A stretch of DNA of 64,000 bases from a virus. Shown here one piece after another: positions 1 through 64,000 of this stretch. Position 1 is the stretch's first letter, and the number at the start of each line of letters is the position of its first letter. Both the position numbers and the translations under genes were made by a program. The notes beneath the pieces were generated by a model. The model was given only the letters and a program-made list of their open reading frames with translations. It was not told the DNA's origin and made no database searches. The stretch covers positions 2,457-66,456 of the IMG/VR virus record IMGVR_UViG_3300044811_000020; one strand, 5' to 3'.

Positions 1-163
1 TGCGTATTAGTTCGCGATCGGTTTCCTCGAGTTGGACGTCATAGCCGGCGATGACCTTCTCCTTATCGGCTCGGCCCATCTGCAGGGCGGCGATCGTGGC
101 TTGCGCGACGTCTAACTGCCGGCGCAGCAGGCGGATGGTTACGGCGGGTTTCTCGCGCGCCAT
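1..163 (-). CDS. Hypothetical protein, runs off window (MAREKPAVTIRLLRRQ...)
   Basis: ATG at 163 overlaps the TGA of the exonuclease gene (TGATG); frame open to the window edge. Confidence 0.6.
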   Translation of the reverse strand, partial: MAREKPAVTIRLLRRQLDVAQATIAALQMGRADKEKVIAGYDVQLEETDRELIR

Positions 164-822
164 CACTCGCGGTCCTTTTTGTAATGGACCTTGGCCTCGG
201 GCATGTTGCCGGTCCGTTTGAGATAGCGCAGCAATTCCAGCGCGCCCTTGGCGTCGTTGATGGCGGAGTGATCGCCAAGGTTCTCGGAGCCGATGAAAAG
301 CAGTGCCTCGGACAGCGCCGGCCATTTGTATCCGCCGCGGTTGCCGCGGGGCGGAATCTTGCAGATATCCGTCATGGCTCGCATGGTGCAGATGTTCGGC
401 GAGTCCTCGAAACGGTCCTGCATGCCGGCGCGGCGGAGCTCGGCGCGCAACTGCTTCATATCGTGTTGCGAATTGTGGGCGACCATGATCCGGCCGTTGT
501 CGACGGCGCTCAGATACTCGTTGAGCGCTTCGGTCACCGGAACGCCGTGCTCGTTGAGGAATTCGACCGTGAGGCCGTGCGCCTTCTGGGCGCCCTCGGT
601 CATGGTGTAGTCGCTGACGTCCGGGCGGATGAATATTTGGCACTCGCGTTCGAGTTCCAAGTTCTCGTCGACATAGATGATCGCGAGCGAGGCCATGCGG
701 GGTTGGCCTGGCGCGTCGGCCGGCTGCTTGTAATCGAATAAACCTGTGCCTTCGGTGTCAAAGCAGGCATATCCCGGGTGCGGTGCGGTGGTGGGGGCTT
801 CGTTCTCAAAGTCGTCGCTCAT
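163..822 (-). CDS. DEDDh 3'-5' exonuclease (DnaQ/Pol III epsilon-like)
   Basis: ExoI FDTEGTG, ExoII VAHNSQHD, ExoIII HSAINDA; start moved to ATG 822 (MSDDF) behind a GGAG RBS. Confidence 0.9.
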   Translation of the reverse strand: MSDDFENEAPTTAPHPGYACFDTEGTGLFDYKQPADAPGQPRMASLAIIYVDENLELERECQIFIRPDVSDYTMTEGAQKAHGLTVEFLNEHGVPVTEALNEYLSAVDNGRIMVAHNSQHDMKQLRAELRRAGMQDRFEDSPNICTMRAMTDICKIPPRGNRGGYKWPALSEALLFIGSENLGDHSAINDAKGALELLRYLKRTGNMPEAKVHYKKDRE

Positions 823-880
823 AATGCTCTCCATGGGGGTTAGGTGGTCGTACAGAGGAGTTCCGTTTGGGTGCCCCAAA

Positions 881-1081
881 CTAGCCGGGGCGTCGATAAC
901 GCCAGCCGATGGCTTGCGCTGACGATTTATCCAGCCATCTGATCGTAGCTTCGGCCATCTCGTCGGCTTTGACAGTGTTTCCATACTCGGTGACGTACCA
1001 AACGGCTCGTTTGGCGGCTGCGGTGGCCATGATGGCGAAAAGTTCCGCTATGGCGTTCTGTGCGGTCTTGCTGCGTTGCAT
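881..1081 (-). CDS. Hypothetical protein (MQRSKTAQN...)
   Basis: TAATG overlap with the upstream gene; GAGG RBS. Confidence 0.6.
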   Translation of the reverse strand: MQRSKTAQNAIAELFAIMATAAAKRAVWYVTEYGNTVKADEMAEATIRWLDKSSAQAIGWRYRRPG

Positions 1082-1572
1082 TATGGTTCCTCGTAGGCTG
1101 ATGCGGGTGGCTCGGGTCGGTCGTCTAGCGGCGGGCCGTTGTCGTGCCGCCGGTTCCGTTCGTCGATCTCGGGCAATAGGGAAATGGCGTCGAAACCCAA
1201 GATGCGGGATAGGACGTAGAGTGCGCGGTTTTTGAAACGCTTGAATTCCTCTTCGCCAAGGGATGCGAAGTTGATGCTTTTCGGCAAAAATATCATCTGA
1301 CCGTCGGCCTTCATGACCGGCCGAACGTGGTTGCAGGCAATCTTTAGGGCATCGAGTAGCGAGTCGGTGTCGGGATAATCTTCTAGGTGCTCGCAAGCCA
1401 GTCGGAGAATGGCGAAGAAATGCCGGTGGTTCTCCGGGTGGCGAGGCTTGCGCCAGTCGACTAAAACCTCTTTGCCCTCTGGCAACGCCTGTAGCCATTC
1501 CTCGGCGACAAAATCCGCCGGGACGAGGCAATTGCCCTTTCGCAAAAATCCTTTCGCGTCTAAATCAGCCAT
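1081..1572 (-). CDS. DUF1367-family phage protein
   Basis: PRHPENHRHFFAIL and PKSINFASLGEEEF resemble DUF1367 motifs. Confidence 0.75.
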   Translation of the reverse strand: MADLDAKGFLRKGNCLVPADFVAEEWLQALPEGKEVLVDWRKPRHPENHRHFFAILRLACEHLEDYPDTDSLLDALKIACNHVRPVMKADGQMIFLPKSINFASLGEEEFKRFKNRALYVLSRILGFDAISLLPEIDERNRRHDNGPPLDDRPEPPASAYEEP

Positions 1573-2209
1573 TAGGTGGCTCCGAGATGGCGCGATCAAG
1601 CGGCCATCCGCGCCGAATGCGCAGCGCGACTAGGCCGTAATCTGCGCCAGCGATCTCTACCGCCTCGGCCAAACACATATCCCGGCCGTGGTAATGCACG
1701 ATTTTGTTTGACCGCGTATTGCGGGCCTGCGTTTTTTTGGTGGCCCACACGCAATTGCCGGGGGAATACCCTTCCCCATTTTTCTCCCGCTCTATCGTCA
1801 TCATGGGAGACGGCTTCTTGCCCATATCGGCCAAGAAAAGATCAAACGAGTTGCGCCAGCGATCACACACCGCGATGCCTCGCCCTCCGTATGCGTGGAA
1901 TCTTGCGTTGTTTGGATTTTTACAGCGGTCAATCATATTGGCCCATGATCGATATTCTGGGCTAACTCCATCTGCCGCGGCATGGCCGTGGCGGCGCCTC
2001 GGGTTCCCGGCCTTTGCGTGGGCTATGCGTTCGCATTTGCAGGATTTTTGCTTGCCGCTTCTCAATTTGTCTCCATAGGTTGCGGATTCGTTGCCGCAAT
2101 CGCAACGGTATCGCCACCTGGCACTCCCATCTTTTGAATTTTCCGCTCTCGCGGTGACAGTTATTTTGCCAACGCGAAAGCCAACCATGTCAATGAAGTT
2201 GTATTTCAC
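1565..2209 (-). CDS. Free-standing HNH-type homing endonuclease (YGGRGI family)
   Basis: CDCG...KSCKC N-terminus; EYRSWANMIDRC, YGGRGIAVCDRW, GYSPGNCVWAT. Confidence 0.85.
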   Translation of the reverse strand: MKYNFIDMVGFRVGKITVTARAENSKDGSARWRYRCDCGNESATYGDKLRSGKQKSCKCERIAHAKAGNPRRRHGHAAADGVSPEYRSWANMIDRCKNPNNARFHAYGGRGIAVCDRWRNSFDLFLADMGKKPSPMMTIEREKNGEGYSPGNCVWATKKTQARNTRSNKIVHYHGRDMCLAEAVEIAGADYGLVALRIRRGWPLDRAISEPPNG

Positions 2210-3630
2210 GGCTCAAGCCTCTTGGAATGCTTGCGATAGATGCCTTGCGCCTCCTCGACGTCCGGCGGAAACATTCCCTCCAGTTTGGGCTCTATCCGAT
2301 CCACCCAGACATTTTCCAGATCCTCGGGCTCGGTGACGGCGGCTAGCGTCGCCTCCACCCATTTCAGGACGTCCTCGGGGTTGTCGCTGGGCGGCGCGCC
2401 AAGGGACTGATCCAACTGATCGTTGGCTGGCCCGTCCTCCATATCCGACGGCTCGGCCTTCTTTGGCGCGGGCTTCTTCGCTGCCTTCTCGGCGGCCTTC
2501 GCCTGTGCATCGCGCAGGCTCTGCATGGTCGCCTCGATCGTCTTTCGGACGGTCGCGTAAACCGATGGTTTCTTCTGCTCGAGCCGTTTGAGCGGGCCGG
2601 TCTGCGGGTCTTTGCTGTCTGCGGTGGTGAAGTCCTTCGTATTTTCATCGATCCATTTATAGACCGTGGCGGTGTCCTCTGATGTCTTAACGAGGTCGGA
2701 AAACTTCTCGGCCCAACTCTCGAACGTGTGGCCGGCGCCGGGGATGCGGTGCGGCTTCGGGCCGGGGTCTTTAAACCCATCTTTCCGCAGTGGCGTTCCG
2801 ACCGGATCAGCCATTGATCCCGATCCCATCTTGTCGATCGGAGCGGCCTTGGGCGTGGTGCGCGGCGGGCCGCTGCTGATCGGGTCCTCCTTTGGCGGCG
2901 TTTTGGCCTCGCGCGGGGGCGGGTCTCCGTCGCGGACGTCCTCAGCCTCGATGACCGGCGGTTCGGTCTGCTCCGTGGTCGTCTCGGCAGGCTTGGTGAT
3001 CTGGCGCGGCGGGCCTGCGTCGCGGTTCGGATCGATTTCGGCGATCTTCTGGCCTTCATCCTCGTCGTAGATGCCGGAGAATCCGAACGCATAGCGCGCA
3101 GCCTGGATGAGCGCCTTGTGGCGCAGCATGCGGTGTTTCATCTTCCACGGGTCGGTCGATCGGACACATTCAGCATAATATTCGGTAACCACGACGGGAT
3201 GCGTGCGGTCCTTCCGATACATGCTGCAGGTGCAGGAAATCAGTTTGTCGCCGTCGTGTTCCATTTCGAAGCTAAAACCGTCGCACTGGCCCTGCGCGTT
3301 GACGAGGTTAACCCAGCCGTCGACGGATACGATCGGCACGATGCCGCCACCGCGCGAGGGAAATGCATAGATTTCTTTCGTCAGCGGATTGAGGTTGTAT
3401 TCCTTCGCGACCATGAGGAACGCGGCGAACTGAGCCGGAGCGCAGTCCTTCGGGACTACGGTGGCGCGCAGGGCCGCCTCGAAAGCTGGCGGCTCCATGT
3501 GGAAGCGGTCGGCCATATCCGTGATGACGGATTTAACCGCGCGCGGCTGGTCGATAACGGTCATCTCGGTCGATTTGGTCGCCATTGTATCGTCCTTCGG
3601 TTTGTTTTTTGAACCCTTTGGCCTAGGCAT
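2206..3630 (-). CDS. bet: Bet/RecT-family single-strand annealing recombinase with long C-terminal extension
   Basis: FLMVAKEYNLNPLTKEIYAFP...IVSVDGW...RMLRHKALIQAARYAFGFSGIYDEDE matches lambda Red-beta. Confidence 0.93.
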   Translation of the reverse strand: MPRPKGSKNKPKDDTMATKSTEMTVIDQPRAVKSVITDMADRFHMEPPAFEAALRATVVPKDCAPAQFAAFLMVAKEYNLNPLTKEIYAFPSRGGGIVPIVSVDGWVNLVNAQGQCDGFSFEMEHDGDKLISCTCSMYRKDRTHPVVVTEYYAECVRSTDPWKMKHRMLRHKALIQAARYAFGFSGIYDEDEGQKIAEIDPNRDAGPPRQITKPAETTTEQTEPPVIEAEDVRDGDPPPREAKTPPKEDPISSGPPRTTPKAAPIDKMGSGSMADPVGTPLRKDGFKDPGPKPHRIPGAGHTFESWAEKFSDLVKTSEDTATVYKWIDENTKDFTTADSKDPQTGPLKRLEQKKPSVYATVRKTIEATMQSLRDAQAKAAEKAAKKPAPKKAEPSDMEDGPANDQLDQSLGAPPSDNPEDVLKWVEATLAAVTEPEDLENVWVDRIEPKLEGMFPPDVEEAQGIYRKHSKRLEP

Positions 3631-3639
3631 ATTATTCCC

Positions 3640-4587
3640 CTATCGGATGTCGGCTTTTTCCTCGACGGTGGCGCCGATCGCCACGAAACCTGCGGTGACC
3701 GTCTTTTGAGATAGGTCAAGCAGGAACGCATAAAGTTCGGGATCGTCGCGGAATTGTGCGAATGCCTTATCGATGTCGATGGCGGTCACAACCTTTTTGA
3801 GTTGGACTGATGCAGCGCGGCCGCTCGCGCCCTTGATCTTGGTCGATGGAGCCGGAGTATTCTGCGGAGGAGGCGGAGGGGCTGGCTTCCCCGCCTCCTC
3901 CGCTTCGCGCGCGGCCTTCGCTGCTTCGTCAGCGGCGCGGTGCGCGTTATCTCGTTTCACATCTTCCCACTTCCCCATCGCCTTGCGCAATGCGTCCGCG
4001 GCGTCGGCGGCCTCGTCGCGGAGCGGAAACCAGACCTTGCGAATCCGTTGCTGCTCGTCGAGGAGCGGGCGGTTCAATGCCTCATAGGCCTTCGTGGCCT
4101 TCCCGCTCAAGCCTGTGAGCGCGCTGCGGAGCGTCTGCGCCTTGGCGGACTGCTCGTCGCTGTCGATCGACGCATAAGCGGCCAAGCCAGCCTTGGCGGC
4201 GGCGATCTCGGCAGCGAGTGATCCGGCCGGGTCGGCCTCGGGATCAATCTCCGGTCCCTTGGCTGCTGCGGCTGCGCCAGCGTCCTCGTCATCCCATCGG
4301 CCGTGATCCATGAAATTCCAGTATGTCATGGCCGATATCGGATTGCGGGAGACGTAAGGCCACATCTCGAGCGCGCGCTGCATGTTGATGCTCTTGCCGT
4401 TTACCTGGCAGCGGAGCTCGCCTGTGTGTTCGTCGGCCCAATAGGCCACGGCCTGATATGGTCCCTGCGTGCGCCGGTCCTTGCCCTGCTCGCGCTGGCG
4501 GTAAAAACCGTGCATCGGCTCGCCATCGAATATCGGACCGCGGATGCCTTTCAGCGCGTTCTCGTGCCAAGTGAAATCGCTACCCAT
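3640..4587 (-). CDS. Conserved phage hypothetical protein, coiled-coil C-terminal half
   Basis: Long ORF; start at MGSDFTW with AAGGA RBS, overlapping the upstream gene end. Confidence 0.75.
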   Translation of the reverse strand: MGSDFTWHENALKGIRGPIFDGEPMHGFYRQREQGKDRRTQGPYQAVAYWADEHTGELRCQVNGKSINMQRALEMWPYVSRNPISAMTYWNFMDHGRWDDEDAGAAAAAKGPEIDPEADPAGSLAAEIAAAKAGLAAYASIDSDEQSAKAQTLRSALTGLSGKATKAYEALNRPLLDEQQRIRKVWFPLRDEAADAADALRKAMGKWEDVKRDNAHRAADEAAKAAREAEEAGKPAPPPPPQNTPAPSTKIKGASGRAASVQLKKVVTAIDIDKAFAQFRDDPELYAFLLDLSQKTVTAGFVAIGATVEEKADIR

Positions 4588-4993
4588 TGAATTTGCGTCC
4601 TTTCGGGAATGGTCGGCTCGGTATTTTCTGCCGCTGCTCTTTTGGTCTGCGCGGCTTGATTGTGGTCCGCTGTTTTTTTGGTTTGCCGCCCTTGCCTCCA
4701 AATTGAGTGTAGTAGTCAACGGCGAGAGAGAATGGATCGCGGCGCGTCCTGCGCCACCAGTCGCTCTCGTTGCCGTAGGCGTGTTGGCCGTCATGACACC
4801 ATCGGCACAACGGCACGGCCCATTTATCGTCCGGCTTCCGTCCTGCTCCAGTCAGCGGCTTATCGTGACGGTCTGATGCTGACCGGATATGTGCGGGATC
4901 GCACGGAGGCGGCTTCCCGCAAACGATGCAGTACCTAGTCTTGAGCCAGTCGAGATATGGCCGATCATAGAGTCTTGGTCTCCGCTGGGTCAT
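4580..4993 (-). CDS. DUF968-like zinc/HNH nuclease-domain protein
   Basis: YLDWLKTRYCIVCG...DPAHI...DDKWAVPLCRWCH; ATGA overlap at 4990-4993. Confidence 0.8.
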   Translation of the reverse strand: MTQRRPRLYDRPYLDWLKTRYCIVCGKPPPCDPAHIRSASDRHDKPLTGAGRKPDDKWAVPLCRWCHDGQHAYGNESDWWRRTRRDPFSLAVDYYTQFGGKGGKPKKQRTTIKPRRPKEQRQKIPSRPFPKGRKFNG

Positions 4994-5097
4994 CGATTCG
5001 CTATGTTGTAAAGCCATGTGATCAGCACGGCGTTGACGAGAAAGAACACGGCCACGCGCAGCAGGCGGGTGTGGAGGGACGGGCGGCGGGCGTTCAT
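4990..5097 (-). CDS. 35-aa membrane peptide
   Basis: MNARRPSLHTRLLRVAVFFLVNAVLITWLYNIANR; ATGA overlaps at both ends. Confidence 0.6.
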   Translation of the reverse strand: MNARRPSLHTRLLRVAVFFLVNAVLITWLYNIANR

Positions 5098-5246
5098 AGC
5101 GGCAACGAAAATAGAAAGCCGAAAACAGAGAACAGCGTGACGTAGCCTTCTAAACTGGTAAATTTTCGGTCGGGCTTTGCCATAGATTCAAGTGCCGATG
5201 AAATGAATATCCCTGCCAGCACTATTGCCCATGCGATCGATTTCAT
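5094..5246 (-). CDS. 50-aa two-helix membrane peptide
   Basis: MKSIAWAIVLAGIFISSA...YVTLFSVFGFLFSLPL; GGAGG RBS; ATGA overlaps. Confidence 0.6.
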   Translation of the reverse strand: MKSIAWAIVLAGIFISSALESMAKPDRKFTSLEGYVTLFSVFGFLFSLPL

Positions 5247-5437
5247 TTCTTCCTCCGATTGCCCTTGGCCGGCTTGTTCTTCATGCGAGCGGCTGTCGCC
5301 TTGACCTTCTGCTCGAGCACTTCCTTGCCCGCAGCGGCGGCCTTGCGGATGCCGGTGGTGATCTTGGCGTTCTCGGCAAAGCGGGCCTCGCGCATCTCGC
5401 GCAGAGCTCGCTCTCGCGGTCCCGGTTCTTTGCTCAT
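5243..5437 (-). CDS. Small basic protein (MSKEPGPRERALREM...)
   Basis: ATGA-coupled ORF in the chain. Confidence 0.65.
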   Translation of the reverse strand: MSKEPGPRERALREMREARFAENAKITTGIRKAAAAGKEVLEQKVKATAARMKNKPAKGNRRKK

Positions 5438-5556
5438 GCCGGCACCGCTACCCATGCGAGGATCATGCAAACGAGGAGGATGGCGACGCAGCCATAATAG
5501 GCGACGGTCCGGCCAACATAGGCGAGGGCGTCCAGCGCGTTCGGTTCGTACCTCAC
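5434..5556 (-). CDS. 40-aa membrane peptide
   Basis: GTG start with GGAGG RBS; YYGCVAILLVCMILAWVAVPA. Confidence 0.6.
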   Translation of the reverse strand: MRYEPNALDALAYVGRTVAYYGCVAILLVCMILAWVAVPA

Positions 5557-5729
5557 TTGAGCCTCCCAAGTTTCTCCACGACGTCGCGAATGGCGTCGTT
5601 GTAACCCTGCTGATAAAGATTATCAGGCGGTCTTATTTCTCTGATCCGGTGGATTTCTGCGGTCTTGATGCAGAAATCTATGGTGCTGCGCTTCACGTCG
5701 TCGGCCAACTTGTCGAGAACATCTTTCAC
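5553..5729 (-). CDS. 58-aa hypothetical protein
   Basis: GTGA overlaps; MKDVLDKLADDVKRS... Confidence 0.6.
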   Translation of the reverse strand: MKDVLDKLADDVKRSTIDFCIKTAEIHRIREIRPPDNLYQQGYNDAIRDVVEKLGRLK

Positions 5730-5815
5730 AGCAAAACTCCCAAGCTGAAAAGGATCGTGATCCCGGTCATGGCGCTGGCGATCATCCAGTATTGGATATG
5801 CTCGGAGGAGGTCAT
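5726..5815 (-). CDS. 29-aa membrane peptide
   Basis: AGGAGG RBS; MTSSEHIQYWMIASAMTGITILFSLGVLL. Confidence 0.55.
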   Translation of the reverse strand: MTSSEHIQYWMIASAMTGITILFSLGVLL

Positions 5816-5819
5816 TGCC

Positions 5820-6011
5820 TTAACCCTCCTTCTTGATGGATCTTTTCAGATCGTAGCATGCGGCGTTGACCGCGAATTTTCGATTGCTGAACCGACGGGT
5901 ATTCAGGGCCGCGTCGACAAGGAAGTGGCCCTGCGGGTGTTGAACCACAAACGTCTTATCGGACTGTTCATGGATCGAATAACCGACTGGCAGGGTTGGT
6001 GAGATGTGCAT
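5820..6011 (-). CDS. First gene of the leftward early operon, hypothetical
   Basis: MHISPTLP... behind a GGGAG RBS and the leftward promoter. Confidence 0.7.
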   Translation of the reverse strand: MHISPTLPVGYSIHEQSDKTFVVQHPQGHFLVDAALNTRRFSNRKFAVNAACYDLKRSIKKEG

Positions 6012-6027
6012 GTCATTCTCCCGGTTG

Positions 6028-6045
6028 GGTTGAGGCTGCGCCTCG
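6028..6045 (-). repeat. 18-nt leader motif CGAGGCGCAGCCTCAACC, copy 1 (GAGGC-GCA-GCCTC hairpin)
   Basis: Exact copy at 14817-14834 (+); both lie between a sigma70 promoter and a GGGAG RBS. Confidence 0.85.
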
Positions 6046-6058
6046 GGTTGATATCGCG

Positions 6059-6107
6059 ATAGTACCGAACGATTTCGGGTTGTCAATATCCATTTTGCGG
6101 TTATATT
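6059..6107. promoter_or_regulatory. Divergent sigma70 promoters with overlapping -35 boxes; palindrome CCGAA-N4-TTCGG
   Basis: Minus: TTGACA(6086-6081)-N16-TACTAT(6064-6059); plus: TTGTCA(6080-6085)-N16-TATATT(6102-6107). Confidence 0.85.
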
Positions 6108-6114
6108 CGGGAAT

Positions 6115-6348
6115 ATGAAAAAGGCAACGAACCTCGACGGATACAATCTGGCCCTCTCCCATTTCTACGTTAACGGCAGCCGCCACGGTGCCAAGAGCCG
6201 GATGGCGGAAGCGCTGGGCGTGAGTCGTGCCGTGGCGGACAGTTGGGAGCGCAACGGAATCCCGCTGAAATATATTCCAAAGCTGAAAGAACTGACCGGC
6301 CTCAAGGGGCGGGAAATCGTCCCTGAATTGGCGCGGTTGCTGGATTAG
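6115..6348 (+). CDS. Cro/YdaS-like HTH regulator
   Basis: SRMAEALGVSRAVADSW...GIP HTH; first gene of the rightward operon. Confidence 0.8.
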   Translation: MKKATNLDGYNLALSHFYVNGSRHGAKSRMAEALGVSRAVADSWERNGIPLKYIPKLKELTGLKGREIVPELARLLD

Positions 6349-6385
6349 TTTATAGACGGCCTCCCCCAACCCGAAAGGAAACCAC

Positions 6386-7177
6386 GTGGTTCGCAGCAAA
6401 GTATCGAAGAATGACAACATCGTTGACCCGAAGCTCAAGCGTACCTTTATCGAGATGAGGGACCATTTCCAGACCCTCGACGATCGGGCCAAGGGCGCGG
6501 CGGCCAAACGCCGGCAGTATCTGGCTGAGGTAAAAGAGGCCGGATATTCGCTGCAGCAGATCAAGATTTCGCTGCTACTTCAAACCCCCGAGGGCGAGGC
6601 CGAGTTCAAGGCGGAGATGGCCAACCGGCTCCTCGCTGCGGCTTATTCGGATGCGGATATCGGTGAGCAGCTTTCCCTGTTCCTAGATGGTGATCGTACG
6701 CCGGCGGCTGATCGGGCTTACAAAGAGGGCCAGACGCTCGCGATGAAAAACGAGGCGATGGTCTGCACCAAATATGCGCCCGAAACGGACCAATATGCGG
6801 CTTTCGTTTCCGGATATCAGGACGAGCAGGAGCGCCAAGTTAAGGCCGGGATTGGGAAACTCGACGCCAAAGAGGCCAAAAAGAACGCGAAGGGCTCCAA
6901 AGCCAAGCCCGCGAAGGCCGCCAAGCCGGGTAAGAAACGGGGCCGCCCTGCCAAATCGGCCGCGGAAGCCCCTGCGGAGGCCAACGGCGCGCGTCTGATT
7001 ACCAAGGCCGAGAAGGAGGCCAAGGCGGCCGCCCGTGCACCCAAGGCTGACGTTGGGCCGCCTCGGTGCCCTGCGGCTCAACCGGTGACCCGTGCGACGC
7101 TGGCGGCGCAGAAGGCCGCGGCAAAGGAGGAAGCGGACAGCTATTTCAGTCGGGCTGAGCCGAAGGGTAATGCCTGA
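6386..7177 (+). CDS. Putative nucleoid-associated protein (GapR-like N-terminus, K/A-rich tail with AT-hook)
   Basis: RRQYLAEVKEAGYSLQQIK resembles the DUF2312 core; KKRGRPAK; AAGGA RBS with GTG start. Confidence 0.5.
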   Translation: MVRSKVSKNDNIVDPKLKRTFIEMRDHFQTLDDRAKGAAAKRRQYLAEVKEAGYSLQQIKISLLLQTPEGEAEFKAEMANRLLAAAYSDADIGEQLSLFLDGDRTPAADRAYKEGQTLAMKNEAMVCTKYAPETDQYAAFVSGYQDEQERQVKAGIGKLDAKEAKKNAKGSKAKPAKAAKPGKKRGRPAKSAAEAPAEANGARLITKAEKEAKAAARAPKADVGPPRCPAAQPVTRATLAAQKAAAKEEADSYFSRAEPKGNA

Positions 7178-7680
7178 TGGCCCGAACGAACCATGGGTGG
7201 TCTGAAACTCCGACTTATCGGAGTTGGCAGCATATGAATTCCCGGTGCCGGAACCCGAATTTCCCTGGCTACAACGAGTATGGCGGCAGCGGGATAAAGG
7301 TATGCGATCGGTGGAGAAATTTTCAGAATTTCTTGGCCGATATGGGGCCGCGCCCTCCCGGTAAAACATTGGATCGATATCCCAATGGGGCGGGGAACTA
7401 TGAGCCGGGCAACTGCCGCTGGGCTACCGTAGACGAGCAATTAGTCAACCGTTGCAACACCATCCACCTTACGATCGACGGGGTAACCAAGCCCTTTGTT
7501 GATTGGCAACGCGAATCTGGGCTGGCCCGACATGTGATCTATGTTCGTCTCATGTCGGGATGGCCTCATAAGGACGCTGTATTCAAGCCGCCGCGTCAGT
7601 ATGTGAAATCTGGAATCTATAACGGACGCATCGCACGTCGACGCGCAGCACGTGAGCAAATTTGCAGTGGCCCGAACTGA
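7177..7680 (+). CDS. HNH-type homing endonuclease (YGGRGI family)
   Basis: TYRSWQHMNSRC, YGGSGIKVCDRW, GNYEPGNCRWAT. Confidence 0.85.
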   Translation: MARTNHGWSETPTYRSWQHMNSRCRNPNFPGYNEYGGSGIKVCDRWRNFQNFLADMGPRPPGKTLDRYPNGAGNYEPGNCRWATVDEQLVNRCNTIHLTIDGVTKPFVDWQRESGLARHVIYVRLMSGWPHKDAVFKPPRQYVKSGIYNGRIARRRAAREQICSGPN

Positions 7681-7724
7681 CGGGCCTCAAACTGTCGGGA
7701 CGACTGTAAGCGTCCGCTGTGACG

Positions 7725-7757
7725 GCGGCCTCGGGGAAACCCGGGGCCGCTTGCTTT
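7725..7757 (+). terminator. Rho-independent terminator-like hairpin
   Basis: GCGGCCTCGGG-GAAA-CCCGGGGCCGC then TTGCTTT. Confidence 0.7.
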
Positions 7758-7772
7758 AAGTAGGAGAGCATC

Positions 7773-8771
7773 ATGGAACAGAAAACCAGCATTTTGCATA
7801 TGCGCGCGCCGCTATCTGACCCGATGGCGGCCATTCGGCTCAAGCCTACTGATCGGGATTCGTCCTTGGTCGATTTGGCCTTTGCCATGGACCGGTATCC
7901 GGAAGAAACGAAGGATCTGACGTTCGATCAACTGGGTGACTTCTTTCGGAAGAAGCGCGGCGAGGTGCAGCGGGCGGCGCGGGAGGCGAAGCGCTGTGAT
8001 GCTGAAATGGAGATGCTGCAGCGGGACGTTGCTAGTTTGGATCAACTCAGAGCATGGGCGGAGTCTGTCCCCGCCATGCAGAAGCCGCGCGAGCCTTCTT
8101 TCCGTAGGTTCCGCCGCGCCATGCTGGATTGGGAAACCGTGCAATATGGCCCGAAATGCGAGAGCCGTGAGTTTGATCAGGAGGTTATGAAGTTCGTAGA
8201 GCCGTTCATGATTGAGCACGATTGGTCTGCGGCGCTGCGCGCTAGTTTTGATGGCGATATTCGGCTGCCTTACGAGGTATGCGCGTTTGAGTTCCGGTTC
8301 GGTGACCGGCCGGTGCTGGCGATCGCCACTCAATTCGAAAGCGATATCATGTTTTCGTTGGCCGTCGAGATGGACCGGTGGGTATTCTGCGGCTGTGCCA
8401 TGTCGGTTCATACCAGCCGGTCGACGGTAGCGGACGCGGTTGGGTCCGTGCATAGCCGAGTGGCGGATCAGATTCGGGCTGTCTGTATCGCACTAGACGC
8501 GGAGGTGGCGGTTTCTGAGGCGGCGCGCGCGGACCATCCTGGCGCGGCCTCTGCGGCGCTGCGCGTGCCGGGCCGGGATTATCACGTCGTCTCGCTGGCT
8601 ACGCGCCACGCGCGCCCTGCGCCGCTGGGCGGCGATCCTACTGGCCGCCGGGTCCGGCTGCATTTCCGCCGCGGCCATTGGCGCCATTTCGACAACCACA
8701 AGACTTGGATCCGGTGGATGCTCGTCGGTGATCCTGATCTCGGGTTCATCGAAAAGCATTACACGCTATGA
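7773..8771 (+). CDS. Phage hypothetical protein with C-terminal HxRRGHWR motif
   Basis: LHFRRGHWRHF...WIRWMLVGDP; AGGAG RBS. Confidence 0.75.
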   Translation: MEQKTSILHMRAPLSDPMAAIRLKPTDRDSSLVDLAFAMDRYPEETKDLTFDQLGDFFRKKRGEVQRAAREAKRCDAEMEMLQRDVASLDQLRAWAESVPAMQKPREPSFRRFRRAMLDWETVQYGPKCESREFDQEVMKFVEPFMIEHDWSAALRASFDGDIRLPYEVCAFEFRFGDRPVLAIATQFESDIMFSLAVEMDRWVFCGCAMSVHTSRSTVADAVGSVHSRVADQIRAVCIALDAEVAVSEAARADHPGAASAALRVPGRDYHVVSLATRHARPAPLGGDPTGRRVRLHFRRGHWRHFDNHKTWIRWMLVGDPDLGFIEKHYTL

Positions 8772-9289
8772 GGATAGCCGCATTTGACCCCGGGATTAAC
8801 GGCAGCGCGGCGCTCCTGAGCCATGGCGGGGATTTTGATCCCGGCCATCCTCAGTTCCTCGATATGGTCGACCTTGCGACGGTTCCCGACGGTGAGAAGC
8901 GCCAGTTAGACGCCAGTTTCATCTGCGATCTGATGGAACGATGGATTCCCGATGCGGTGGTGATTGAGAACGTCCAGCCGATGCCCTCGATACCTGGCGC
9001 GGATGGCGCGCGCCGGTCAATGGGCGCGGCGAGTTCGTTCCGGTTCGGCCTCGCCTGCGGGATGATTCGGGGCGTGGTCGCGGTCTATACGACGCCGGTG
9101 ACGATGGTTCACCCGCAAAGCTGGAAGCGTCATTTCGGGCTCAAGGGCGCGGATAAAAAGCCCGGCGTCGCGCTGATCAAAAAACTCTATCCGTCCTGTG
9201 AACCTTTTATCACGCTGGTTAAACACCATGGCAGGGCTGACGCCGGGCTGATGGCGGCTTGGTATGCTGAAAAACGAGGGATGCTGTAA
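8768..9289 (+). CDS. RuvC-like Holliday junction resolvase
   Basis: AFDPG, VVIENV, SSFRFG, HPQSWK, GRADA catalytic pattern. Confidence 0.88.
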   Translation: MRIAAFDPGINGSAALLSHGGDFDPGHPQFLDMVDLATVPDGEKRQLDASFICDLMERWIPDAVVIENVQPMPSIPGADGARRSMGAASSFRFGLACGMIRGVVAVYTTPVTMVHPQSWKRHFGLKGADKKPGVALIKKLYPSCEPFITLVKHHGRADAGLMAAWYAEKRGML

Positions 9290-10668
9290 TGGGCGAGACA
9301 TTTTTGGACGGCCGCGTGACGATGCTGCTGGGCGATGTGCGGGAGCGGCTGCGCGGGCTGCCGGCGGACCATTTCGATTGCGTGGTGACTTCGCCGCCAT
9401 ATTGGGGGCTGCGGGATTATGGGACCGCTACGTGGGAGGGTGGCGACGACTTTTGCGACCATCGATCACCAACCATGAAAGATGGACGCAACGAGGCGCG
9501 CGCGACAATGCCGGGATCGGTGGCGACGAATTCGGCGCAGCTGCTGCTGGCGCATCGGTCGGCGTGCGGGCGCTGCGGCGCGGTCAAGGTGGATCGGCAG
9601 ATAGGTCTGGAGCCAACGCTGGGCGAGCACTTGGCCGTCATGGTCGATGTTTTCGAGGAAGTGCGGCGCGTGCTCAAGCCAACTGGAACGCTCTGGCTTA
9701 ATTACGGGGATTGCTATGCCACGGCGCCGAACGGGCGGAGCGCGGCGGATATCAAACTGCTGGGGACTGATGACCGGACATATCGGGATAAGCCGTTCTC
9801 AACCGTGGGGAAAATATATCCGCCGACTGGCGATGATCCGTTCAACCGCGCCGCTGGCGGCCGTCGCGGTGGCGGATTGAACAGCGATCCGATGCTTAAA
9901 GCCAAAGACCTTTGCATGATCCCGAACCGACTGGCGATCGCGCTGCAGGAGGCTGGCTGGTGGGTGCGGTCGGAAATCATCTGGCACAAGCCTAATCCGA
10001 TGCCGGAGAGTATTACGGATCGCCCGACGACCAGCCATGAGAAAATCTGGCTTCTGACGAAAAGCGAGCGATATTTCTATGATGCGGAGGCTATCCGCGA
10101 GCCGGTGACTGGCACCGCAAACGATCGGCGCTTGGACGGTGAGTATCTGCCGGCGAAGGGCGCTGATCCCAATGACAGGCGAGTCGGTACTTGGAAAACC
10201 GGGAAAGCCAAGAAAATTAAAGCGCCGGACGGTTGGGATACTGGGTCTGGTGCGCATGGTTCAGTCCATCGGAATGGGCGTGAAAAAGGCAAGACGGTAG
10301 TGGTCGACCATTTGCCTGAGACGCGCAATGCCCGGAACGTCTGGACAATTCCGACCGCGGCATTCTCCGAGGCTCATTTCGCGACGTTCCCGCCTGAGCT
10401 CGCGGAGCGGTGCATCAAGGCAGGCTCGCCGGCGGGCGGGAGTATCTTGGATCCGTTCGGTGGCTCGGGCACGACGGCCATGGTTGCCGCCTCTCTGGGC
10501 CGCATAGCCACGCTAATCGAGTTGAACCCTGAGTATGCCACCCTGGCCCGCGCGCGCATCGAGGCGGCGTTTATGGGCCGTGAGGAGGGTGCCCGGCATA
10601 TGGTGAAAAAGCTCGGGAAACTAGCGGTAGATGCCGGACCGCTCTTTGCACAACCCCTAGAGGGATGA
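9289..10668 (+). CDS. Orphan DNA amino-methyltransferase (beta class, SPPY; probably N4-cytosine)
   Basis: CVVTSPPYWGLRDY ... HFATFP ... ILDPFGGSGTT. Confidence 0.93.
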   Translation: MGETFLDGRVTMLLGDVRERLRGLPADHFDCVVTSPPYWGLRDYGTATWEGGDDFCDHRSPTMKDGRNEARATMPGSVATNSAQLLLAHRSACGRCGAVKVDRQIGLEPTLGEHLAVMVDVFEEVRRVLKPTGTLWLNYGDCYATAPNGRSAADIKLLGTDDRTYRDKPFSTVGKIYPPTGDDPFNRAAGGRRGGGLNSDPMLKAKDLCMIPNRLAIALQEAGWWVRSEIIWHKPNPMPESITDRPTTSHEKIWLLTKSERYFYDAEAIREPVTGTANDRRLDGEYLPAKGADPNDRRVGTWKTGKAKKIKAPDGWDTGSGAHGSVHRNGREKGKTVVVDHLPETRNARNVWTIPTAAFSEAHFATFPPELAERCIKAGSPAGGSILDPFGGSGTTAMVAASLGRIATLIELNPEYATLARARIEAAFMGREEGARHMVKKLGKLAVDAGPLFAQPLEG

Positions 10669-10674
10669 TGGGCA

Positions 10675-10704
10675 TTGACGATTCGCGAGGAATAGCCTTA
10701 CAAA
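10675..10704 (+). promoter_or_regulatory. Putative sigma70 promoter for the long structured RNA
   Basis: TTGACG(10675-10680)-N17/18-TTACAA/TACAAA. Confidence 0.55.
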
Positions 10705-10778
10705 TGCGAAAGGCCCCGGGGTGCAAACCCGAGACCTTTCTAAAACCGATGTAGCTTTGGCGGCCATCGGGGAGCGCA
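10702..10778 (-). ncRNA. Putative ~75-nt antisense RNA (Inc/RNA I/ctRNA-like)
   Basis: Own promoter at 10813-10785; CCGATG/CATCGG stem-loop with CGCCAA loop; 13-bp terminal stem perfect only on the minus strand (2 G-U pairs). Confidence 0.6.
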
Positions 10779-11240
10779 AGAATTGATTTATGGCCTTTGT
10801 GCCTTTTCGTCAACTCCTGTTCCCTCACAATCCCGCCAAGTCAGATCGGTTCCCGTGGCAGCGTCACGCGCACACCGATCCGCGCTGTCACGTCTAAACC
10901 GGCCGATGGATGGACCGATATCGGCGGCCGGCGGGCATGGCTTGGGAGTAAAGCCCGGATATCCGCGTCCTCGGCGCGAACAAGACTCCGCGAATGACCG
11001 GGCCGAGATGCCCCCGGCATCGTGTCGCAAGTGCTGTGTCGATTTTTGTGCCCATCTTGGATGGTCGAAAAAATAGACATTGCCCCGGCAGCCGAAGGCG
11101 GGACTCCGGTCCTGCCTTGGGTGGCCTATGTCGCCATTTACCTCGCTATCGCTCGGGTAAATGGTGCGCTCTGAAAGAAGGTAAAGGTCTATCAGGTAAG
11201 TAAGAAATACAGACCGTCATTGTTGAAACAGGGGAAATAT
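10706..11240 (+). ncRNA. Long structured non-coding region; candidate primer RNA/origin or regulated leader of the dnaB operon
   Basis: Largest gene-free stretch in the window; successive hairpins GATCGGT/ACCGATC, CCGGCCG/CGGCCGG, AAGGCGGGAC/GTCCTGCCTT, CCATTTACC/GGTAAATGG. Confidence 0.5.
10785..10813 (-). promoter_or_regulatory. Antisense sigma70 promoter
   Basis: TTGACG-N17-TAAATC on the minus strand. Confidence 0.6.
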
Positions 11241-11244
11241 AAAT

Positions 11245-11598
11245 ATGCCGATAAAGCCTGAAAACGCCGCGCGATATCCAAAGGATTGGAAAAAGGTTGT
11301 TGTGCCGCGTATCCGGGCAAGGTCGGGCGATCGTTGCGAATGCCGTGGTGAATGCGGTGATGGCGAAAATGAGCACGGCGGACGCTGCAAGGCGATGAAC
11401 CGCCAGCCGCATCCGGTGACGAAATCAATGGTAGTGCTCACGGTGGCCCATCTGAATCACACTCCGGAAGATTGCCGCGAGGAGGTGCTGCGGCATATGT
11501 GCCAGCGCTGCCACCTTCGATATGACAGTTCCCATCATCAGAAAAATGCGCGCGTGACGCGATTCAAGAAAATCGGGCAGGAGGATTTTGGACTGTGA
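11245..11598 (+). CDS. HNH endonuclease-like protein
   Basis: RCEC...VVLTVAHLNH...CQRCHLRYD. Confidence 0.8.
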   Translation: MPIKPENAARYPKDWKKVVVPRIRARSGDRCECRGECGDGENEHGGRCKAMNRQPHPVTKSMVVLTVAHLNHTPEDCREEVLRHMCQRCHLRYDSSHHQKNARVTRFKKIGQEDFGL

Positions 11599-11822
11599 AG
11601 CAAACTCGCAAGGCATCTCTCGTTGAATCGTTTTTGAACGTGGCTATCGGGTACGGGATAGCGTTGGCGTCCCAAATCATCGTATTTCCGTGGTTTGGGA
11701 TAAATATCCCTCTATCCAGCAATATCGCGATCGGGGTTATTTTCACGGTGGTTTCCATCGGTCGGAGTTTTGCCATCCGCCGATTGTTCGAGGCGATGCG
11801 CGTTAACGGGCTGCTCCGATGA
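11595..11822 (+). CDS. Small two-TM phage membrane protein
   Basis: SLVESFLNVAIGYGIAL...FTVVSIGRSFAIRRLF; GTGA/ATGA coupling. Confidence 0.75.
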   Translation: MKQTRKASLVESFLNVAIGYGIALASQIIVFPWFGINIPLSSNIAIGVIFTVVSIGRSFAIRRLFEAMRVNGLLR

Positions 11823-13240
11823 GTGAATATTCCGATTTGAGCGTCGAGCAGCAACTTCTTGGCGCCGTCCTCATGAACAATGCAGCCTATGGGCTGGTCG
11901 AGGATATCGTTAAGGCGGAGCATTTCTTCGAGCCGCTACACAGGCATATCTGGGAAGTCTGCGGCTCCCTGATATCGCACGGAAAACTGTGCTCGCCGGT
12001 GACGCTGCGGACCTTCCTGCCGGCCGATGTGCGGGTTGGGGATATGGGGCTGCGGGAATACGTTGCCGCGCTCTGCGCGGAAGCGACGACGGTGATCAAT
12101 GCACCGGACTTCGCACGAATCATCCGCGATCTGGCTGACCGGCGGATAATCATCGAGGTCGGGCTGGAACTGCAACAGTCGAAAGAGCGGGACAATCTGA
12201 CGCTTTCGGCATGGGCAGTGGATTATCTCGACGGCATCGTGGCAGCGCAGTCGATGAATGACGCGCCTGCGGTCGATATGAAGCAGGCGGTAACGCGGGC
12301 GATCGACGCGGCAGCCCATGCGTTCCAGCGCGACGGCAAGGTCCGTGGGGTTGCGTACGGGCTGGCTGGGTTGGATCAGAAAACGCTCGGGGCGATGCCG
12401 GGGCAGTTGATCGTGATCGCTGGCCGTCCTGGTATGGGCAAATCGGCGCTGGCGCTCGGGATCGCGCGGAATATGGCGGAGGATGGCAACCCGGTGCTGT
12501 TCTGGTCCGGGGAGATGGGCGATGTGGATCTGACCACCCGCATGATCTCGGACAAGCTTTGGTCGCCAAGTCACCGGCTGACGTATTGGCAGATTGCCTC
12601 GGGCAAAATGCGAGAGGAGCGGTTTCAGGATATCATCCGGGTGGGGCGCGAGCTCGCCGAGTTGCCGATCCGGATTGAGCAGCAACCGGGCTTGACAGTC
12701 TCGCAGATCGGCGCGCGCGCGCGGCAGTGGAAGCGCAAGCATGGCCTCAAGGCACTATTCGTCGACCATCTGGGGCTTATTCGGGCCTCGGGCCGGTATG
12801 CCGGCAACAAGGTCAATGAGACTGGCGAAATCACCATGGGCCTCAAGATGCTCGCCAAGGAGCTCGGGGTGCCGGTGTTCCTGCTCTGCCAGATCAACCG
12901 CGGCGTCGAGCAGCGGGAGGACAAGCGGCCCTCGCTGTCGGATCTGCGCAATTCTGGCGATATCGAGCAGGATGCCGACACGGTGATGATCCTCTATCGG
13001 CCGGCATATTACCACGCCAAGAAAGAACCGCACCCGGCCAGTGCTGAATTCATCATCTGGGCCGATGAAATGGCCAAGTTCGAGCATCGCTTGGATGTCG
13101 CAATCGAAAAACAACGGTCGGGTCCGGTGGGGACGGTGCGGCTCCACTGCGATATTGCGAGCAACGCCTGTAGGGATGAAATTTCGGAAATGGATGATTC
13201 GCTGCTGACGCCCGGAGAGGCGATAGGAGATTTTGTCTGA
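11819..13240 (+). CDS. dnaB: Replicative DNA helicase
   Basis: EQQLLGAVL N-domain; Walker A AGRPGMGKS; VDHLGLI; QINR; SDLRNSGDIEQDAD; KQRSGP. Confidence 0.96.
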   Translation: MSEYSDLSVEQQLLGAVLMNNAAYGLVEDIVKAEHFFEPLHRHIWEVCGSLISHGKLCSPVTLRTFLPADVRVGDMGLREYVAALCAEATTVINAPDFARIIRDLADRRIIIEVGLELQQSKERDNLTLSAWAVDYLDGIVAAQSMNDAPAVDMKQAVTRAIDAAAHAFQRDGKVRGVAYGLAGLDQKTLGAMPGQLIVIAGRPGMGKSALALGIARNMAEDGNPVLFWSGEMGDVDLTTRMISDKLWSPSHRLTYWQIASGKMREERFQDIIRVGRELAELPIRIEQQPGLTVSQIGARARQWKRKHGLKALFVDHLGLIRASGRYAGNKVNETGEITMGLKMLAKELGVPVFLLCQINRGVEQREDKRPSLSDLRNSGDIEQDADTVMILYRPAYYHAKKEPHPASAEFIIWADEMAKFEHRLDVAIEKQRSGPVGTVRLHCDIASNACRDEISEMDDSLLTPGEAIGDFV

Positions 13241-13677
13241 TGGTCGCATATGGATTCAAAAAGCAATTTATAGAGCCGATATTTTGGGGGCTTGATGGGA
13301 TGCGCGGCGTCTGCCAGCTGCGGCGCCCAAAATGCCAGACTATTCGCGCAGTAGGTAAGCGGCGGCATGCACGCCCTGGCGAGATAATCCAACTTTATAC
13401 AGCGATGCGGACGAAGCAGTGCCGCAAACTCGGCGATGCGCGCTGCGTCAGCGTCGAGGGTGTTCTGCTGAAATGGTCCGAGTGGCCATCATTCTGCACC
13501 TTCGATATCGGCCCGGACGGTCGGCGCGTTGGGTCTATTCGGGATATCGGGGATATGGAGGAGTTTGCGCGCAGCGATGGTTTTCCTGATTTTGCCGCTA
13601 TGCGCAAGTTTTGGGCCGATGAGCATGGGCCAGAGACATTCGAGGGATATCTGATCAAGTGGGAGCCAATGGCATGA
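13240..13677 (+). CDS. ASCH/PUA-like domain protein
   Basis: KCQTIR...PGEIIQLYTAMRTKQC...FARSDGF. Confidence 0.65.
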   Translation: MVAYGFKKQFIEPIFWGLDGMRGVCQLRRPKCQTIRAVGKRRHARPGEIIQLYTAMRTKQCRKLGDARCVSVEGVLLKWSEWPSFCTFDIGPDGRRVGSIRDIGDMEEFARSDGFPDFAAMRKFWADEHGPETFEGYLIKWEPMA

Positions 13678-14204
13678 CGTTTACGAGCACGACTATCCGG
13701 AAGCTGCGCGCATTAAATCTGGATCAGGATACTTTCGACAAGGTGCTCGAGATATTCGAGGAGGCGAGAGAGGCAAAGCCGAAAAAGAAGGGATGTGCTG
13801 CCGATCGGCAGGATCGCGCCACGCGGTTGCCGGACGATTGGGCTCTGCCGGAGGACTGGAAGCAGTGGGCGCTGCGAATTGGGCTGCAGCCGCGCGAGGT
13901 GGTGCGGGAGGCCATATCCTTCAAGAGCTATTGGCTGAATTGCGCAGGCGAGAAGGGCCGGAAACTCGTTTGGAAGCTCACTTGGCAGACCTGGTGCCGG
14001 CGGATGCTGGAACGGGCTGGGCGCCAGCCGATCGAGCCTGACGCCATAAGCGCTGCGGTGCCGGTCGAGGGGCCGCAGACATTCACGGATGCGACATGGC
14101 GGGCCATCGCCAAGCGCTATCAATCCACAGGGCAATGGAATGCTAGTTCATGGGGTCCGTCGCCTGAGATGATGGATTGTCTGATGCCGGAGCGATATCT
14201 GTGA
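13674..14204 (+). CDS. DnaT-like ssDNA-binding replication protein lacking an N-terminal HTH initiator domain
   Basis: RATRLPDDW...FKSYW...KGRKLVWKLTWQTWCRR is typical of phage replication-protein C-termini. Confidence 0.6.
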   Translation: MTFTSTTIRKLRALNLDQDTFDKVLEIFEEAREAKPKKKGCAADRQDRATRLPDDWALPEDWKQWALRIGLQPREVVREAISFKSYWLNCAGEKGRKLVWKLTWQTWCRRMLERAGRQPIEPDAISAAVPVEGPQTFTDATWRAIAKRYQSTGQWNASSWGPSPEMMDCLMPERYL

Positions 14205-14806
14205 GATATTCAGTGCGAGAGATGCGGCAGATGATTGCGGCCCATCATTACACTCACTCCTTGCCGGCTGGAGAGAATATTTTCACTCAGTTTGAAGAGG
14301 CTGTTTTGATATTTTCGAGGCCGGCGAATATGAATATCAGCCGATGGCTTGTAGGCGACGATAACCAGGTTTGGGAACTCTCTAGAATGTGGGCTCCGGA
14401 TGGCCATAGGCGAAACTTGCTTACGCAGGCGATTGCGTCTTGCACGGTTGATTTTTTGGCCGCCGCTCGTCGGATGTCGTCCGGGGAATGTACTGCTCTT
14501 ATCAGTTATGCTGACCCGAACGTGGGCCATAGCGGCCTCATTTATCGGGCGGCGTCGTGGGTATATCTTGGACAGTCGGAGGAAGGGCGCTATTATACAG
14601 GTCCTGGCGGTGAAGTTATGTCGCGTCGGAGTTTCCATTCATCAAGCATTGGGAAAACAAAATCGGAAATTCTATCTCTTGGATATTCCGAGGATCGAAA
14701 GCCCGGTAAGCATCGTTTTGCTCGTGGCCTGACGAAAGCGGCCAAGAAAAAGATTGAATCTCGCAAAATAAAAATTGACCTCGCTGGTGGCCGCGCTATT
14801 CTATGA
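14201..14806 (+). CDS. Mom-family (GNAT-fold) adenine modification protein
   Basis: IAAHHY, WELSRMW, LISYADPNVGHSGLIYRAASWVYLG; GTGA overlap. Confidence 0.82.
   Translation: MRYSVREMRQMIAAHHYTHSLPAGENIFTQFEEAVLIFSRPANMNISRWLVGDDNQVWELSRMWAPDGHRRNLLTQAIASCTVDFLAAARRMSSGECTALISYADPNVGHSGLIYRAASWVYLGQSEEGRYYTGPGGEVMSRRSFHSSSIGKTKSEILSLGYSEDRKPGKHRFARGLTKAAKKKIESRKIKIDLAGGRAIL
14775..14802 (+). promoter_or_regulatory. Internal sigma70 promoter
   Basis: A-tract, then TTGACC-N16-TATTCT. Confidence 0.7.
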
Positions 14807-14816
14807 CGGTCGCAAA

Positions 14817-14834
14817 CGAGGCGCAGCCTCAACC
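14817..14834 (+). repeat. 18-nt leader motif, copy 2
   Basis: Identical to 6045-6028 (-). Confidence 0.85.
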
Positions 14835-14848
14835 TTCGGGAGATGCAG

Positions 14849-15064
14849 ATGAACCGCTCCGAAATCCTCAAAGCCGCCCATGAAGTCGCCCGCCGCGAGC
14901 GCAAGTATTGCGGTTCCTACCGCGAGGCGATGGCGGAAGGGCTCAAGGCCGTTTACGCCACCCTGCGCGCCGCGCCCTCCTCCACCGGTTTCCAGATTGT
15001 AGAACCGTCCTATAAGCGCCGCATGTGGTCGCAGCACCGCCCGGTCGGTTGGGTGACGCTATGA
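14849..15064 (+). CDS. Hypothetical protein (MNRSEILKAAH...)
   Basis: GGGAG RBS 6 nt upstream. Confidence 0.7.
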   Translation: MNRSEILKAAHEVARRERKYCGSYREAMAEGLKAVYATLRAAPSSTGFQIVEPSYKRRMWSQHRPVGWVTL

Positions 15065-15231
15065 GCCGCGATCCGATCAAGGTCAAATTCGATCCGCCCC
15101 CGATTCTATATCGCGGTGCCGACTGGACAGCGACATTCGGCGATTGGGATTTGGGCGATCCGATCGGCACGGGCGCGACGGCTGAGGAGGCTATCGCCGA
15201 TCTCCAGGTGGATGCGGGAGACGACGAATGA
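15061..15231 (+). CDS. Small acidic protein
   Basis: ATGA overlap; PIGTGATAEEAIADL. Confidence 0.65.
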   Translation: MSRDPIKVKFDPPPILYRGADWTATFGDWDLGDPIGTGATAEEAIADLQVDAGDDE

Positions 15232-15437
15232 GGGAATACCCCGTCTCGGTCCACGTCTGGATCGCCACCCGCGCTGGTGACCGCGAATATTCCAACTCGC
15301 GCAAGCTGGGTGCCTCGGTCATGAATTCGATTCGCTCGGCGCGCCAAGTGCAGAAGGATATCCTGCTGATCGCGGGGAGCGAGGAAAAGGCGGCGGTGCA
15401 TCTGCCGTCTCGGCTGATCGGTAACGGCCTCAAATGA
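15228..15437 (+). CDS. Hypothetical protein
   Basis: ATGA-coupled, GGGAG RBS. Confidence 0.55.
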   Translation: MREYPVSVHVWIATRAGDREYSNSRKLGASVMNSIRSARQVQKDILLIAGSEEKAAVHLPSRLIGNGLK

Positions 15438-15709
15438 ACGCCAAAGAATTAAACGATGCGCGCCATTCCTTTGGCCTCGGCCGGAAAGACTTCGGCCGAA
15501 TGATGCTTGGGTTTAGCGGTGATCCCCGAAATATCTGGGTGACGGTCAAGCGCTGGGAAAACGGCGAGCGCGCCATTCCGGAGAATATCGCGCGCCTGGT
15601 GCAACTGCTGGTCTGGTTCAAAGAGGACCACGGGTGCCTGCCCGATCTCGACGCCGGGACGCGCGGGCCGCTGCGAATTCCGGAGAAATGGGAGATGACC
15701 AGTGATTGA
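15434..15709 (+). CDS. XRE-family HTH protein
   Basis: ELNDARHSFGL...TVKRWENGERAIP. Confidence 0.8.
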   Translation: MNAKELNDARHSFGLGRKDFGRMMLGFSGDPRNIWVTVKRWENGERAIPENIARLVQLLVWFKEDHGCLPDLDAGTRGPLRIPEKWEMTSD

Positions 15710-15875
15710 TCCCAAAGCCGAACCGATCGAACACCGGCCGCCATACAAGCGGATTGATCTGGCCGCGCGCCGGCGGATTATCTGTCCCTACTGCGGCTCC
15801 GACAAACCACCAAGCCACAAACCGGGATGCGACTCGCCCCTCGCTGAACCGGTATTTTAGGAAGGGAATAAAATA

Positions 15876-16115
15876 GTGCGAAAATATATCCTGATATCCG
15901 CCCTCCTAGTAAATACGGGCGCACTATCTCAAGAGGCCAAGCCCCTGACGTTCACGGTAACGCCGCAGGAACTCGGCGTCATGGCTCAAGCGCTCGGTGA
16001 GCGGCCATATCGCGAGGTGGCCCCGTTGCTCAACAAGCTTGAGGCGCAGTTGCAAGAGCAGCGCGCCAAAGCGGCGGTGGAACCCAAGCAGGATCAACCG
16101 GATAAGCCGCAGTGA
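15876..16115 (+). CDS. Small signal-peptide protein resembling phage fibre-associated small proteins
   Basis: MRKYILISALLVNTGALS leader; FTVTPQELGVMAQALGERPYREVAPLLNKL. Confidence 0.6.
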   Translation: MRKYILISALLVNTGALSQEAKPLTFTVTPQELGVMAQALGERPYREVAPLLNKLEAQLQEQRAKAAVEPKQDQPDKPQ

Positions 16116-17932
16116 GGAGTGCAAGGCAAAAGGCTGCGATGCAGCGGCCCAAGGTATTCCAGCGCGCGATCGACGCCCGGAAGCTCCTGACGGGGCTGTG
16201 CCTGGATCGCGGGATATCGATCGACGAGGTGCGGACGCAATACGAGCGCTCGCCCTTAGCCATTGAGATTAGAGCAGAATTTTCAAGAATGACGGCGGAA
16301 CACAAGATCGGATCGGTTATAGTCGCGCGGATTCTCGGGGTTTCATGCTGGACCGTCCAATACTGGCGCAACCCGGTGACGCGAGCGAAGAAGCAGGAAC
16401 GGAACCGCATTGCGCGGAGACAGCGCCAGGAAACGAGGTCATCATGACGGAACTAGGCTCGACGGTGGTTAAGCTGGAATTGGAAGCCGATAAGGCAGCG
16501 CGCCACAAGCAGGCGCTATCGAATGCCATGCTGGTCGTCTGCGCTGTTGCTGAGGAAGCACGGCGAGACGGATTCTATGTGGAATTCGGGCTCGGTATGG
16601 ATCAGTTCGGCCGGTACGTGATCAATCCGCCGGCGACCATCCTCAAGAGGTATTGAGCCATGGAGGGCGCGGTATTCTGGCTGTTCTTTGGTTCCGCTGT
16701 GATCGGCTCGCCATTTGCGCACTTGGGCCGGGTTGGGCCAATGACGGAACAGCAATGCGAGCGCGCCGTGGCTGCGCTCGGGCCGGAGGCGTCATGCCGG
16801 AGGTCGATCGGCGCTATGACGTGCGGCGGTAGCCGGGCCGGTTACATTTGCCCTTTATTTGAGGGCGATATATCCGTGCCAGTGGGGCCGCGATGATGTC
16901 ACCGCAGGGCTATTACGGATATATATCCCGTTGGCGGGATTATACATTTGGGGTTCCGACTGAAAGGGGACTCGAAATGTTGAAAATCGCCTTTTGCTTG
17001 GTGCTGACGTCGTGGATGACGGCATGCATCATGCTGATTATCTATTCTCGCGAGATTGCAGAATTTATGCTGGAGAGGATGCAATGAAACCGATTGAGCA
17101 GGCTCGCGCCGATCTGAATGCGGCTCAAGCCGCGGATCCGGGCTGGGAAAAGTTCGAGTTCGTGCTGCGCACCGGTATCAGGCTAAAACAGGTTATGGTC
17201 GCGAAAGGGCTGACGCTCGCCAAGACGAAGTGCCCGAAATGCAATGGCGCTGAGGCGCTGCACGGTCGGCTCGTCACGGGGCTGGCGGCTGGTCGGCGCG
17301 GGCGCAGCGGCGGCGCATTCCGGATGTGGTGCGATGCCTGCCCCGATATCAGGATGATGGAGTGAACCATGGAAGCTTATCCACCGACTGCCGCTGACTA
17401 TGCGCAGGCTGCAGCTGACAATGCCAAGTACAGACTTGATGAACTCGGAGGGCCGATATCGCTGCGCGACTACTTCGCGGCGCAGGCTCCGATCGATGCC
17501 AAGATGGTGCTGGCTGTATGGGGAGATGAGAGTTTGGCCGGCCCGCCGTCTGATGACAGGGCGCGCGCGTCATTTATGGCTGTTTGGGCGTTGTTGCGGT
17601 ACGAATACGCGGACGCAATGTTGGAACACCGCAAGCAGTGACGCCCCGCGAGCGCCGCGACTGGCCATATCTCGCCGGCGCATTCGCCCTCCTGCTCGGG
17701 TTCGTGCTGATGCAGGCGTTTATATATTTGGGAGTGCTCGGTGGGTAATCTATCGACTTGGAAGGAATCGGTATCGGCACAAGCTCGGCGCAAGCGATTG
17801 CCGATCGAATATTTTGTGGGGTATAGCCTGGTTTGCCAGTGGTGTGAGCAGGGGTTTCGCTGCTTCCGTGAGTTCGAACCGTTCTGCGGGGCGTGTAGGG
17901 ATTTGAAAGGTGCGCCTGATGGGAGGTTCTAA
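16112..17932 (+). other. Cluster of small coupled hypothetical ORFs (16112-16447 HTH-like, 16444-16656, 16660-16896, 16893-17087, 17084-17365, 17369-17641 with SLRDYFAA motif, 17741-17932)
   Basis: Consecutive or overlapping start/stop codons; common phage motif SLRDYFAAQA...YADAML. Confidence 0.6.
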
Positions 17933-18521
17933 GAAGGGCGAGCGCCGCGGCGGCGCCAAGCCTCGCATCGTGCGCAAGCCCAAGATCGAGGGCGCGACCA
18001 AGCGCGGGTTCGGCACCGGTGGCGGCCGCGTCAAGGGCTCAAAGAACAAGCCCAAGACTGAGGAGAAAATGAAAGAGCGGGTCAACGAGATACTGAACCG
18101 CCATATCCCGGTCGCGCGCAAGGAGCAGGAAATCGAGGCGTATTTCATGGCGGTGGGCAAGCGGCTGCGCTTGCCGAAAGAGGTCATGCTGGATGCGATG
18201 CGGTTTTTCGAGGAAAACGCTATTGAATGGGCTGAGGTGCAGCGCGCAAACCTGATCCAGTCTGCGCAGGCTCGCACGATCGAGGAGCGGGCGGTTTATG
18301 AGGCTGCGGTCGCCACGGCCGATATGCGGATGCGGGAATATCTGACGCAGGCGGTCGACGTCGCGTACAAGGTGGCGCCGTATGTTCATCCTCGTTTGGC
18401 CGCGCTGATCACAAATCCGCAGGATGACCGCAATCCGCTGAACGCGGTGGCGATGCTGTTCAAGGAACTCGACGAGGCCGGGCGGCCGCCGACTTACATA
18501 GATCACGATCCCGCCGAATGA
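17910..18521 (+). CDS. Putative terminase small subunit
   Basis: GERRGG...GRVKGSKNK N-terminus and AYKVAPYVHPRL C-terminus; upstream of the portal. Confidence 0.7.
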   Translation: MRLMGGSKKGERRGGAKPRIVRKPKIEGATKRGFGTGGGRVKGSKNKPKTEEKMKERVNEILNRHIPVARKEQEIEAYFMAVGKRLRLPKEVMLDAMRFFEENAIEWAEVQRANLIQSAQARTIEERAVYEAAVATADMRMREYLTQAVDVAYKVAPYVHPRLAALITNPQDDRNPLNAVAMLFKELDEAGRPPTYIDHDPAE

Positions 18522-19131
18522 TTAGCCCCAACAAACGGTCAATCGTTGAGATTGAGGCTATTCGTTCGCGCGAGACGTGCCCTCGGCTGCCGGGCGAGCC
18601 TGAGAAGGAATATTTCTGTCCAATTCTGGTTACTTGTCCTCATTGGCTGGACAAGTGCCATGACAACGGCTGTCAGCATCCGGAGGCCATTAAGATGCGG
18701 GAGGGCAAATGAGCGTGCAGGAACTCAGGCTGAATGGCGGTGCTGTGCAGGTTAAGCATGTCGATGGGACAGATATAATCTCGATTGTAGTGACCGGCGG
18801 GATGAACACGCTTTCCGCGCTACTCACTCGAAATGAGCAGCACATGCTATTCCTGTATTTGCAGGAGAGGCTGGCCAAATGACGCGCATCGGTAAGATCA
18901 CGATCGACCGCGCGGCGCCGCAGATCGCACATCTCAAACTCGGCGATTATTATTTCGGCTACGTGGTCGAGGATGGTGCCCCAGCGTTGGGTGTGTGGCG
19001 GCTTGAGGCCGTTCGAAACATATATGGGCGGTCCCCGGTATCTGAGGTTTGTTTGAGCCGAGTGTCATAGGCTGGCAAATCGGGTCCGATCGCGGTATAG
19101 GTTCCAGACGCGCATCAAACCGGAGTGCCGA

Positions 19132-19629
19132 ATGTCGCACCTCTTGCATACCGTAAATCCCCAAGCATCCGACAACATCCGCCCAATCCCACCCCGCCAG
19201 CCGCTTCCGGGCGTCGGTGAAACGGTAATCTACACCATGAGGCCAGGTCATGGCCGGAGCGGCCGAACGCGCTTCCCGGCCCTCGTGATGGGCGAGCAAG
19301 GCGGGCGGCTCCTCCTGACGGTCATCATCGACGCCGGCGACATGATCGACGAATCGCTGGTCGAGGAGGCTGGGCCCGGCGCTGAGTTCCATTGTTGGGA
19401 GCGTGTGGCACCGACGGCCCTCCCGGGCATCCATGGCACGGTCTCGGCCCTCCATGAGCGGATTGGCGATCTCGAGGCGCAGTTCAAGCAATTGAGCGCC
19501 ACTGTCCTCGGCGACTTCGAACATCCGAAGATTTCGCTTATTTCGATTCTCCAGGACTTTGAAAATCGGCTTCGATCGCTCAAGCAGGAAGCGAATGCAC
19601 CGGCGAAGGCTGGCAAATCCAAGAAGTGA
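19132..19629 (+). CDS. Hypothetical protein preceding the portal
   Basis: GGAG RBS; possible promoter TGGCAA-N17-TATAGG at 19073-19101. Confidence 0.7.
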   Translation: MSHLLHTVNPQASDNIRPIPPRQPLPGVGETVIYTMRPGHGRSGRTRFPALVMGEQGGRLLLTVIIDAGDMIDESLVEEAGPGAEFHCWERVAPTALPGIHGTVSALHERIGDLEAQFKQLSATVLGDFEHPKISLISILQDFENRLRSLKQEANAPAKAGKSKK

Positions 19630-19637
19630 GGAAGTAA

Positions 19638-21995
19638 ATGGCCGCTCGCCGGGAATTGCTCGAGGACGTGTCCTATGAGGACGTCACCGACAAAAAAGAC
19701 GATTATTTTACCGGTGAGGGAAAGTCGATCGACAAGGACGATAACGACTGGTCGAGCGAAAGCGATACGGTCGGCATCGGCCCTGACGATATCCAGATGC
19801 GCCCGGTCAGTAAGCTCGGGCCGCGGGACCGGTTCATCATCCTGCAGCGCTGGTGGTATTCCGACCAGGAGGCGAGCGCGACCTGGCGCTCTCAGGCCAC
19901 GGACGATCTCGGGTTTATCGCCGGCGAGCAACTGTCGGACGCGGACAAGGCCATTCTCGACGAGGCCAACCGCCCTCATGTGGTGTTCAATCGGGTGCTG
20001 ACGATCATCAAGGCGATCGCGGGCATGGAAATCAATGGCCGGCATGAGATTGTGTTTCTGCCGGAGGAAAACAGCGATACGCAGGTGGCTGAAATCCTGT
20101 CCGGGACGTCGAAGTGGATGGGGAACAAGTGCGACGCTGAGGATGAGCAAAGCGAGGCGTTCCAGCAGTGCGCGGTGACCGGCCTAGGCGTCACCGAATC
20201 CCGCTTCACGTATGAATTCGGGCCCAAGGGCAAATATATCGAGGAAATGTTCGATTGCCGGGAATTCTTCTGGGATCGGACGGCGAAGAAGAAAAACCTC
20301 GTCGATGCGCGCCGTATGCACCGGGTTCGCCGCATGCCGCTGTCGGATGCGATGCAGATGTTCCCGGGCAAGGATCGGAGGCAGTTGGACGCGTCATGGG
20401 CGGATGCGGGTATTTATTACGATACCGGGCCGCGGTCGATCGAGGAGAAGCGGATCCGCGACGGGAAAAACTCATATCTCGATTGGGATGATACCAACGA
20501 GGTCACGATCGTCTGCACGCAATGGTGGGAGCGGGAGCCGTATTATCTCGTTGCCGACGAGGCCTCGCAGGAAATGGTCGAGATGTCGCCCAAGGAATAC
20601 AAGCTCTTGGACCGGCTGCGGCGGCTGCAGGGGATGCCCAAGCTCGACGGCGTGCGGATGTCCAAGCGGGTATTCAAGCAGGCGTTCCTCGGCAATGAGG
20701 AGTTGGGCTGCGGTCCGGCGCCTTGCGGTGAGCAGTTTAGCTGGGGCGTGATGACCGGCGAGTGGGACGCGAAGAAGCGTTTCTGGTATGGGCTGACCCG
20801 CGTGGTGCGCGATCCGCAGATGTGGGCTAACAAGTTCATGTCGCAGGTAATGCACATCATGAACTCGACGGCCAAGGGTGGTATCCTGGCGGAGCGCGAT
20901 GCGTTCGATGACGAGATTGAGGCTGAGGAGAGTTATGCCCTAGCCGATATGATCACTTGGCTCAAGTCTGGCGCTTTGAGTGGCCAGAATCCCAAGATCA
21001 TGCCGAAACCGGGCCAAGGCAGCGCTGACGCCTATGTGCAGTTGCTGCAATACGCAGTGAACGCCATTCCGCAGGTGACGGGCGTCAATTTCGAACTCCT
21101 CGGGCAGCAGGACGTGCAAAACCCGGGCGTGGTCGAGGCGATGCGCAAGCAGGCCGGCATGACGGTGCTGGCGACGTTGTTCGATGCACTGCGGCGATAT
21201 CGGAAGATATTGGGGCGGATCCGGCTGAATGTGATCCAAACCCGCATGAGTGATGGGCGGATTATCCGGATTGTCGGTCAGCAATATACGGGCGCGGTGC
21301 GCCTGGCCAAGGATATCACTGCCGGCGAATATGACGTTTCGGTGGCTGACGCGCCGACGTCGCCGAACCAGAAGGAAGCGAATTGGGCGATTATCCAGAC
21401 CTTCCTGCCGGTGTTTAAGGAGCAGTTGATGGCGGTGCCGGAGGTGCTGGTCATGGTGCTCGAATATTCGCCGCTGCCCTCTGAGCTCGTATCCGGCATG
21501 AAGCGGGTTATCCTCCAGAAGCAGCAGGATCCGGCCGCGCAGCAGGATCAGCAGCAGATGAAGGAACTGGCGATGGCTGAATTGCTGTCCAAGGTCAGCC
21601 TGAACGATGCCAAGGCCAATGAGGCCAATGCTAAGGCGGGCAGCCAGCAGGCCACGGCGGCCTATGACGTGGCGATTGCGCAGAACATGATGCACGATAA
21701 CGCGTTGCAGCGCGGCAAGCTTCTCGTCGACGCCAAGAAGGGCGATGCTGAGGTTGGGCTGATCCACGCCAAGGCCGCGCGCGAGGTTGCCAGTATCCAC
21801 CACGACTCGGCGTCGACGGCTACGGACGTGCTGAACGCCCGAACCAAGCATATCGAGGCGATGGACAAGATCCATACGAACCGGGTCGGGGCACTGGCTG
21901 GCGCGCACCATGATCTCGCCTCGGCGTTCCAGAAGCGGGTTGCGGCCATGGTCGCGGCGCGGCAGCCGGCCAAGCCTGTGGGTGCGAGCAAATGA
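19638..21995 (+). CDS. Portal protein (P22/Bcep22-like)
   Basis: 785 aa; FIAGEQ...RPHVVFNRV...RDPQMWANK...GEYDVSV; Q-rich barrel tail. Confidence 0.88.
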   Translation: MAARRELLEDVSYEDVTDKKDDYFTGEGKSIDKDDNDWSSESDTVGIGPDDIQMRPVSKLGPRDRFIILQRWWYSDQEASATWRSQATDDLGFIAGEQLSDADKAILDEANRPHVVFNRVLTIIKAIAGMEINGRHEIVFLPEENSDTQVAEILSGTSKWMGNKCDAEDEQSEAFQQCAVTGLGVTESRFTYEFGPKGKYIEEMFDCREFFWDRTAKKKNLVDARRMHRVRRMPLSDAMQMFPGKDRRQLDASWADAGIYYDTGPRSIEEKRIRDGKNSYLDWDDTNEVTIVCTQWWEREPYYLVADEASQEMVEMSPKEYKLLDRLRRLQGMPKLDGVRMSKRVFKQAFLGNEELGCGPAPCGEQFSWGVMTGEWDAKKRFWYGLTRVVRDPQMWANKFMSQVMHIMNSTAKGGILAERDAFDDEIEAEESYALADMITWLKSGALSGQNPKIMPKPGQGSADAYVQLLQYAVNAIPQVTGVNFELLGQQDVQNPGVVEAMRKQAGMTVLATLFDALRRYRKILGRIRLNVIQTRMSDGRIIRIVGQQYTGAVRLAKDITAGEYDVSVADAPTSPNQKEANWAIIQTFLPVFKEQLMAVPEVLVMVLEYSPLPSELVSGMKRVILQKQQDPAAQQDQQQMKELAMAELLSKVSLNDAKANEANAKAGSQQATAAYDVAIAQNMMHDNALQRGKLLVDAKKGDAEVGLIHAKAAREVASIHHDSASTATDVLNARTKHIEAMDKIHTNRVGALAGAHHDLASAFQKRVAAMVAARQPAKPVGASK

Positions 21996-22258
21996 GCGAA
22001 CTGCCCGAAGGCGTCAAAAGCGTCATGTTCCTGCGGGACGGCTGGCCCTATGCGGTCGTCTGCAAGGTGGTGATGGATGACGATTGCGTGGGGATCGGCA
22101 TGTATCGGGCAAAAGGCACGTTATCCCCGGATACCTTTGACCAATTGGCGATGATGGATGCGATGCAGAATATCGGGCTGAAGCCTGCGGATTATACCGA
22201 GTTGCAGGCTCATATCGCCAAGGTGAAGGCGGCGGCTGAGGCCAAAGGTCCAAAATGA
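21992..22258 (+). CDS. Hypothetical protein
   Basis: ATGA-coupled ORF. Confidence 0.6.
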   Translation: MSELPEGVKSVMFLRDGWPYAVVCKVVMDDDCVGIGMYRAKGTLSPDTFDQLAMMDAMQNIGLKPADYTELQAHIAKVKAAAEAKGPK

Positions 22259-22638
22259 TCCGCTCCGACTCCGCGCTGCTACGGCATGCGCAGGACTTTT
22301 TCCTATCCGATCTCGTCGGGCTATATACGTGGGGCGATGTTAAGATTGCCCCGCCGGAGGAGCGGCCAGGTATCCCGCCGAACGTCGACTATCGGGAGCG
22401 GCGCAGGCAGATGGAAGCGCGGGTGGGCATGGGCCGCCATCTCGAGCAGGCCCGGATTGTTTTCAAGCCGTGGGAGTTGCTGATTTATTCGTCCAACGAG
22501 CGGCCGCCCCTCGGCGAGGTGGCGCTTCGTGACTTCGATAATGGTGTTTCGCTGGTGTCGGGCCCGGTCGACGCGGCGACATGGGCCAAGATCGGGATTG
22601 TGATAAGGTCCAGCCATGGCAACCGACGAGCAAGTTAG
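22255..22638 (+). CDS. Hypothetical protein
   Basis: ATGA-coupled ORF. Confidence 0.6.
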   Translation: MIRSDSALLRHAQDFFLSDLVGLYTWGDVKIAPPEERPGIPPNVDYRERRRQMEARVGMGRHLEQARIVFKPWELLIYSSNERPPLGEVALRDFDNGVSLVSGPVDAATWAKIGIVIRSSHGNRRAS

Positions 22639-22775
22639 GAATAGCCTGATCCTGCTGGCGAAAGACGCGCGGGACCGTAAGGATTATGATCTGTGCATAC
22701 TCTATGCGAATTCGGCCATTCGGCTCGGTGATAAATTGATAGACGATATCGGCAAGCATCAAAGGAAACCGCATC

Positions 22776-24131
22776 ATGACTAAATATACCGAACGCCTCA
22801 TGTCTCGGGCGTCTGTGGCTGCCATGGCGGCGTTTGCGCCAAAGTCTGACCCCGCGTCGACAATACCCAATTTTGCGGAGCGCGTCGACGATAACGCGGC
22901 CGGGGGCGGCGGTGACGATGACTTACTCGACGGGCTGAGCGCGGAGGAACAGGCGCAGTTCGCGGCGATGAACGGCGGCAAGCCCGCTGGCGATCAAGGC
23001 AACGTAGATCCGGCCGGAGATGGCGCGGGGGAGGGAGACGACGATGGAACAGATCCCGAGTTGGATGGAGGCGCTGATGGACCTGATGATCCCGCTGGGG
23101 CTGTTGATGATCGGGCAGATGGTACTGACGCTGGCAAGCCGGATGCGCAGGCGAGCGATAAGCGCCCGGCCCCCAAAACTGTAAGCTACGGCAAATACCA
23201 GCGCGAGCTCGCCAAGGCACAAAAGGAGCGGGATGAGTTCGCGGCCAAGTATGACGGTGCCACCAAGGAGACGGTTAAGGAGCGTGAGGAGCGGATCAAG
23301 CTCAACGAGCGGACGCGGCTATTGCTCGAGGCGATCAATACCAAGCAACCTGCGGCGGCCGCTGCGGAGACTGAGGACAAGGATCCGGAGCCGGACAAGG
23401 ATTCGGACCCGCTCGGCCATCTGGAATGGCGAAACCGGAAGCTCGAAAATACCGTTAACGAGATGCGCACCGGCCGGCAGCAGGAACAGCAGGTTACGGC
23501 GGCGGAGCGGGAGGAGCAGCAGGTTTACGGCGCGTTCTCGGCCGATCTCGAGCGGGCGGCGGGTGCTGATCCGACATTTGCCGATGCTTTCGTGCATCTG
23601 CGGGAGACCCGATATCGGGAACTCGGGTTTATTTATGCGGATATTGATATAACCGATACCGCGCAGGTAGCGACACTGAGCGGGCCGGAACAGGCGGCAT
23701 TATCCCAAAACATCAAGAAAGCGTTTTACAACGAGCAGATTATGGTCGCGCGCGGCGCGATGCAGGCGGGCAAGTCGCCGGCCAAGGTGGTTGAGAACTT
23801 GGCTCGGGCCCGTGGCTTCGTGCCCAAGGCGGCTGCGGCGGCGCCTGATGCGGCTGCGGCGGCTGGCAGCGGCGCGGCCAAGCCACGCAATGGGGCGGCT
23901 CCGCCTGCCCGTGTGGAAGCGGCTCCGCAGGGTACGGTGAGCGACCAACTGGAACAGATAAGGCAGAACGCTGCGGCTTCCCGGTCCCTGTCGGACGCGG
24001 GCGGCTCGCCTGGCGGCGATCTGACGCCGGAGCGGCTCGTTGCGATGGATGACGATGAGTTCGAGCAGTTGGTGGCGACCATGCCAAAGGGTCGGTTGGA
24101 TAAACTGATGGGCAAGGGGCCCGGCCAATGA
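22776..24131 (+). CDS. Capsid scaffolding protein
   Basis: Acidic disordered N-terminus, coiled coil, C-terminal LVAMDDDEF; between portal and capsid. Confidence 0.75.
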   Translation: MTKYTERLMSRASVAAMAAFAPKSDPASTIPNFAERVDDNAAGGGGDDDLLDGLSAEEQAQFAAMNGGKPAGDQGNVDPAGDGAGEGDDDGTDPELDGGADGPDDPAGAVDDRADGTDAGKPDAQASDKRPAPKTVSYGKYQRELAKAQKERDEFAAKYDGATKETVKEREERIKLNERTRLLLEAINTKQPAAAAAETEDKDPEPDKDSDPLGHLEWRNRKLENTVNEMRTGRQQEQQVTAAEREEQQVYGAFSADLERAAGADPTFADAFVHLRETRYRELGFIYADIDITDTAQVATLSGPEQAALSQNIKKAFYNEQIMVARGAMQAGKSPAKVVENLARARGFVPKAAAAAPDAAAAAGSGAAKPRNGAAPPARVEAAPQGTVSDQLEQIRQNAAASRSLSDAGGSPGGDLTPERLVAMDDDEFEQLVATMPKGRLDKLMGKGPGQ

Positions 24132-24595
24132 GGTATTATCTCGATTGCGAGTTCAATGGCTATCAGGGCGGATTGATCAGTATGGCGCTCGTCAGGGATG
24201 ACGGGCCTGAGCTATATCTGGCTTGGCCGCGAAACGACTGCATTCCGTGGGTCGAGGCCAACGTGGTGCCGATCGTTGAATGCCGCGGCGCGTCGCCTCA
24301 TATGGTCAGGCTTAGTTCATGGGGCGGCATGATTGAGACATTCCTGCGCGGCGATTCGCTCCCCACGGTCATTGCGGATTGGCCGGACGATATCCGGTAT
24401 TTCTGTGAGTGCCTGATCACCAGTCCGGGCGAGATGATTGATATTCCGACCGACCGCGCCGCGGCACCGTATAATCGAGTAATCCAGTTCGTGGTCGAGC
24501 GCATTGACGCTTATCCGACCGATTTACCCGGCGCGGTGCAACATAATGCTCTGTGGGATGCGCGAGCGCTGCGGCACAAGTTGAGCATTCGATAA
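24128..24595 (+). CDS. DEDD-family 3'-5' exo(ribo)nuclease
   Basis: YYLDCEF...LISMALV...HNALWDARAL. Confidence 0.75.
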   Translation: MRYYLDCEFNGYQGGLISMALVRDDGPELYLAWPRNDCIPWVEANVVPIVECRGASPHMVRLSSWGGMIETFLRGDSLPTVIADWPDDIRYFCECLITSPGEMIDIPTDRAAAPYNRVIQFVVERIDAYPTDLPGAVQHNALWDARALRHKLSIR

Positions 24596-24642
24596 ACCGC
24601 GCCGGACGGATTCCGGCATTCCCTCAATATGAGGTAAGACTA

Positions 24643-25035
24643 ATGCGTGAGATAACAGGCTTTGCGATCAATCCCGCGAACGAGAAGTTGAAAATCGAGG
24701 TTACGGACGAGCCGGGCGCCGGTGGCGCTAACCATCGGTATATTATCAGCGGGTTTGATCTCGCCACTAACCCCTCCGGGAAAGGAATCGATGGCTCTTA
24801 TGGGCTGCCGGTTATTTTCCAGAACGGCACCATTCCCGAGAATGGCGTCAATGGCGTTACACAAGAGGCACTGCTGGCGATCGTGATTGATCGACTACGC
24901 TCGTTTCAGGCTGGAAAGTTCGCTTGCCGCGAGAATGCGCTGGCGGTGACGAAACTGGAGGAGGCGATGCACTGGTTACAGCATCGCACGCGATCGCGCA
25001 TTGACCGCGGCGTGGAAGGGGCGCACAAGGCTTAG
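24643..25035 (+). CDS. tad1: Tad1-family immune-signal sponge (anti-Thoeris/anti-CBASS)
   Basis: PGAGGANHRY...FQNG...NGV...LLAIVIDRLRSFQAGKFACRENALAVTKLEEAMHWLQHRTRSRIDRGVEG. Confidence 0.85.
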   Translation: MREITGFAINPANEKLKIEVTDEPGAGGANHRYIISGFDLATNPSGKGIDGSYGLPVIFQNGTIPENGVNGVTQEALLAIVIDRLRSFQAGKFACRENALAVTKLEEAMHWLQHRTRSRIDRGVEGAHKA

Positions 25036-25037
25036 AC

Positions 25038-25442
25038 TTGGTTCACCCCAAGTATCCTCCCAAAACTTGGACCGGCCCCGAAATGGGTCGGTTTTTTTCG
25101 GAGACGGTTATGTTTAAGAAAAGCGCCGATTTGATCCATCTTCACGAAAGAACTGGCAGCCATTCCACGAAGGGGAGCGGTCGCGGCACGGTGTGGTGGT
25201 ACGTCAGTGGGCCGGGGCGTCGCGAACTCGATGAGGCGCGCCTTATAGAATTGCGCAAAACCATGACGATCGTCGGGGAGGAATATCGGCGAGTGGTTAA
25301 AATACATAATAGCGCATGCGATGCTAGGAACGGCGATCTCATGCGCGCAGTTCGTCCGAGTGTGCACAAGCTTCGCAAAAGTCTGAAACGCCTCAAGCGC
25401 GAGAAGATTGAGTTAAAGGCCCAACTCCGCGAGAAGTATTGA
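25038..25442 (+). CDS. Basic hypothetical protein
   Basis: ORF fills the gap; start codon uncertain. Confidence 0.5.
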   Translation: MVHPKYPPKTWTGPEMGRFFSETVMFKKSADLIHLHERTGSHSTKGSGRGTVWWYVSGPGRRELDEARLIELRKTMTIVGEEYRRVVKIHNSACDARNGDLMRAVRPSVHKLRKSLKRLKREKIELKAQLREKY

Positions 25443-25467
25443 CGGAATAATATTGCGCCGCTATATG
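25439..25467 (+). promoter_or_regulatory. Sigma70 promoter for the capsid gene
   Basis: TTGACG-N17-TATATG. Confidence 0.75.
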
Positions 25468-25473
25468 TGAATT

Positions 25474-25678
25474 GCCCACTGAGGAGCGGGCGCCCTCCAT
25501 ATAGGTAGGGAAACAAGGCTCCGGCATTTTAGGTTTCCGGGCGTATCGTAAATGCCCGAATGGCGGCCTCGCATTGCTGAGGCTCTGTCCTGCTCCTGGA
25601 CGACATAAACCGGTGCATCCCGCAAAAGCTCGAAACCTGAGTGGCCGTTAGCGCGGCCCTCGATTCGCAGGGTGCCTC
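25474..25678 (+). ncRNA. Structured ~200-nt 5' leader of the major capsid gene
   Basis: Closing helix TTTAGGTTTC/GAAACCTGAG enclosing three hairpins. Confidence 0.55.
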
Positions 25679-26794
25679 ATGTCCACTACCAACTTCCCGC
25701 AAAATGACGCCCTTGCGGTAAAACTCTGGGCGCGAGTCCTCGAAACGGAAGCGCTCAAGTATACCGCGATCCGTCCTTTGATCGGCTCCGACGAGAATTC
25801 CGTCATCCACCTGCAGAACGCGCTATCGAAGGGCCCGGGTGACCAGATCACCTATGCCATCGTCATGCAGCTTGCGCAGGCTGGTTTCACCGAAAACCAA
25901 CTCGCGGAAGGCAACGGCGAGGCTTTGACCACCTATTCCGATGCGCTCGTGATCAACGAGCTCATGGGCGTGGTCGGCGTCAAGTCGCGCCGCACGATCG
26001 ATCAGCAGCGTATTCCGTGGGATCTGCGCGATACGGCCAAGGGCCGGCTGCGCGACTGGTACGCCAAGCGCTATTCGGTCGAGTTCTTCAATCAGGTGTG
26101 CGGATATACGCCGCAGACCGACGTGCGATACACCGGCCTGAACGCCGTCACGGCGCCGTCGGCAACGCGCGTTATCCGGCAGTCTGGGCGCGCCTCGGAC
26201 GACCTTCTGACCTCGGCGGATACGTTCACGCTGGGTCTGATCGACGCGGCGAAGGAACTGGCGATCACGGCGTCGCCGATGATTCGCCCGATCCAGTACA
26301 AGGGCACCTCGATGCGTGAAGGCGGGCGCTCCGACTTCAACAACACGCTCGAGGACATGTTCTGCATGTACCTACATCCCTATCAGGTGACGGCGATGCG
26401 CCGGAATACCTCGACGGGGCAGTGGCAGGATCTGCAGAAGATGGCCTATATGGGCCTCCGCCAGACCGGCAACCCGATTTTCTCGGGTGCCATCGGCATC
26501 TATAACGGCGTGATCCTCCGCCAGGCCTTCGACGTCACGAACGGCGTCTCGGCGGCCGGCGCGGACGTCCCGACCGTCAAGCGGGCGGTTCTGCTCGGTG
26601 CGCAGGCGGCGATGATGGGTTTCGGCCAGGACAACGGCCCCACCAAACTGACCTGGAACGAGGAGCTTTTCGACCACAAGCGCCGGCTCGAAATATCCGC
26701 CCTCACCATCCACGGTCTGAAAAAGACCCGTTACAATGCGGTAGACTACGGCACGGTGGTCGTTTCGACCTACGCCGCAGCCTCCACGTTCTAA
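25679..26794 (+). CDS. Major capsid protein (N4-gp56/DUF4043 family)
   Basis: AVKLWA...LSKGPGDQIT...AEGNGEALTTYSD...NPIFSGAIGIYNGVIL...WNEELFDH. Confidence 0.92.
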   Translation: MSTTNFPQNDALAVKLWARVLETEALKYTAIRPLIGSDENSVIHLQNALSKGPGDQITYAIVMQLAQAGFTENQLAEGNGEALTTYSDALVINELMGVVGVKSRRTIDQQRIPWDLRDTAKGRLRDWYAKRYSVEFFNQVCGYTPQTDVRYTGLNAVTAPSATRVIRQSGRASDDLLTSADTFTLGLIDAAKELAITASPMIRPIQYKGTSMREGGRSDFNNTLEDMFCMYLHPYQVTAMRRNTSTGQWQDLQKMAYMGLRQTGNPIFSGAIGIYNGVILRQAFDVTNGVSAAGADVPTVKRAVLLGAQAAMMGFGQDNGPTKLTWNEELFDHKRRLEISALTIHGLKKTRYNAVDYGTVVVSTYAAASTF

Positions 26795-26821
26795 CGCTCA
26801 GAGCACAGAGGAGAATCCGAT

Positions 26822-27241
26822 ATGACTACCGGTGTTCTGGGAACCAATGCGCGGCAAGATCCGCGTCAAGTCGCCAACACGCTGAAAAAGACGGTCAATT
26901 TCAATGACCCGGGCGTTGGAACGGGTATTCCGTTCGACAATCCGCTGCCGCAGAATGCGTTCATCCTGCGGGTGCTGGTCGAGATCGTGGCGGTATTCAA
27001 CGCGGTGACGACCAACGTCCTGACGGTCGGCACGGTCGGCGCGACGTACAATAACATCGTGGCCGCGGCGGACGTGAACGAGGCAGTTGCGGGTGTCTAT
27101 GACGTGACGCGCGCGCTCGGGCGGGCTCTGACGGCAGCGGGCGATGTTCTGCCCTATGCCATGTATACCCAATCCGGCACGGCGGCCACGACCGGCCAGG
27201 CGATCATCGTGATCGAGTTCGAAGGCGGCTGGACGACCTAA
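26822..27241 (+). CDS. Capsid-associated/decoration protein (no signal peptide, no Cys)
   Basis: Directly after the capsid gene; beta-rich. Confidence 0.65.
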   Translation: MTTGVLGTNARQDPRQVANTLKKTVNFNDPGVGTGIPFDNPLPQNAFILRVLVEIVAVFNAVTTNVLTVGTVGATYNNIVAAADVNEAVAGVYDVTRALGRALTAAGDVLPYAMYTQSGTAATTGQAIIVIEFEGGWTT

Positions 27242-27293
27242 CGGCCGTCCACCTCAATTCGTCGCTGTCGCTTTTAGATAAGGGAACTCGGAT

Positions 27294-27674
27294 ATGAAGA
27301 ACTTCTGGACGAAACTGGCATCGGCGGCTCTGGCGCTTGTCGCGTCGGCGGGGCTGTCGTTCGCGGTCTATCAGTCGTCAGTTGACGGCATCGGCCTTGG
27401 CTCCACTACGGCACCGGTGCTTACCGGCTGCGGCACTGGCTCCCCGACCATTGTCGGCAATGACATGGCCGGCACGGTCACCACCGGTACCACAGCTACC
27501 GGCTGCGTTGTCACGTTCAACTCGGCCAAGAGCGCGGTCCCTGCGTGCGTCGTGACGCATCAGGTGGCACCGGCTACGTCGACCCCGGCCTATACCGTCA
27601 CGGCGACCGCGATCACCGTCGTGCAGGCTTCGCAGACCGGCAACAAGTTCAATTACGTCTGCATGGGTCTCTGA
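27294..27674 (+). CDS. Decoration-type protein with Sec signal peptide
   Basis: MKNFWTKLASAALALVASAGLSFA| ; T/G-rich, 4 Cys. Confidence 0.7.
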   Translation: MKNFWTKLASAALALVASAGLSFAVYQSSVDGIGLGSTTAPVLTGCGTGSPTIVGNDMAGTVTTGTTATGCVVTFNSAKSAVPACVVTHQVAPATSTPAYTVTATAITVVQASQTGNKFNYVCMGL

Positions 27675-27733
27675 CATCTGGCGGGGCCCTTTGGGGCCCT
27701 TCCGCTCGTTTCAATCCACAACGGGGTTTTGCC

Positions 27734-28228
27734 ATGCTGAAGCGCTTGCTTCTCTCAATCATCACGTTGGCGGCCATCTTTGGCGTCGCGCAGGCGGTGA
27801 ATATCTCCGGCACGGACTCCAGCGGGGAATTTTCCGTCATCAAGGTCGGCTATATCCGGCAGTCGGTTACGGATACGATCACCGCCTTTGCGGGCGGCGG
27901 GCAGACCAGCGCGACGTTGCTGGATTCCGGCTATAATCGGGTCACGGTCGTGGCTAGCGCGAATGATAGCGTCAAGCTCCCGTCATGCCATTCGGGTCCC
28001 AGCAACACCGGTCCGATGCCGTCCGGCGTGATTTCGGGGAACACCACGGGGCTCATGCTCTGGGTGACGAACGCGGACTCCGCCGATTCGATGAACGTAT
28101 TCCCGCAGACCGGTGAATTCATCAACGCCTTGACCGTGAACTCGGCCTATGCGGTGGCGGCGAACAAGACGGTTGGCTTCCTTTGCAGCCCGGGCGGCTC
28201 TATCTGGTATTCCGTCCTCGGCGGCTAG
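27734..28228 (+). CDS. Decoration-type protein with Sec signal peptide
   Basis: MLKRLLLSIITLAAIFGVAQA| ; ITAFAGGGQTSATLL...DSVKLP; 2 Cys. Confidence 0.7.
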   Translation: MLKRLLLSIITLAAIFGVAQAVNISGTDSSGEFSVIKVGYIRQSVTDTITAFAGGGQTSATLLDSGYNRVTVVASANDSVKLPSCHSGPSNTGPMPSGVISGNTTGLMLWVTNADSADSMNVFPQTGEFINALTVNSAYAVAANKTVGFLCSPGGSIWYSVLGG

Positions 28229-28242
28229 ACTGGTGGTGAATA

Positions 28243-28929
28243 ATGGCCACCGGGAATTCCCGCGATGCGATGGTGATAGCGATCACCTATGAGCTCGGCG
28301 CGCGGTCAGATTTGGCCGCGAACGGGACCATCCTCCGCTATATTAACAACGCGATCGAGATTTACCAGAAAGAGCGGTTCCGGTTCAACGAACTGACGCC
28401 GCGGACGCCGTTCACCCTGAATACTCAACAGGGGAAATTCTATTACGACGGCACGGATGATCCGAATATCCCGCTGCTGTTCGATATCGATTATATCAAT
28501 TATATCCTCGGAACTACGGTCGAGAAGATGCTGCGGGAGACGCCTGAAAACGTCTATCTCGCGCTCCAGACCGGGCAGGAGGCGGGCCCGCCGCAGACTT
28601 GGGCGTGGGACGGCCAATCGATCATCATCTATCCGAACCCGCCGGCGCAGGTTTATCAACTGACGATCGGCGGCTATTTGCAGTTCGCCGGGCCGGGCCC
28701 TGCGGACGGTGCTATTACGACCAATGTCTGGATGAATGAGGCAGAAATGCTGATTCGTTCTCGTGCCAAGTTCGAGATTGCGGCGCAGGTAACGCGCGAC
28801 GAGAAGATGATGGCGCGGATGAGCCCGGTTCCCGGTAGTAATGGGGCGGCGGATATGGCCTATCGGATGCTGAAATCGGAGGCTTCGAAAATCCGCGGGA
28901 CAAGCCGGGTCCGCGCAATGCAGTTTTAG
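28243..28929 (+). CDS. Head-tail adaptor (tail tubular A-like)
   Basis: Position and size; RYINNAI...GPPQTW...IIIYPNP...NVWMNEAEMLIRSRAK. Confidence 0.7.
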   Translation: MATGNSRDAMVIAITYELGARSDLAANGTILRYINNAIEIYQKERFRFNELTPRTPFTLNTQQGKFYYDGTDDPNIPLLFDIDYINYILGTTVEKMLRETPENVYLALQTGQEAGPPQTWAWDGQSIIIYPNPPAQVYQLTIGGYLQFAGPGPADGAITTNVWMNEAEMLIRSRAKFEIAAQVTRDEKMMARMSPVPGSNGAADMAYRMLKSEASKIRGTSRVRAMQF

Positions 28930-28932
28930 ACC

Positions 28933-30639
28933 ATGCCGGTCGCAGAATTCCCCGCATTCCGCCCCGATCTGACCGAGCTAGGCACTGGCAGTTCCACGCT
29001 GATCAGCGGCGTTATTCCGCGCGGCGACGGCTATGGTCCGTTCAAGGATTTCGTGGGGTTTACGCAGGCGCTGCCGGCCGCCTGCCGCGGCTTCTTCTTC
29101 GCGCGGCGCTCGGACGGATCGATCGCGGTGTTCGCCGGGACGGTCGATCGGCTTTATCTGCTCGATAATACGACGTTCCTTTGGGTCGACGTGAGCAAGG
29201 GCGGGGTGGCCTATGGTGGCCTCGTCACCAACAAGAATTGGCGGTTTGCGCAGTTCAACGAATTCGTGCTCGCGGCGCAGATTAATACGGTTCCGCAAAA
29301 GTATGTCCTCACGGCTGGTCCGACGTTTGTGGATCTCGGCGGATCGCCTCCGCAGGCGGGGCAGATTGCGATCGTCAACCGGATTGTGGTGCTGACGGAA
29401 CTCCTGTCGAACCCGCGCCGCGCGCAGTGGTCGGACCTGGACGCGCCGGAGACATGGACGGCCGGCGTCGGTCTGGCGGATTTTCAGGACTTCCCGGACG
29501 GTGGCGTGTGCCATGCGCTCTCGGGCGGCGACGCCTATGGAGTGGTGTTTCAGGACGAGGCTATTCGCAGCCTGACGTATGCGCCGGGTTCTCCGGTGAC
29601 GTTCCAGATCGCGCGTATATCGACGCAGGATACTCTCTTCGCGGAATATTCCGTGGTGAACGCCGGGACGCGGACGTTTTTCCTGTCTGCGCAGGGGTTC
29701 AAGGTTATTGTCGCCGGCGGGGAGCCGGTCGCGATCGGTAAAGAGTACGTCGACCGGTTCTTTTTCGAGGATGTGGACCGGAATAACCTGCAACTTGTCA
29801 TTGGCGTCGCCGATCCGCAGGCCACGCGCGTCGGCTGGGCGTATAAATCGCAGGCGGGCAACGCGGGTCTGTTCGATAAAATACTCTGGTTCGATTGGTC
29901 GATAAAGGAACGGCCATGGTCGATTACTCCGATGTCGGGGCAGTTCCTCGGATATCTGGCGCGCCCGGGGCTGACGCTCGAGGCGCTGGACTTTATCGCG
30001 CCTGGCGGGCTGACGGTGCTCGGTGCCGCGGCTGGTACGGCGGGGCGCGTGCGGCTGACGCTGGATGCGATCACGAATGCCTTTTTCTCGATTTCCGGGC
30101 AGAATTTCATCAATGTGCAGGGAATAAACCCGGCCTATATGAACGGGCAGTGGGTTCCCATCATCATCGACGCCACGCATATCGAGTTGACCGGGTCGAC
30201 CTTCGGTGCCGCGTGGGTGAGCGGCGGACGGATCGGCGGTTCGCTGGATGATCTTCCGTTCTCGCTGGACAGCATCTCGACGTCGGCGGTCGCGGCGCTC
30301 GCGGCCTTTGGCCCCACGAATATCCTCGGGTTTTTCACCGGACCGAATATCGAGGCCATCCTTGAGACGGCGGAGCAGGATGCGGATGGGCCGCTGGTGT
30401 TTATTGCCGGATTGGCACCGATGACGGATTCTCAGGATGCGATGTGCTCGGTCGGCTATCGGATGCGGCCGATGGACGTGGTTTCCTATACGGCGGAAAC
30501 GCTCGTGAACACGGAAGGCGATTGTCCGGCTCAGATTGAGGCGAGGTTCTGTAAGGCGAGATTACGTATTCCTGCTGGTTCCACTTGGAGGTATGCTAGG
30601 GCAATTCGCCCTAACGTTCAGCAGGCAGGAGATATGTAA
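28933..30639 (+). CDS. Tail nozzle/stabilisation protein (tubular B, P22 gp10-like)
   Basis: 568 aa, beta-propeller-like; follows the adaptor. Confidence 0.7.
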   Translation: MPVAEFPAFRPDLTELGTGSSTLISGVIPRGDGYGPFKDFVGFTQALPAACRGFFFARRSDGSIAVFAGTVDRLYLLDNTTFLWVDVSKGGVAYGGLVTNKNWRFAQFNEFVLAAQINTVPQKYVLTAGPTFVDLGGSPPQAGQIAIVNRIVVLTELLSNPRRAQWSDLDAPETWTAGVGLADFQDFPDGGVCHALSGGDAYGVVFQDEAIRSLTYAPGSPVTFQIARISTQDTLFAEYSVVNAGTRTFFLSAQGFKVIVAGGEPVAIGKEYVDRFFFEDVDRNNLQLVIGVADPQATRVGWAYKSQAGNAGLFDKILWFDWSIKERPWSITPMSGQFLGYLARPGLTLEALDFIAPGGLTVLGAAAGTAGRVRLTLDAITNAFFSISGQNFINVQGINPAYMNGQWVPIIIDATHIELTGSTFGAAWVSGGRIGGSLDDLPFSLDSISTSAVAALAAFGPTNILGFFTGPNIEAILETAEQDADGPLVFIAGLAPMTDSQDAMCSVGYRMRPMDVVSYTAETLVNTEGDCPAQIEARFCKARLRIPAGSTWRYARAIRPNVQQAGDM

Positions 30640-31193
30640 TGCCGTGGAAATTCGAGGATTGCGTTTTCTCGCCGAAATCGTGCGCCCATTGCGGGCAGTC
30701 TTTTGTCCCAACCAGCGGTTCAGCCAAATTCTGCTCGGCTAAATGTCATTTACTGTTGGGTGCGGTACGGCAAGATGACGGATGTCTGATTGGGCGATTC
30801 CATTTGGATCGGTATGGTTATGGCCAACTAACTTTAGCTGGGTCGGGGCGAGTAAATACGACGTCTCACAAAGTTTCCTACCGCGAAAATATTGGGCCGA
30901 TTCCTCCCGGGATGTGTGTCTGTCACACCTGCGACAATCGCGCATGCATTGAACCTAGCCATTTTTTCCTCGGAACGCATGGAGATAACGCCGCCGATAG
31001 CGCTCGGAAAGGGCGGCGGGCTCGGGGCGAGGGCCATCCGAGTAATGTCCTGTCGGAAGAAAAGGTGCATGCGATCCTTGGGGATTCGCGTGCTCGCAGG
31101 TTTGTTGCGGTCGATTACGGCGTTTCGCGTGCGACAGTCGACGATATCCGAACCGGTAAGAGTTGGGGTTGGTTGACGGGAAGAGGCTTATAA
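30639..31193 (+). CDS. HNH homing endonuclease
   Basis: YGYGQL...VCHTCDNRACIEPSHFFLGTHGDNAAD. Confidence 0.88.
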   Translation: MPWKFEDCVFSPKSCAHCGQSFVPTSGSAKFCSAKCHLLLGAVRQDDGCLIGRFHLDRYGYGQLTLAGSGRVNTTSHKVSYRENIGPIPPGMCVCHTCDNRACIEPSHFFLGTHGDNAADSARKGRRARGEGHPSNVLSEEKVHAILGDSRARRFVAVDYGVSRATVDDIRTGKSWGWLTGRGL

Positions 31194-31526
31194 ATGGCCC
31201 TCCAAATCCCCTTTGATCTCGGGTTCAATATCGCCGGCTGGCGGCGGATGGTCGATTCGGTCATTCAATTGAATAACGGGCGCCATTATGCGGGCGGCGT
31301 GGTGCAGTTGGCGGCGGGCCCAGCTACGTCCACGGTCGTCAGTCATCCGAACTGCTCGAAAGACTGCTTCCCGCTCCTGACGCCCGCGAACGCTGGTGCG
31401 GCGACGGAATATGGTGCTGGTACGTGCTATGTCGACGAGACGCAGGTGGATCAGGGTTCTTTCGTCATTGTGCATTCTGCGAGCGCGACGGTCCGGCGCT
31501 TCTTCTACACCGTGACAGGTGGTTGA
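31194..31526 (+). CDS. Putative small tail protein
   Basis: Position in the tail module. Confidence 0.55.
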   Translation: MALQIPFDLGFNIAGWRRMVDSVIQLNNGRHYAGGVVQLAAGPATSTVVSHPNCSKDCFPLLTPANAGAATEYGAGTCYVDETQVDQGSFVIVHSASATVRRFFYTVTGG

Positions 31527-31939
31527 TGGCCGTCATTGTGGAAGCGGTCGAGCCGGGCACTGCGGTTGGAATTTGGCCAAGAGTGCGCGATATGATCGAC
31601 GCCGGGCTATCGGCCTGCGACGAGGTAATGCCGGAGGATATTCTGGACCGAATCGGCAGTGGTCGGATGCTGCTTTGGGTCGCGATCGAGGAAGCGAATG
31701 GCATCATCATCGCAGCCATGACCACGCAACTCGTCAAGCAGCGGTCGGGGCTGGTGTGCTGGATGTGCCAATGCGGCGGCGATCGGATGCGCGATTGGTC
31801 TCGTTTCCACGTCAAGATCGAGGAATATGCGCGCGTTGAGGGCTGTGTTAAGGTCGTTTTGGAAGGCCGCGAAGCCTGGCGGAAGGTGTTGGAGGGCTAC
31901 AGCGTTCGCAGCGTCCGACTTGAGAAGGCTTTGACATGA
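31526..31939 (+). CDS. GNAT-fold virion assembly protein
   Basis: IEEYARVEGCVKVVLEGREAWRKVL; precedes the ejection genes. Confidence 0.6.
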   Translation: MAVIVEAVEPGTAVGIWPRVRDMIDAGLSACDEVMPEDILDRIGSGRMLLWVAIEEANGIIIAAMTTQLVKQRSGLVCWMCQCGGDRMRDWSRFHVKIEEYARVEGCVKVVLEGREAWRKVLEGYSVRSVRLEKALT

Positions 31940-33057
31940 GCAGCAGCAGCAAAGAGACGCAACAGACGCAGCAAAGCCAGAGCCAGCCGTGGGCACCCGC
32001 GCTGCCGCTGGTGAACCAATTGCTCGGCCAGTATGGCGGAATGAGTACGGGCGTCACTGGCGATCAATCGGATGCGCTGGCGGGGCTGAAATCGTCGCTA
32101 TCGAATCTGCCGAACTTTGGAGCGAGCGGCGCGGACGCGATATCCAAACTGTTCTCGTCAGATAGTTCGCCGCAGGTGGGCATGCTGCAGGGCGCCTATG
32201 GTGATCTCAAGTCGAACCTGGGCGCGACGGCGAGCGGTGCAAACCTCAATCCGTATGATACGCCCGGCTTCTCGGATGCACTCAAGACGGCGACGGATGA
32301 CGCGCTGAACCGGGTCAAGGGCGTCTATGCCGGCTCGGGCCGCGATCCGTCGGGGGCGGGCTCGTTTGCTGGCTCGGCCGCGCGCGGCATTACGCAGGGC
32401 ACGGCACCGACGATCGCCAACCAGTACAACCAGAATTACTCGAATATGGCGGGCGCTAACAACGCGCTGTTTTCGGGTGCCGGATCGACGGCTTCGGGTA
32501 TCACAAACCTGCGGCAGTCGGACTTTACGAACATGCTGGCAGGCTTGCAGGGCGCGAGCTCGCTGCCGGGGCTCTATGCCGCGCCGGCGGCGGCACAACT
32601 CGGTGCGGCCAATGCTGCCTATTCGCAGCCCTACCAGAACTTGGCGCAACTTCTCCAGCCGTCGGTTTCGTTGGCTGGCCTCGGCACAACGTCGAGCGGC
32701 AGTGGCCAGTCCACGCAAACGTCGACTCCATCGTGGTTGGATTCGATCAACTCGGGCTTTGGCCTCGCCGGCAAGGGCATGGGCGCTCTGAGTTCGCTGA
32801 TGGCGTTCTCGGATGCCAATCTGAAAGAGGATGCTGCCCCGGTCGGCAAGTTGAACGATGGACAGACCGTTTGGAAATATCGCTACAAAGGCGATCCGGT
32901 GCCGCGGCTTGGTCTCATGGCGCAGGAAGTGCTCGAACATGAGCCGGAGGCGGTCGGCAAGCATTCGTCCGGCTTCCTCATGGTGGATTACGACCGCGCC
33001 ACGAAGCGCGCGCGCGGCATGGGCGGACCGGTCGGTGCGCTGCGGGAGGCGGCTTAA
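31936..33057 (+). CDS. Internal-virion-type protein with C-terminal peptidase S74 chaperone domain
   Basis: G/S/A-rich body; FSDANLKED...WKYRYK...GLMAQEV...VDY. Confidence 0.75.
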   Translation: MSSSSKETQQTQQSQSQPWAPALPLVNQLLGQYGGMSTGVTGDQSDALAGLKSSLSNLPNFGASGADAISKLFSSDSSPQVGMLQGAYGDLKSNLGATASGANLNPYDTPGFSDALKTATDDALNRVKGVYAGSGRDPSGAGSFAGSAARGITQGTAPTIANQYNQNYSNMAGANNALFSGAGSTASGITNLRQSDFTNMLAGLQGASSLPGLYAAPAAAQLGAANAAYSQPYQNLAQLLQPSVSLAGLGTTSSGSGQSTQTSTPSWLDSINSGFGLAGKGMGALSSLMAFSDANLKEDAAPVGKLNDGQTVWKYRYKGDPVPRLGLMAQEVLEHEPEAVGKHSSGFLMVDYDRATKRARGMGGPVGALREAA

Positions 33058-34728
33058 ATGGCATGGCTCGACGACCTTCTGGCCCAACTCCAGGGCGGCG
33101 CGCAGCCTCCGATGTTCGCGCCTCCCTCCTCTGCGTCGCCGTTCCCCGATGTGAAGGGGCCGCCGACGGGCGAAGAAATATGGGCGCAGATCGAGGCGCA
33201 GAACGCGCGGGATAACGCTGGGGCTGATCGGCGCAACGTTGCCGGCATGACGCGCGCGCCGATCGGCGGCGGTCCGCAGTTCGGTGACAATCCGATGTCG
33301 GCGCTCGCGGCCGCGGTCCCGACGACGCTCCAGCAGCCGCAGCCGGGCGCTGATGGGTCTCCGTTCGGCATGGTGCCGCCGTCGTTCGCTCTGGCCAAGA
33401 GCATGACGGCCAATGCCCCACAATCTGAGCCCGAACCGCTGCCGCCTGGCGCTATCCCCACGCCGCGACCGCGGCCTGTGTCGACCGATGTGAGCGCGGC
33501 GGCGCGCGGCGGAGAGGCTGGCTCCGCGCCGGCTCCGTCCGGTCCGCCGGTGGCCCCGCCGCCCGCTCCGATGAGCATTGCCGCGCCTCCTCCGGCCGAA
33601 CCGTCGTTCATGAGCCGGTTGAGCGATGGAGCGAAGGGTATGGCGCCAGCGCTTCTGGCCGCTGGCGCGGCCTTGCAGGGCGATAACAGCATTCCGGCGG
33701 CGATGATGGCCAAGCGCGAGGCGCAGGCTTTGCAGGCGCAGCAGGGCAACGCCACGGCGCGTCTATTGCAGTCCAAGGGGGCGTCGGCTCCGGAAATACA
33801 GGCGGCCATCGCTGGCGGTCCGGAAACGCTGAAGGCCTTGCTCGGCCAGTATATGGGCAAGGATAAGTTTTCCGTCGTCCAGACCAAGGAGGTCGAGGAT
33901 CAGTATGGCGGCAAGCGGAAGGTGTTCCAGATATTCAATGCGAACGATGGAACTTTCAAAGATGTGCCGGGGAATACTGCGGCTGAGGCGAAGATGGCCG
34001 CAGGCGAGGGCGGCGGGATTGATCTGACGCCGGACCAGAAAAACCGGGTGCAGGCGATTATCGAGGGCCGCGAGCCCTACCCGGCGATGTCGCGCGCGAC
34101 GGATGCGGCGAAGATCCGCGCCGCGGTTCACGAGGCCGATCCGGCGTTCGATGCCGTGAATTACAAGGCGCGGTCGGAAACCCGCACGAAATTCACCAAG
34201 GGCAAGGGTGCGGATAACCTGACGGCGTTCAATACGGCGATCGGTCATCTCGGATCGCTGGATAAGTCGATCGACAATCTGAACAACAGCGGATTCCCGG
34301 CTTGGAATAAATATATCGCCAACCCGGTCGCGGAGCAGTTTGACCCCAAATATCAGAAGGGCCTCAAGGAATTCCAGACCGCGCGGACTGCCGTGGCTGA
34401 CGAGCTCACGCGGGCGTTCCGCGGCTCGGGTGGCAATGTGCATGATATCATCCAGTGGGAAAATGCGATCAACGCGGCTGATTCGCCGGTGGCGCTCAAG
34501 GCGGCGGTGCGCGCGGCGGCAGAATTGCTCAATAGCCGTATTGTCTCGATCGGCGACGAATATAACCGCGGCATGGGCACCACGAAGGATCCACTGGAAT
34601 TGCTCAATCCGAAAGCAGCGCAGGCGTTCCAGCGCATGATCGAGGGCAGCAAGCCATCGTCGGCACCGGCCGCGCCGGTCAAGCCGGGGAACTATGTCTG
34701 GAAGAACGGGGCTTTGGTGCCTGAATGA
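33058..34728 (+). CDS. DNA ejection/internal virion protein
   Basis: Pro-rich N-terminus, helical body; position. Confidence 0.65.
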   Translation: MAWLDDLLAQLQGGAQPPMFAPPSSASPFPDVKGPPTGEEIWAQIEAQNARDNAGADRRNVAGMTRAPIGGGPQFGDNPMSALAAAVPTTLQQPQPGADGSPFGMVPPSFALAKSMTANAPQSEPEPLPPGAIPTPRPRPVSTDVSAAARGGEAGSAPAPSGPPVAPPPAPMSIAAPPPAEPSFMSRLSDGAKGMAPALLAAGAALQGDNSIPAAMMAKREAQALQAQQGNATARLLQSKGASAPEIQAAIAGGPETLKALLGQYMGKDKFSVVQTKEVEDQYGGKRKVFQIFNANDGTFKDVPGNTAAEAKMAAGEGGGIDLTPDQKNRVQAIIEGREPYPAMSRATDAAKIRAAVHEADPAFDAVNYKARSETRTKFTKGKGADNLTAFNTAIGHLGSLDKSIDNLNNSGFPAWNKYIANPVAEQFDPKYQKGLKEFQTARTAVADELTRAFRGSGGNVHDIIQWENAINAADSPVALKAAVRAAAELLNSRIVSIGDEYNRGMGTTKDPLELLNPKAAQAFQRMIEGSKPSSAPAAPVKPGNYVWKNGALVPE

Positions 34729-37700
34729 CCATTTCCGTAAAGGGCCCGGACGGTTCTAGTTTTGCCTTTCCCGACGGCACGGATTCGGCTGTCATTTCGG
34801 AGGCGATGACCAAGCATTACGGGGGCGGGGAGGCTAGGCCCGATCCGGTGACCGTCAATCAGGTGGCGCGCTCGGCTGCCACGGGCGTTCCGATCGTGGG
34901 TGGCGTTCTGAACCAGATGGATGCGGCGACGAATGCCGCGCTGGCACCGGTGCTCAACCCGCTGTTCGAGGAAAAGGACCAACTCAAGGGCAAGACGTTC
35001 GCGGAGCGGCGGAAAGAGGCGCTGGCAATCCAAGAGGGCATGGATAAGCGTTTCGAGGAGCAGCACCCGATAGTCGATACCGCGGCCAAGATCACGGGCG
35101 GGGTTGCTGGCACCATCCCGGCCATGATGGCCGCGCCGGCGGCGTTCGGCCTGACAGGACCACTGCCCCAGATGGTCATGCGCGGCGCGGCGTCGAATGC
35201 GGCGCTCGCAGCTGCTGATGCCGCGGTGCGCGGCGAGAATATCGTGGCCCCGGCTGCGATCGCTGGCGCGGCGGGTGCTGCGGCTCCACTGGTCGCGCGC
35301 GGGGTGGGTAAAGTGGTGCAGGGAGTGCGGGATTGGCGCAATCCTCCGCCTGTTGTTGCACAAAACGTTGAAAAAGTTGCAGGCGTCGATGTGCCGCTGA
35401 CCACCGGGCAGGCGATGGCTGATCCGACCGCGCAGGCGGAGGAGGAAATCATGCGCCGCGGCGCGCGCGGCTCGTCGGCGGAGGCTATCGCCCGGCAAGC
35501 GGATGAGGAGGCCAAGAAGGCGCTTGAGGAGGCGACGTCTGGCATCGCGGCCTCGTTGGACCCATCTGGCGCGTCGCCGCGCACGGCACCGCAGGCGGCT
35601 GGGCAACTCGTACAATCCGAACTAGCGGCGCAGGAGGCGGCTCGAGCGGCCGCTGAGGCGTCTGCGGTCTCCCGGGTCGGGGCAGAGGGGGAAACCCTGG
35701 CTCGCGGCCTTGGTGGGGGCGCGGCTCCGGTCTCTCCGTTTGATGCGGCGGAGAAAACCGGGGCCGCCGTCGCCGCGCGGCGCGCTGCGTCGGTAGAGCG
35801 GACTAAACAGGCATATAAGGCGCGCGATGAGGTTCCGGGCGAATTTGATCCGTCGGTACCGCGCGGCTTGGCGGAAGATATCCGGGCGCGGCTGAATACC
35901 GGGCCGGCGGAGGAGCGGATACACGTCGATCCGGTGAATGAGGGCGTCGCAAACAGGGCTCTGAAGATCATTGATCAGACGGTGGGGCGGGATAGCGGGC
36001 TGTTCGCCGATGCCGCGATCAAAAAGCTTGAGCAGCCCGGACCGGCGCGTGCCGCGGTCGGATTGCCGGAGAAGGCAACGGAGGATGAAACCGTTGCTGC
36101 ACTGCGGGCGAAGTTCGGCGATAGTGTTGCGGATGCCTATGCCAAGCAGAATGCGCCTCCTCCTCTGAGCCTGATCGAGTTCATCGCTTCCAAGGGCGGC
36201 CTAAGCCCCCATGGCGAACTCGATGCGATCGGCCTCAACCAGAGTCATCGCGCGCAGATCCCGGGCCAGAAGGGATTTTTCGGCGTCGTTCGGAAGAATG
36301 GTTCGGATATCGATCGCATGCGCGAGGCGGCGGAGGAGGCCGGCTATCTGCACGGTTCGCACGATGGGACGTCGACGCCAGCCCAATTTCTGGATGCGAT
36401 CGACGCGGAGTTGCGCGGTCAGAAGAAATATCCGGCCGGGTTTGAGGGTTTTAAGGGCAAGCGGGAGACCGCGGCCACTGGCACACGCGAGAGTGCCGCG
36501 AATGAGCAGATCAACCGCGGCTTTGAGGATGATTTGGCGGCTGCTGGCCATGGTGGGCTTGGTCCGGACGTCAAAGCGCGTGCGACGGCGATCATGCGCG
36601 AGGAGGGCATGGCGGCGGATGATGCGGTCGAGACGGCGTTCCGGCAGTTGGAGCAGGAAGATGCGGCGGGCGGGGCGCGCGCGGCCGCCTCTGACTTCCC
36701 GGGCGATCGGGCGGCGACGGTTCCTGCCGCGGCAGAGGCAAAGCCGGTTGATCTACGGACGATGGATGACGCGCGCAAGCAGCTGGTGACGCTCTATAAG
36801 GATGCCAAGCGCAAGGCAGTGATGCAGGGCGACTCCTCCGATTTGCGGGCGATGGGGCGCATTCTGCACGAATTCGACAACTCTATTTCCGATGCGATGG
36901 CAGCGGGTAGGTTTTCCGGCGATGCCAAATTGGCGAAGGAACTCCAAGAGGCGGCGCGAAAGTCGCATGCGGAATATAAGGAGACGTATTCGGCCAAGCC
37001 TGGCGATGAAATCGGCCGCGCGATCGAGAAGATACTGGGCCGATATTCCGATACTGCAGCGACGCCAGAGCAGATTCAGGCGCTGTCGTATGGTCCTAAG
37101 GGCAATCCCGGCACTGGCAATTCGGTCAAGGTCGCGCTGCGGCTCAAGAAAATACTTAGCCCGGAGGAATTTGCGCAATGGAAGTCGGGGCTGTTCAAAT
37201 ATGTGGATGATCCGGAACTATCCATGGCGAAGCGCGCGGGGCGCATCGACAATTTCCTGCAGACGAGCCTTGCCAAGGGTGCAATGACGGCTGAGGAGCG
37301 CACGTCAATGTCGGCTTATTCCCGGAACCTACGGGCGGCCGAACCGTCGGGGCGGCCCTCGAACGATCTGGAAAAGGCTGTGGCGCGGATCGCGGGCACG
37401 GACGGCCATCTGCCGGCCTCGCCTATTGAGGTGGCGGACATGCTCTATTCCCGCACCGGCAAGGGCGACAAGGGCGTGTCGCAGCGCCTGGCTGCCCATC
37501 TCAAGCAGAACCTGACGCCGGAGAGTTGGACCGCGGTTCGGCAGGGCATGTGGGAAAAGCTCGTCAACGCCGGCGAGGGCAAGATTCCGTTCGAGGCGCA
37601 GGCGCTATCGCAGCGGCTCCATGAATTCCTCAACGAGAGCGGCAAGGGGCTGTCGACCATCCTGTTCACCGCGCAGGAGCGGGCTGAAATAGCCAAGCTC

Positions 37701-38006
37701 GCTGGCGTCTATAAGCGGATGATCCCGGCGAAGGGCACAACGAACCCATCGGGGAGCGCCACGATCGGTGCCCGGATCGCGCGCAAGTCGCTGGATCACC
37801 TGGGGGCCATGCTCGGATACGGCGCGCACGGCCTGCCCGGGGCGATTGTCGGCCATATGGTGCAGAAGGGCGCTGGAGCGCTCAAGGACGCGCGTGCGGC
37901 GAAGGAAGCGACTCGGCTATTCTTCGGCGCGCAACCCAAGCGGACGGTTCAATCGAGCCGGTTGCCGATGTTGCTGGCACCGGCCATTCCGGCTTCACAA
38001 CGATAG
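34725..38006 (+). CDS. Large DNA ejection/internal virion protein
   Basis: 1093 aa, Ala-rich; VKGPDGSSFAFPDGT start; C-terminal TNPSGSA. Confidence 0.7.
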   Translation: MTISVKGPDGSSFAFPDGTDSAVISEAMTKHYGGGEARPDPVTVNQVARSAATGVPIVGGVLNQMDAATNAALAPVLNPLFEEKDQLKGKTFAERRKEALAIQEGMDKRFEEQHPIVDTAAKITGGVAGTIPAMMAAPAAFGLTGPLPQMVMRGAASNAALAAADAAVRGENIVAPAAIAGAAGAAAPLVARGVGKVVQGVRDWRNPPPVVAQNVEKVAGVDVPLTTGQAMADPTAQAEEEIMRRGARGSSAEAIARQADEEAKKALEEATSGIAASLDPSGASPRTAPQAAGQLVQSELAAQEAARAAAEASAVSRVGAEGETLARGLGGGAAPVSPFDAAEKTGAAVAARRAASVERTKQAYKARDEVPGEFDPSVPRGLAEDIRARLNTGPAEERIHVDPVNEGVANRALKIIDQTVGRDSGLFADAAIKKLEQPGPARAAVGLPEKATEDETVAALRAKFGDSVADAYAKQNAPPPLSLIEFIASKGGLSPHGELDAIGLNQSHRAQIPGQKGFFGVVRKNGSDIDRMREAAEEAGYLHGSHDGTSTPAQFLDAIDAELRGQKKYPAGFEGFKGKRETAATGTRESAANEQINRGFEDDLAAAGHGGLGPDVKARATAIMREEGMAADDAVETAFRQLEQEDAAGGARAAASDFPGDRAATVPAAAEAKPVDLRTMDDARKQLVTLYKDAKRKAVMQGDSSDLRAMGRILHEFDNSISDAMAAGRFSGDAKLAKELQEAARKSHAEYKETYSAKPGDEIGRAIEKILGRYSDTAATPEQIQALSYGPKGNPGTGNSVKVALRLKKILSPEEFAQWKSGLFKYVDDPELSMAKRAGRIDNFLQTSLAKGAMTAEERTSMSAYSRNLRAAEPSGRPSNDLEKAVARIAGTDGHLPASPIEVADMLYSRTGKGDKGVSQRLAAHLKQNLTPESWTAVRQGMWEKLVNAGEGKIPFEAQALSQRLHEFLNESGKGLSTILFTAQERAEIAKLAGVYKRMIPAKGTTNPSGSATIGARIARKSLDHLGAMLGYGAHGLPGAIVGHMVQKGAGALKDARAAKEATRLFFGAQPKRTVQSSRLPMLLAPAIPASQR

Positions 38007-38015
38007 GAGAGTCCT

Positions 38016-38210
38016 ATGCCGATCGGTTTATTGTTCTGGATGCTGATGGTCTTGTGGCTGATCTTTGGGATTGTCTGGTACCGCAATGGAGTGGGTTGGG
38101 CCTATGGATGGCACGGCAATACGATTTTGCTGTTCGTGCTGCTTTTCCTGCTCGGTTGGAATGACTTCGGGTTCATCCTGCAGGGCGGCCGCGGAAGCCC
38201 TTTCCACTAG
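38016..38210 (+). CDS. Small two-TM membrane protein
   Basis: MPIGLLFWMLMVLWLIFG...LLFVLLFLLGW; AGGAG RBS. Confidence 0.75.
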   Translation: MPIGLLFWMLMVLWLIFGIVWYRNGVGWAYGWHGNTILLFVLLFLLGWNDFGFILQGGRGSPFH

Positions 38211-38291
38211 ACCCCGGTCAGGAAAACTGTCGGCGTATTAACGGGGCGATGGATTGCAGACCCCCGTTGCCGCCGGCGGAGCCTGCTCCGC

Positions 38292-38489
38292 CTAGTATTT
38301 GCCGGGGGTGCTAGGTTCGATTCGGTAGGCGATCGCGATGCAAGCGGCGATGACGAAAAGGGCGGCAATCGGGCCAAGTTGATGTACAAGGCCAGTGGCG
38401 GCGAGTTTCACGGCAAGCAGGACGGCGAAAAGCAGGATTATCAGCACGATGGCCTCCCAGATGAACCCGGAACTTGCTTCGGCCATCAT
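38292..38489 (-). CDS. Possible counter-oriented two-TM protein (start uncertain)
   Basis: IVLIILLFAVLLAV and IAALFVIAACIAIAY fill an otherwise empty gap. Confidence 0.45.
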   Translation of the reverse strand: MMAEASSGFIWEAIVLIILLFAVLLAVKLAATGLVHQLGPIAALFVIAACIAIAYRIEPSTPGKY

Positions 38490-39174
38490 AGCGTCCGCGA
38501 AGCGGCTCGGCGTTGATCCCTTGCATATAGGAACGGCTCTTTCCTATGAAACTGGCGGGACGTGGAATCCCAATAAGTGGGGCGGCAAGGACAGCAATTA
38601 TCTAGGTCTGATCCAATTCGGCCCCGAAGAGCGCGCGAAATACGGCGTGAAGGAAGGCCAGACCGCGCCGGAGCAGATGCAGGCGGTAGAGAATTTCCTG
38701 CGCGACCGCGGCGTAAAGCCTGGAATGGGTCTGATGGATATCTATTCCACGATCAACGCCGGATCGCCCGGGCTCTACAATCGCAGCGACGCCGCGAACG
38801 GCGGTGCCCCCGGTACGGTCGCCGATAAGGTTAACTCCCAGATGACCGGCCACATGGGGAATGCGGCCAAGCTGCTCGGCGTCGACGCGCCGGTGGGGGC
38901 TTTGGCGGCCAAGGCGATTCCCTCAGATCCCGTGAGCCCGATCAATCCGACGTCGACGGTTTCAGAGGTGCCAACGGCCGGCCCTGGCGCGCCGGCACCA
39001 TCCGCCCTCGACAAACTGGCGTCCTCTCTGAGCGGTCCGGTCCAAGGCGGGCAGGCGGCGGCAGCAAAGGCGGTTGAATATGCGCCGTTGCAAAATATCC
39101 AGATGCCCCAGCCGATGGCCGGGCAAAGCCAACAGATCGCCGCGGCGCTGGCCAAGGCTTATGGGCTCGCATGA
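38449..39174 (+). CDS. Virion-associated lysozyme-like/lytic transglycosylase
   Basis: ALSYETGG catalytic Glu; YLGLIQF; DIYSTINAG. Confidence 0.75.
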   Translation: MASQMNPELASAIIASAKRLGVDPLHIGTALSYETGGTWNPNKWGGKDSNYLGLIQFGPEERAKYGVKEGQTAPEQMQAVENFLRDRGVKPGMGLMDIYSTINAGSPGLYNRSDAANGGAPGTVADKVNSQMTGHMGNAAKLLGVDAPVGALAAKAIPSDPVSPINPTSTVSEVPTAGPGAPAPSALDKLASSLSGPVQGGQAAAAKAVEYAPLQNIQMPQPMAGQSQQIAAALAKAYGLA

Positions 39175-39404
39175 CCGAAATCACCAACGTGGATACCCGG
39201 AAGTTCGCTGACGAGCTCCGGCGCGCCGCAGATGAGATCGAGGCTGGCGATATGATCGCGATGGCGCTCATAACCTGTGACCACGAAGGAAATTCCGGAA
39301 ACTGCTGCATGGTCGATCAGCACCGCGCCACGCATGAACTCCTCGACGAGATGGTGTATGCTGCCAAACAGATGATGTTCGATTCATTCGAGGACGGGAA
39401 ATGA
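39171..39404 (+). CDS. Hypothetical protein
   Basis: ATGA-coupled ORF. Confidence 0.6.
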   Translation: MTEITNVDTRKFADELRRAADEIEAGDMIAMALITCDHEGNSGNCCMVDQHRATHELLDEMVYAAKQMMFDSFEDGK

Positions 39405-39904
39405 AAAGAAATCGATACGTCCTACCTTCTCAGTTAATTCTGTTGAAGTATTTTTCCTATGATCCAGATACGGGGATCGTGAGAAATTTGATCAAGAGAA
39501 AGGGGGCAAATATTGGTGACGTAGTAGGGAGTGACAGCGGGAAGGGCTATCTCTATGCGTCCTTCCATGGGGTGAAATACCGATTGCATCGGCTGATCTG
39601 GAAAATGGTGACCGGCCGAGACCCTATAGCGCAGATTGATCACGAAGATTTAGACGGCATCAATAATAGGTGGGTCAACTTAAGAGAGGCGACCCAAGCC
39701 CAAAACCAAACGAATAAGCCGGGATGGTGCAAGAGTGGGCTGAAAGGAGCGTATCTCCACCACACCGGGAGATGGGTATCCCGCATTACGGTGGATAAGA
39801 AAGGCATCCACTTGGGTATCTTTGATACGATGCAGGAAGCTCACCGCGCCTATGTGGCTGCGGCGCTGAAAATTCGCGGTGAATTTGCACGAGGCGGAAA
39901 ATGA
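39401..39904 (+). CDS. HNH endonuclease with AP2 domain
   Basis: LHRLIW...IDHEDLDGINNRWVNLREAT...GRWVSRI...HLGIFD...GEFAR. Confidence 0.9.
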   Translation: MKRNRYVLPSQLILLKYFSYDPDTGIVRNLIKRKGANIGDVVGSDSGKGYLYASFHGVKYRLHRLIWKMVTGRDPIAQIDHEDLDGINNRWVNLREATQAQNQTNKPGWCKSGLKGAYLHHTGRWVSRITVDKKGIHLGIFDTMQEAHRAYVAAALKIRGEFARGGK

Positions 39905-40980
39905 AAAAAGAGATCGTTAAATTTCTGATCCTGCTCATGGTGGCCGCTGGCGCTGGTCCCGCTGGCGCTGCCATTTGGAGTTGGAGCACGACGGCATCGA
40001 CCAATGCTACGGCGGATCCAAGCATTAACTGGGCTGAAGGAATGGCCCCGTCTGCTGTGAATGACAGCGCCAGAGCCATGATGGCAGTTTTGGCGGCTTG
40101 GCGCAATGACGTGAGCGCGACGAATACAACGGCTGGCACGTCGACCGCTTACACCTTGGCGACGTCCGAGGGCGTGAACACCACGCCAGCCAATGGCCAA
40201 ATGCTCTCGTTCATCGCGCATGCGACGAATGGTGCTTCTCCAACATTGCAGGTAGACGGCGGCAACACGTATCCGCTCTGGCTGAATGGCTCGGTGGTTG
40301 GTTCTGGAACGCTCTTGGTCGGCTCTCCCTATCGGGTGGCATTTAGCGTAGCGAATAGCGCGTGGTTGCTCGAGGCGGGTTATGGGAACACCGGCACGCC
40401 TCTCGGCGCAATCCTCTGGTCGACGTCGCCGACTGCTCCCAGCAGCAACTTCGTCGCTCCATCCGGACAGTGCATTTCGACAACCACCTATGCGGCCTAT
40501 TGGGTACAGCAGGGATCGCCAGCGAGCGGTGCGTGTCCAGGTGGTCAGTTCGCGATTATCGACATGCGCGGCCGCGTTGCCGCGGGGCTCGATACGCTGA
40601 ATGCGTCGGCTGCTAATCGATTGACGAGCTCAGCGACGGGCTGCGGAACTGCCATGACGTCGGTTGGGGCGGTGTGCGCTAACGGCACGCAGGGGTCGGT
40701 GATACCGCTGGCGCAACTTCCTACTGGCATCGTGTCGTCGGTCAGTGTGGTTTCACCTTCATCCAATTATTTGACGTCTCCCGTGACGGGCTACGGCATT
40801 ACGTCATTCAGCGCAAATTCGGGCGGTACGGTTTGGCAGGCATTTTCGCAGGGTGCCTCGATTATTGTCTCTGCTACCATAACCTCAACTGGCACGGCGA
40901 CATCGGCCAATACGAGCGGTTTGGTTCGCCCGAATGTGCAGGATACCATCGGTCTCATCCCCTATCTGCGGATTCTCTAA
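39901..40980 (+). CDS. Tail fibre with tail-collar domain and N-terminal signal peptide
   Basis: MKKEIVKFLILLMVAAGAGPAGA|AIWSWSTTA; collar PLGAILW...SGQCISTTTYAAY...IDMRGRVAAG. Confidence 0.8.
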   Translation: MKKEIVKFLILLMVAAGAGPAGAAIWSWSTTASTNATADPSINWAEGMAPSAVNDSARAMMAVLAAWRNDVSATNTTAGTSTAYTLATSEGVNTTPANGQMLSFIAHATNGASPTLQVDGGNTYPLWLNGSVVGSGTLLVGSPYRVAFSVANSAWLLEAGYGNTGTPLGAILWSTSPTAPSSNFVAPSGQCISTTTYAAYWVQQGSPASGACPGGQFAIIDMRGRVAAGLDTLNASAANRLTSSATGCGTAMTSVGAVCANGTQGSVIPLAQLPTGIVSSVSVVSPSSNYLTSPVTGYGITSFSANSGGTVWQAFSQGASIIVSATITSTGTATSANTSGLVRPNVQDTIGLIPYLRIL

Positions 40981-41438
40981 TGTCGGTCATTCAAACAGAT
41001 TTGCGAGTTAATCCGGTCGCCGCGGCGCGAAATGTCTCATACGCGCCGACGGCTCCATTGACGGCCATCACGGTGCAGGCTGCAATCGACCAATTGCAGG
41101 GAGAAATCACAGTCGGGTCAGTGACCCCTCCGGCTATTGTGCCAACTCCGGTGACTTTTGCTCAGTCGCCTTACACGGTCCTGTCGACGGATTATCTGCT
41201 TGAGGTCGACACGACGGGTGGGGCGGTGACGATCCAGACCGCCGCATCGGCGTCGCGCGGCAACAAGCCATTCACGGTCAAGGATATCGCAGGAAATTCT
41301 GCCGTGAATGCCATATCGATTCTGCGCACTGGCGCGGAGACGATCGATGGTATGACGTCCTATCCAATGGATTCCGCGTATGACGCCAAGACGTTCAAGC
41401 CCAAGTTGGCTGGGACCGGATATGAGGTTGAAGCATGA
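40980..41438 (+). CDS. Fibre-associated protein (no signal peptide, no Cys)
   Basis: TAATG overlap; TVQAAIDQL; YTVLSTDYLLEVDT...ETIDG. Confidence 0.65.
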   Translation: MSVIQTDLRVNPVAAARNVSYAPTAPLTAITVQAAIDQLQGEITVGSVTPPAIVPTPVTFAQSPYTVLSTDYLLEVDTTGGAVTIQTAASASRGNKPFTVKDIAGNSAVNAISILRTGAETIDGMTSYPMDSAYDAKTFKPKLAGTGYEVEA

Positions 41439-42574
41439 AGATTTTACGTGTCGCTGTGGCCTGGCTGGCGCTGTGCGGCGCAGCCTACGCACAGTCGCAG
41501 GTGCCGGCTGGTGGCGTCATGGGCAACTCGACCGCGGGACAACGACCCGCGCGCGCAGAGACCGTCACATCCATTCTGGACCGGGCTCTGGGCTCCACGC
41601 GAGGGGCCATTCTTGAGCGCGGCGCGGCCAGTTGGCAGATCGTTGTGCCCAACGCGACGGCTGGCCTGCCATTTGTGTCCGCTGGCACCGGTGCTGATCC
41701 GCTCTATCAGTTGCTGGGCGTGGTCGGCGGCGGGACCGGGCAGAATACTTACGCGATCGGCGATATTTTGCAGGCGTCAGCGTCGACGACCTTGGCGCGG
41801 CTGGCTGCGGTAGCAACGGGCAACGCGCTGATTTCTGGCGGGGTCGGCACCGTTTCATCGTGGGGTAAAATCGCATCCACGCATCTGAACATCACGACAA
41901 CGAGCTGCACTAATCAATTTGTTTCGGCGATATCGGCCGGCGCGGTGGGAACATGTGCGAGCGTTCCAATCGGCACCGCGGTTTCTGGCCTTGGGACCAC
42001 GGTGGCAACGACGCTGGCTGCCGCGGTGAATGCTACGGGGGGCATAGTTTCGCCGACTCCGACGCGGGCCGGAGATATTATTTATTGGAACGGGTCAAAT
42101 TGGGTCACATTGGCCGGAAATAATTCCGGGACCAATATTCTTCAGGAAAACGCATCTGGCGTGCCGTCTTGGGTTGCCAACGCTGGATTTACGGCAGCGA
42201 CGAAGGCGGACCAGCAGGCCGCAACGAGCAATGTAGTAGCGATAACGCCGCTGCATCAGCAGGATCACGATAGCGCGGCTAAGGTTTGGGTGAATTTTAC
42301 CGGGTCGACCGGCGCGATTCTCACTTCATACAATGTCGGGTCAATGAGCCGGACTGGCGTCGGGGAATATACGATAAATTTCACGACGGCCTTTGCGACC
42401 GCAAATTATATGTGCCAAGTCACGTCGGAAACTGGCGGAACCGCGCCGTTGGCCTTTGTTTATACGGGCGTGGCCAAGACGACGGCTCTTGTGCATATCG
42501 GATTTGAAAACGCGGCGGGTGGGGCTTTTGTGGACCCGACGATCGGTCATGTCGTCTGCTTTGGAAGGCAATAG
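41435..42574 (+). CDS. Tail fibre-like protein with Sec signal peptide
   Basis: MKILRVAVAWLALCGAAYA| ; GGTG/GDIL motifs; C-terminal AKVWVNFTG...YNVGS...GEYTINF. Confidence 0.75.
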   Translation: MKILRVAVAWLALCGAAYAQSQVPAGGVMGNSTAGQRPARAETVTSILDRALGSTRGAILERGAASWQIVVPNATAGLPFVSAGTGADPLYQLLGVVGGGTGQNTYAIGDILQASASTTLARLAAVATGNALISGGVGTVSSWGKIASTHLNITTTSCTNQFVSAISAGAVGTCASVPIGTAVSGLGTTVATTLAAAVNATGGIVSPTPTRAGDIIYWNGSNWVTLAGNNSGTNILQENASGVPSWVANAGFTAATKADQQAATSNVVAITPLHQQDHDSAAKVWVNFTGSTGAILTSYNVGSMSRTGVGEYTINFTTAFATANYMCQVTSETGGTAPLAFVYTGVAKTTALVHIGFENAAGGAFVDPTIGHVVCFGRQ

Positions 42575-42583
42575 GAGCGCATC

Positions 42584-43369
42584 ATGATTTCTCAACTCGT
42601 CCCTAAAGGCACATATTTCCGTCTCGGCTCGTCCGGTCCTGCGGTCAAGGAAATTCAGACCGCGCTTGCCAAGCTCGGCTACAAACTGAGCGGCACCGGG
42701 TATTTCGGCAATGGCACCGATACCGCGGTGGAGGCGTTTCAGAAACGTGCTGGTCTCGACGTTGACGGTGTGGTTGGGACCGCAACCGCGGAAGCGATTG
42801 ACCGCGAGATTACTGGCGTGATCCCGCCTCCGGCCAAAGACGAAAAAGAGGAGATCGCGCAACCGTTGTGGCTCCAGGCAGGGCTCAAGCTTTTGGGCAC
42901 TAAGGAAGCGGCGGGGTCGAAAGACAATCGCGTGATCATTGATTGGGCGAAAGAGATCGGGGGAGATATCGCCAAGGAATATACCCACGATGAAATCCCT
43001 TGGTGTGCCCTCCTACAGAACCTGATTCTAGCCCGGGCCGGTGCGAAGGGAACGGGGACGCTTTGGGCACTGGATTTCGCCGGGAAGTGGCCTTCAGTCA
43101 AACTGTCGGGGCCTGCAGTCGGCGCTATCGCGCCGATGCTTCGAAATGGCGGGGGGCACGTAATATGTGTGGTTGGCCGCGATCAGCGCGGTAATATCAT
43201 GGGGCTCGGCGGGAATCAGTCAGACCAGACCTCGATTGTCCCGTTCCCGACGTCTCGCCTCAATAAAGGATTCTGGTGGCCGGCTGGCGTGCCGGTTCCC
43301 GCCAAGATTGGCTTTTCGAGTCTGCCTATCGTACAAAGTGACGGGAAAATTTCACGCAACGAGGCATAG
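42584..43369 (+). CDS. Endolysin: peptidoglycan-binding domain + NlpC/P60-like (TIGR02594-type) peptidase
   Basis: LGSSGPAVKEIQTAL...VDGVVG; DEIPWCA; GGGHV; LGGNQSD. Confidence 0.9.
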   Translation: MISQLVPKGTYFRLGSSGPAVKEIQTALAKLGYKLSGTGYFGNGTDTAVEAFQKRAGLDVDGVVGTATAEAIDREITGVIPPPAKDEKEEIAQPLWLQAGLKLLGTKEAAGSKDNRVIIDWAKEIGGDIAKEYTHDEIPWCALLQNLILARAGAKGTGTLWALDFAGKWPSVKLSGPAVGAIAPMLRNGGGHVICVVGRDQRGNIMGLGGNQSDQTSIVPFPTSRLNKGFWWPAGVPVPAKIGFSSLPIVQSDGKISRNEA

Positions 43370-43383
43370 AGGGGAATTGCATC

Positions 43384-43839
43384 ATGGCTTTGAGCCTTCC
43401 TACCGCCGATCAGGTAAAAGCGGTCTCCCGGCACATGGGGACGGCGGTGGCGTCGATCCTGGGCACGCTCGCGGCGCTCAAGATCATCAGCGGCACTGAC
43501 GTTTCGTCTCTTCAGTCGTCATTTGATCAGATTAGCCACGGGGTAGCTGAGACCGTTACCGGTCTTACGGCGCTCAGTGTCGCTGCCACGACGCTTTATT
43601 CCGCCCTTTCCGCTAATCCGCTGCTCCAGTTCCTCAAAGGGTCGAAAGCGGTTGCTGCGGATCCAAGTCTCGTACAGGGAACCAACGTCTCGGATGCAGA
43701 TCAGGCGACGGTCGCCAAGGCGGCCATCCAACTTCCGAAGGTCGAGAGCATTGTGGCCGCTCCAGAGGTAGCCAATGCCGTGCCGAGTCCGGCGGTACAA
43801 TCCACTGATGACGTCAAAGTCGTCGATAAGGCAGCATAG
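43384..43839 (+). CDS. Putative holin/spanin-type membrane protein
   Basis: Two hydrophobic segments; follows the endolysin. Confidence 0.5.
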   Translation: MALSLPTADQVKAVSRHMGTAVASILGTLAALKIISGTDVSSLQSSFDQISHGVAETVTGLTALSVAATTLYSALSANPLLQFLKGSKAVAADPSLVQGTNVSDADQATVAKAAIQLPKVESIVAAPEVANAVPSPAVQSTDDVKVVDKAA

Positions 43840-43849
43840 GGAGGCTTCG

Positions 43850-44242
43850 TTGAAACGCATTCTCGCATCCATGGCCGTCGTTCTCGTGCTCGGCGGCTGC
43901 AGCACCCTAGCCACGGTGCAAAAGGTCGCGACAGCGACTGTTCCGGCTGAGGTGGTGACCCCGGCGGCAAACACGTTCACTATCCTGAAGAACGCGGCCG
44001 CCAACTACGGCGAATACTGCATCAGCAAGCAGATGGCACCGGCGATTTGTTCGGCCGGCACCCGCCGCATCGTTGTTAGAGCCGTGCGGGTCGGCACCAA
44101 TGCTCGCGACCAGATGACGGCGAATCTTGAGAATGGCACGCCTGCCGCGTCGTCTGTTTTCAACCTGATGGTGGAGGCGATCGACGATCTTAAAAACTCG
44201 CCGGCCGCTGCATCTCAATTTACAGGGATACCAGTCCAATGA
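43850..44242 (+). CDS. Lipoprotein (spanin-like)
   Basis: TTG start with GGAGG; MKRILASMAVVLVLGG|C lipobox. Confidence 0.7.
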   Translation: MKRILASMAVVLVLGGCSTLATVQKVATATVPAEVVTPAANTFTILKNAAANYGEYCISKQMAPAICSAGTRRIVVRAVRVGTNARDQMTANLENGTPAASSVFNLMVEAIDDLKNSPAAASQFTGIPVQ

Positions 44243-45639
44243 CCGCAACGGCTATCGTAAACACCATCAATTCCGTCGTCGACTTGGTGCAGAAGTTCCT
44301 CCCGCTGATCCACAAGGACAACTCCGGCCTGGTCGATCAAGTGATCGATACGCTGCAGTCTGTCGCCCCTCTGGCGATTGACCAAGCGGAGGTCACTTAC
44401 ACGGGGTTCAAGAATATCCTCGCCGCCGTCCAGCATAAGGCGACGACTGCCGAACAACTGGCGGCGCTCAAGGAACTCAATAAGCGGGTCGATGACAAAT
44501 GGAACGCGATCGAGCGGCAGCTTGATCCTGACGCTTAATGTGATCTGTATTATACAGCGGGGGCGCGCGAACGGTGCTAAATGACACTGCCGGAACTCTT
44601 GGAATACGTGAAGGCCGGCGGTGGCATCCTTGCACCGGTTTTCGCCATTCTTTGGTGGTTAGAGCGGGGGGAGCGCCAAGACTCACAGACGGAATTGAAA
44701 CAAGTTTCGGAGAAGTCCGTTGTGGCTATAACCGAACTCAAGTCATTGATTGGCCAACTGGCAACCATTTTCAAGCCCAATGGCGGGCCGTGATGGGATG
44801 GGTCATGCGTCTGTACGAGAAGCTAACAGGCATCGCCCATCGCCATGACAACGCGGACCGCGTTGCTCGGGCTGCGGATGGATTGACGGACAGCATTCGG
44901 GAACTTTCCGCGACCTTGAAGCCCTACCGCGAATCTGATGACCCTTTGGTGGCGTTGATGACTGACGTGTTCAATCGACGGCAGTTAAGGGACCGGCGTG
45001 ACAAGCTTCATTCTTGAACAGGTCAACGGGGTCGCTTCGATCCTGACCTTTTGCTTGCTCGTATTCCTCACATTTTATCTCTGGGATTGGCTGGTCTACA
45101 AGCACACTTCCGTATGGAAGGCGCTATGGATCGGTCTCCCGCCTGCGATCGCGCTCGCCGGGGTCATATACCTGGAGAAGATGGGCACGCTGATGACCCG
45201 CGCCGTTGTTTGGATGTGGCGGGCGGTGTCCGACGGTATGGTCCCGTTCACCGGCGTCGAGATGTTCTTTCTGCTTTTGGGGGCGCTAACCACCTCTGCG
45301 GCTCTACTTCTTATGATCCGGCTCCTGAGCCGTCCCCGGTTCGGCGAATGGCCTTGGTTGGCCTCGTTGCTATTGGCTGGCGGATTTGTGCTAATTTCTA
45401 CGGTAGTGCACCTGTGGGGTTAGCCGATGATCGACGCCGTTCTGGTTTCCATCCTTGTCATGGTCATGCTCGGGCTTAATGGATATACAACTTTCTTGTC
45501 TTGGCGGACGCGCAAGGACATGAGCGATTTGGAGCGCAACACGAATTCCAAAATGGATGCCATGTTGGCGCTGACGGCTAAATCCTCGCGCGCGGCCGGG
45601 CTGCAGGAAGGCCGCGACGAGAAACGGGAACCCAAATAG
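44239..45639 (+). other. Five small lysis-region ORFs (44239-44538, 44581-44793 1 TM, 44793-45017, 44998-45423 4 TM, 45427-45639 1 TM)
   Basis: Coupled ORFs with hydrophobic segments; holin candidates. Confidence 0.6.
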
Positions 45640-45651
45640 GATTGCGGCGTT
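45627..45651 (+). promoter_or_regulatory. EcfG (general stress sigma)-type promoter
   Basis: GGAAC-N16-CGTT upstream of the DUF3309 gene. Confidence 0.65.
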
Positions 45652-45687
45652 ATAGCGGCGCATCGCCCTCGTTCTCGGAGGCGTCCC

Positions 45688-45852
45688 ATGCTCGTTACCA
45701 TCCTAATCGTTATTCTGATTTTAGCATTGCTTGGTGGCGGGCTTGGCTGGGGTGGCCGCGGGCCATACTACGGCGGCGGCCCATATCTGGGCGGCGGCCT
45801 CGGCTTGGTTCTAGTTATAATTATCATTCTTGTGGTACTCGGCCGCGTGTAG
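45688..45852 (+). CDS. DUF3309-family small membrane protein (54 aa, absent from the ORF track)
   Basis: MLVTILIVILILALLGG...GGGLGLVLVIIIILVVLGRV; GGAGG RBS. Confidence 0.8.
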   Translation: MLVTILIVILILALLGGGLGWGGRGPYYGGGPYLGGGLGLVLVIIIILVVLGRV

Positions 45853-45863
45853 TCTATTCTAAA

Positions 45864-45888
45864 CGAACTCGCATCATGCTAAATCGTT
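45864..45888 (+). promoter_or_regulatory. Second EcfG-like promoter (1 mismatch)
   Basis: CGAAC-N16-CGTT upstream of the 45923 gene. Confidence 0.5.
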
Positions 45889-45922
45889 AATATTCATCCG
45901 CTTAACTCTTGCGAGGAAACCC

Positions 45923-47008
45923 ATGACCGTCTCGAAGGAAGTAGCCGACACCGTTGCGAGGATCCGCGCGCAGCAGGACTACATCAAGGCTGACAAAGAG
46001 GCGGACAAGCTCCGCGACAAGCAGCTTGCGGACGCACTCGCTGCGCGCAAGGACGCAGAGGACAAAATGGCCGATCTGCAGGCCAAGCTCGATGCCATTC
46101 CGGTTCGGCAGGAACTGAGCCAAGAGGACAAGGACGCCCTGCAACACGCCTTCGACGAGGCCAACGATGCGCAGACCAGCGCGGGCGAGGCACTGGATAC
46201 GGCCAAGGAAACCCACGACGATCTCAAGGATGCGGTGCCGGCCAATGCCAATTCCCCGTCCTCCGGTCAGTTGGATGGCCTCCAGCCATCTCCTGCGCCG
46301 GCCAAGGTCGAGGCGGAAGAAATCCCGACCGATCCGGAAGGCGAGCGGCCCGATCCGCTGCCGGGCACCGCTCGGGGTGATGGCGCGCCGCTGATGCCTA
46401 ATATGGCCTTTGATCCCGATCCCACGGGCAGCCGTGGCAAGGGCGATGCTGGCCAGCCGAACCAGCCAGCTGCGATTGAAACCGCTGGTGGCTTCGTTGT
46501 GAGCGGTGGCGGCACCACCCAGCGCGCGCCTGGTTCCATGCCCGACTCTCCGTCGAGCTCGCAGGTTGTGCCTCTGGATCCGGACGCCAAGGCGCCGGCG
46601 AACAATGCCGATCTGCTCAAGTCTGGTTTGGGCGATTCGAGCCAGAACGCCTTGCTCGGCAACGATGGTCAGCCGATCAGCCAAGGCCCGGGTATCGTGA
46701 AAGAGCCGACGGATGCGGAGCGCGAGGCTGCGCAGAAGCAGCAGGACGCTCTGAATGCGGAGAAGGCCGCGCGTGAGGAGAATCCTCTCAATCTGGCACC
46801 GGCCGGCACTCCGCAGGCTGGCTCGCCTGATGCTGAGAAGGCCAGCCGTGAGGCTGCATTGGATGCGCAGCGCAAGGCGCAGGATGACGCCAAGAAGCAA
46901 TCGGACGATGAGAAGGCGCGCAATTCGGATCAGAAGGGCGTCGCTGACGACGGATCGAGCAAGCCGACGTCCGATTTCCCAGATGAGAAGGTTGCGAACC
47001 CTTCGTAA
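45923..47008 (+). CDS. Acidic, largely disordered hydrophilin-like protein
   Basis: D/E/P/A/Q-rich, no Cys or Trp; N-terminal coiled coil; GAGGA RBS. Confidence 0.75.
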   Translation: MTVSKEVADTVARIRAQQDYIKADKEADKLRDKQLADALAARKDAEDKMADLQAKLDAIPVRQELSQEDKDALQHAFDEANDAQTSAGEALDTAKETHDDLKDAVPANANSPSSGQLDGLQPSPAPAKVEAEEIPTDPEGERPDPLPGTARGDGAPLMPNMAFDPDPTGSRGKGDAGQPNQPAAIETAGGFVVSGGGTTQRAPGSMPDSPSSSQVVPLDPDAKAPANNADLLKSGLGDSSQNALLGNDGQPISQGPGIVKEPTDAEREAAQKQQDALNAEKAAREENPLNLAPAGTPQAGSPDAEKASREAALDAQRKAQDDAKKQSDDEKARNSDQKGVADDGSSKPTSDFPDEKVANPS

Positions 47009-47050
47009 TTCAGCGGGTTCACGTTCCTTCCGGCACCCGACTGAGTGTGA

Positions 47051-55864: not shown

Positions 55865-58223
55865 CTAACGCTGCGCCCCTGGCTTGTATGGGGCGGGCCG
55901 ATCGCTGTAATTCCACCAGCGGCAGTCAGCAGGGTAGGCGACTGCGGCTCTAAGGACCGGCCAATAATGCCCGACTTTAGCAAAGGCTCGCCTGACCCGT
56001 TTCTTCGGCTCATTAGGCGGGTAAACCCAGCGCATTGTCTTGCGTCGTTTCATGTTTCCATCTCTGCTCATGACCGCGACGGCGGGGCGTCTTTGCTCCG
56101 CACCATCTCGTCAAACTGTCGCTTGATTTCCCTCGCGCTCGGCGGCGGCCGGTACTGCGGACACCACGTTGAATGCGGGCTGATCCCGTTCGGCATTTCC
56201 TTGCGGGGATCTACGTTACACCAGAAGCAAGTCGTTCCAGGCTGGGTCATTGTCTACCTCGATCTTCGGTCAAGTCCGGCCGTCTGGGTGCGGGCGCTCG
56301 ATATCGTCGCGAGTCAAGCCTTCCGCGGATCGCTCAAATTCGTAAACTCTGAGACAGTCTAACAGGACGCTGAATGGCAGGCGCTCCCCGTCGAAACCCA
56401 GCTTTTGGTGCCTCTCAATTGCCGCGCCCCAAACTTTGCAGGCTTCAATGTACGGGCGCGCCGGAAGGTCTGTCATCAAGCGCGGATCTGTATTGTCTGC
56501 TGTCACTTGCCTACTCCATTTGGACTCGCAAGCGCCGCGTCGATCATAGCTTGCCATGCTTCGGTTGCACTAAAGCAATCGACAATGGCGTCGTGCATTG
56601 CCGGCGTAGGCTCGCGCATGGCCTTGATAGCGGCGCGAGCGGCGGTGCGATACATCTCTCCCATAGGGAGATGGGCGCCAGCCGCGATATCCACTTGCCG
56701 CAGTGCCATCGCCACCTGCTCAATCATCTCGCTCATTTGCTCTTTCCGTCTCCTTGCCTGATCGCTAGTCCAAACTGCCGGCCGCGGTGCGCGGCTCCCG
56801 CTCCTCGACTAGCCCGATCTTGGCCACTCGTTCCGATGTGCACGCTGGGCAGCGCAAATCAATCTCGCCGCTCGGAATGACGATTCTGACTAGCTGTTCT
56901 TCGGGGTGCTTTGGGCACCAAATTCCACGGCGCTGTTTCATCCTTCGTCCTTCGAATTATCGGCCTGACCGGCCTAGCTGCGTTTCACGTCGAGTTCGTG
57001 GACATCAGTCCAACCGAGGAAAAGCTGGATGCGTTCCCAATAGGTCAGCCAGTGAAGTTGCCCGTTCGTGAGGTGCAGGAGCGGCCCGTCAATGTGCTTC
57101 CAGTTGATCTCGGCAGGCTGGAAGTTCTGTTGATAGCCAACCCAGCCAGTACCGGAGCGCGCATAGGTGTAGCCAGCGCGCTTCATCGACTTGTCAGAGA
57201 TGATGTGCATCTAAGTCTCCCGTTCGCTACAGAGGGCTTCCCATCGCCCGATCGATCTCGTCGATCCTGGCGTTTATCTTCATTCCTTCGGGCTCGTTGA
57301 ACTGGCGAGCGCTCATCTTGTTGACCTTCGTCATCAGAAGATCTCGCTCCTCTGCCAAGAGGAAGCGATCAAGCCCTGAAAGATCGACTGCCGGTCCGCA
57401 GTTCATATGGCAGGGCACCACACCATTTCCGCAATCAAAGCACTGCATTGGATGTCTCCTGTTTCAGTGTTTCGGACAGCCGGCCAAACTCTGGGCGGCC
57501 TCGACAGCCTCTTTGCGCGTGTTAAATCCCGAAAAGGGAAACTTGCCACCAACGATGATCTTCCCATCAACGACGGGCAACCATCGAAGCTTCATATCTG
57601 GTGAGAAGCGACGCGGTATTGCTTCATACTTGGTGGGTTCAGTCATGTTTAACTCTTTCGGATAGCCGGCCACTACGAAAGTGTGGCTACGGTGCATCGC
57701 GATATGCTATCTGGAAGCCAAGTATCAAAAATGCTTTTGCGCCAAGTCGGTTTGAGTACATAGGCTTGAGTAACCATTTCCACCCCTCCCACCTTATGAG
57801 AAGTCGGCCGCCGTCATAAAGAGTCATGTCATGCCCCAAACGGCAGCTACGGCGAACGCACCGAGAGCAAACCACATTGCGTTTTCTTTCCATGTATACG
57901 GGTTGCGTTTCATATTTCCGCTACCAGTTGACGATCAGCAATCCGACCATTGCCGCGCAAGCAAGGAAGGCGATGAAGAGTAGTCCTAACCATTCCATGG
58001 TATCCTCCTCAGACAGCCGGCCAGACCGGACATTGCCTGCTCAGGACGGTGAGGGTGCGGCGTTTTGCGCCTCGACCAATTTTCGCGCCAGCATCAGCGC
58101 CGTCTCATAGCTCTGACTGACGGTTGCGTGGTCGCTGTGGTAGAACTCTGCAATATCGTTGTGGTCCTCATCGCAAACGAGAATGGCGTGGTCGCGGTCA
58201 TCTGAGACAATTTCCAACTTCAT
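55865..58223 (-). other. Cluster of small early hypothetical ORFs
   Basis: About ten 50-95 aa ORFs, e.g. 56503-56736, 56974-57210, 57227-57448, 58041-58223, several with GGAG RBS. Confidence 0.6.
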
Positions 58224-58411
58224 TTCACGTCCTCCGGTTTCAGGTTTAATTTGACACAAAGCCGCAATAGCTTTGCCACAGGTTCAGGCACCGGATACTC
58301 GCCCAGCGCGTAGCCCTGAGACGTTCGTCGGCCGATACCTAGCCAATCCCCCGCGCGTTCCTGGGATAGCTCCAGCGCCTTTAGAGCGGCCTTGTATTGT
58401 GTCGGCGTCAT
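58220..58411 (-). CDS. Small XRE/HTH regulator
   Basis: MTPTQYKAALKALELSQERAGDWLGIGRRTSQGYALGEYPVP. Confidence 0.85.
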   Translation of the reverse strand: MTPTQYKAALKALELSQERAGDWLGIGRRTSQGYALGEYPVPEPVAKLLRLCVKLNLKPEDVK

Positions 58412-58710
58412 ACCGCCTCCGCCAGCGAATTGACCCCGCGGATCATGGCGGCGGTGTTTTCCATGATCCAGTCAACGAGGTTCATGTGCGGGGGCAGCTT
58501 TCCGATGGTGGTCATGCCGCAGGGAACCAAAACGGTGTTTGCCTTGATGTACGCTTCTTCGGACTTCATCGCAGCAATGTACGCCTTGTGCAGTGCGGGG
58601 CGGTCGTTTGCCTCGATGGCAATCGCGGCGTCCAAGAAAGCCTCGTAGGCGCCAGCAACATCGAAGATGCTGAAGTTGGGGAAGAAACCGTGTGCGCTCA
58701 TCAGGGACAT
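58408..58710 (-). CDS. Hypothetical protein co-transcribed with the HTH gene
   Basis: GGAG RBS; ATGA overlap. Confidence 0.7.
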   Translation of the reverse strand: MSLMSAHGFFPNFSIFDVAGAYEAFLDAAIAIEANDRPALHKAYIAAMKSEEAYIKANTVLVPCGMTTIGKLPPHMNLVDWIMENTAAMIRGVNSLAEAV

Positions 58711-58735
58711 TTGCTTGCTCCGTTTCGATAGACAC

Positions 58736-58773
58736 AACATACGCTAATTCCGCGTATACGCAAGCCCCGCGTA
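58736..58773 (-). promoter_or_regulatory. Sigma70 promoter overlapped by two abutting 17-bp operators TACGC-N7-GCGTA
   Basis: TTGCGT-N16-TATGTT; palindromes at 58740-58756 and 58757-58773. Confidence 0.8.
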
Positions 58774-58798
58774 ATCACGTATTGTTACAGCGTCGTTT

Positions 58799-59227
58799 TT
58801 AACACCGCGAGAGCGTTGCGCGGGCGTCGCTCAAGCGAGCAGCCGTATATCCGCTGATGCCCTTTCCGCCCTTGTCGCTGTCCATCTCAACAGCTTCTAT
58901 CAAGCCGAGTATGGCATCTCTCAGCCCGTCGATTTTCTCGCACCGATGGTTTCCGTAGTCGTCGCCGTAACCAGCGTGGCATTGGTTTGCGGCGAGAGCA
59001 AAACACTCAGCCTTCAGTTGCTCAATACCCTCTGCCGCCGGTAAGCCACCAGACGCCACCAGATCGGAATATGAGCAGTGGTCCATCCAGGCTGATCGTG
59101 CGGCCTTGACCTTTCGGCACTCATCGCAGTGTGGCTGCGGGTCGGTTGTTTTCCACTTGCTTGGGCACCTAGCTTCGCACACCACCTCGGCGGCTATGGT
59201 CAGGGCGTCGTAAATTTGCTGTTCCAT
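58799..59227 (-). CDS. Hypothetical Cys-rich protein
   Basis: GAGG RBS; 142-aa ORF. Confidence 0.6.
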   Translation of the reverse strand: MEQQIYDALTIAAEVVCEARCPSKWKTTDPQPHCDECRKVKAARSAWMDHCSYSDLVASGGLPAAEGIEQLKAECFALAANQCHAGYGDDYGNHRCEKIDGLRDAILGLIEAVEMDSDKGGKGISGYTAARLSDARATLSRC

Positions 59228-59277
59228 GGGGGTTCCTCAGTGTTCAATTTTACTGTTCCGGTCTGTTTGAATGATCG

Positions 59278-59499
59278 CTAGGCGCCGAGCGGTGGGTTGA
59301 AGTCGCGGAGGCGGCTTTCCAGGATCATGACGGCCTGACACAGATCACGCTCCTGCTGCGCCGTGACATCGACGGCGTATTCGGCGTCGCCGGGGGTATC
59401 GAAGTCAGACTTGACCTTCTCGTCATAGGTCTGCTTATCGAGCGAACCGTGCAGCGGGTTGAGAAGGTCGAGAAGGGTTTGGATTGTCTCGCGGTCCAT
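59278..59499 (-). CDS. Hypothetical protein (MDRETIQTLL...)
   Basis: GGAG RBS before the internal ATG. Confidence 0.65.
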   Translation of the reverse strand: MDRETIQTLLDLLNPLHGSLDKQTYDEKVKSDFDTPGDAEYAVDVTAQQERDLCQAVMILESRLRDFNPPLGA

Positions 59500-59533
59500 T
59501 TTAAGTCTCCAGTCTAATTTTGAGGTTGGAATG

Positions 59534-59727
59534 TTAGGCTCCCACCACGACTTCACGGGTGGGCTTGCCGGTGTACTGTGCGCCAGAACCATCAGCGGCG
59601 ACCCAAACCGCCTTGTAGATGCGGCAGATCGAACCTTTGGGAGCCTTAGCTTGCGGATCAGCTCCGCGTCGCTCAGGTAGTACTTGTCCTTTTCGCGCTC
59701 GATCGTCTCGGGTGCCGGGGTGGTCAT
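59534..59727 (-). pseudogene. Possible excisionase-like 5' remnant fused to another gene's 3' end
   Basis: MTTPAPETIEREKDKYYLSDAELIRKL, then loss of protein-like character; another frame reads KGSICRIYKAVWV...GA*. Confidence 0.35.
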
Positions 59728-61899
59728 CGCTTTACCTTCCGCAACTTCCCGCCCACGCGATGCACGCCCAGCCCGAAACGGGCGGCGATCTGGTTGGCCA
59801 TGTCCAGCTTATTGACAAGACCGGCGATAGCTTGTCCGCGCTCTACAGATTCCGGCTGGAGCATCAGCACATCCATATGCGCGAGGAAGTAATGCACTTC
59901 CGCTTCTAGCTTTTTGAGATTGTTGTGTACTTCGCTGGTGGTCATTCGCTCTTGCCTACTTTCGTCACGCTCGCGATGGAAAGACCTTTTAGGGCGGCTT
60001 GGGCCTCCGTCATGCAGTAGCCGTACCCGTCCTCCGGGCAACCATCCTTCGCCCAATCTACAAGCTGCTGGAGAGCATCGCGCAGCTGCTCGATCTCATC
60101 CGCGGCGTTTCTTAGCCACTTGGGATCCTCACCTGTCTGCAGGCGCATGAAGTCCGCCGCGCTACGTAAGCCTTCAACACTGACGCTCATGGGTTGCTCT
60201 TTCCTTCTTTCGTCATGTCCGCGACAGTGCCGCGCGCCCTAGCGCTACGGTCCCCCTGATAGACGGGCGGAAGCCTTGCCCATCCACGAAGGCGTCTAGG
60301 CGCACCAGATGGTCAATGGCTTGCTCTAGGGCGGTCGTTAGGCGCAGGATGTCCTCAGCTTCTCGGGCATCTGAGTTTACAGACGCCACTCCCTCAAGCT
60401 GAGGACTGGCAGAGGGCTTGCCGTTATCTTCAAGGATGGCGATCGAGGTAAATGGCTTATGCTTCGGAGGCCACCGTTCTCGGGAGCGGTCCAATATCCG
60501 TTGCGCCATCCCCTTCAGTTGTTCGCTATCGGCATGCATCATTGATAGTAGAGCCAAGCGCAGAGAGCCAACTTCCCCTGATGCCGATTTGAACTGTTCA
60601 TCCAAATCCACGGCCATTTTGTATAGATCCGCATTGTCGGCGCACGGATGGCACCAAATCGCACCATCAACAAGTGCGGCTTCACCCTTTGTATAGCATC
60701 CGCATTTGGCGCATTTTTCGCTCTCGCTATCTCTGGCAACTATTGCAAGAGCAATAAGTGATCGGTGCGCTGCATGTGCTCGCTCTAAGTTTACGAATTT
60801 GATGCTGATGAAAGGGTCAATTCCAGGCCCGCAATTAACTGTCATAAAGCCATGGTTCATAGTATGGAGAAAATTGTTTATCGCTGTCATGGGCACGTTA
60901 GGCACCTTAATGTGCCCTTGAGAGCTATAGGAGTCCTGTCTATCGCTCATGTTTTCACTCGTTTCTGTTGAGGTGAGGGAGACCGTCGCTCAGATCGTCC
61001 GGCGGATCTTCATCGCACTCACATGTACCGCCGCACCACGCACACCATTGGCGCTGGAAAATGTGTGTATCTGCAATCAATGGGAGCGCTCTCAGCGCTA
61101 TTTGAGTTGCCTCAATCAGTTCTGCATTGTCGGGCAGGTGCGCAATTTCATGCAGCGCTAGTTCAGCCCTATCTGCCCGATCGTGATATCGCTGGATGGC
61201 AGCAGGCATACTAGTAACCCAGTTGTGCCTTTCGTCTCGCAGCTCTTGAAGTTCTTCCTGGATATCTTTGGCTATCACCCGCGTTGGGGCCGCCGCTAAA
61301 ATCTCGGCCCACACTTCATCATGATCGCGTCGCGGGCCATCTTCGATTTTGGCCATCACCTCGCGCATGGTTTCGTCAAGCTGTTCCGGAACTAATTTCC
61401 ATAATACGCTCATGATTTGCCCTCGCGGTTCGTTGATCGGAAAGCGCAGGCCGGGTTATCGCAATCGGGCGTTGGGATTTGCTTGCAGCAGGCACACGCG
61501 GGGCCGGCACCAATTACCTCGGTGCCATTCTGATCTACCAAGCGAACCCGACCGTCATTATGCACGAATGAGGACCTGATTAGATCGGCCAGCGACTTCA
61601 TCACCTCCTCGCCCTCGTAGCCGCAATTAGCCTCTAGCCAGTCGGCGGCTTTCTGCTCGACAGCATCAGCCGGTTTTCCGAAACGGGGCTTAGTCAGATA
61701 ATCACCTTTAGTCATGTCATTTCTCCTTTTCAGAGTTTCGGTCTGCCGGCTGGTAATTCCAGGGCGGGTTTGCCGTGTTGCACTCGCAGGGCATTCCTGC
61801 GCCGCATTCGCAGCCGTAGCCGGCAACGCCCTCCCACGGTACATCCGGATGATTTTCGCAAACCCAGCCCCAGCCCTCGCACTTCACGCAACCGCTCAC
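59724..61899 (-). other. Early hypothetical ORFs (59724-59945, 59942-60190, 60213-60950, 60955-61413, 61410-61715, 61717-61899 Zn-binding)
   Basis: Coupled ORFs; CVKCEGWGWVCENHP...CGAGMPCEC. Confidence 0.62.
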
Positions 61900-62204
61900 T
61901 TTCGGTCTCCAGAAGTGTTCGCCAGTTCGAGCAGGACGTCGGCATGGCAGGGGTCTCCGATCTTGCACCAGCACATCAGGTTCTTGCCGGCGAGTTCCTT
62001 CCGATATGCCTCTCGCGCAAAGTCAGGCATGAACAGCTTGAAAAACTGGACTGCATCAGTCGCGTCCATCTTCTCGCCCGGCATTCCGGGCACGTCGGCT
62101 CCGACCCTATACGGGTTACCGTATCGACCAGGGCGGCAAACACTCACGGTGTTCGGTGGTGCCTTCCACCCTTTGACGCGCTTGCGTTGGATACGTTCAG
62201 GCAT
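61896..62204 (-). CDS. DUF4326-family protein
   Basis: RIQRKRVKGW...RPGRYGNPY...ELAGKNLMCWC...CHADVLLELAN. Confidence 0.88.
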   Translation of the reverse strand: MPERIQRKRVKGWKAPPNTVSVCRPGRYGNPYRVGADVPGMPGEKMDATDAVQFFKLFMPDFAREAYRKELAGKNLMCWCKIGDPCHADVLLELANTSGDRK

Positions 62205-63073
62205 CGTTGCCCTCGCGGATTGCCGGAGACTGCGCCGCGGCGATGATCTCCTTGACGACATCAAGCAGGACCTTGCCGTTCGTGGAGTAGCCAGCCTCTT
62301 CGACGGCTTCCCGGATCTCCCGAAATCGTTCGGCATAGCCGCCCACTTGATGCCATGAGTTGCAATTGCAGGCCGGGATGTCGCAGCGCCGGAAGCCGGA
62401 CGATTGAAGCACCCACTCGGCTTGGTATAGCCGCCGCCCCAATTCATGGATTTCGGCTTCGCGCTGAGTAGCGTTAAACCCCTCGCTCATGTTTGCCCCC
62501 TCGGACTTCCCACATGACCGGCCGCGCTGAGATGGTTCTTGCGCGGGCACATCGGGCTCTGGCAGGTCTTCTCGCTGGTCGGCGGGCAGATGCAGCCAGT
62601 GGGCTGAATAACCGGCGTTGGTGGAAGACTGTAAACCGGTTGCGACCACGGATGTCCGTTCGGGTAGCAGAGCGGGCAGGGGAAGCTGATGCAGTAATGA
62701 GAGGCCATCAGTCGGACTCCTGGGGAGTCTGAGCGGCCTCTTTCGCCAGCGCCTGATTTTTCTCATAAGCGGCTTTAAGCCCCGCGTGCGCCATGACCTC
62801 GTTAGCCGGAACAAAACTCATCCGATATCCGTCCGGGTAATGTTTCTGAAACCCTTCGTGACGGTCAGGCCGCGACCCCTCTATGATGCCAAGGTCACCG
62901 TACATAAAGCCCTCGTGCGAGCAGATATGCCCGCCCATGCCGTGACCGCTTTCGGCAATCAGACAGCCGCTATACCAGCCGGGCGAGCCGCCATTATTAA
63001 AGCCGTAGATGACCGGCAATTCTTCAATTGGCTTGTTGTGCGGATTGAAAACAGCGAAACGAGACTCGTCCAT
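62197..63073 (-). other. Three hypothetical ORFs (62197-62490, 62487-62708 Cys/Pro-rich, 62708-63073)
   Basis: Overlapping start/stop codons. Confidence 0.6.
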
Positions 63074-63364
63074 TTATTCCCCCTGTGGTCGGAGTTGCGA
63101 AGTGTCCGGGCGGATGTGCAGTGGGTTGAGCGTTTCAGATGGTCCCTGCACACCCTTCGCCGATCCATCATGTTGCTCGACGGCGATAAACTTCATGATC
63201 CGCTCTCGCGATTTGGGCGCGTGTGTAAAAGACTGGTCATGCGATCCAGCACCAGAGGACCGCCATCCAGCGCCGGCAAAAGACGGAACTGCCCAACTGG
63301 TGCGAGCATTCGTCTCCGCCCTCCATGCTTATCCAGCCGTCCGCGTATCGTTCTACCCAGCACG

Positions 63365-63709
63365 TCATTTGTCGCCCCCGAGGATTGGAGAGTTTTGACG
63401 GTTGGAGCATCTTGAATCTTCGCTATATTCCCACTCCGACCATGGGCGCCGGTTCCTGGCCTGCTCAATTCGAGTGGCCCAACGACAATTGCTCGGCTCG
63501 TAGTCGCCGTCGTTGTTCTCACGTTCAAGCGTTAAACCGGGGTTGGGACGAGGCCCCATGTCCTCAAGAAAATTGTCGAACGTCTGCCATCGCTCGCACA
63601 CCTTGATCCCGCGTCCGCCGTAGCGAGCGAAATCCTTGTGGGTGGCGCGCTGGCACCGCGCCCTGAACTCGCGCCATGTGTGATATTCGCTAGTTCGAGA
63701 CTTCAGCAT
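63365..63709 (-). CDS. Short HNH-type endonuclease (YGGRGI family)
   Basis: EYHTW...[12 protein letters not shown]...[12 protein letters not shown]. Confidence 0.82.
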
Positions 63710-64000
63710 TTGTTGTCTCGCTCAATAGAGGAGACCGAGGTGCCGGGCGGCAATTCGCAGCGGTCCTCTTGCGCGTCAGTTTCGCAAGGGCTGTGAACAT
63801 GAGCGCCACATCGTATGCAGACCGGCTTTGGACCATCGTCCGTTTCGGTCAATCGATCTGTCGATGAGTGCGAAAGTCTGCGAATCCAATACTCAACCGG
63901 ATGTTCGGTTTGTTCGCCGGATGACGGATAGGATTCCGCGACCTTGGCGCATTCCTCAATGATAGCGGCGCGATCTGCCGGTCTTTGGGCAAGATCGCCA
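63703..64000 (-). CDS. Hypothetical protein, 5' end outside the window
   Basis: Open frame ...[13 protein letters not shown]...CIRCG...DNKC*. Confidence 0.55.

What the first reader, a model, noticed from the sequence alone, without database searches (positions are those of the whole stretch)
10675..11240. Plasmid-style antisense-RNA control locus upstream of dnaB: candidate RNA-primed origin
Seen: convergent TTGACG promoters (+ 10675; - 10813). The minus transcript of about 75 nt ends in a 13-bp stem that is perfect only on that strand (G-U pairs; C-A mismatches on +). The plus transcript has a stem-loop (10746-10770) presenting TTGGCGG (10757-10763), an exactly complementary CCGCCAA downstream (10833-10839), and then about 400 nt of strong hairpins. 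Established: IncI/IncB plasmids use a UUGGCG loop as both the Inc-RNA target and a pseudoknot partner of a distal CGCCAA. ColE1 uses a short antisense RNA against the 5' end of a ~550-nt primer RNA. Inference: antisense binding competes with pseudoknot formation to gate either R-loop priming or expression of the dnaB operon. No iterons or O-type initiator are visible in the window.
Basis: partly seen in the sequence, partly recalled or inferred. Interest (0 to 1): 0.82.

Follow-up and report, generated by a model that had tools for sequence, protein, structure and literature searches.

The report
Antisense-controlled leader RNA before phage dnaB
A small group of uncultured phages carries, just ahead of their DNA-replication genes, a conserved non-coding unit made of a long folded leader RNA with a nearly invariant 140-base core and a facing gene for a small antisense RNA that probably throttles it. 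The control logic is a known kind, but the RNA is undescribed and the role of its core is unknown.

Summary
The 576-bp gap 10669-11244 lies between a DNA methylase gene and an HNH/DUF7220/dnaB block. It is non-coding and is conserved as a unit in six other distinct viral or metagenomic sequences. An eighth sequence keeps only the promoter/antisense part.

Both TTGAC(G) boxes are kept in every copy that includes them. The minus-strand RNA (about 75-80 nt: a stem-loop plus a GC-rich terminator and U tract) is predicted in 7 of 7 sequences, and its terminator stem has a different sequence in each.

The plus strand folds into hairpins that covary: 18 pairs changed on both sides, against 9.0±1.8 in shuffles. 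It contains a core (10893-11033) that is 96.5% identical while the flanks are 49-66% identical.

Rfam 15 has no family for it. It was not found in GenBank phages, PLSDB plasmids or the bacterial genomes searched.

The IncI-style loop-CGCCAA pseudoknot is not conserved. A longer helix between the 5' half of the target hairpin and a segment about 85 nt downstream is conserved.

Conservation runs into the ribosome-binding site and stops at the ATG. I therefore read the unit as an antisense-throttled leader of the replication operon (0.6). A ColE1-like RNA-primed origin remains possible (0.15). No strand-resolved expression data exist.

The parts
10675..10704 (+). P+: -35 box TTGACG (10675-10680), 17-18 nt spacer, weak -10 (TTACAAA, 10698-10704) that overlaps the A/T tract of the antisense terminator. 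A GANTC site (GATTC) lies at 10680-10684.
   Evidence: TTGAC is invariant in 7 of 7 sequences that reach this far, while the spacer varies. GANTC lies inside P+ in 5 of 7. Not listed by the consensus scan. The promoter role is inferred.
10697..10779 (-). Predicted antisense RNA, about 75-80 nt: 5' stem-loop (10770-10746), spacer, 13-bp terminator hairpin (10740-10708) and U tract (10705-10700). Both ends are inferred.
   Evidence: Folds. The same two-hairpin architecture appears in 7 of 7 relatives, with z -2.8 to -4.9. The terminator stems differ in sequence in every relative. A T tract follows only on the - strand.
10786..10813 (-). P-: TTGACG (10813-10808), N16, ATAAAT (10791-10786).
   Evidence: TTGAC[GC]-N16-[ACG]TA[ATG][AGT]T is found in all 8 distinct sequences that include it. 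The surrounding block TTTGTGCCTTTTCGTCAAC is partly conserved.
10711..11244 (+). Predicted leader RNA, about 530 nt, from the inferred P+ start to the start codon of the first downstream gene.
   Evidence: No T-tract terminator on + inside it. The conserved block ends at the ATG. The consensus fold favours + over -: -111.8 against -100.1 kcal/mol, and 96.6% against 83.5% of cells paired.
10744..10763 (+). 5' arm plus loop of the target hairpin SL1 (includes TTGGCGG). It is one side of the long-range helix and lies inside the antisense-covered stretch.
   Evidence: Duplex with 10833-10851 is -23.5 kcal/mol. It is better than 500 shuffles in 7 of 7 sequences, with fractions 0.000-0.034. Inverted repeat I1.
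10833..10851 (+). Distal partner of the long-range helix (CCGCCAAGTCAGATCGGTT). It lies downstream of P-, so the antisense RNA does not cover it.
   Evidence: The arm sequences change together in L085, L086 and L174.
10854..10892 (+). Hairpin H3: an 11-bp stem with a conserved loop (…GCGCACACCGATCCGC).
   Evidence: 6 of 11 pairs changed on both sides and 100% of cells paired (helix 1).
10893..11033 (+). Near-invariant core. Predicted hairpins at 10899-10931, 10932-10957 and 10964-10978, then a 17-nt single strand and the 5' side of a four-way junction.
   Evidence: Mean pairwise identity is 96.5% (minimum 94.4), against 48.7% for the 5' module and 55.6% for the tail. The helices never vary, so the fold here is a prediction only (helices 3-9).
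11035..11081 (+). Variable hairpin. Its sequence is free, and it is replaced by a short hairpin in the L086 type (32 columns shorter).
   Evidence: helix 10: 3 of 6 pairs changed on both sides.
11092..11165 (+). 3' domain: hairpin 11092-11120, the closing strand of the junction (11122-11132) and the final 10-bp hairpin (11133-11165).
   Evidence: Helix 12: 7 of 10 pairs changed on both sides. The whole stem is swapped in L091 and L086.
11166..11247 (+). A+T-rich, purine-rich tail with conserved GTCTATCA and ATTGTGGAAACAGGGG (Shine-Dalgarno), then the ATG of the first gene (11245).
   Evidence: GC 0.38-0.43 and GC skew +0.39. The block is conserved up to the start codon, while the downstream gene differs in each relative.

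Best explanation
The gap is a self-contained regulatory unit at the head of the phage's replication (dnaB) gene block.

How it is built:
- A promoter (P+, TTGACG at 10675, with a weak -10) launches a leader RNA of about 530 nt.
- The leader folds into covarying hairpins around a nearly invariant 140-nt core. It runs, with no terminator, into the ribosome-binding site and ATG of the first downstream gene.
- A better-matched promoter (P-) faces P+ from 133 bp downstream. It makes an RNA of about 75-80 nt, a stem-loop plus an intrinsic terminator. This RNA is complementary to the first 70 nt or so of the leader and stops on top of P+.

How it most likely works:
- The antisense gene damps the operon in proportion to template copy number, in two ways.
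- First, convergent transcription ends on P+ and so occludes it.
- Second, the antisense RNA pairs with the leader's 5' end. This removes the leader's 5' hairpins and blocks a conserved long-range helix (10744-10763 with 10833-10851), leading to decay or misfolding of the leader.

Shown: conservation, covariation, strand bias, and the conserved block running into the Shine-Dalgarno region and ending at the ATG.

Inferred: that both RNAs are made, the sign of the regulation, and the step it acts on. The role of the invariant core is not explained.
For: Non-coding:
- No Pfam or PHROG hit for ORF 10783-11076.
- Only 2 called proteins among 5.8 billion match it, and only over the core.
- The ORFs are broken by indels in the L085 and L086 types.
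- The few changes in the core are non-synonymous in the ORF frame.

A conserved unit between non-homologous neighbours:
- Upstream genes are methylases of three different families or RusA.
- Downstream are variable small genes, then DnaB in the window, L084, L085, L087 and L174. In L082 DnaB lies 4 kb further on.

Promoters and antisense RNA:
- Both promoter boxes are kept in every sequence that includes them, at fixed spacing.
- The antisense RNA folds as stem-loop plus terminator plus U tract in 7 of 7, with non-identical stems.

Plus-strand structure:
- 96.6% of 707 cells are paired, against 36-43% when partners are slid.
- 18 pairs are changed on both sides, against 9.0±1.8 in shuffles (0 of 500 reach it).
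- 101 G-U cells lie on +.

Long-range helix: better than shuffles in 7 of 7.

Leader rather than free RNA: there is no + terminator, and conservation runs into the Shine-Dalgarno region and stops at the ATG.

Portability: L174 has the same promoter/antisense module with an unrelated leader of about 270 nt before a small gene and dnaB.
Against: - There are no strand-resolved expression data. The only RNA-library contigs are long, unstranded and could be DNA.
- The consensus scan lists neither promoter nor the window's terminator, whose T tract is weak.
- The family is small: 7 distinct core sequences plus 1 module-only sequence, all from related uncultured phages.
- The core helices never vary, so their fold is unproven.
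- An anti-SD mechanism was tested and not supported, so how a 5' event reaches a ribosome-binding site 400 nt away is open.
- Near-invariance of 140 nt is more than a passive leader needs.
- Energies on the two strands of the antisense region show no consistent strand preference.
Confidence: 0.6

Rival explanations
1. RNA-primed origin of the ColE1 kind. The plus RNA is a pre-primer that forms a persistent hybrid near its 3' part and is cut to prime leading-strand synthesis. The antisense RNA refolds its 5' end so that no primer forms. The phage's DnaB and its DnaT-like protein are then loaded on the displaced strand.
For: - The geometry matches ColE1 as described in PMC11012335 (Introduction passages). 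There, a sense RNA starts 555 bp upstream of the origin, has alternative conformations, and an antisense RNA made in the opposite direction changes its folding. Here the sense RNA is about 530 nt and the antisense RNA covers its 5' end.
- A target-to-downstream helix is conserved.
- No iterons were found.
- No initiator family was hit; there is only a weak C-terminal 'primosomal/replication initiation' match at 13659-14204.
- An A+T-rich, purine-rich stretch lies at 11150-11240.
- Near-invariance of the core suggests interaction with a conserved host machine.
Against: - The conserved block runs into the Shine-Dalgarno region and stops at the ATG, not at a separate origin.
- The purine-rich tail is not kept in the L086 type.
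- There is no overall G-richness of the RNA strand.
- L174 keeps the antisense module but replaces the whole downstream RNA.
- There is no Rfam match to RNAI or any other family.
- Lambda OOP RNA, once proposed as a primer, turned out not to be one (PMC12197685 passage).
Confidence: 0.15
2. The invariant core is a functional RNA in its own right, and the antisense gene merely sets its level or fold. The core could be a ligand-sensing, catalytic or host-factor-binding domain, or a decoy or sponge. Being in a leader could be its mode of action (riboswitch-like) or incidental.
For: - The core is 96.5% identical where flanks are 49-66% identical.
- It has an invariant 17-nt single strand and a predicted four-way junction.
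- Strong nucleotide conservation is expected of biochemically demanding RNAs (PMC5737381, section 17 passage).
- It is absent from Rfam 15.
Against: - Even the stems are invariant, which is not the usual riboswitch pattern.
- All members come from a narrow set of phages, so invariance may be overstated (same passage).
- No expression platform (terminator or SD-sequestering helix) could be shown.
- L174 does without the core.
Confidence: 0.15
3. A DNA-level site: a protein-bound origin or operator, or a recombination 'linker' between gene modules. On this reading the hairpins are incidental.
For: - It sits at a module junction whose neighbours are swapped between phages.
- CCGAT/ATCGG occurs 7 times in 576 bp, against about 2.3 expected from the window's rate of 4.06 per kb.
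- An invariant GACTC and two GATATC palindromes lie in the core.
Against: - Compensatory changes keep the pairing, and 101 cells are G-U on the + strand, which would be A-C mismatches on the other strand.
- There are no repeat arrays.
- The CCGAT arms covary as pairing partners in L085 and L086.
Confidence: 0.05
4. A type I toxin-antitoxin or small-protein cassette. The plus RNA would encode a small membrane peptide (11061-11174, 37 aa with a hydrophobic stretch) that the antisense RNA represses.
For: A hydrophobic ORF in the same frame occurs in the window, L082 and L090.
Against: - A stop codon removes its start in L084.
- The frame is shifted by two 1-nt insertions in the L086 type, and the peptide is not hydrophobic in L085.
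- There is no ribosome-binding site before it.
- The antisense RNA lies 300 nt away.
- The same bases form covarying hairpins.
Confidence: 0.03

Closest known systems
ColE1 RNA I / RNA II replication control
   Same: - Face-to-face promoters.
- A short antisense RNA that covers the 5' end of a sense RNA of about 550 nt and ends near the sense promoter.
- A sense RNA with alternative pairings involving the antisense target.
- The same position in the control of replication functions.
(PMC11012335 Introduction passages; here.)
   Different: - Found in a phage, not a plasmid.
- No sequence or covariance-model similarity.
- The antisense RNA has two hairpins, not three.
- The sense RNA's conserved block ends at the start codon of an operon.
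- Priming, RNase H and Pol I dependence are untested.
- No Rom-like gene was looked for.
Lambda OOP RNA (pO-oop-tO)
   Same: A phage-borne antisense RNA of about 77 nt with its own promoter and terminator, placed just upstream of the replication genes and read against early transcription. It was once suspected to be a primer (PMC12197685 passage).
   Different: OOP overlaps the 3' end of the cII coding region. Here the antisense RNA overlaps the non-coding 5' end of a leader that has its own promoter, and a large structured RNA follows.
repABC ctRNA of alphaproteobacterial plasmids (for example p42d, Ti)
   Same: - A small antisense RNA gene in an intergenic region directly upstream of a replication gene.
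- It acts through refolding of the sense leader.
- The hosts belong to the same bacterial class that the phage DnaB points to.
(PMC3155836 abstract and Background passages; DnaB neighbours.)
   Different: - In repABC, pairing creates an intrinsic terminator just before repC. No + strand terminator exists here.
- No match to Rfam ctRNA families.
- The leader here is about 400 nt longer and contains an invariant core.
IncI-alpha / IncB Inc RNA with repZ pseudoknot
   Same: The antisense RNA and a distal sequence are both complementary to the same target hairpin. The window and L085 even carry UUGGCG in that loop. The motif and the competition model are known to me only from titles in the reference list of PMC10724649 and from recall.
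   Different: - The motif is exact in 2 of 7.
- Loop-only pairing is not above shuffles in most relatives.
- The distal partner is not next to a ribosome-binding site.
- There is no leader peptide.

Membership tests
ColE1-type RNA I/RNA II origin | A short antisense RNA, read convergently, complementary to the 5' end of a long sense RNA. | tested here: met
   Predicted from conserved promoters and terminator in 7 of 7 sequences. The transcripts themselves have not been observed.
ColE1-type RNA I/RNA II origin | The sense RNA switches between two folds: the target segment pairs with a downstream segment, which otherwise pairs further downstream. | tested here: inconclusive
   The first pairing is better than shuffles in 7 of 7. 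A second partner (the H3 loop) is not better than shuffles: fractions 0.10-0.81 in 6 of 6.
ColE1-type RNA I/RNA II origin | A persistent RNA-DNA hybrid at the origin, RNase H cut and Pol I extension. | not testable with these tools
   Needs replication assays and RNA-DNA junction mapping.
ColE1-type RNA I/RNA II origin | Homology to RNAI/RNAII (Rfam RNAI). | tested here: not met
   No Rfam match at gathering score in the window, and none to this family at E up to 10 in 10400-11500.
IncI-alpha/IncB pseudoknot control | A target loop with 5'-UUGGCG-3' that pairs with a distal CGCCAA. | tested here: not met
   The loop motif is exact in 2 of 7 (window, L085). Loop-to-distal duplex fractions against shuffles are 0.04, 0.67, 0.08, 0.35, 0.34, 0.17 and 0.45.
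IncI-alpha/IncB pseudoknot control | The distal partner adjoins the rep ribosome-binding site, and a translated leader peptide opens it. | tested here: not met
   The partner at 10833-10839 is about 400 nt from the SD at about 11230. No conserved ORF is present.
repABC ctRNA (Rfam ctRNA_p42d) | A covariance-model match, and a leader that forms an intrinsic terminator when paired. | tested here: not met
   No Rfam match. No hairpin followed by a T tract on + between 10780 and 11244.
Lambda OOP-type antisense RNA | The antisense RNA overlaps the 3' end of an upstream protein gene (cII). | tested here: not met
   The antisense RNA ends at about 10700, which is 30 nt past the methylase stop at 10668.
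Rhizobiales-2 RNA (RF01723) | A score at or above the family's gathering score of 40 bits. | tested here: not met
   Only the L086 antisense strand scores, at 26.7 bits, driven by its terminator stem. No match on the element in the 4 other records, and none in the window at E up to 10. Weak matches also occur in 4 of 14 control genomes.
Type I toxin-antitoxin | A conserved small hydrophobic ORF on the sense RNA. | tested here: not met
   The ORF is intact in 3 sequences (window, L082, L090) and lost or frame-shifted in L084, L085 and the L086 type.

The most novel reading that the evidence does not exclude
The leader is not just a leader. Its near-invariant core would be a new class of functional RNA that starts or licenses phage DNA replication, with a plasmid-style antisense RNA setting how often it fires. 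The most concrete form is a ColE1-like pre-primer used by a phage that has DnaB and a DnaT-like factor but no recognisable initiator, primase or iterons. That would be an RNA-primed, antisense-throttled origin in a phage, with probable alphaproteobacterial hosts.
Probability: 0.17. Interest if true: 0.85.

Novelty: new variant of a known kind. Interest (0 to 1): 0.6.

Why it matters
Antisense RNA control of replication functions is textbook for plasmids. It is known for a few phages (OOP, and by recall P4 and N15), almost all of them from enterobacteria.

Here the same logic is supported by comparison alone in uncultured phages whose DnaB is closest to that of Hyphomicrobiales. It is attached to a large structured RNA that no library describes.

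It gives:
- a clean, portable promoter/antisense cassette for alphaproteobacterial genetics;
- a testable case of how a 5' antisense event is relayed through a 500-nt leader;
- an RNA core of about 140 nt whose conservation asks for a partner (a host enzyme, a ligand or the DNA itself).

If the core proves to be a primer or a sensor, it would explain how phages without an initiator gene start replication.

Tried and rejected
Known RNA families. Nothing in the window reaches a gathering score. At E up to 10 in 10400-11500 there are only two chance-level hits, scr5239 and SNORD27. No tRNA or tmRNA. In L174 and L086 there are only sub-threshold hits. The Rhizobiales-2 hit (26.7 bits against 40) rests on one terminator stem and is not shared.

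Anti-SD idea. I tested whether a C/U-rich tract after P- pairs with the Shine-Dalgarno region. Fractions of 300 shuffles as good were 0.05, 0.24, 0.59, 0.60, 0.08, 0.20 and 0.59, with no preference for the cognate partner. Pairing of that tract with the G-rich stretch after SL1 was weak: 0.03-0.33.

Pseudoknot between the distal segment and the H3 loop. Not above shuffles, 0.10-0.81.

MAFFT/RNAalifold on the antisense strand misaligned the non-identical terminators and gave no usable consensus. I used single folds instead.

Searches that found nothing:
- GenBank phages, blastn.
- PLSDB plasmids.
- Exact 25-mer in 185,579 species' genomes.
- The 80 loci around relatives of the HNH gene.
- Covariance model R1 of the core in 5 genomes and then in 151 genomes of the order of G001. 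This means 'not found in those searched', and no positive control genome exists.
- A pattern scan of all 223 loci for further promoter/terminator/promoter modules found only known copies.
- The first exact pattern, from SL1, found nothing in viral contigs.

Sequencing runs.
- One search listed 24 runs in 19 studies. Only one holds half or more of the sampled words, and it may be the source sample. The others hold small shares that I did not lay, so I draw no conclusion on habitat from them.
- I laid four runs. Two metatranscriptome libraries of one study each have one long contig (12,893 and 4,323 nt) of the L086 type across 10863-11035. Contigs give no strand, ends or level, and DNA may be present in such libraries, so this is not evidence of transcription.
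- Parts without cover mean nothing.

Unknown neighbours were searched against PDB sequences (7773-8771, 13659-14204, 6386-7177, 5259-6002). Nothing was found below E 0.02, so the absence of an initiator is unproven. No integrase or partition gene was recognised among the ORFs I scanned, and the phage's lifestyle is open.

Literature. Searches (listings only, apart from the papers named elsewhere) turned up no description of this element. Supplementary files were not opened, so motif lists in the supplements of PMC5737381 could hold something I did not see.
Full report
Setting. The window is 64 kb of a 66,456-bp virus record that CheckV rates complete. On the + strand the genes are:
- an HNH gene (7177-7680);
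- an unknown gene (7773-8771);
- a RuvC-like resolvase (8768-9289);
- an N6/N4 DNA methylase (9289-10668);
- then the 576-bp gap;
- then a small HNH gene (11245-11598), DUF7220 (11595-11822), DnaB (11819-13240), an unknown gene (13240-13677), a protein with weak similarity to the C-terminal part of 'primosomal/replication initiation' PHROGs (13659-14204), and a Mom-like protein.

RecT and an exonuclease lie on the other strand at the left end. The phage DnaB is at most 38% identical to any GenBank phage protein. It is 38-44% identical to chromosomal DnaB of Mesorhizobium, Xanthobacteraceae, Aestuariivirga, Bartonella and other Hyphomicrobiales. That is the only pointer to the host.

The observation.
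- The minus RNA predicted from TTGACG-N16-ATAAAT folds into a 6-bp stem-loop and a 13-bp uninterrupted stem followed by GCAUUUGU: -33 kcal/mol, z -2.8.
- On the + strand that stem has two mismatches and no T tract follows it.
- The whole gap folds better than shuffles, with z -3.35 on +.
- Taken alone these features are weak. TTGACG occurs 45 times in the window against 34 expected, and an E. coli-type scan lists neither promoter nor this terminator.

Relatives.
- Blast against GenBank phages found nothing.
- The closest relatives of the downstream HNH gene have no such gap in front of it.
- An exact search with one hairpin found three viral contigs. Core patterns then found more in viral and metagenome collections.
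- After removing duplicates there are seven distinct sequences with the core: window, L084, L082, L085, L086 (with near-identical L087 and L089), L090, and L091, which is cut at its 5' end.
- A profile search of all 223 loci held added L174, which matches only the first 165 positions.

The neighbours differ.
- Upstream is a methylase of the N6_N4 family (window, L084), a PHROG-799 methylase (L085), an MT-A70 methylase (L087), another methylase (L174) or RusA (L082).
- Downstream is an HNH gene, a MazG-like gene, unknown small genes or DUF5131.
- DnaB follows within 0.2-1.2 kb, or at 4 kb in L082.
- The element is therefore a unit that keeps its place at the head of the replication block while the genes around it are exchanged.

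Not a gene.
- ORF 10783-11076 has no family.
- In 5.8 billion predicted proteins, only two short calls match it. Both come from copies of this same element, and both match over the core only.
- Indels of 1, 3 and 32 nt between relatives break every frame that crosses the region.
- Outside a 6-column linker, the core has 7 variable columns in 136. In the frame of that ORF the changes alter the amino acid.
- A hydrophobic 37-codon frame at 11061-11174 recurs in L082 and L090. It is cut by a stop in L084, shifted in the L086 type and not hydrophobic in L085.

The antisense gene.
- The box TTGAC[GC], 16 nt, then [ACG]TA[ATG][AGT]T is present in all eight distinct sequences that include it. From recall, this resembles the alphaproteobacterial housekeeping consensus. 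It also resembles another promoter-like site of this phage at 14775.
- The RNA predicted from it folds the same way in 7 of 7: a 5-7-bp stem with a 12-16-nt loop that usually contains CAAG, a short spacer, an 11-13-bp G+C-rich stem, then a U tract.
- z-scores run from -2.8 to -4.9, and 0-3 of 200 shuffles do as well.
- The terminator stems share almost no sequence, so pairing has been kept by compensating changes.
- The T tract is on the minus strand only.
- Energies do not consistently favour one strand in this stretch. That is expected, because both RNAs would carry the hairpins.

P+.
- TTGAC lies just after the stop codon of whatever gene is upstream in 7 of 7, at a fixed distance from the terminator. 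It sits beyond the end of the minus RNA, where that RNA gives no reason for conservation.
- Its -10 (TACAAA, CATAAA or the like) is poor and coincides with the terminator's A/T tract.
- A start near 10711 would put the complement of the terminator hairpin at the very 5' end of the plus RNA. The antisense RNA would then cover its first 70 nt or so and stop on P+ itself.
- Five of 7 P+ regions contain one or two GANTC sites within 14 nt of the -35 box. The window's background rate is 2.05 per kb.

The plus RNA. RNAalifold on the 8-row alignment gives 13 helices downstream of P-. Counting pairs on that structure:
- 96.6% of 707 cells are standard pairs, against 36-43% with partners slid by 1-3 columns.
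- 18 pairs are changed on both sides, against 2-7 when slid and 9.0±1.8 when shuffled (0 of 500 shuffles reach it).
- The support sits in H3 (6 of 11 pairs), the variable hairpin (3 of 6), hairpin 11092-11120 (2 of 12) and the final hairpin (7 of 10).
- Helices 3-9, inside the core, never vary. They are therefore neither supported nor contradicted.

Strand.
- 101 cells are G-U on +, so the mirror structure on - pairs only 83.5% of cells.
- A fresh consensus fold of each strand gives -111.8 kcal/mol on + and -100.1 on -.
- The caveat is that the structure was derived on the + strand.

Conservation is very uneven. Mean pairwise identity is 48.7% in the promoter/antisense part, 76% in H3, 96.5% in the core 10893-11033, 65.9% in the 3' domain and 55.6% in the tail. 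The conserved tail includes the Shine-Dalgarno region, and the alignment dissolves right after the ATG. No hairpin followed by a T tract lies on + anywhere in the leader.

The proposed pseudoknot.
- The window's TTGGCGG/CCGCCAA match is real. As a loop-to-distal contact, however, it beats 500 shuffles at the 0.05 level in only 1 of 7 sequences. The fractions are 0.04, 0.67, 0.08, 0.35, 0.34, 0.17 and 0.45.
- L084 has two uncompensated mismatches in it.
- What is shared is a longer imperfect helix between the 5' arm plus loop of SL1 and a segment 80-90 nt downstream. It beats shuffles in 7 of 7 (fractions 0.000-0.034), including L174, where the paired sequences differ.
- Cognate pairs are only slightly better than non-cognate ones (-22.5 against -19.6 kcal/mol), because the CCGAT/ATCGG centre is common to all.
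- This helix and SL1 exclude each other, and the antisense RNA covers one side of it only. That is the logic of ColE1 and of attenuator plasmids.
- I looked for what the freed distal segment might do. Pairing with the H3 loop and an anti-SD relay are both unsupported.

Reading.
- The simplest account of all this is an antisense-throttled leader of the replication operon.
- The ColE1-like primer idea fits the geometry and the lack of iterons or a recognisable initiator.
- It is weakened by three points. The conserved block ends at a start codon. The same antisense cassette fronts an unrelated leader in L174. There is no G-rich hybrid-forming tract.
- The history of OOP RNA is a warning (PMC12197685).
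- The near-invariant core remains unexplained under every reading, and it is the most interesting part.

Known families. No Rfam family matches. The element works like ColE1 RNA I/II, lambda OOP and the repABC ctRNA (PMC11012335, PMC12197685 and PMC3155836; passages seen). It is a member of none of them; see the membership table.

Earlier notes of this scan on the same genome record the DnaB/DnaT-like module without an initiator (e1-6171921). I checked this only through PHROG hits. Notes on other genomes describe other phage antisense cassettes but not this DNA.

Limits.
- There is no strand-resolved expression evidence.
- There are eight sequences, all from related uncultured phages.
- Promoter strengths and RNA ends are inferred.
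- Duplex tests used mononucleotide shuffles, and I tested several hypotheses.

Noticed in passing
window 10677-10684; L086, L090 and L174 P+ regions: GANTC (CcrM-type) sites lie inside or next to the -35 box of P+ in 5 of 7 sequences (two sites each in L086, L090 and L174). The gene just upstream is a DNA methylase in 5 of 6 contexts. The promoter may be sensitive to methylation state. That CcrM recognises GANTC is recalled.
   Followed up: partly
L174:3440-3708: A relative with 88% identical DnaB has the same promoter/antisense cassette, followed by an unrelated non-coding leader of about 270 nt before a small gene and dnaB. There is no Rfam match. It may be a second leader type for the same cassette.
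   Followed up: partly
L003:1654-3354 and L082:5850-10562 (same viral contig): The HNH gene that follows the element in the window (93% identical protein) sits elsewhere in this relative. There it follows a methylase and a small DUF4326-like gene with no gap, 3.7 kb downstream of the element. This shows module shuffling around the element.
   Followed up: partly
window 11061-11174: A 37-codon frame with a hydrophobic stretch overlies the 3' hairpins. It is intact in the window, L082 and L090 and broken in L084, L085 and the L086 type.
   Followed up: yes
window 14775-14840: A promoter-like site, TTGACC then 15-16 nt then CTATTC, is followed by a short GC hairpin and a GGGAG ribosome-binding site before the gene at 14843.
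   Followed up: no
window 10669-11244: CCGAT/ATCGG occurs 7 times in 576 bp, against about 2.3 expected from the window's rate. Most copies are arms of the predicted helices, and two GATATC palindromes lie in the core.
   Followed up: partly
window 1-5000 and 55400-64000: No integrase, repressor or partition gene was recognised among the ORFs scanned with PHROGs or Pfam. Whether the phage is temperate is open.
   Followed up: no
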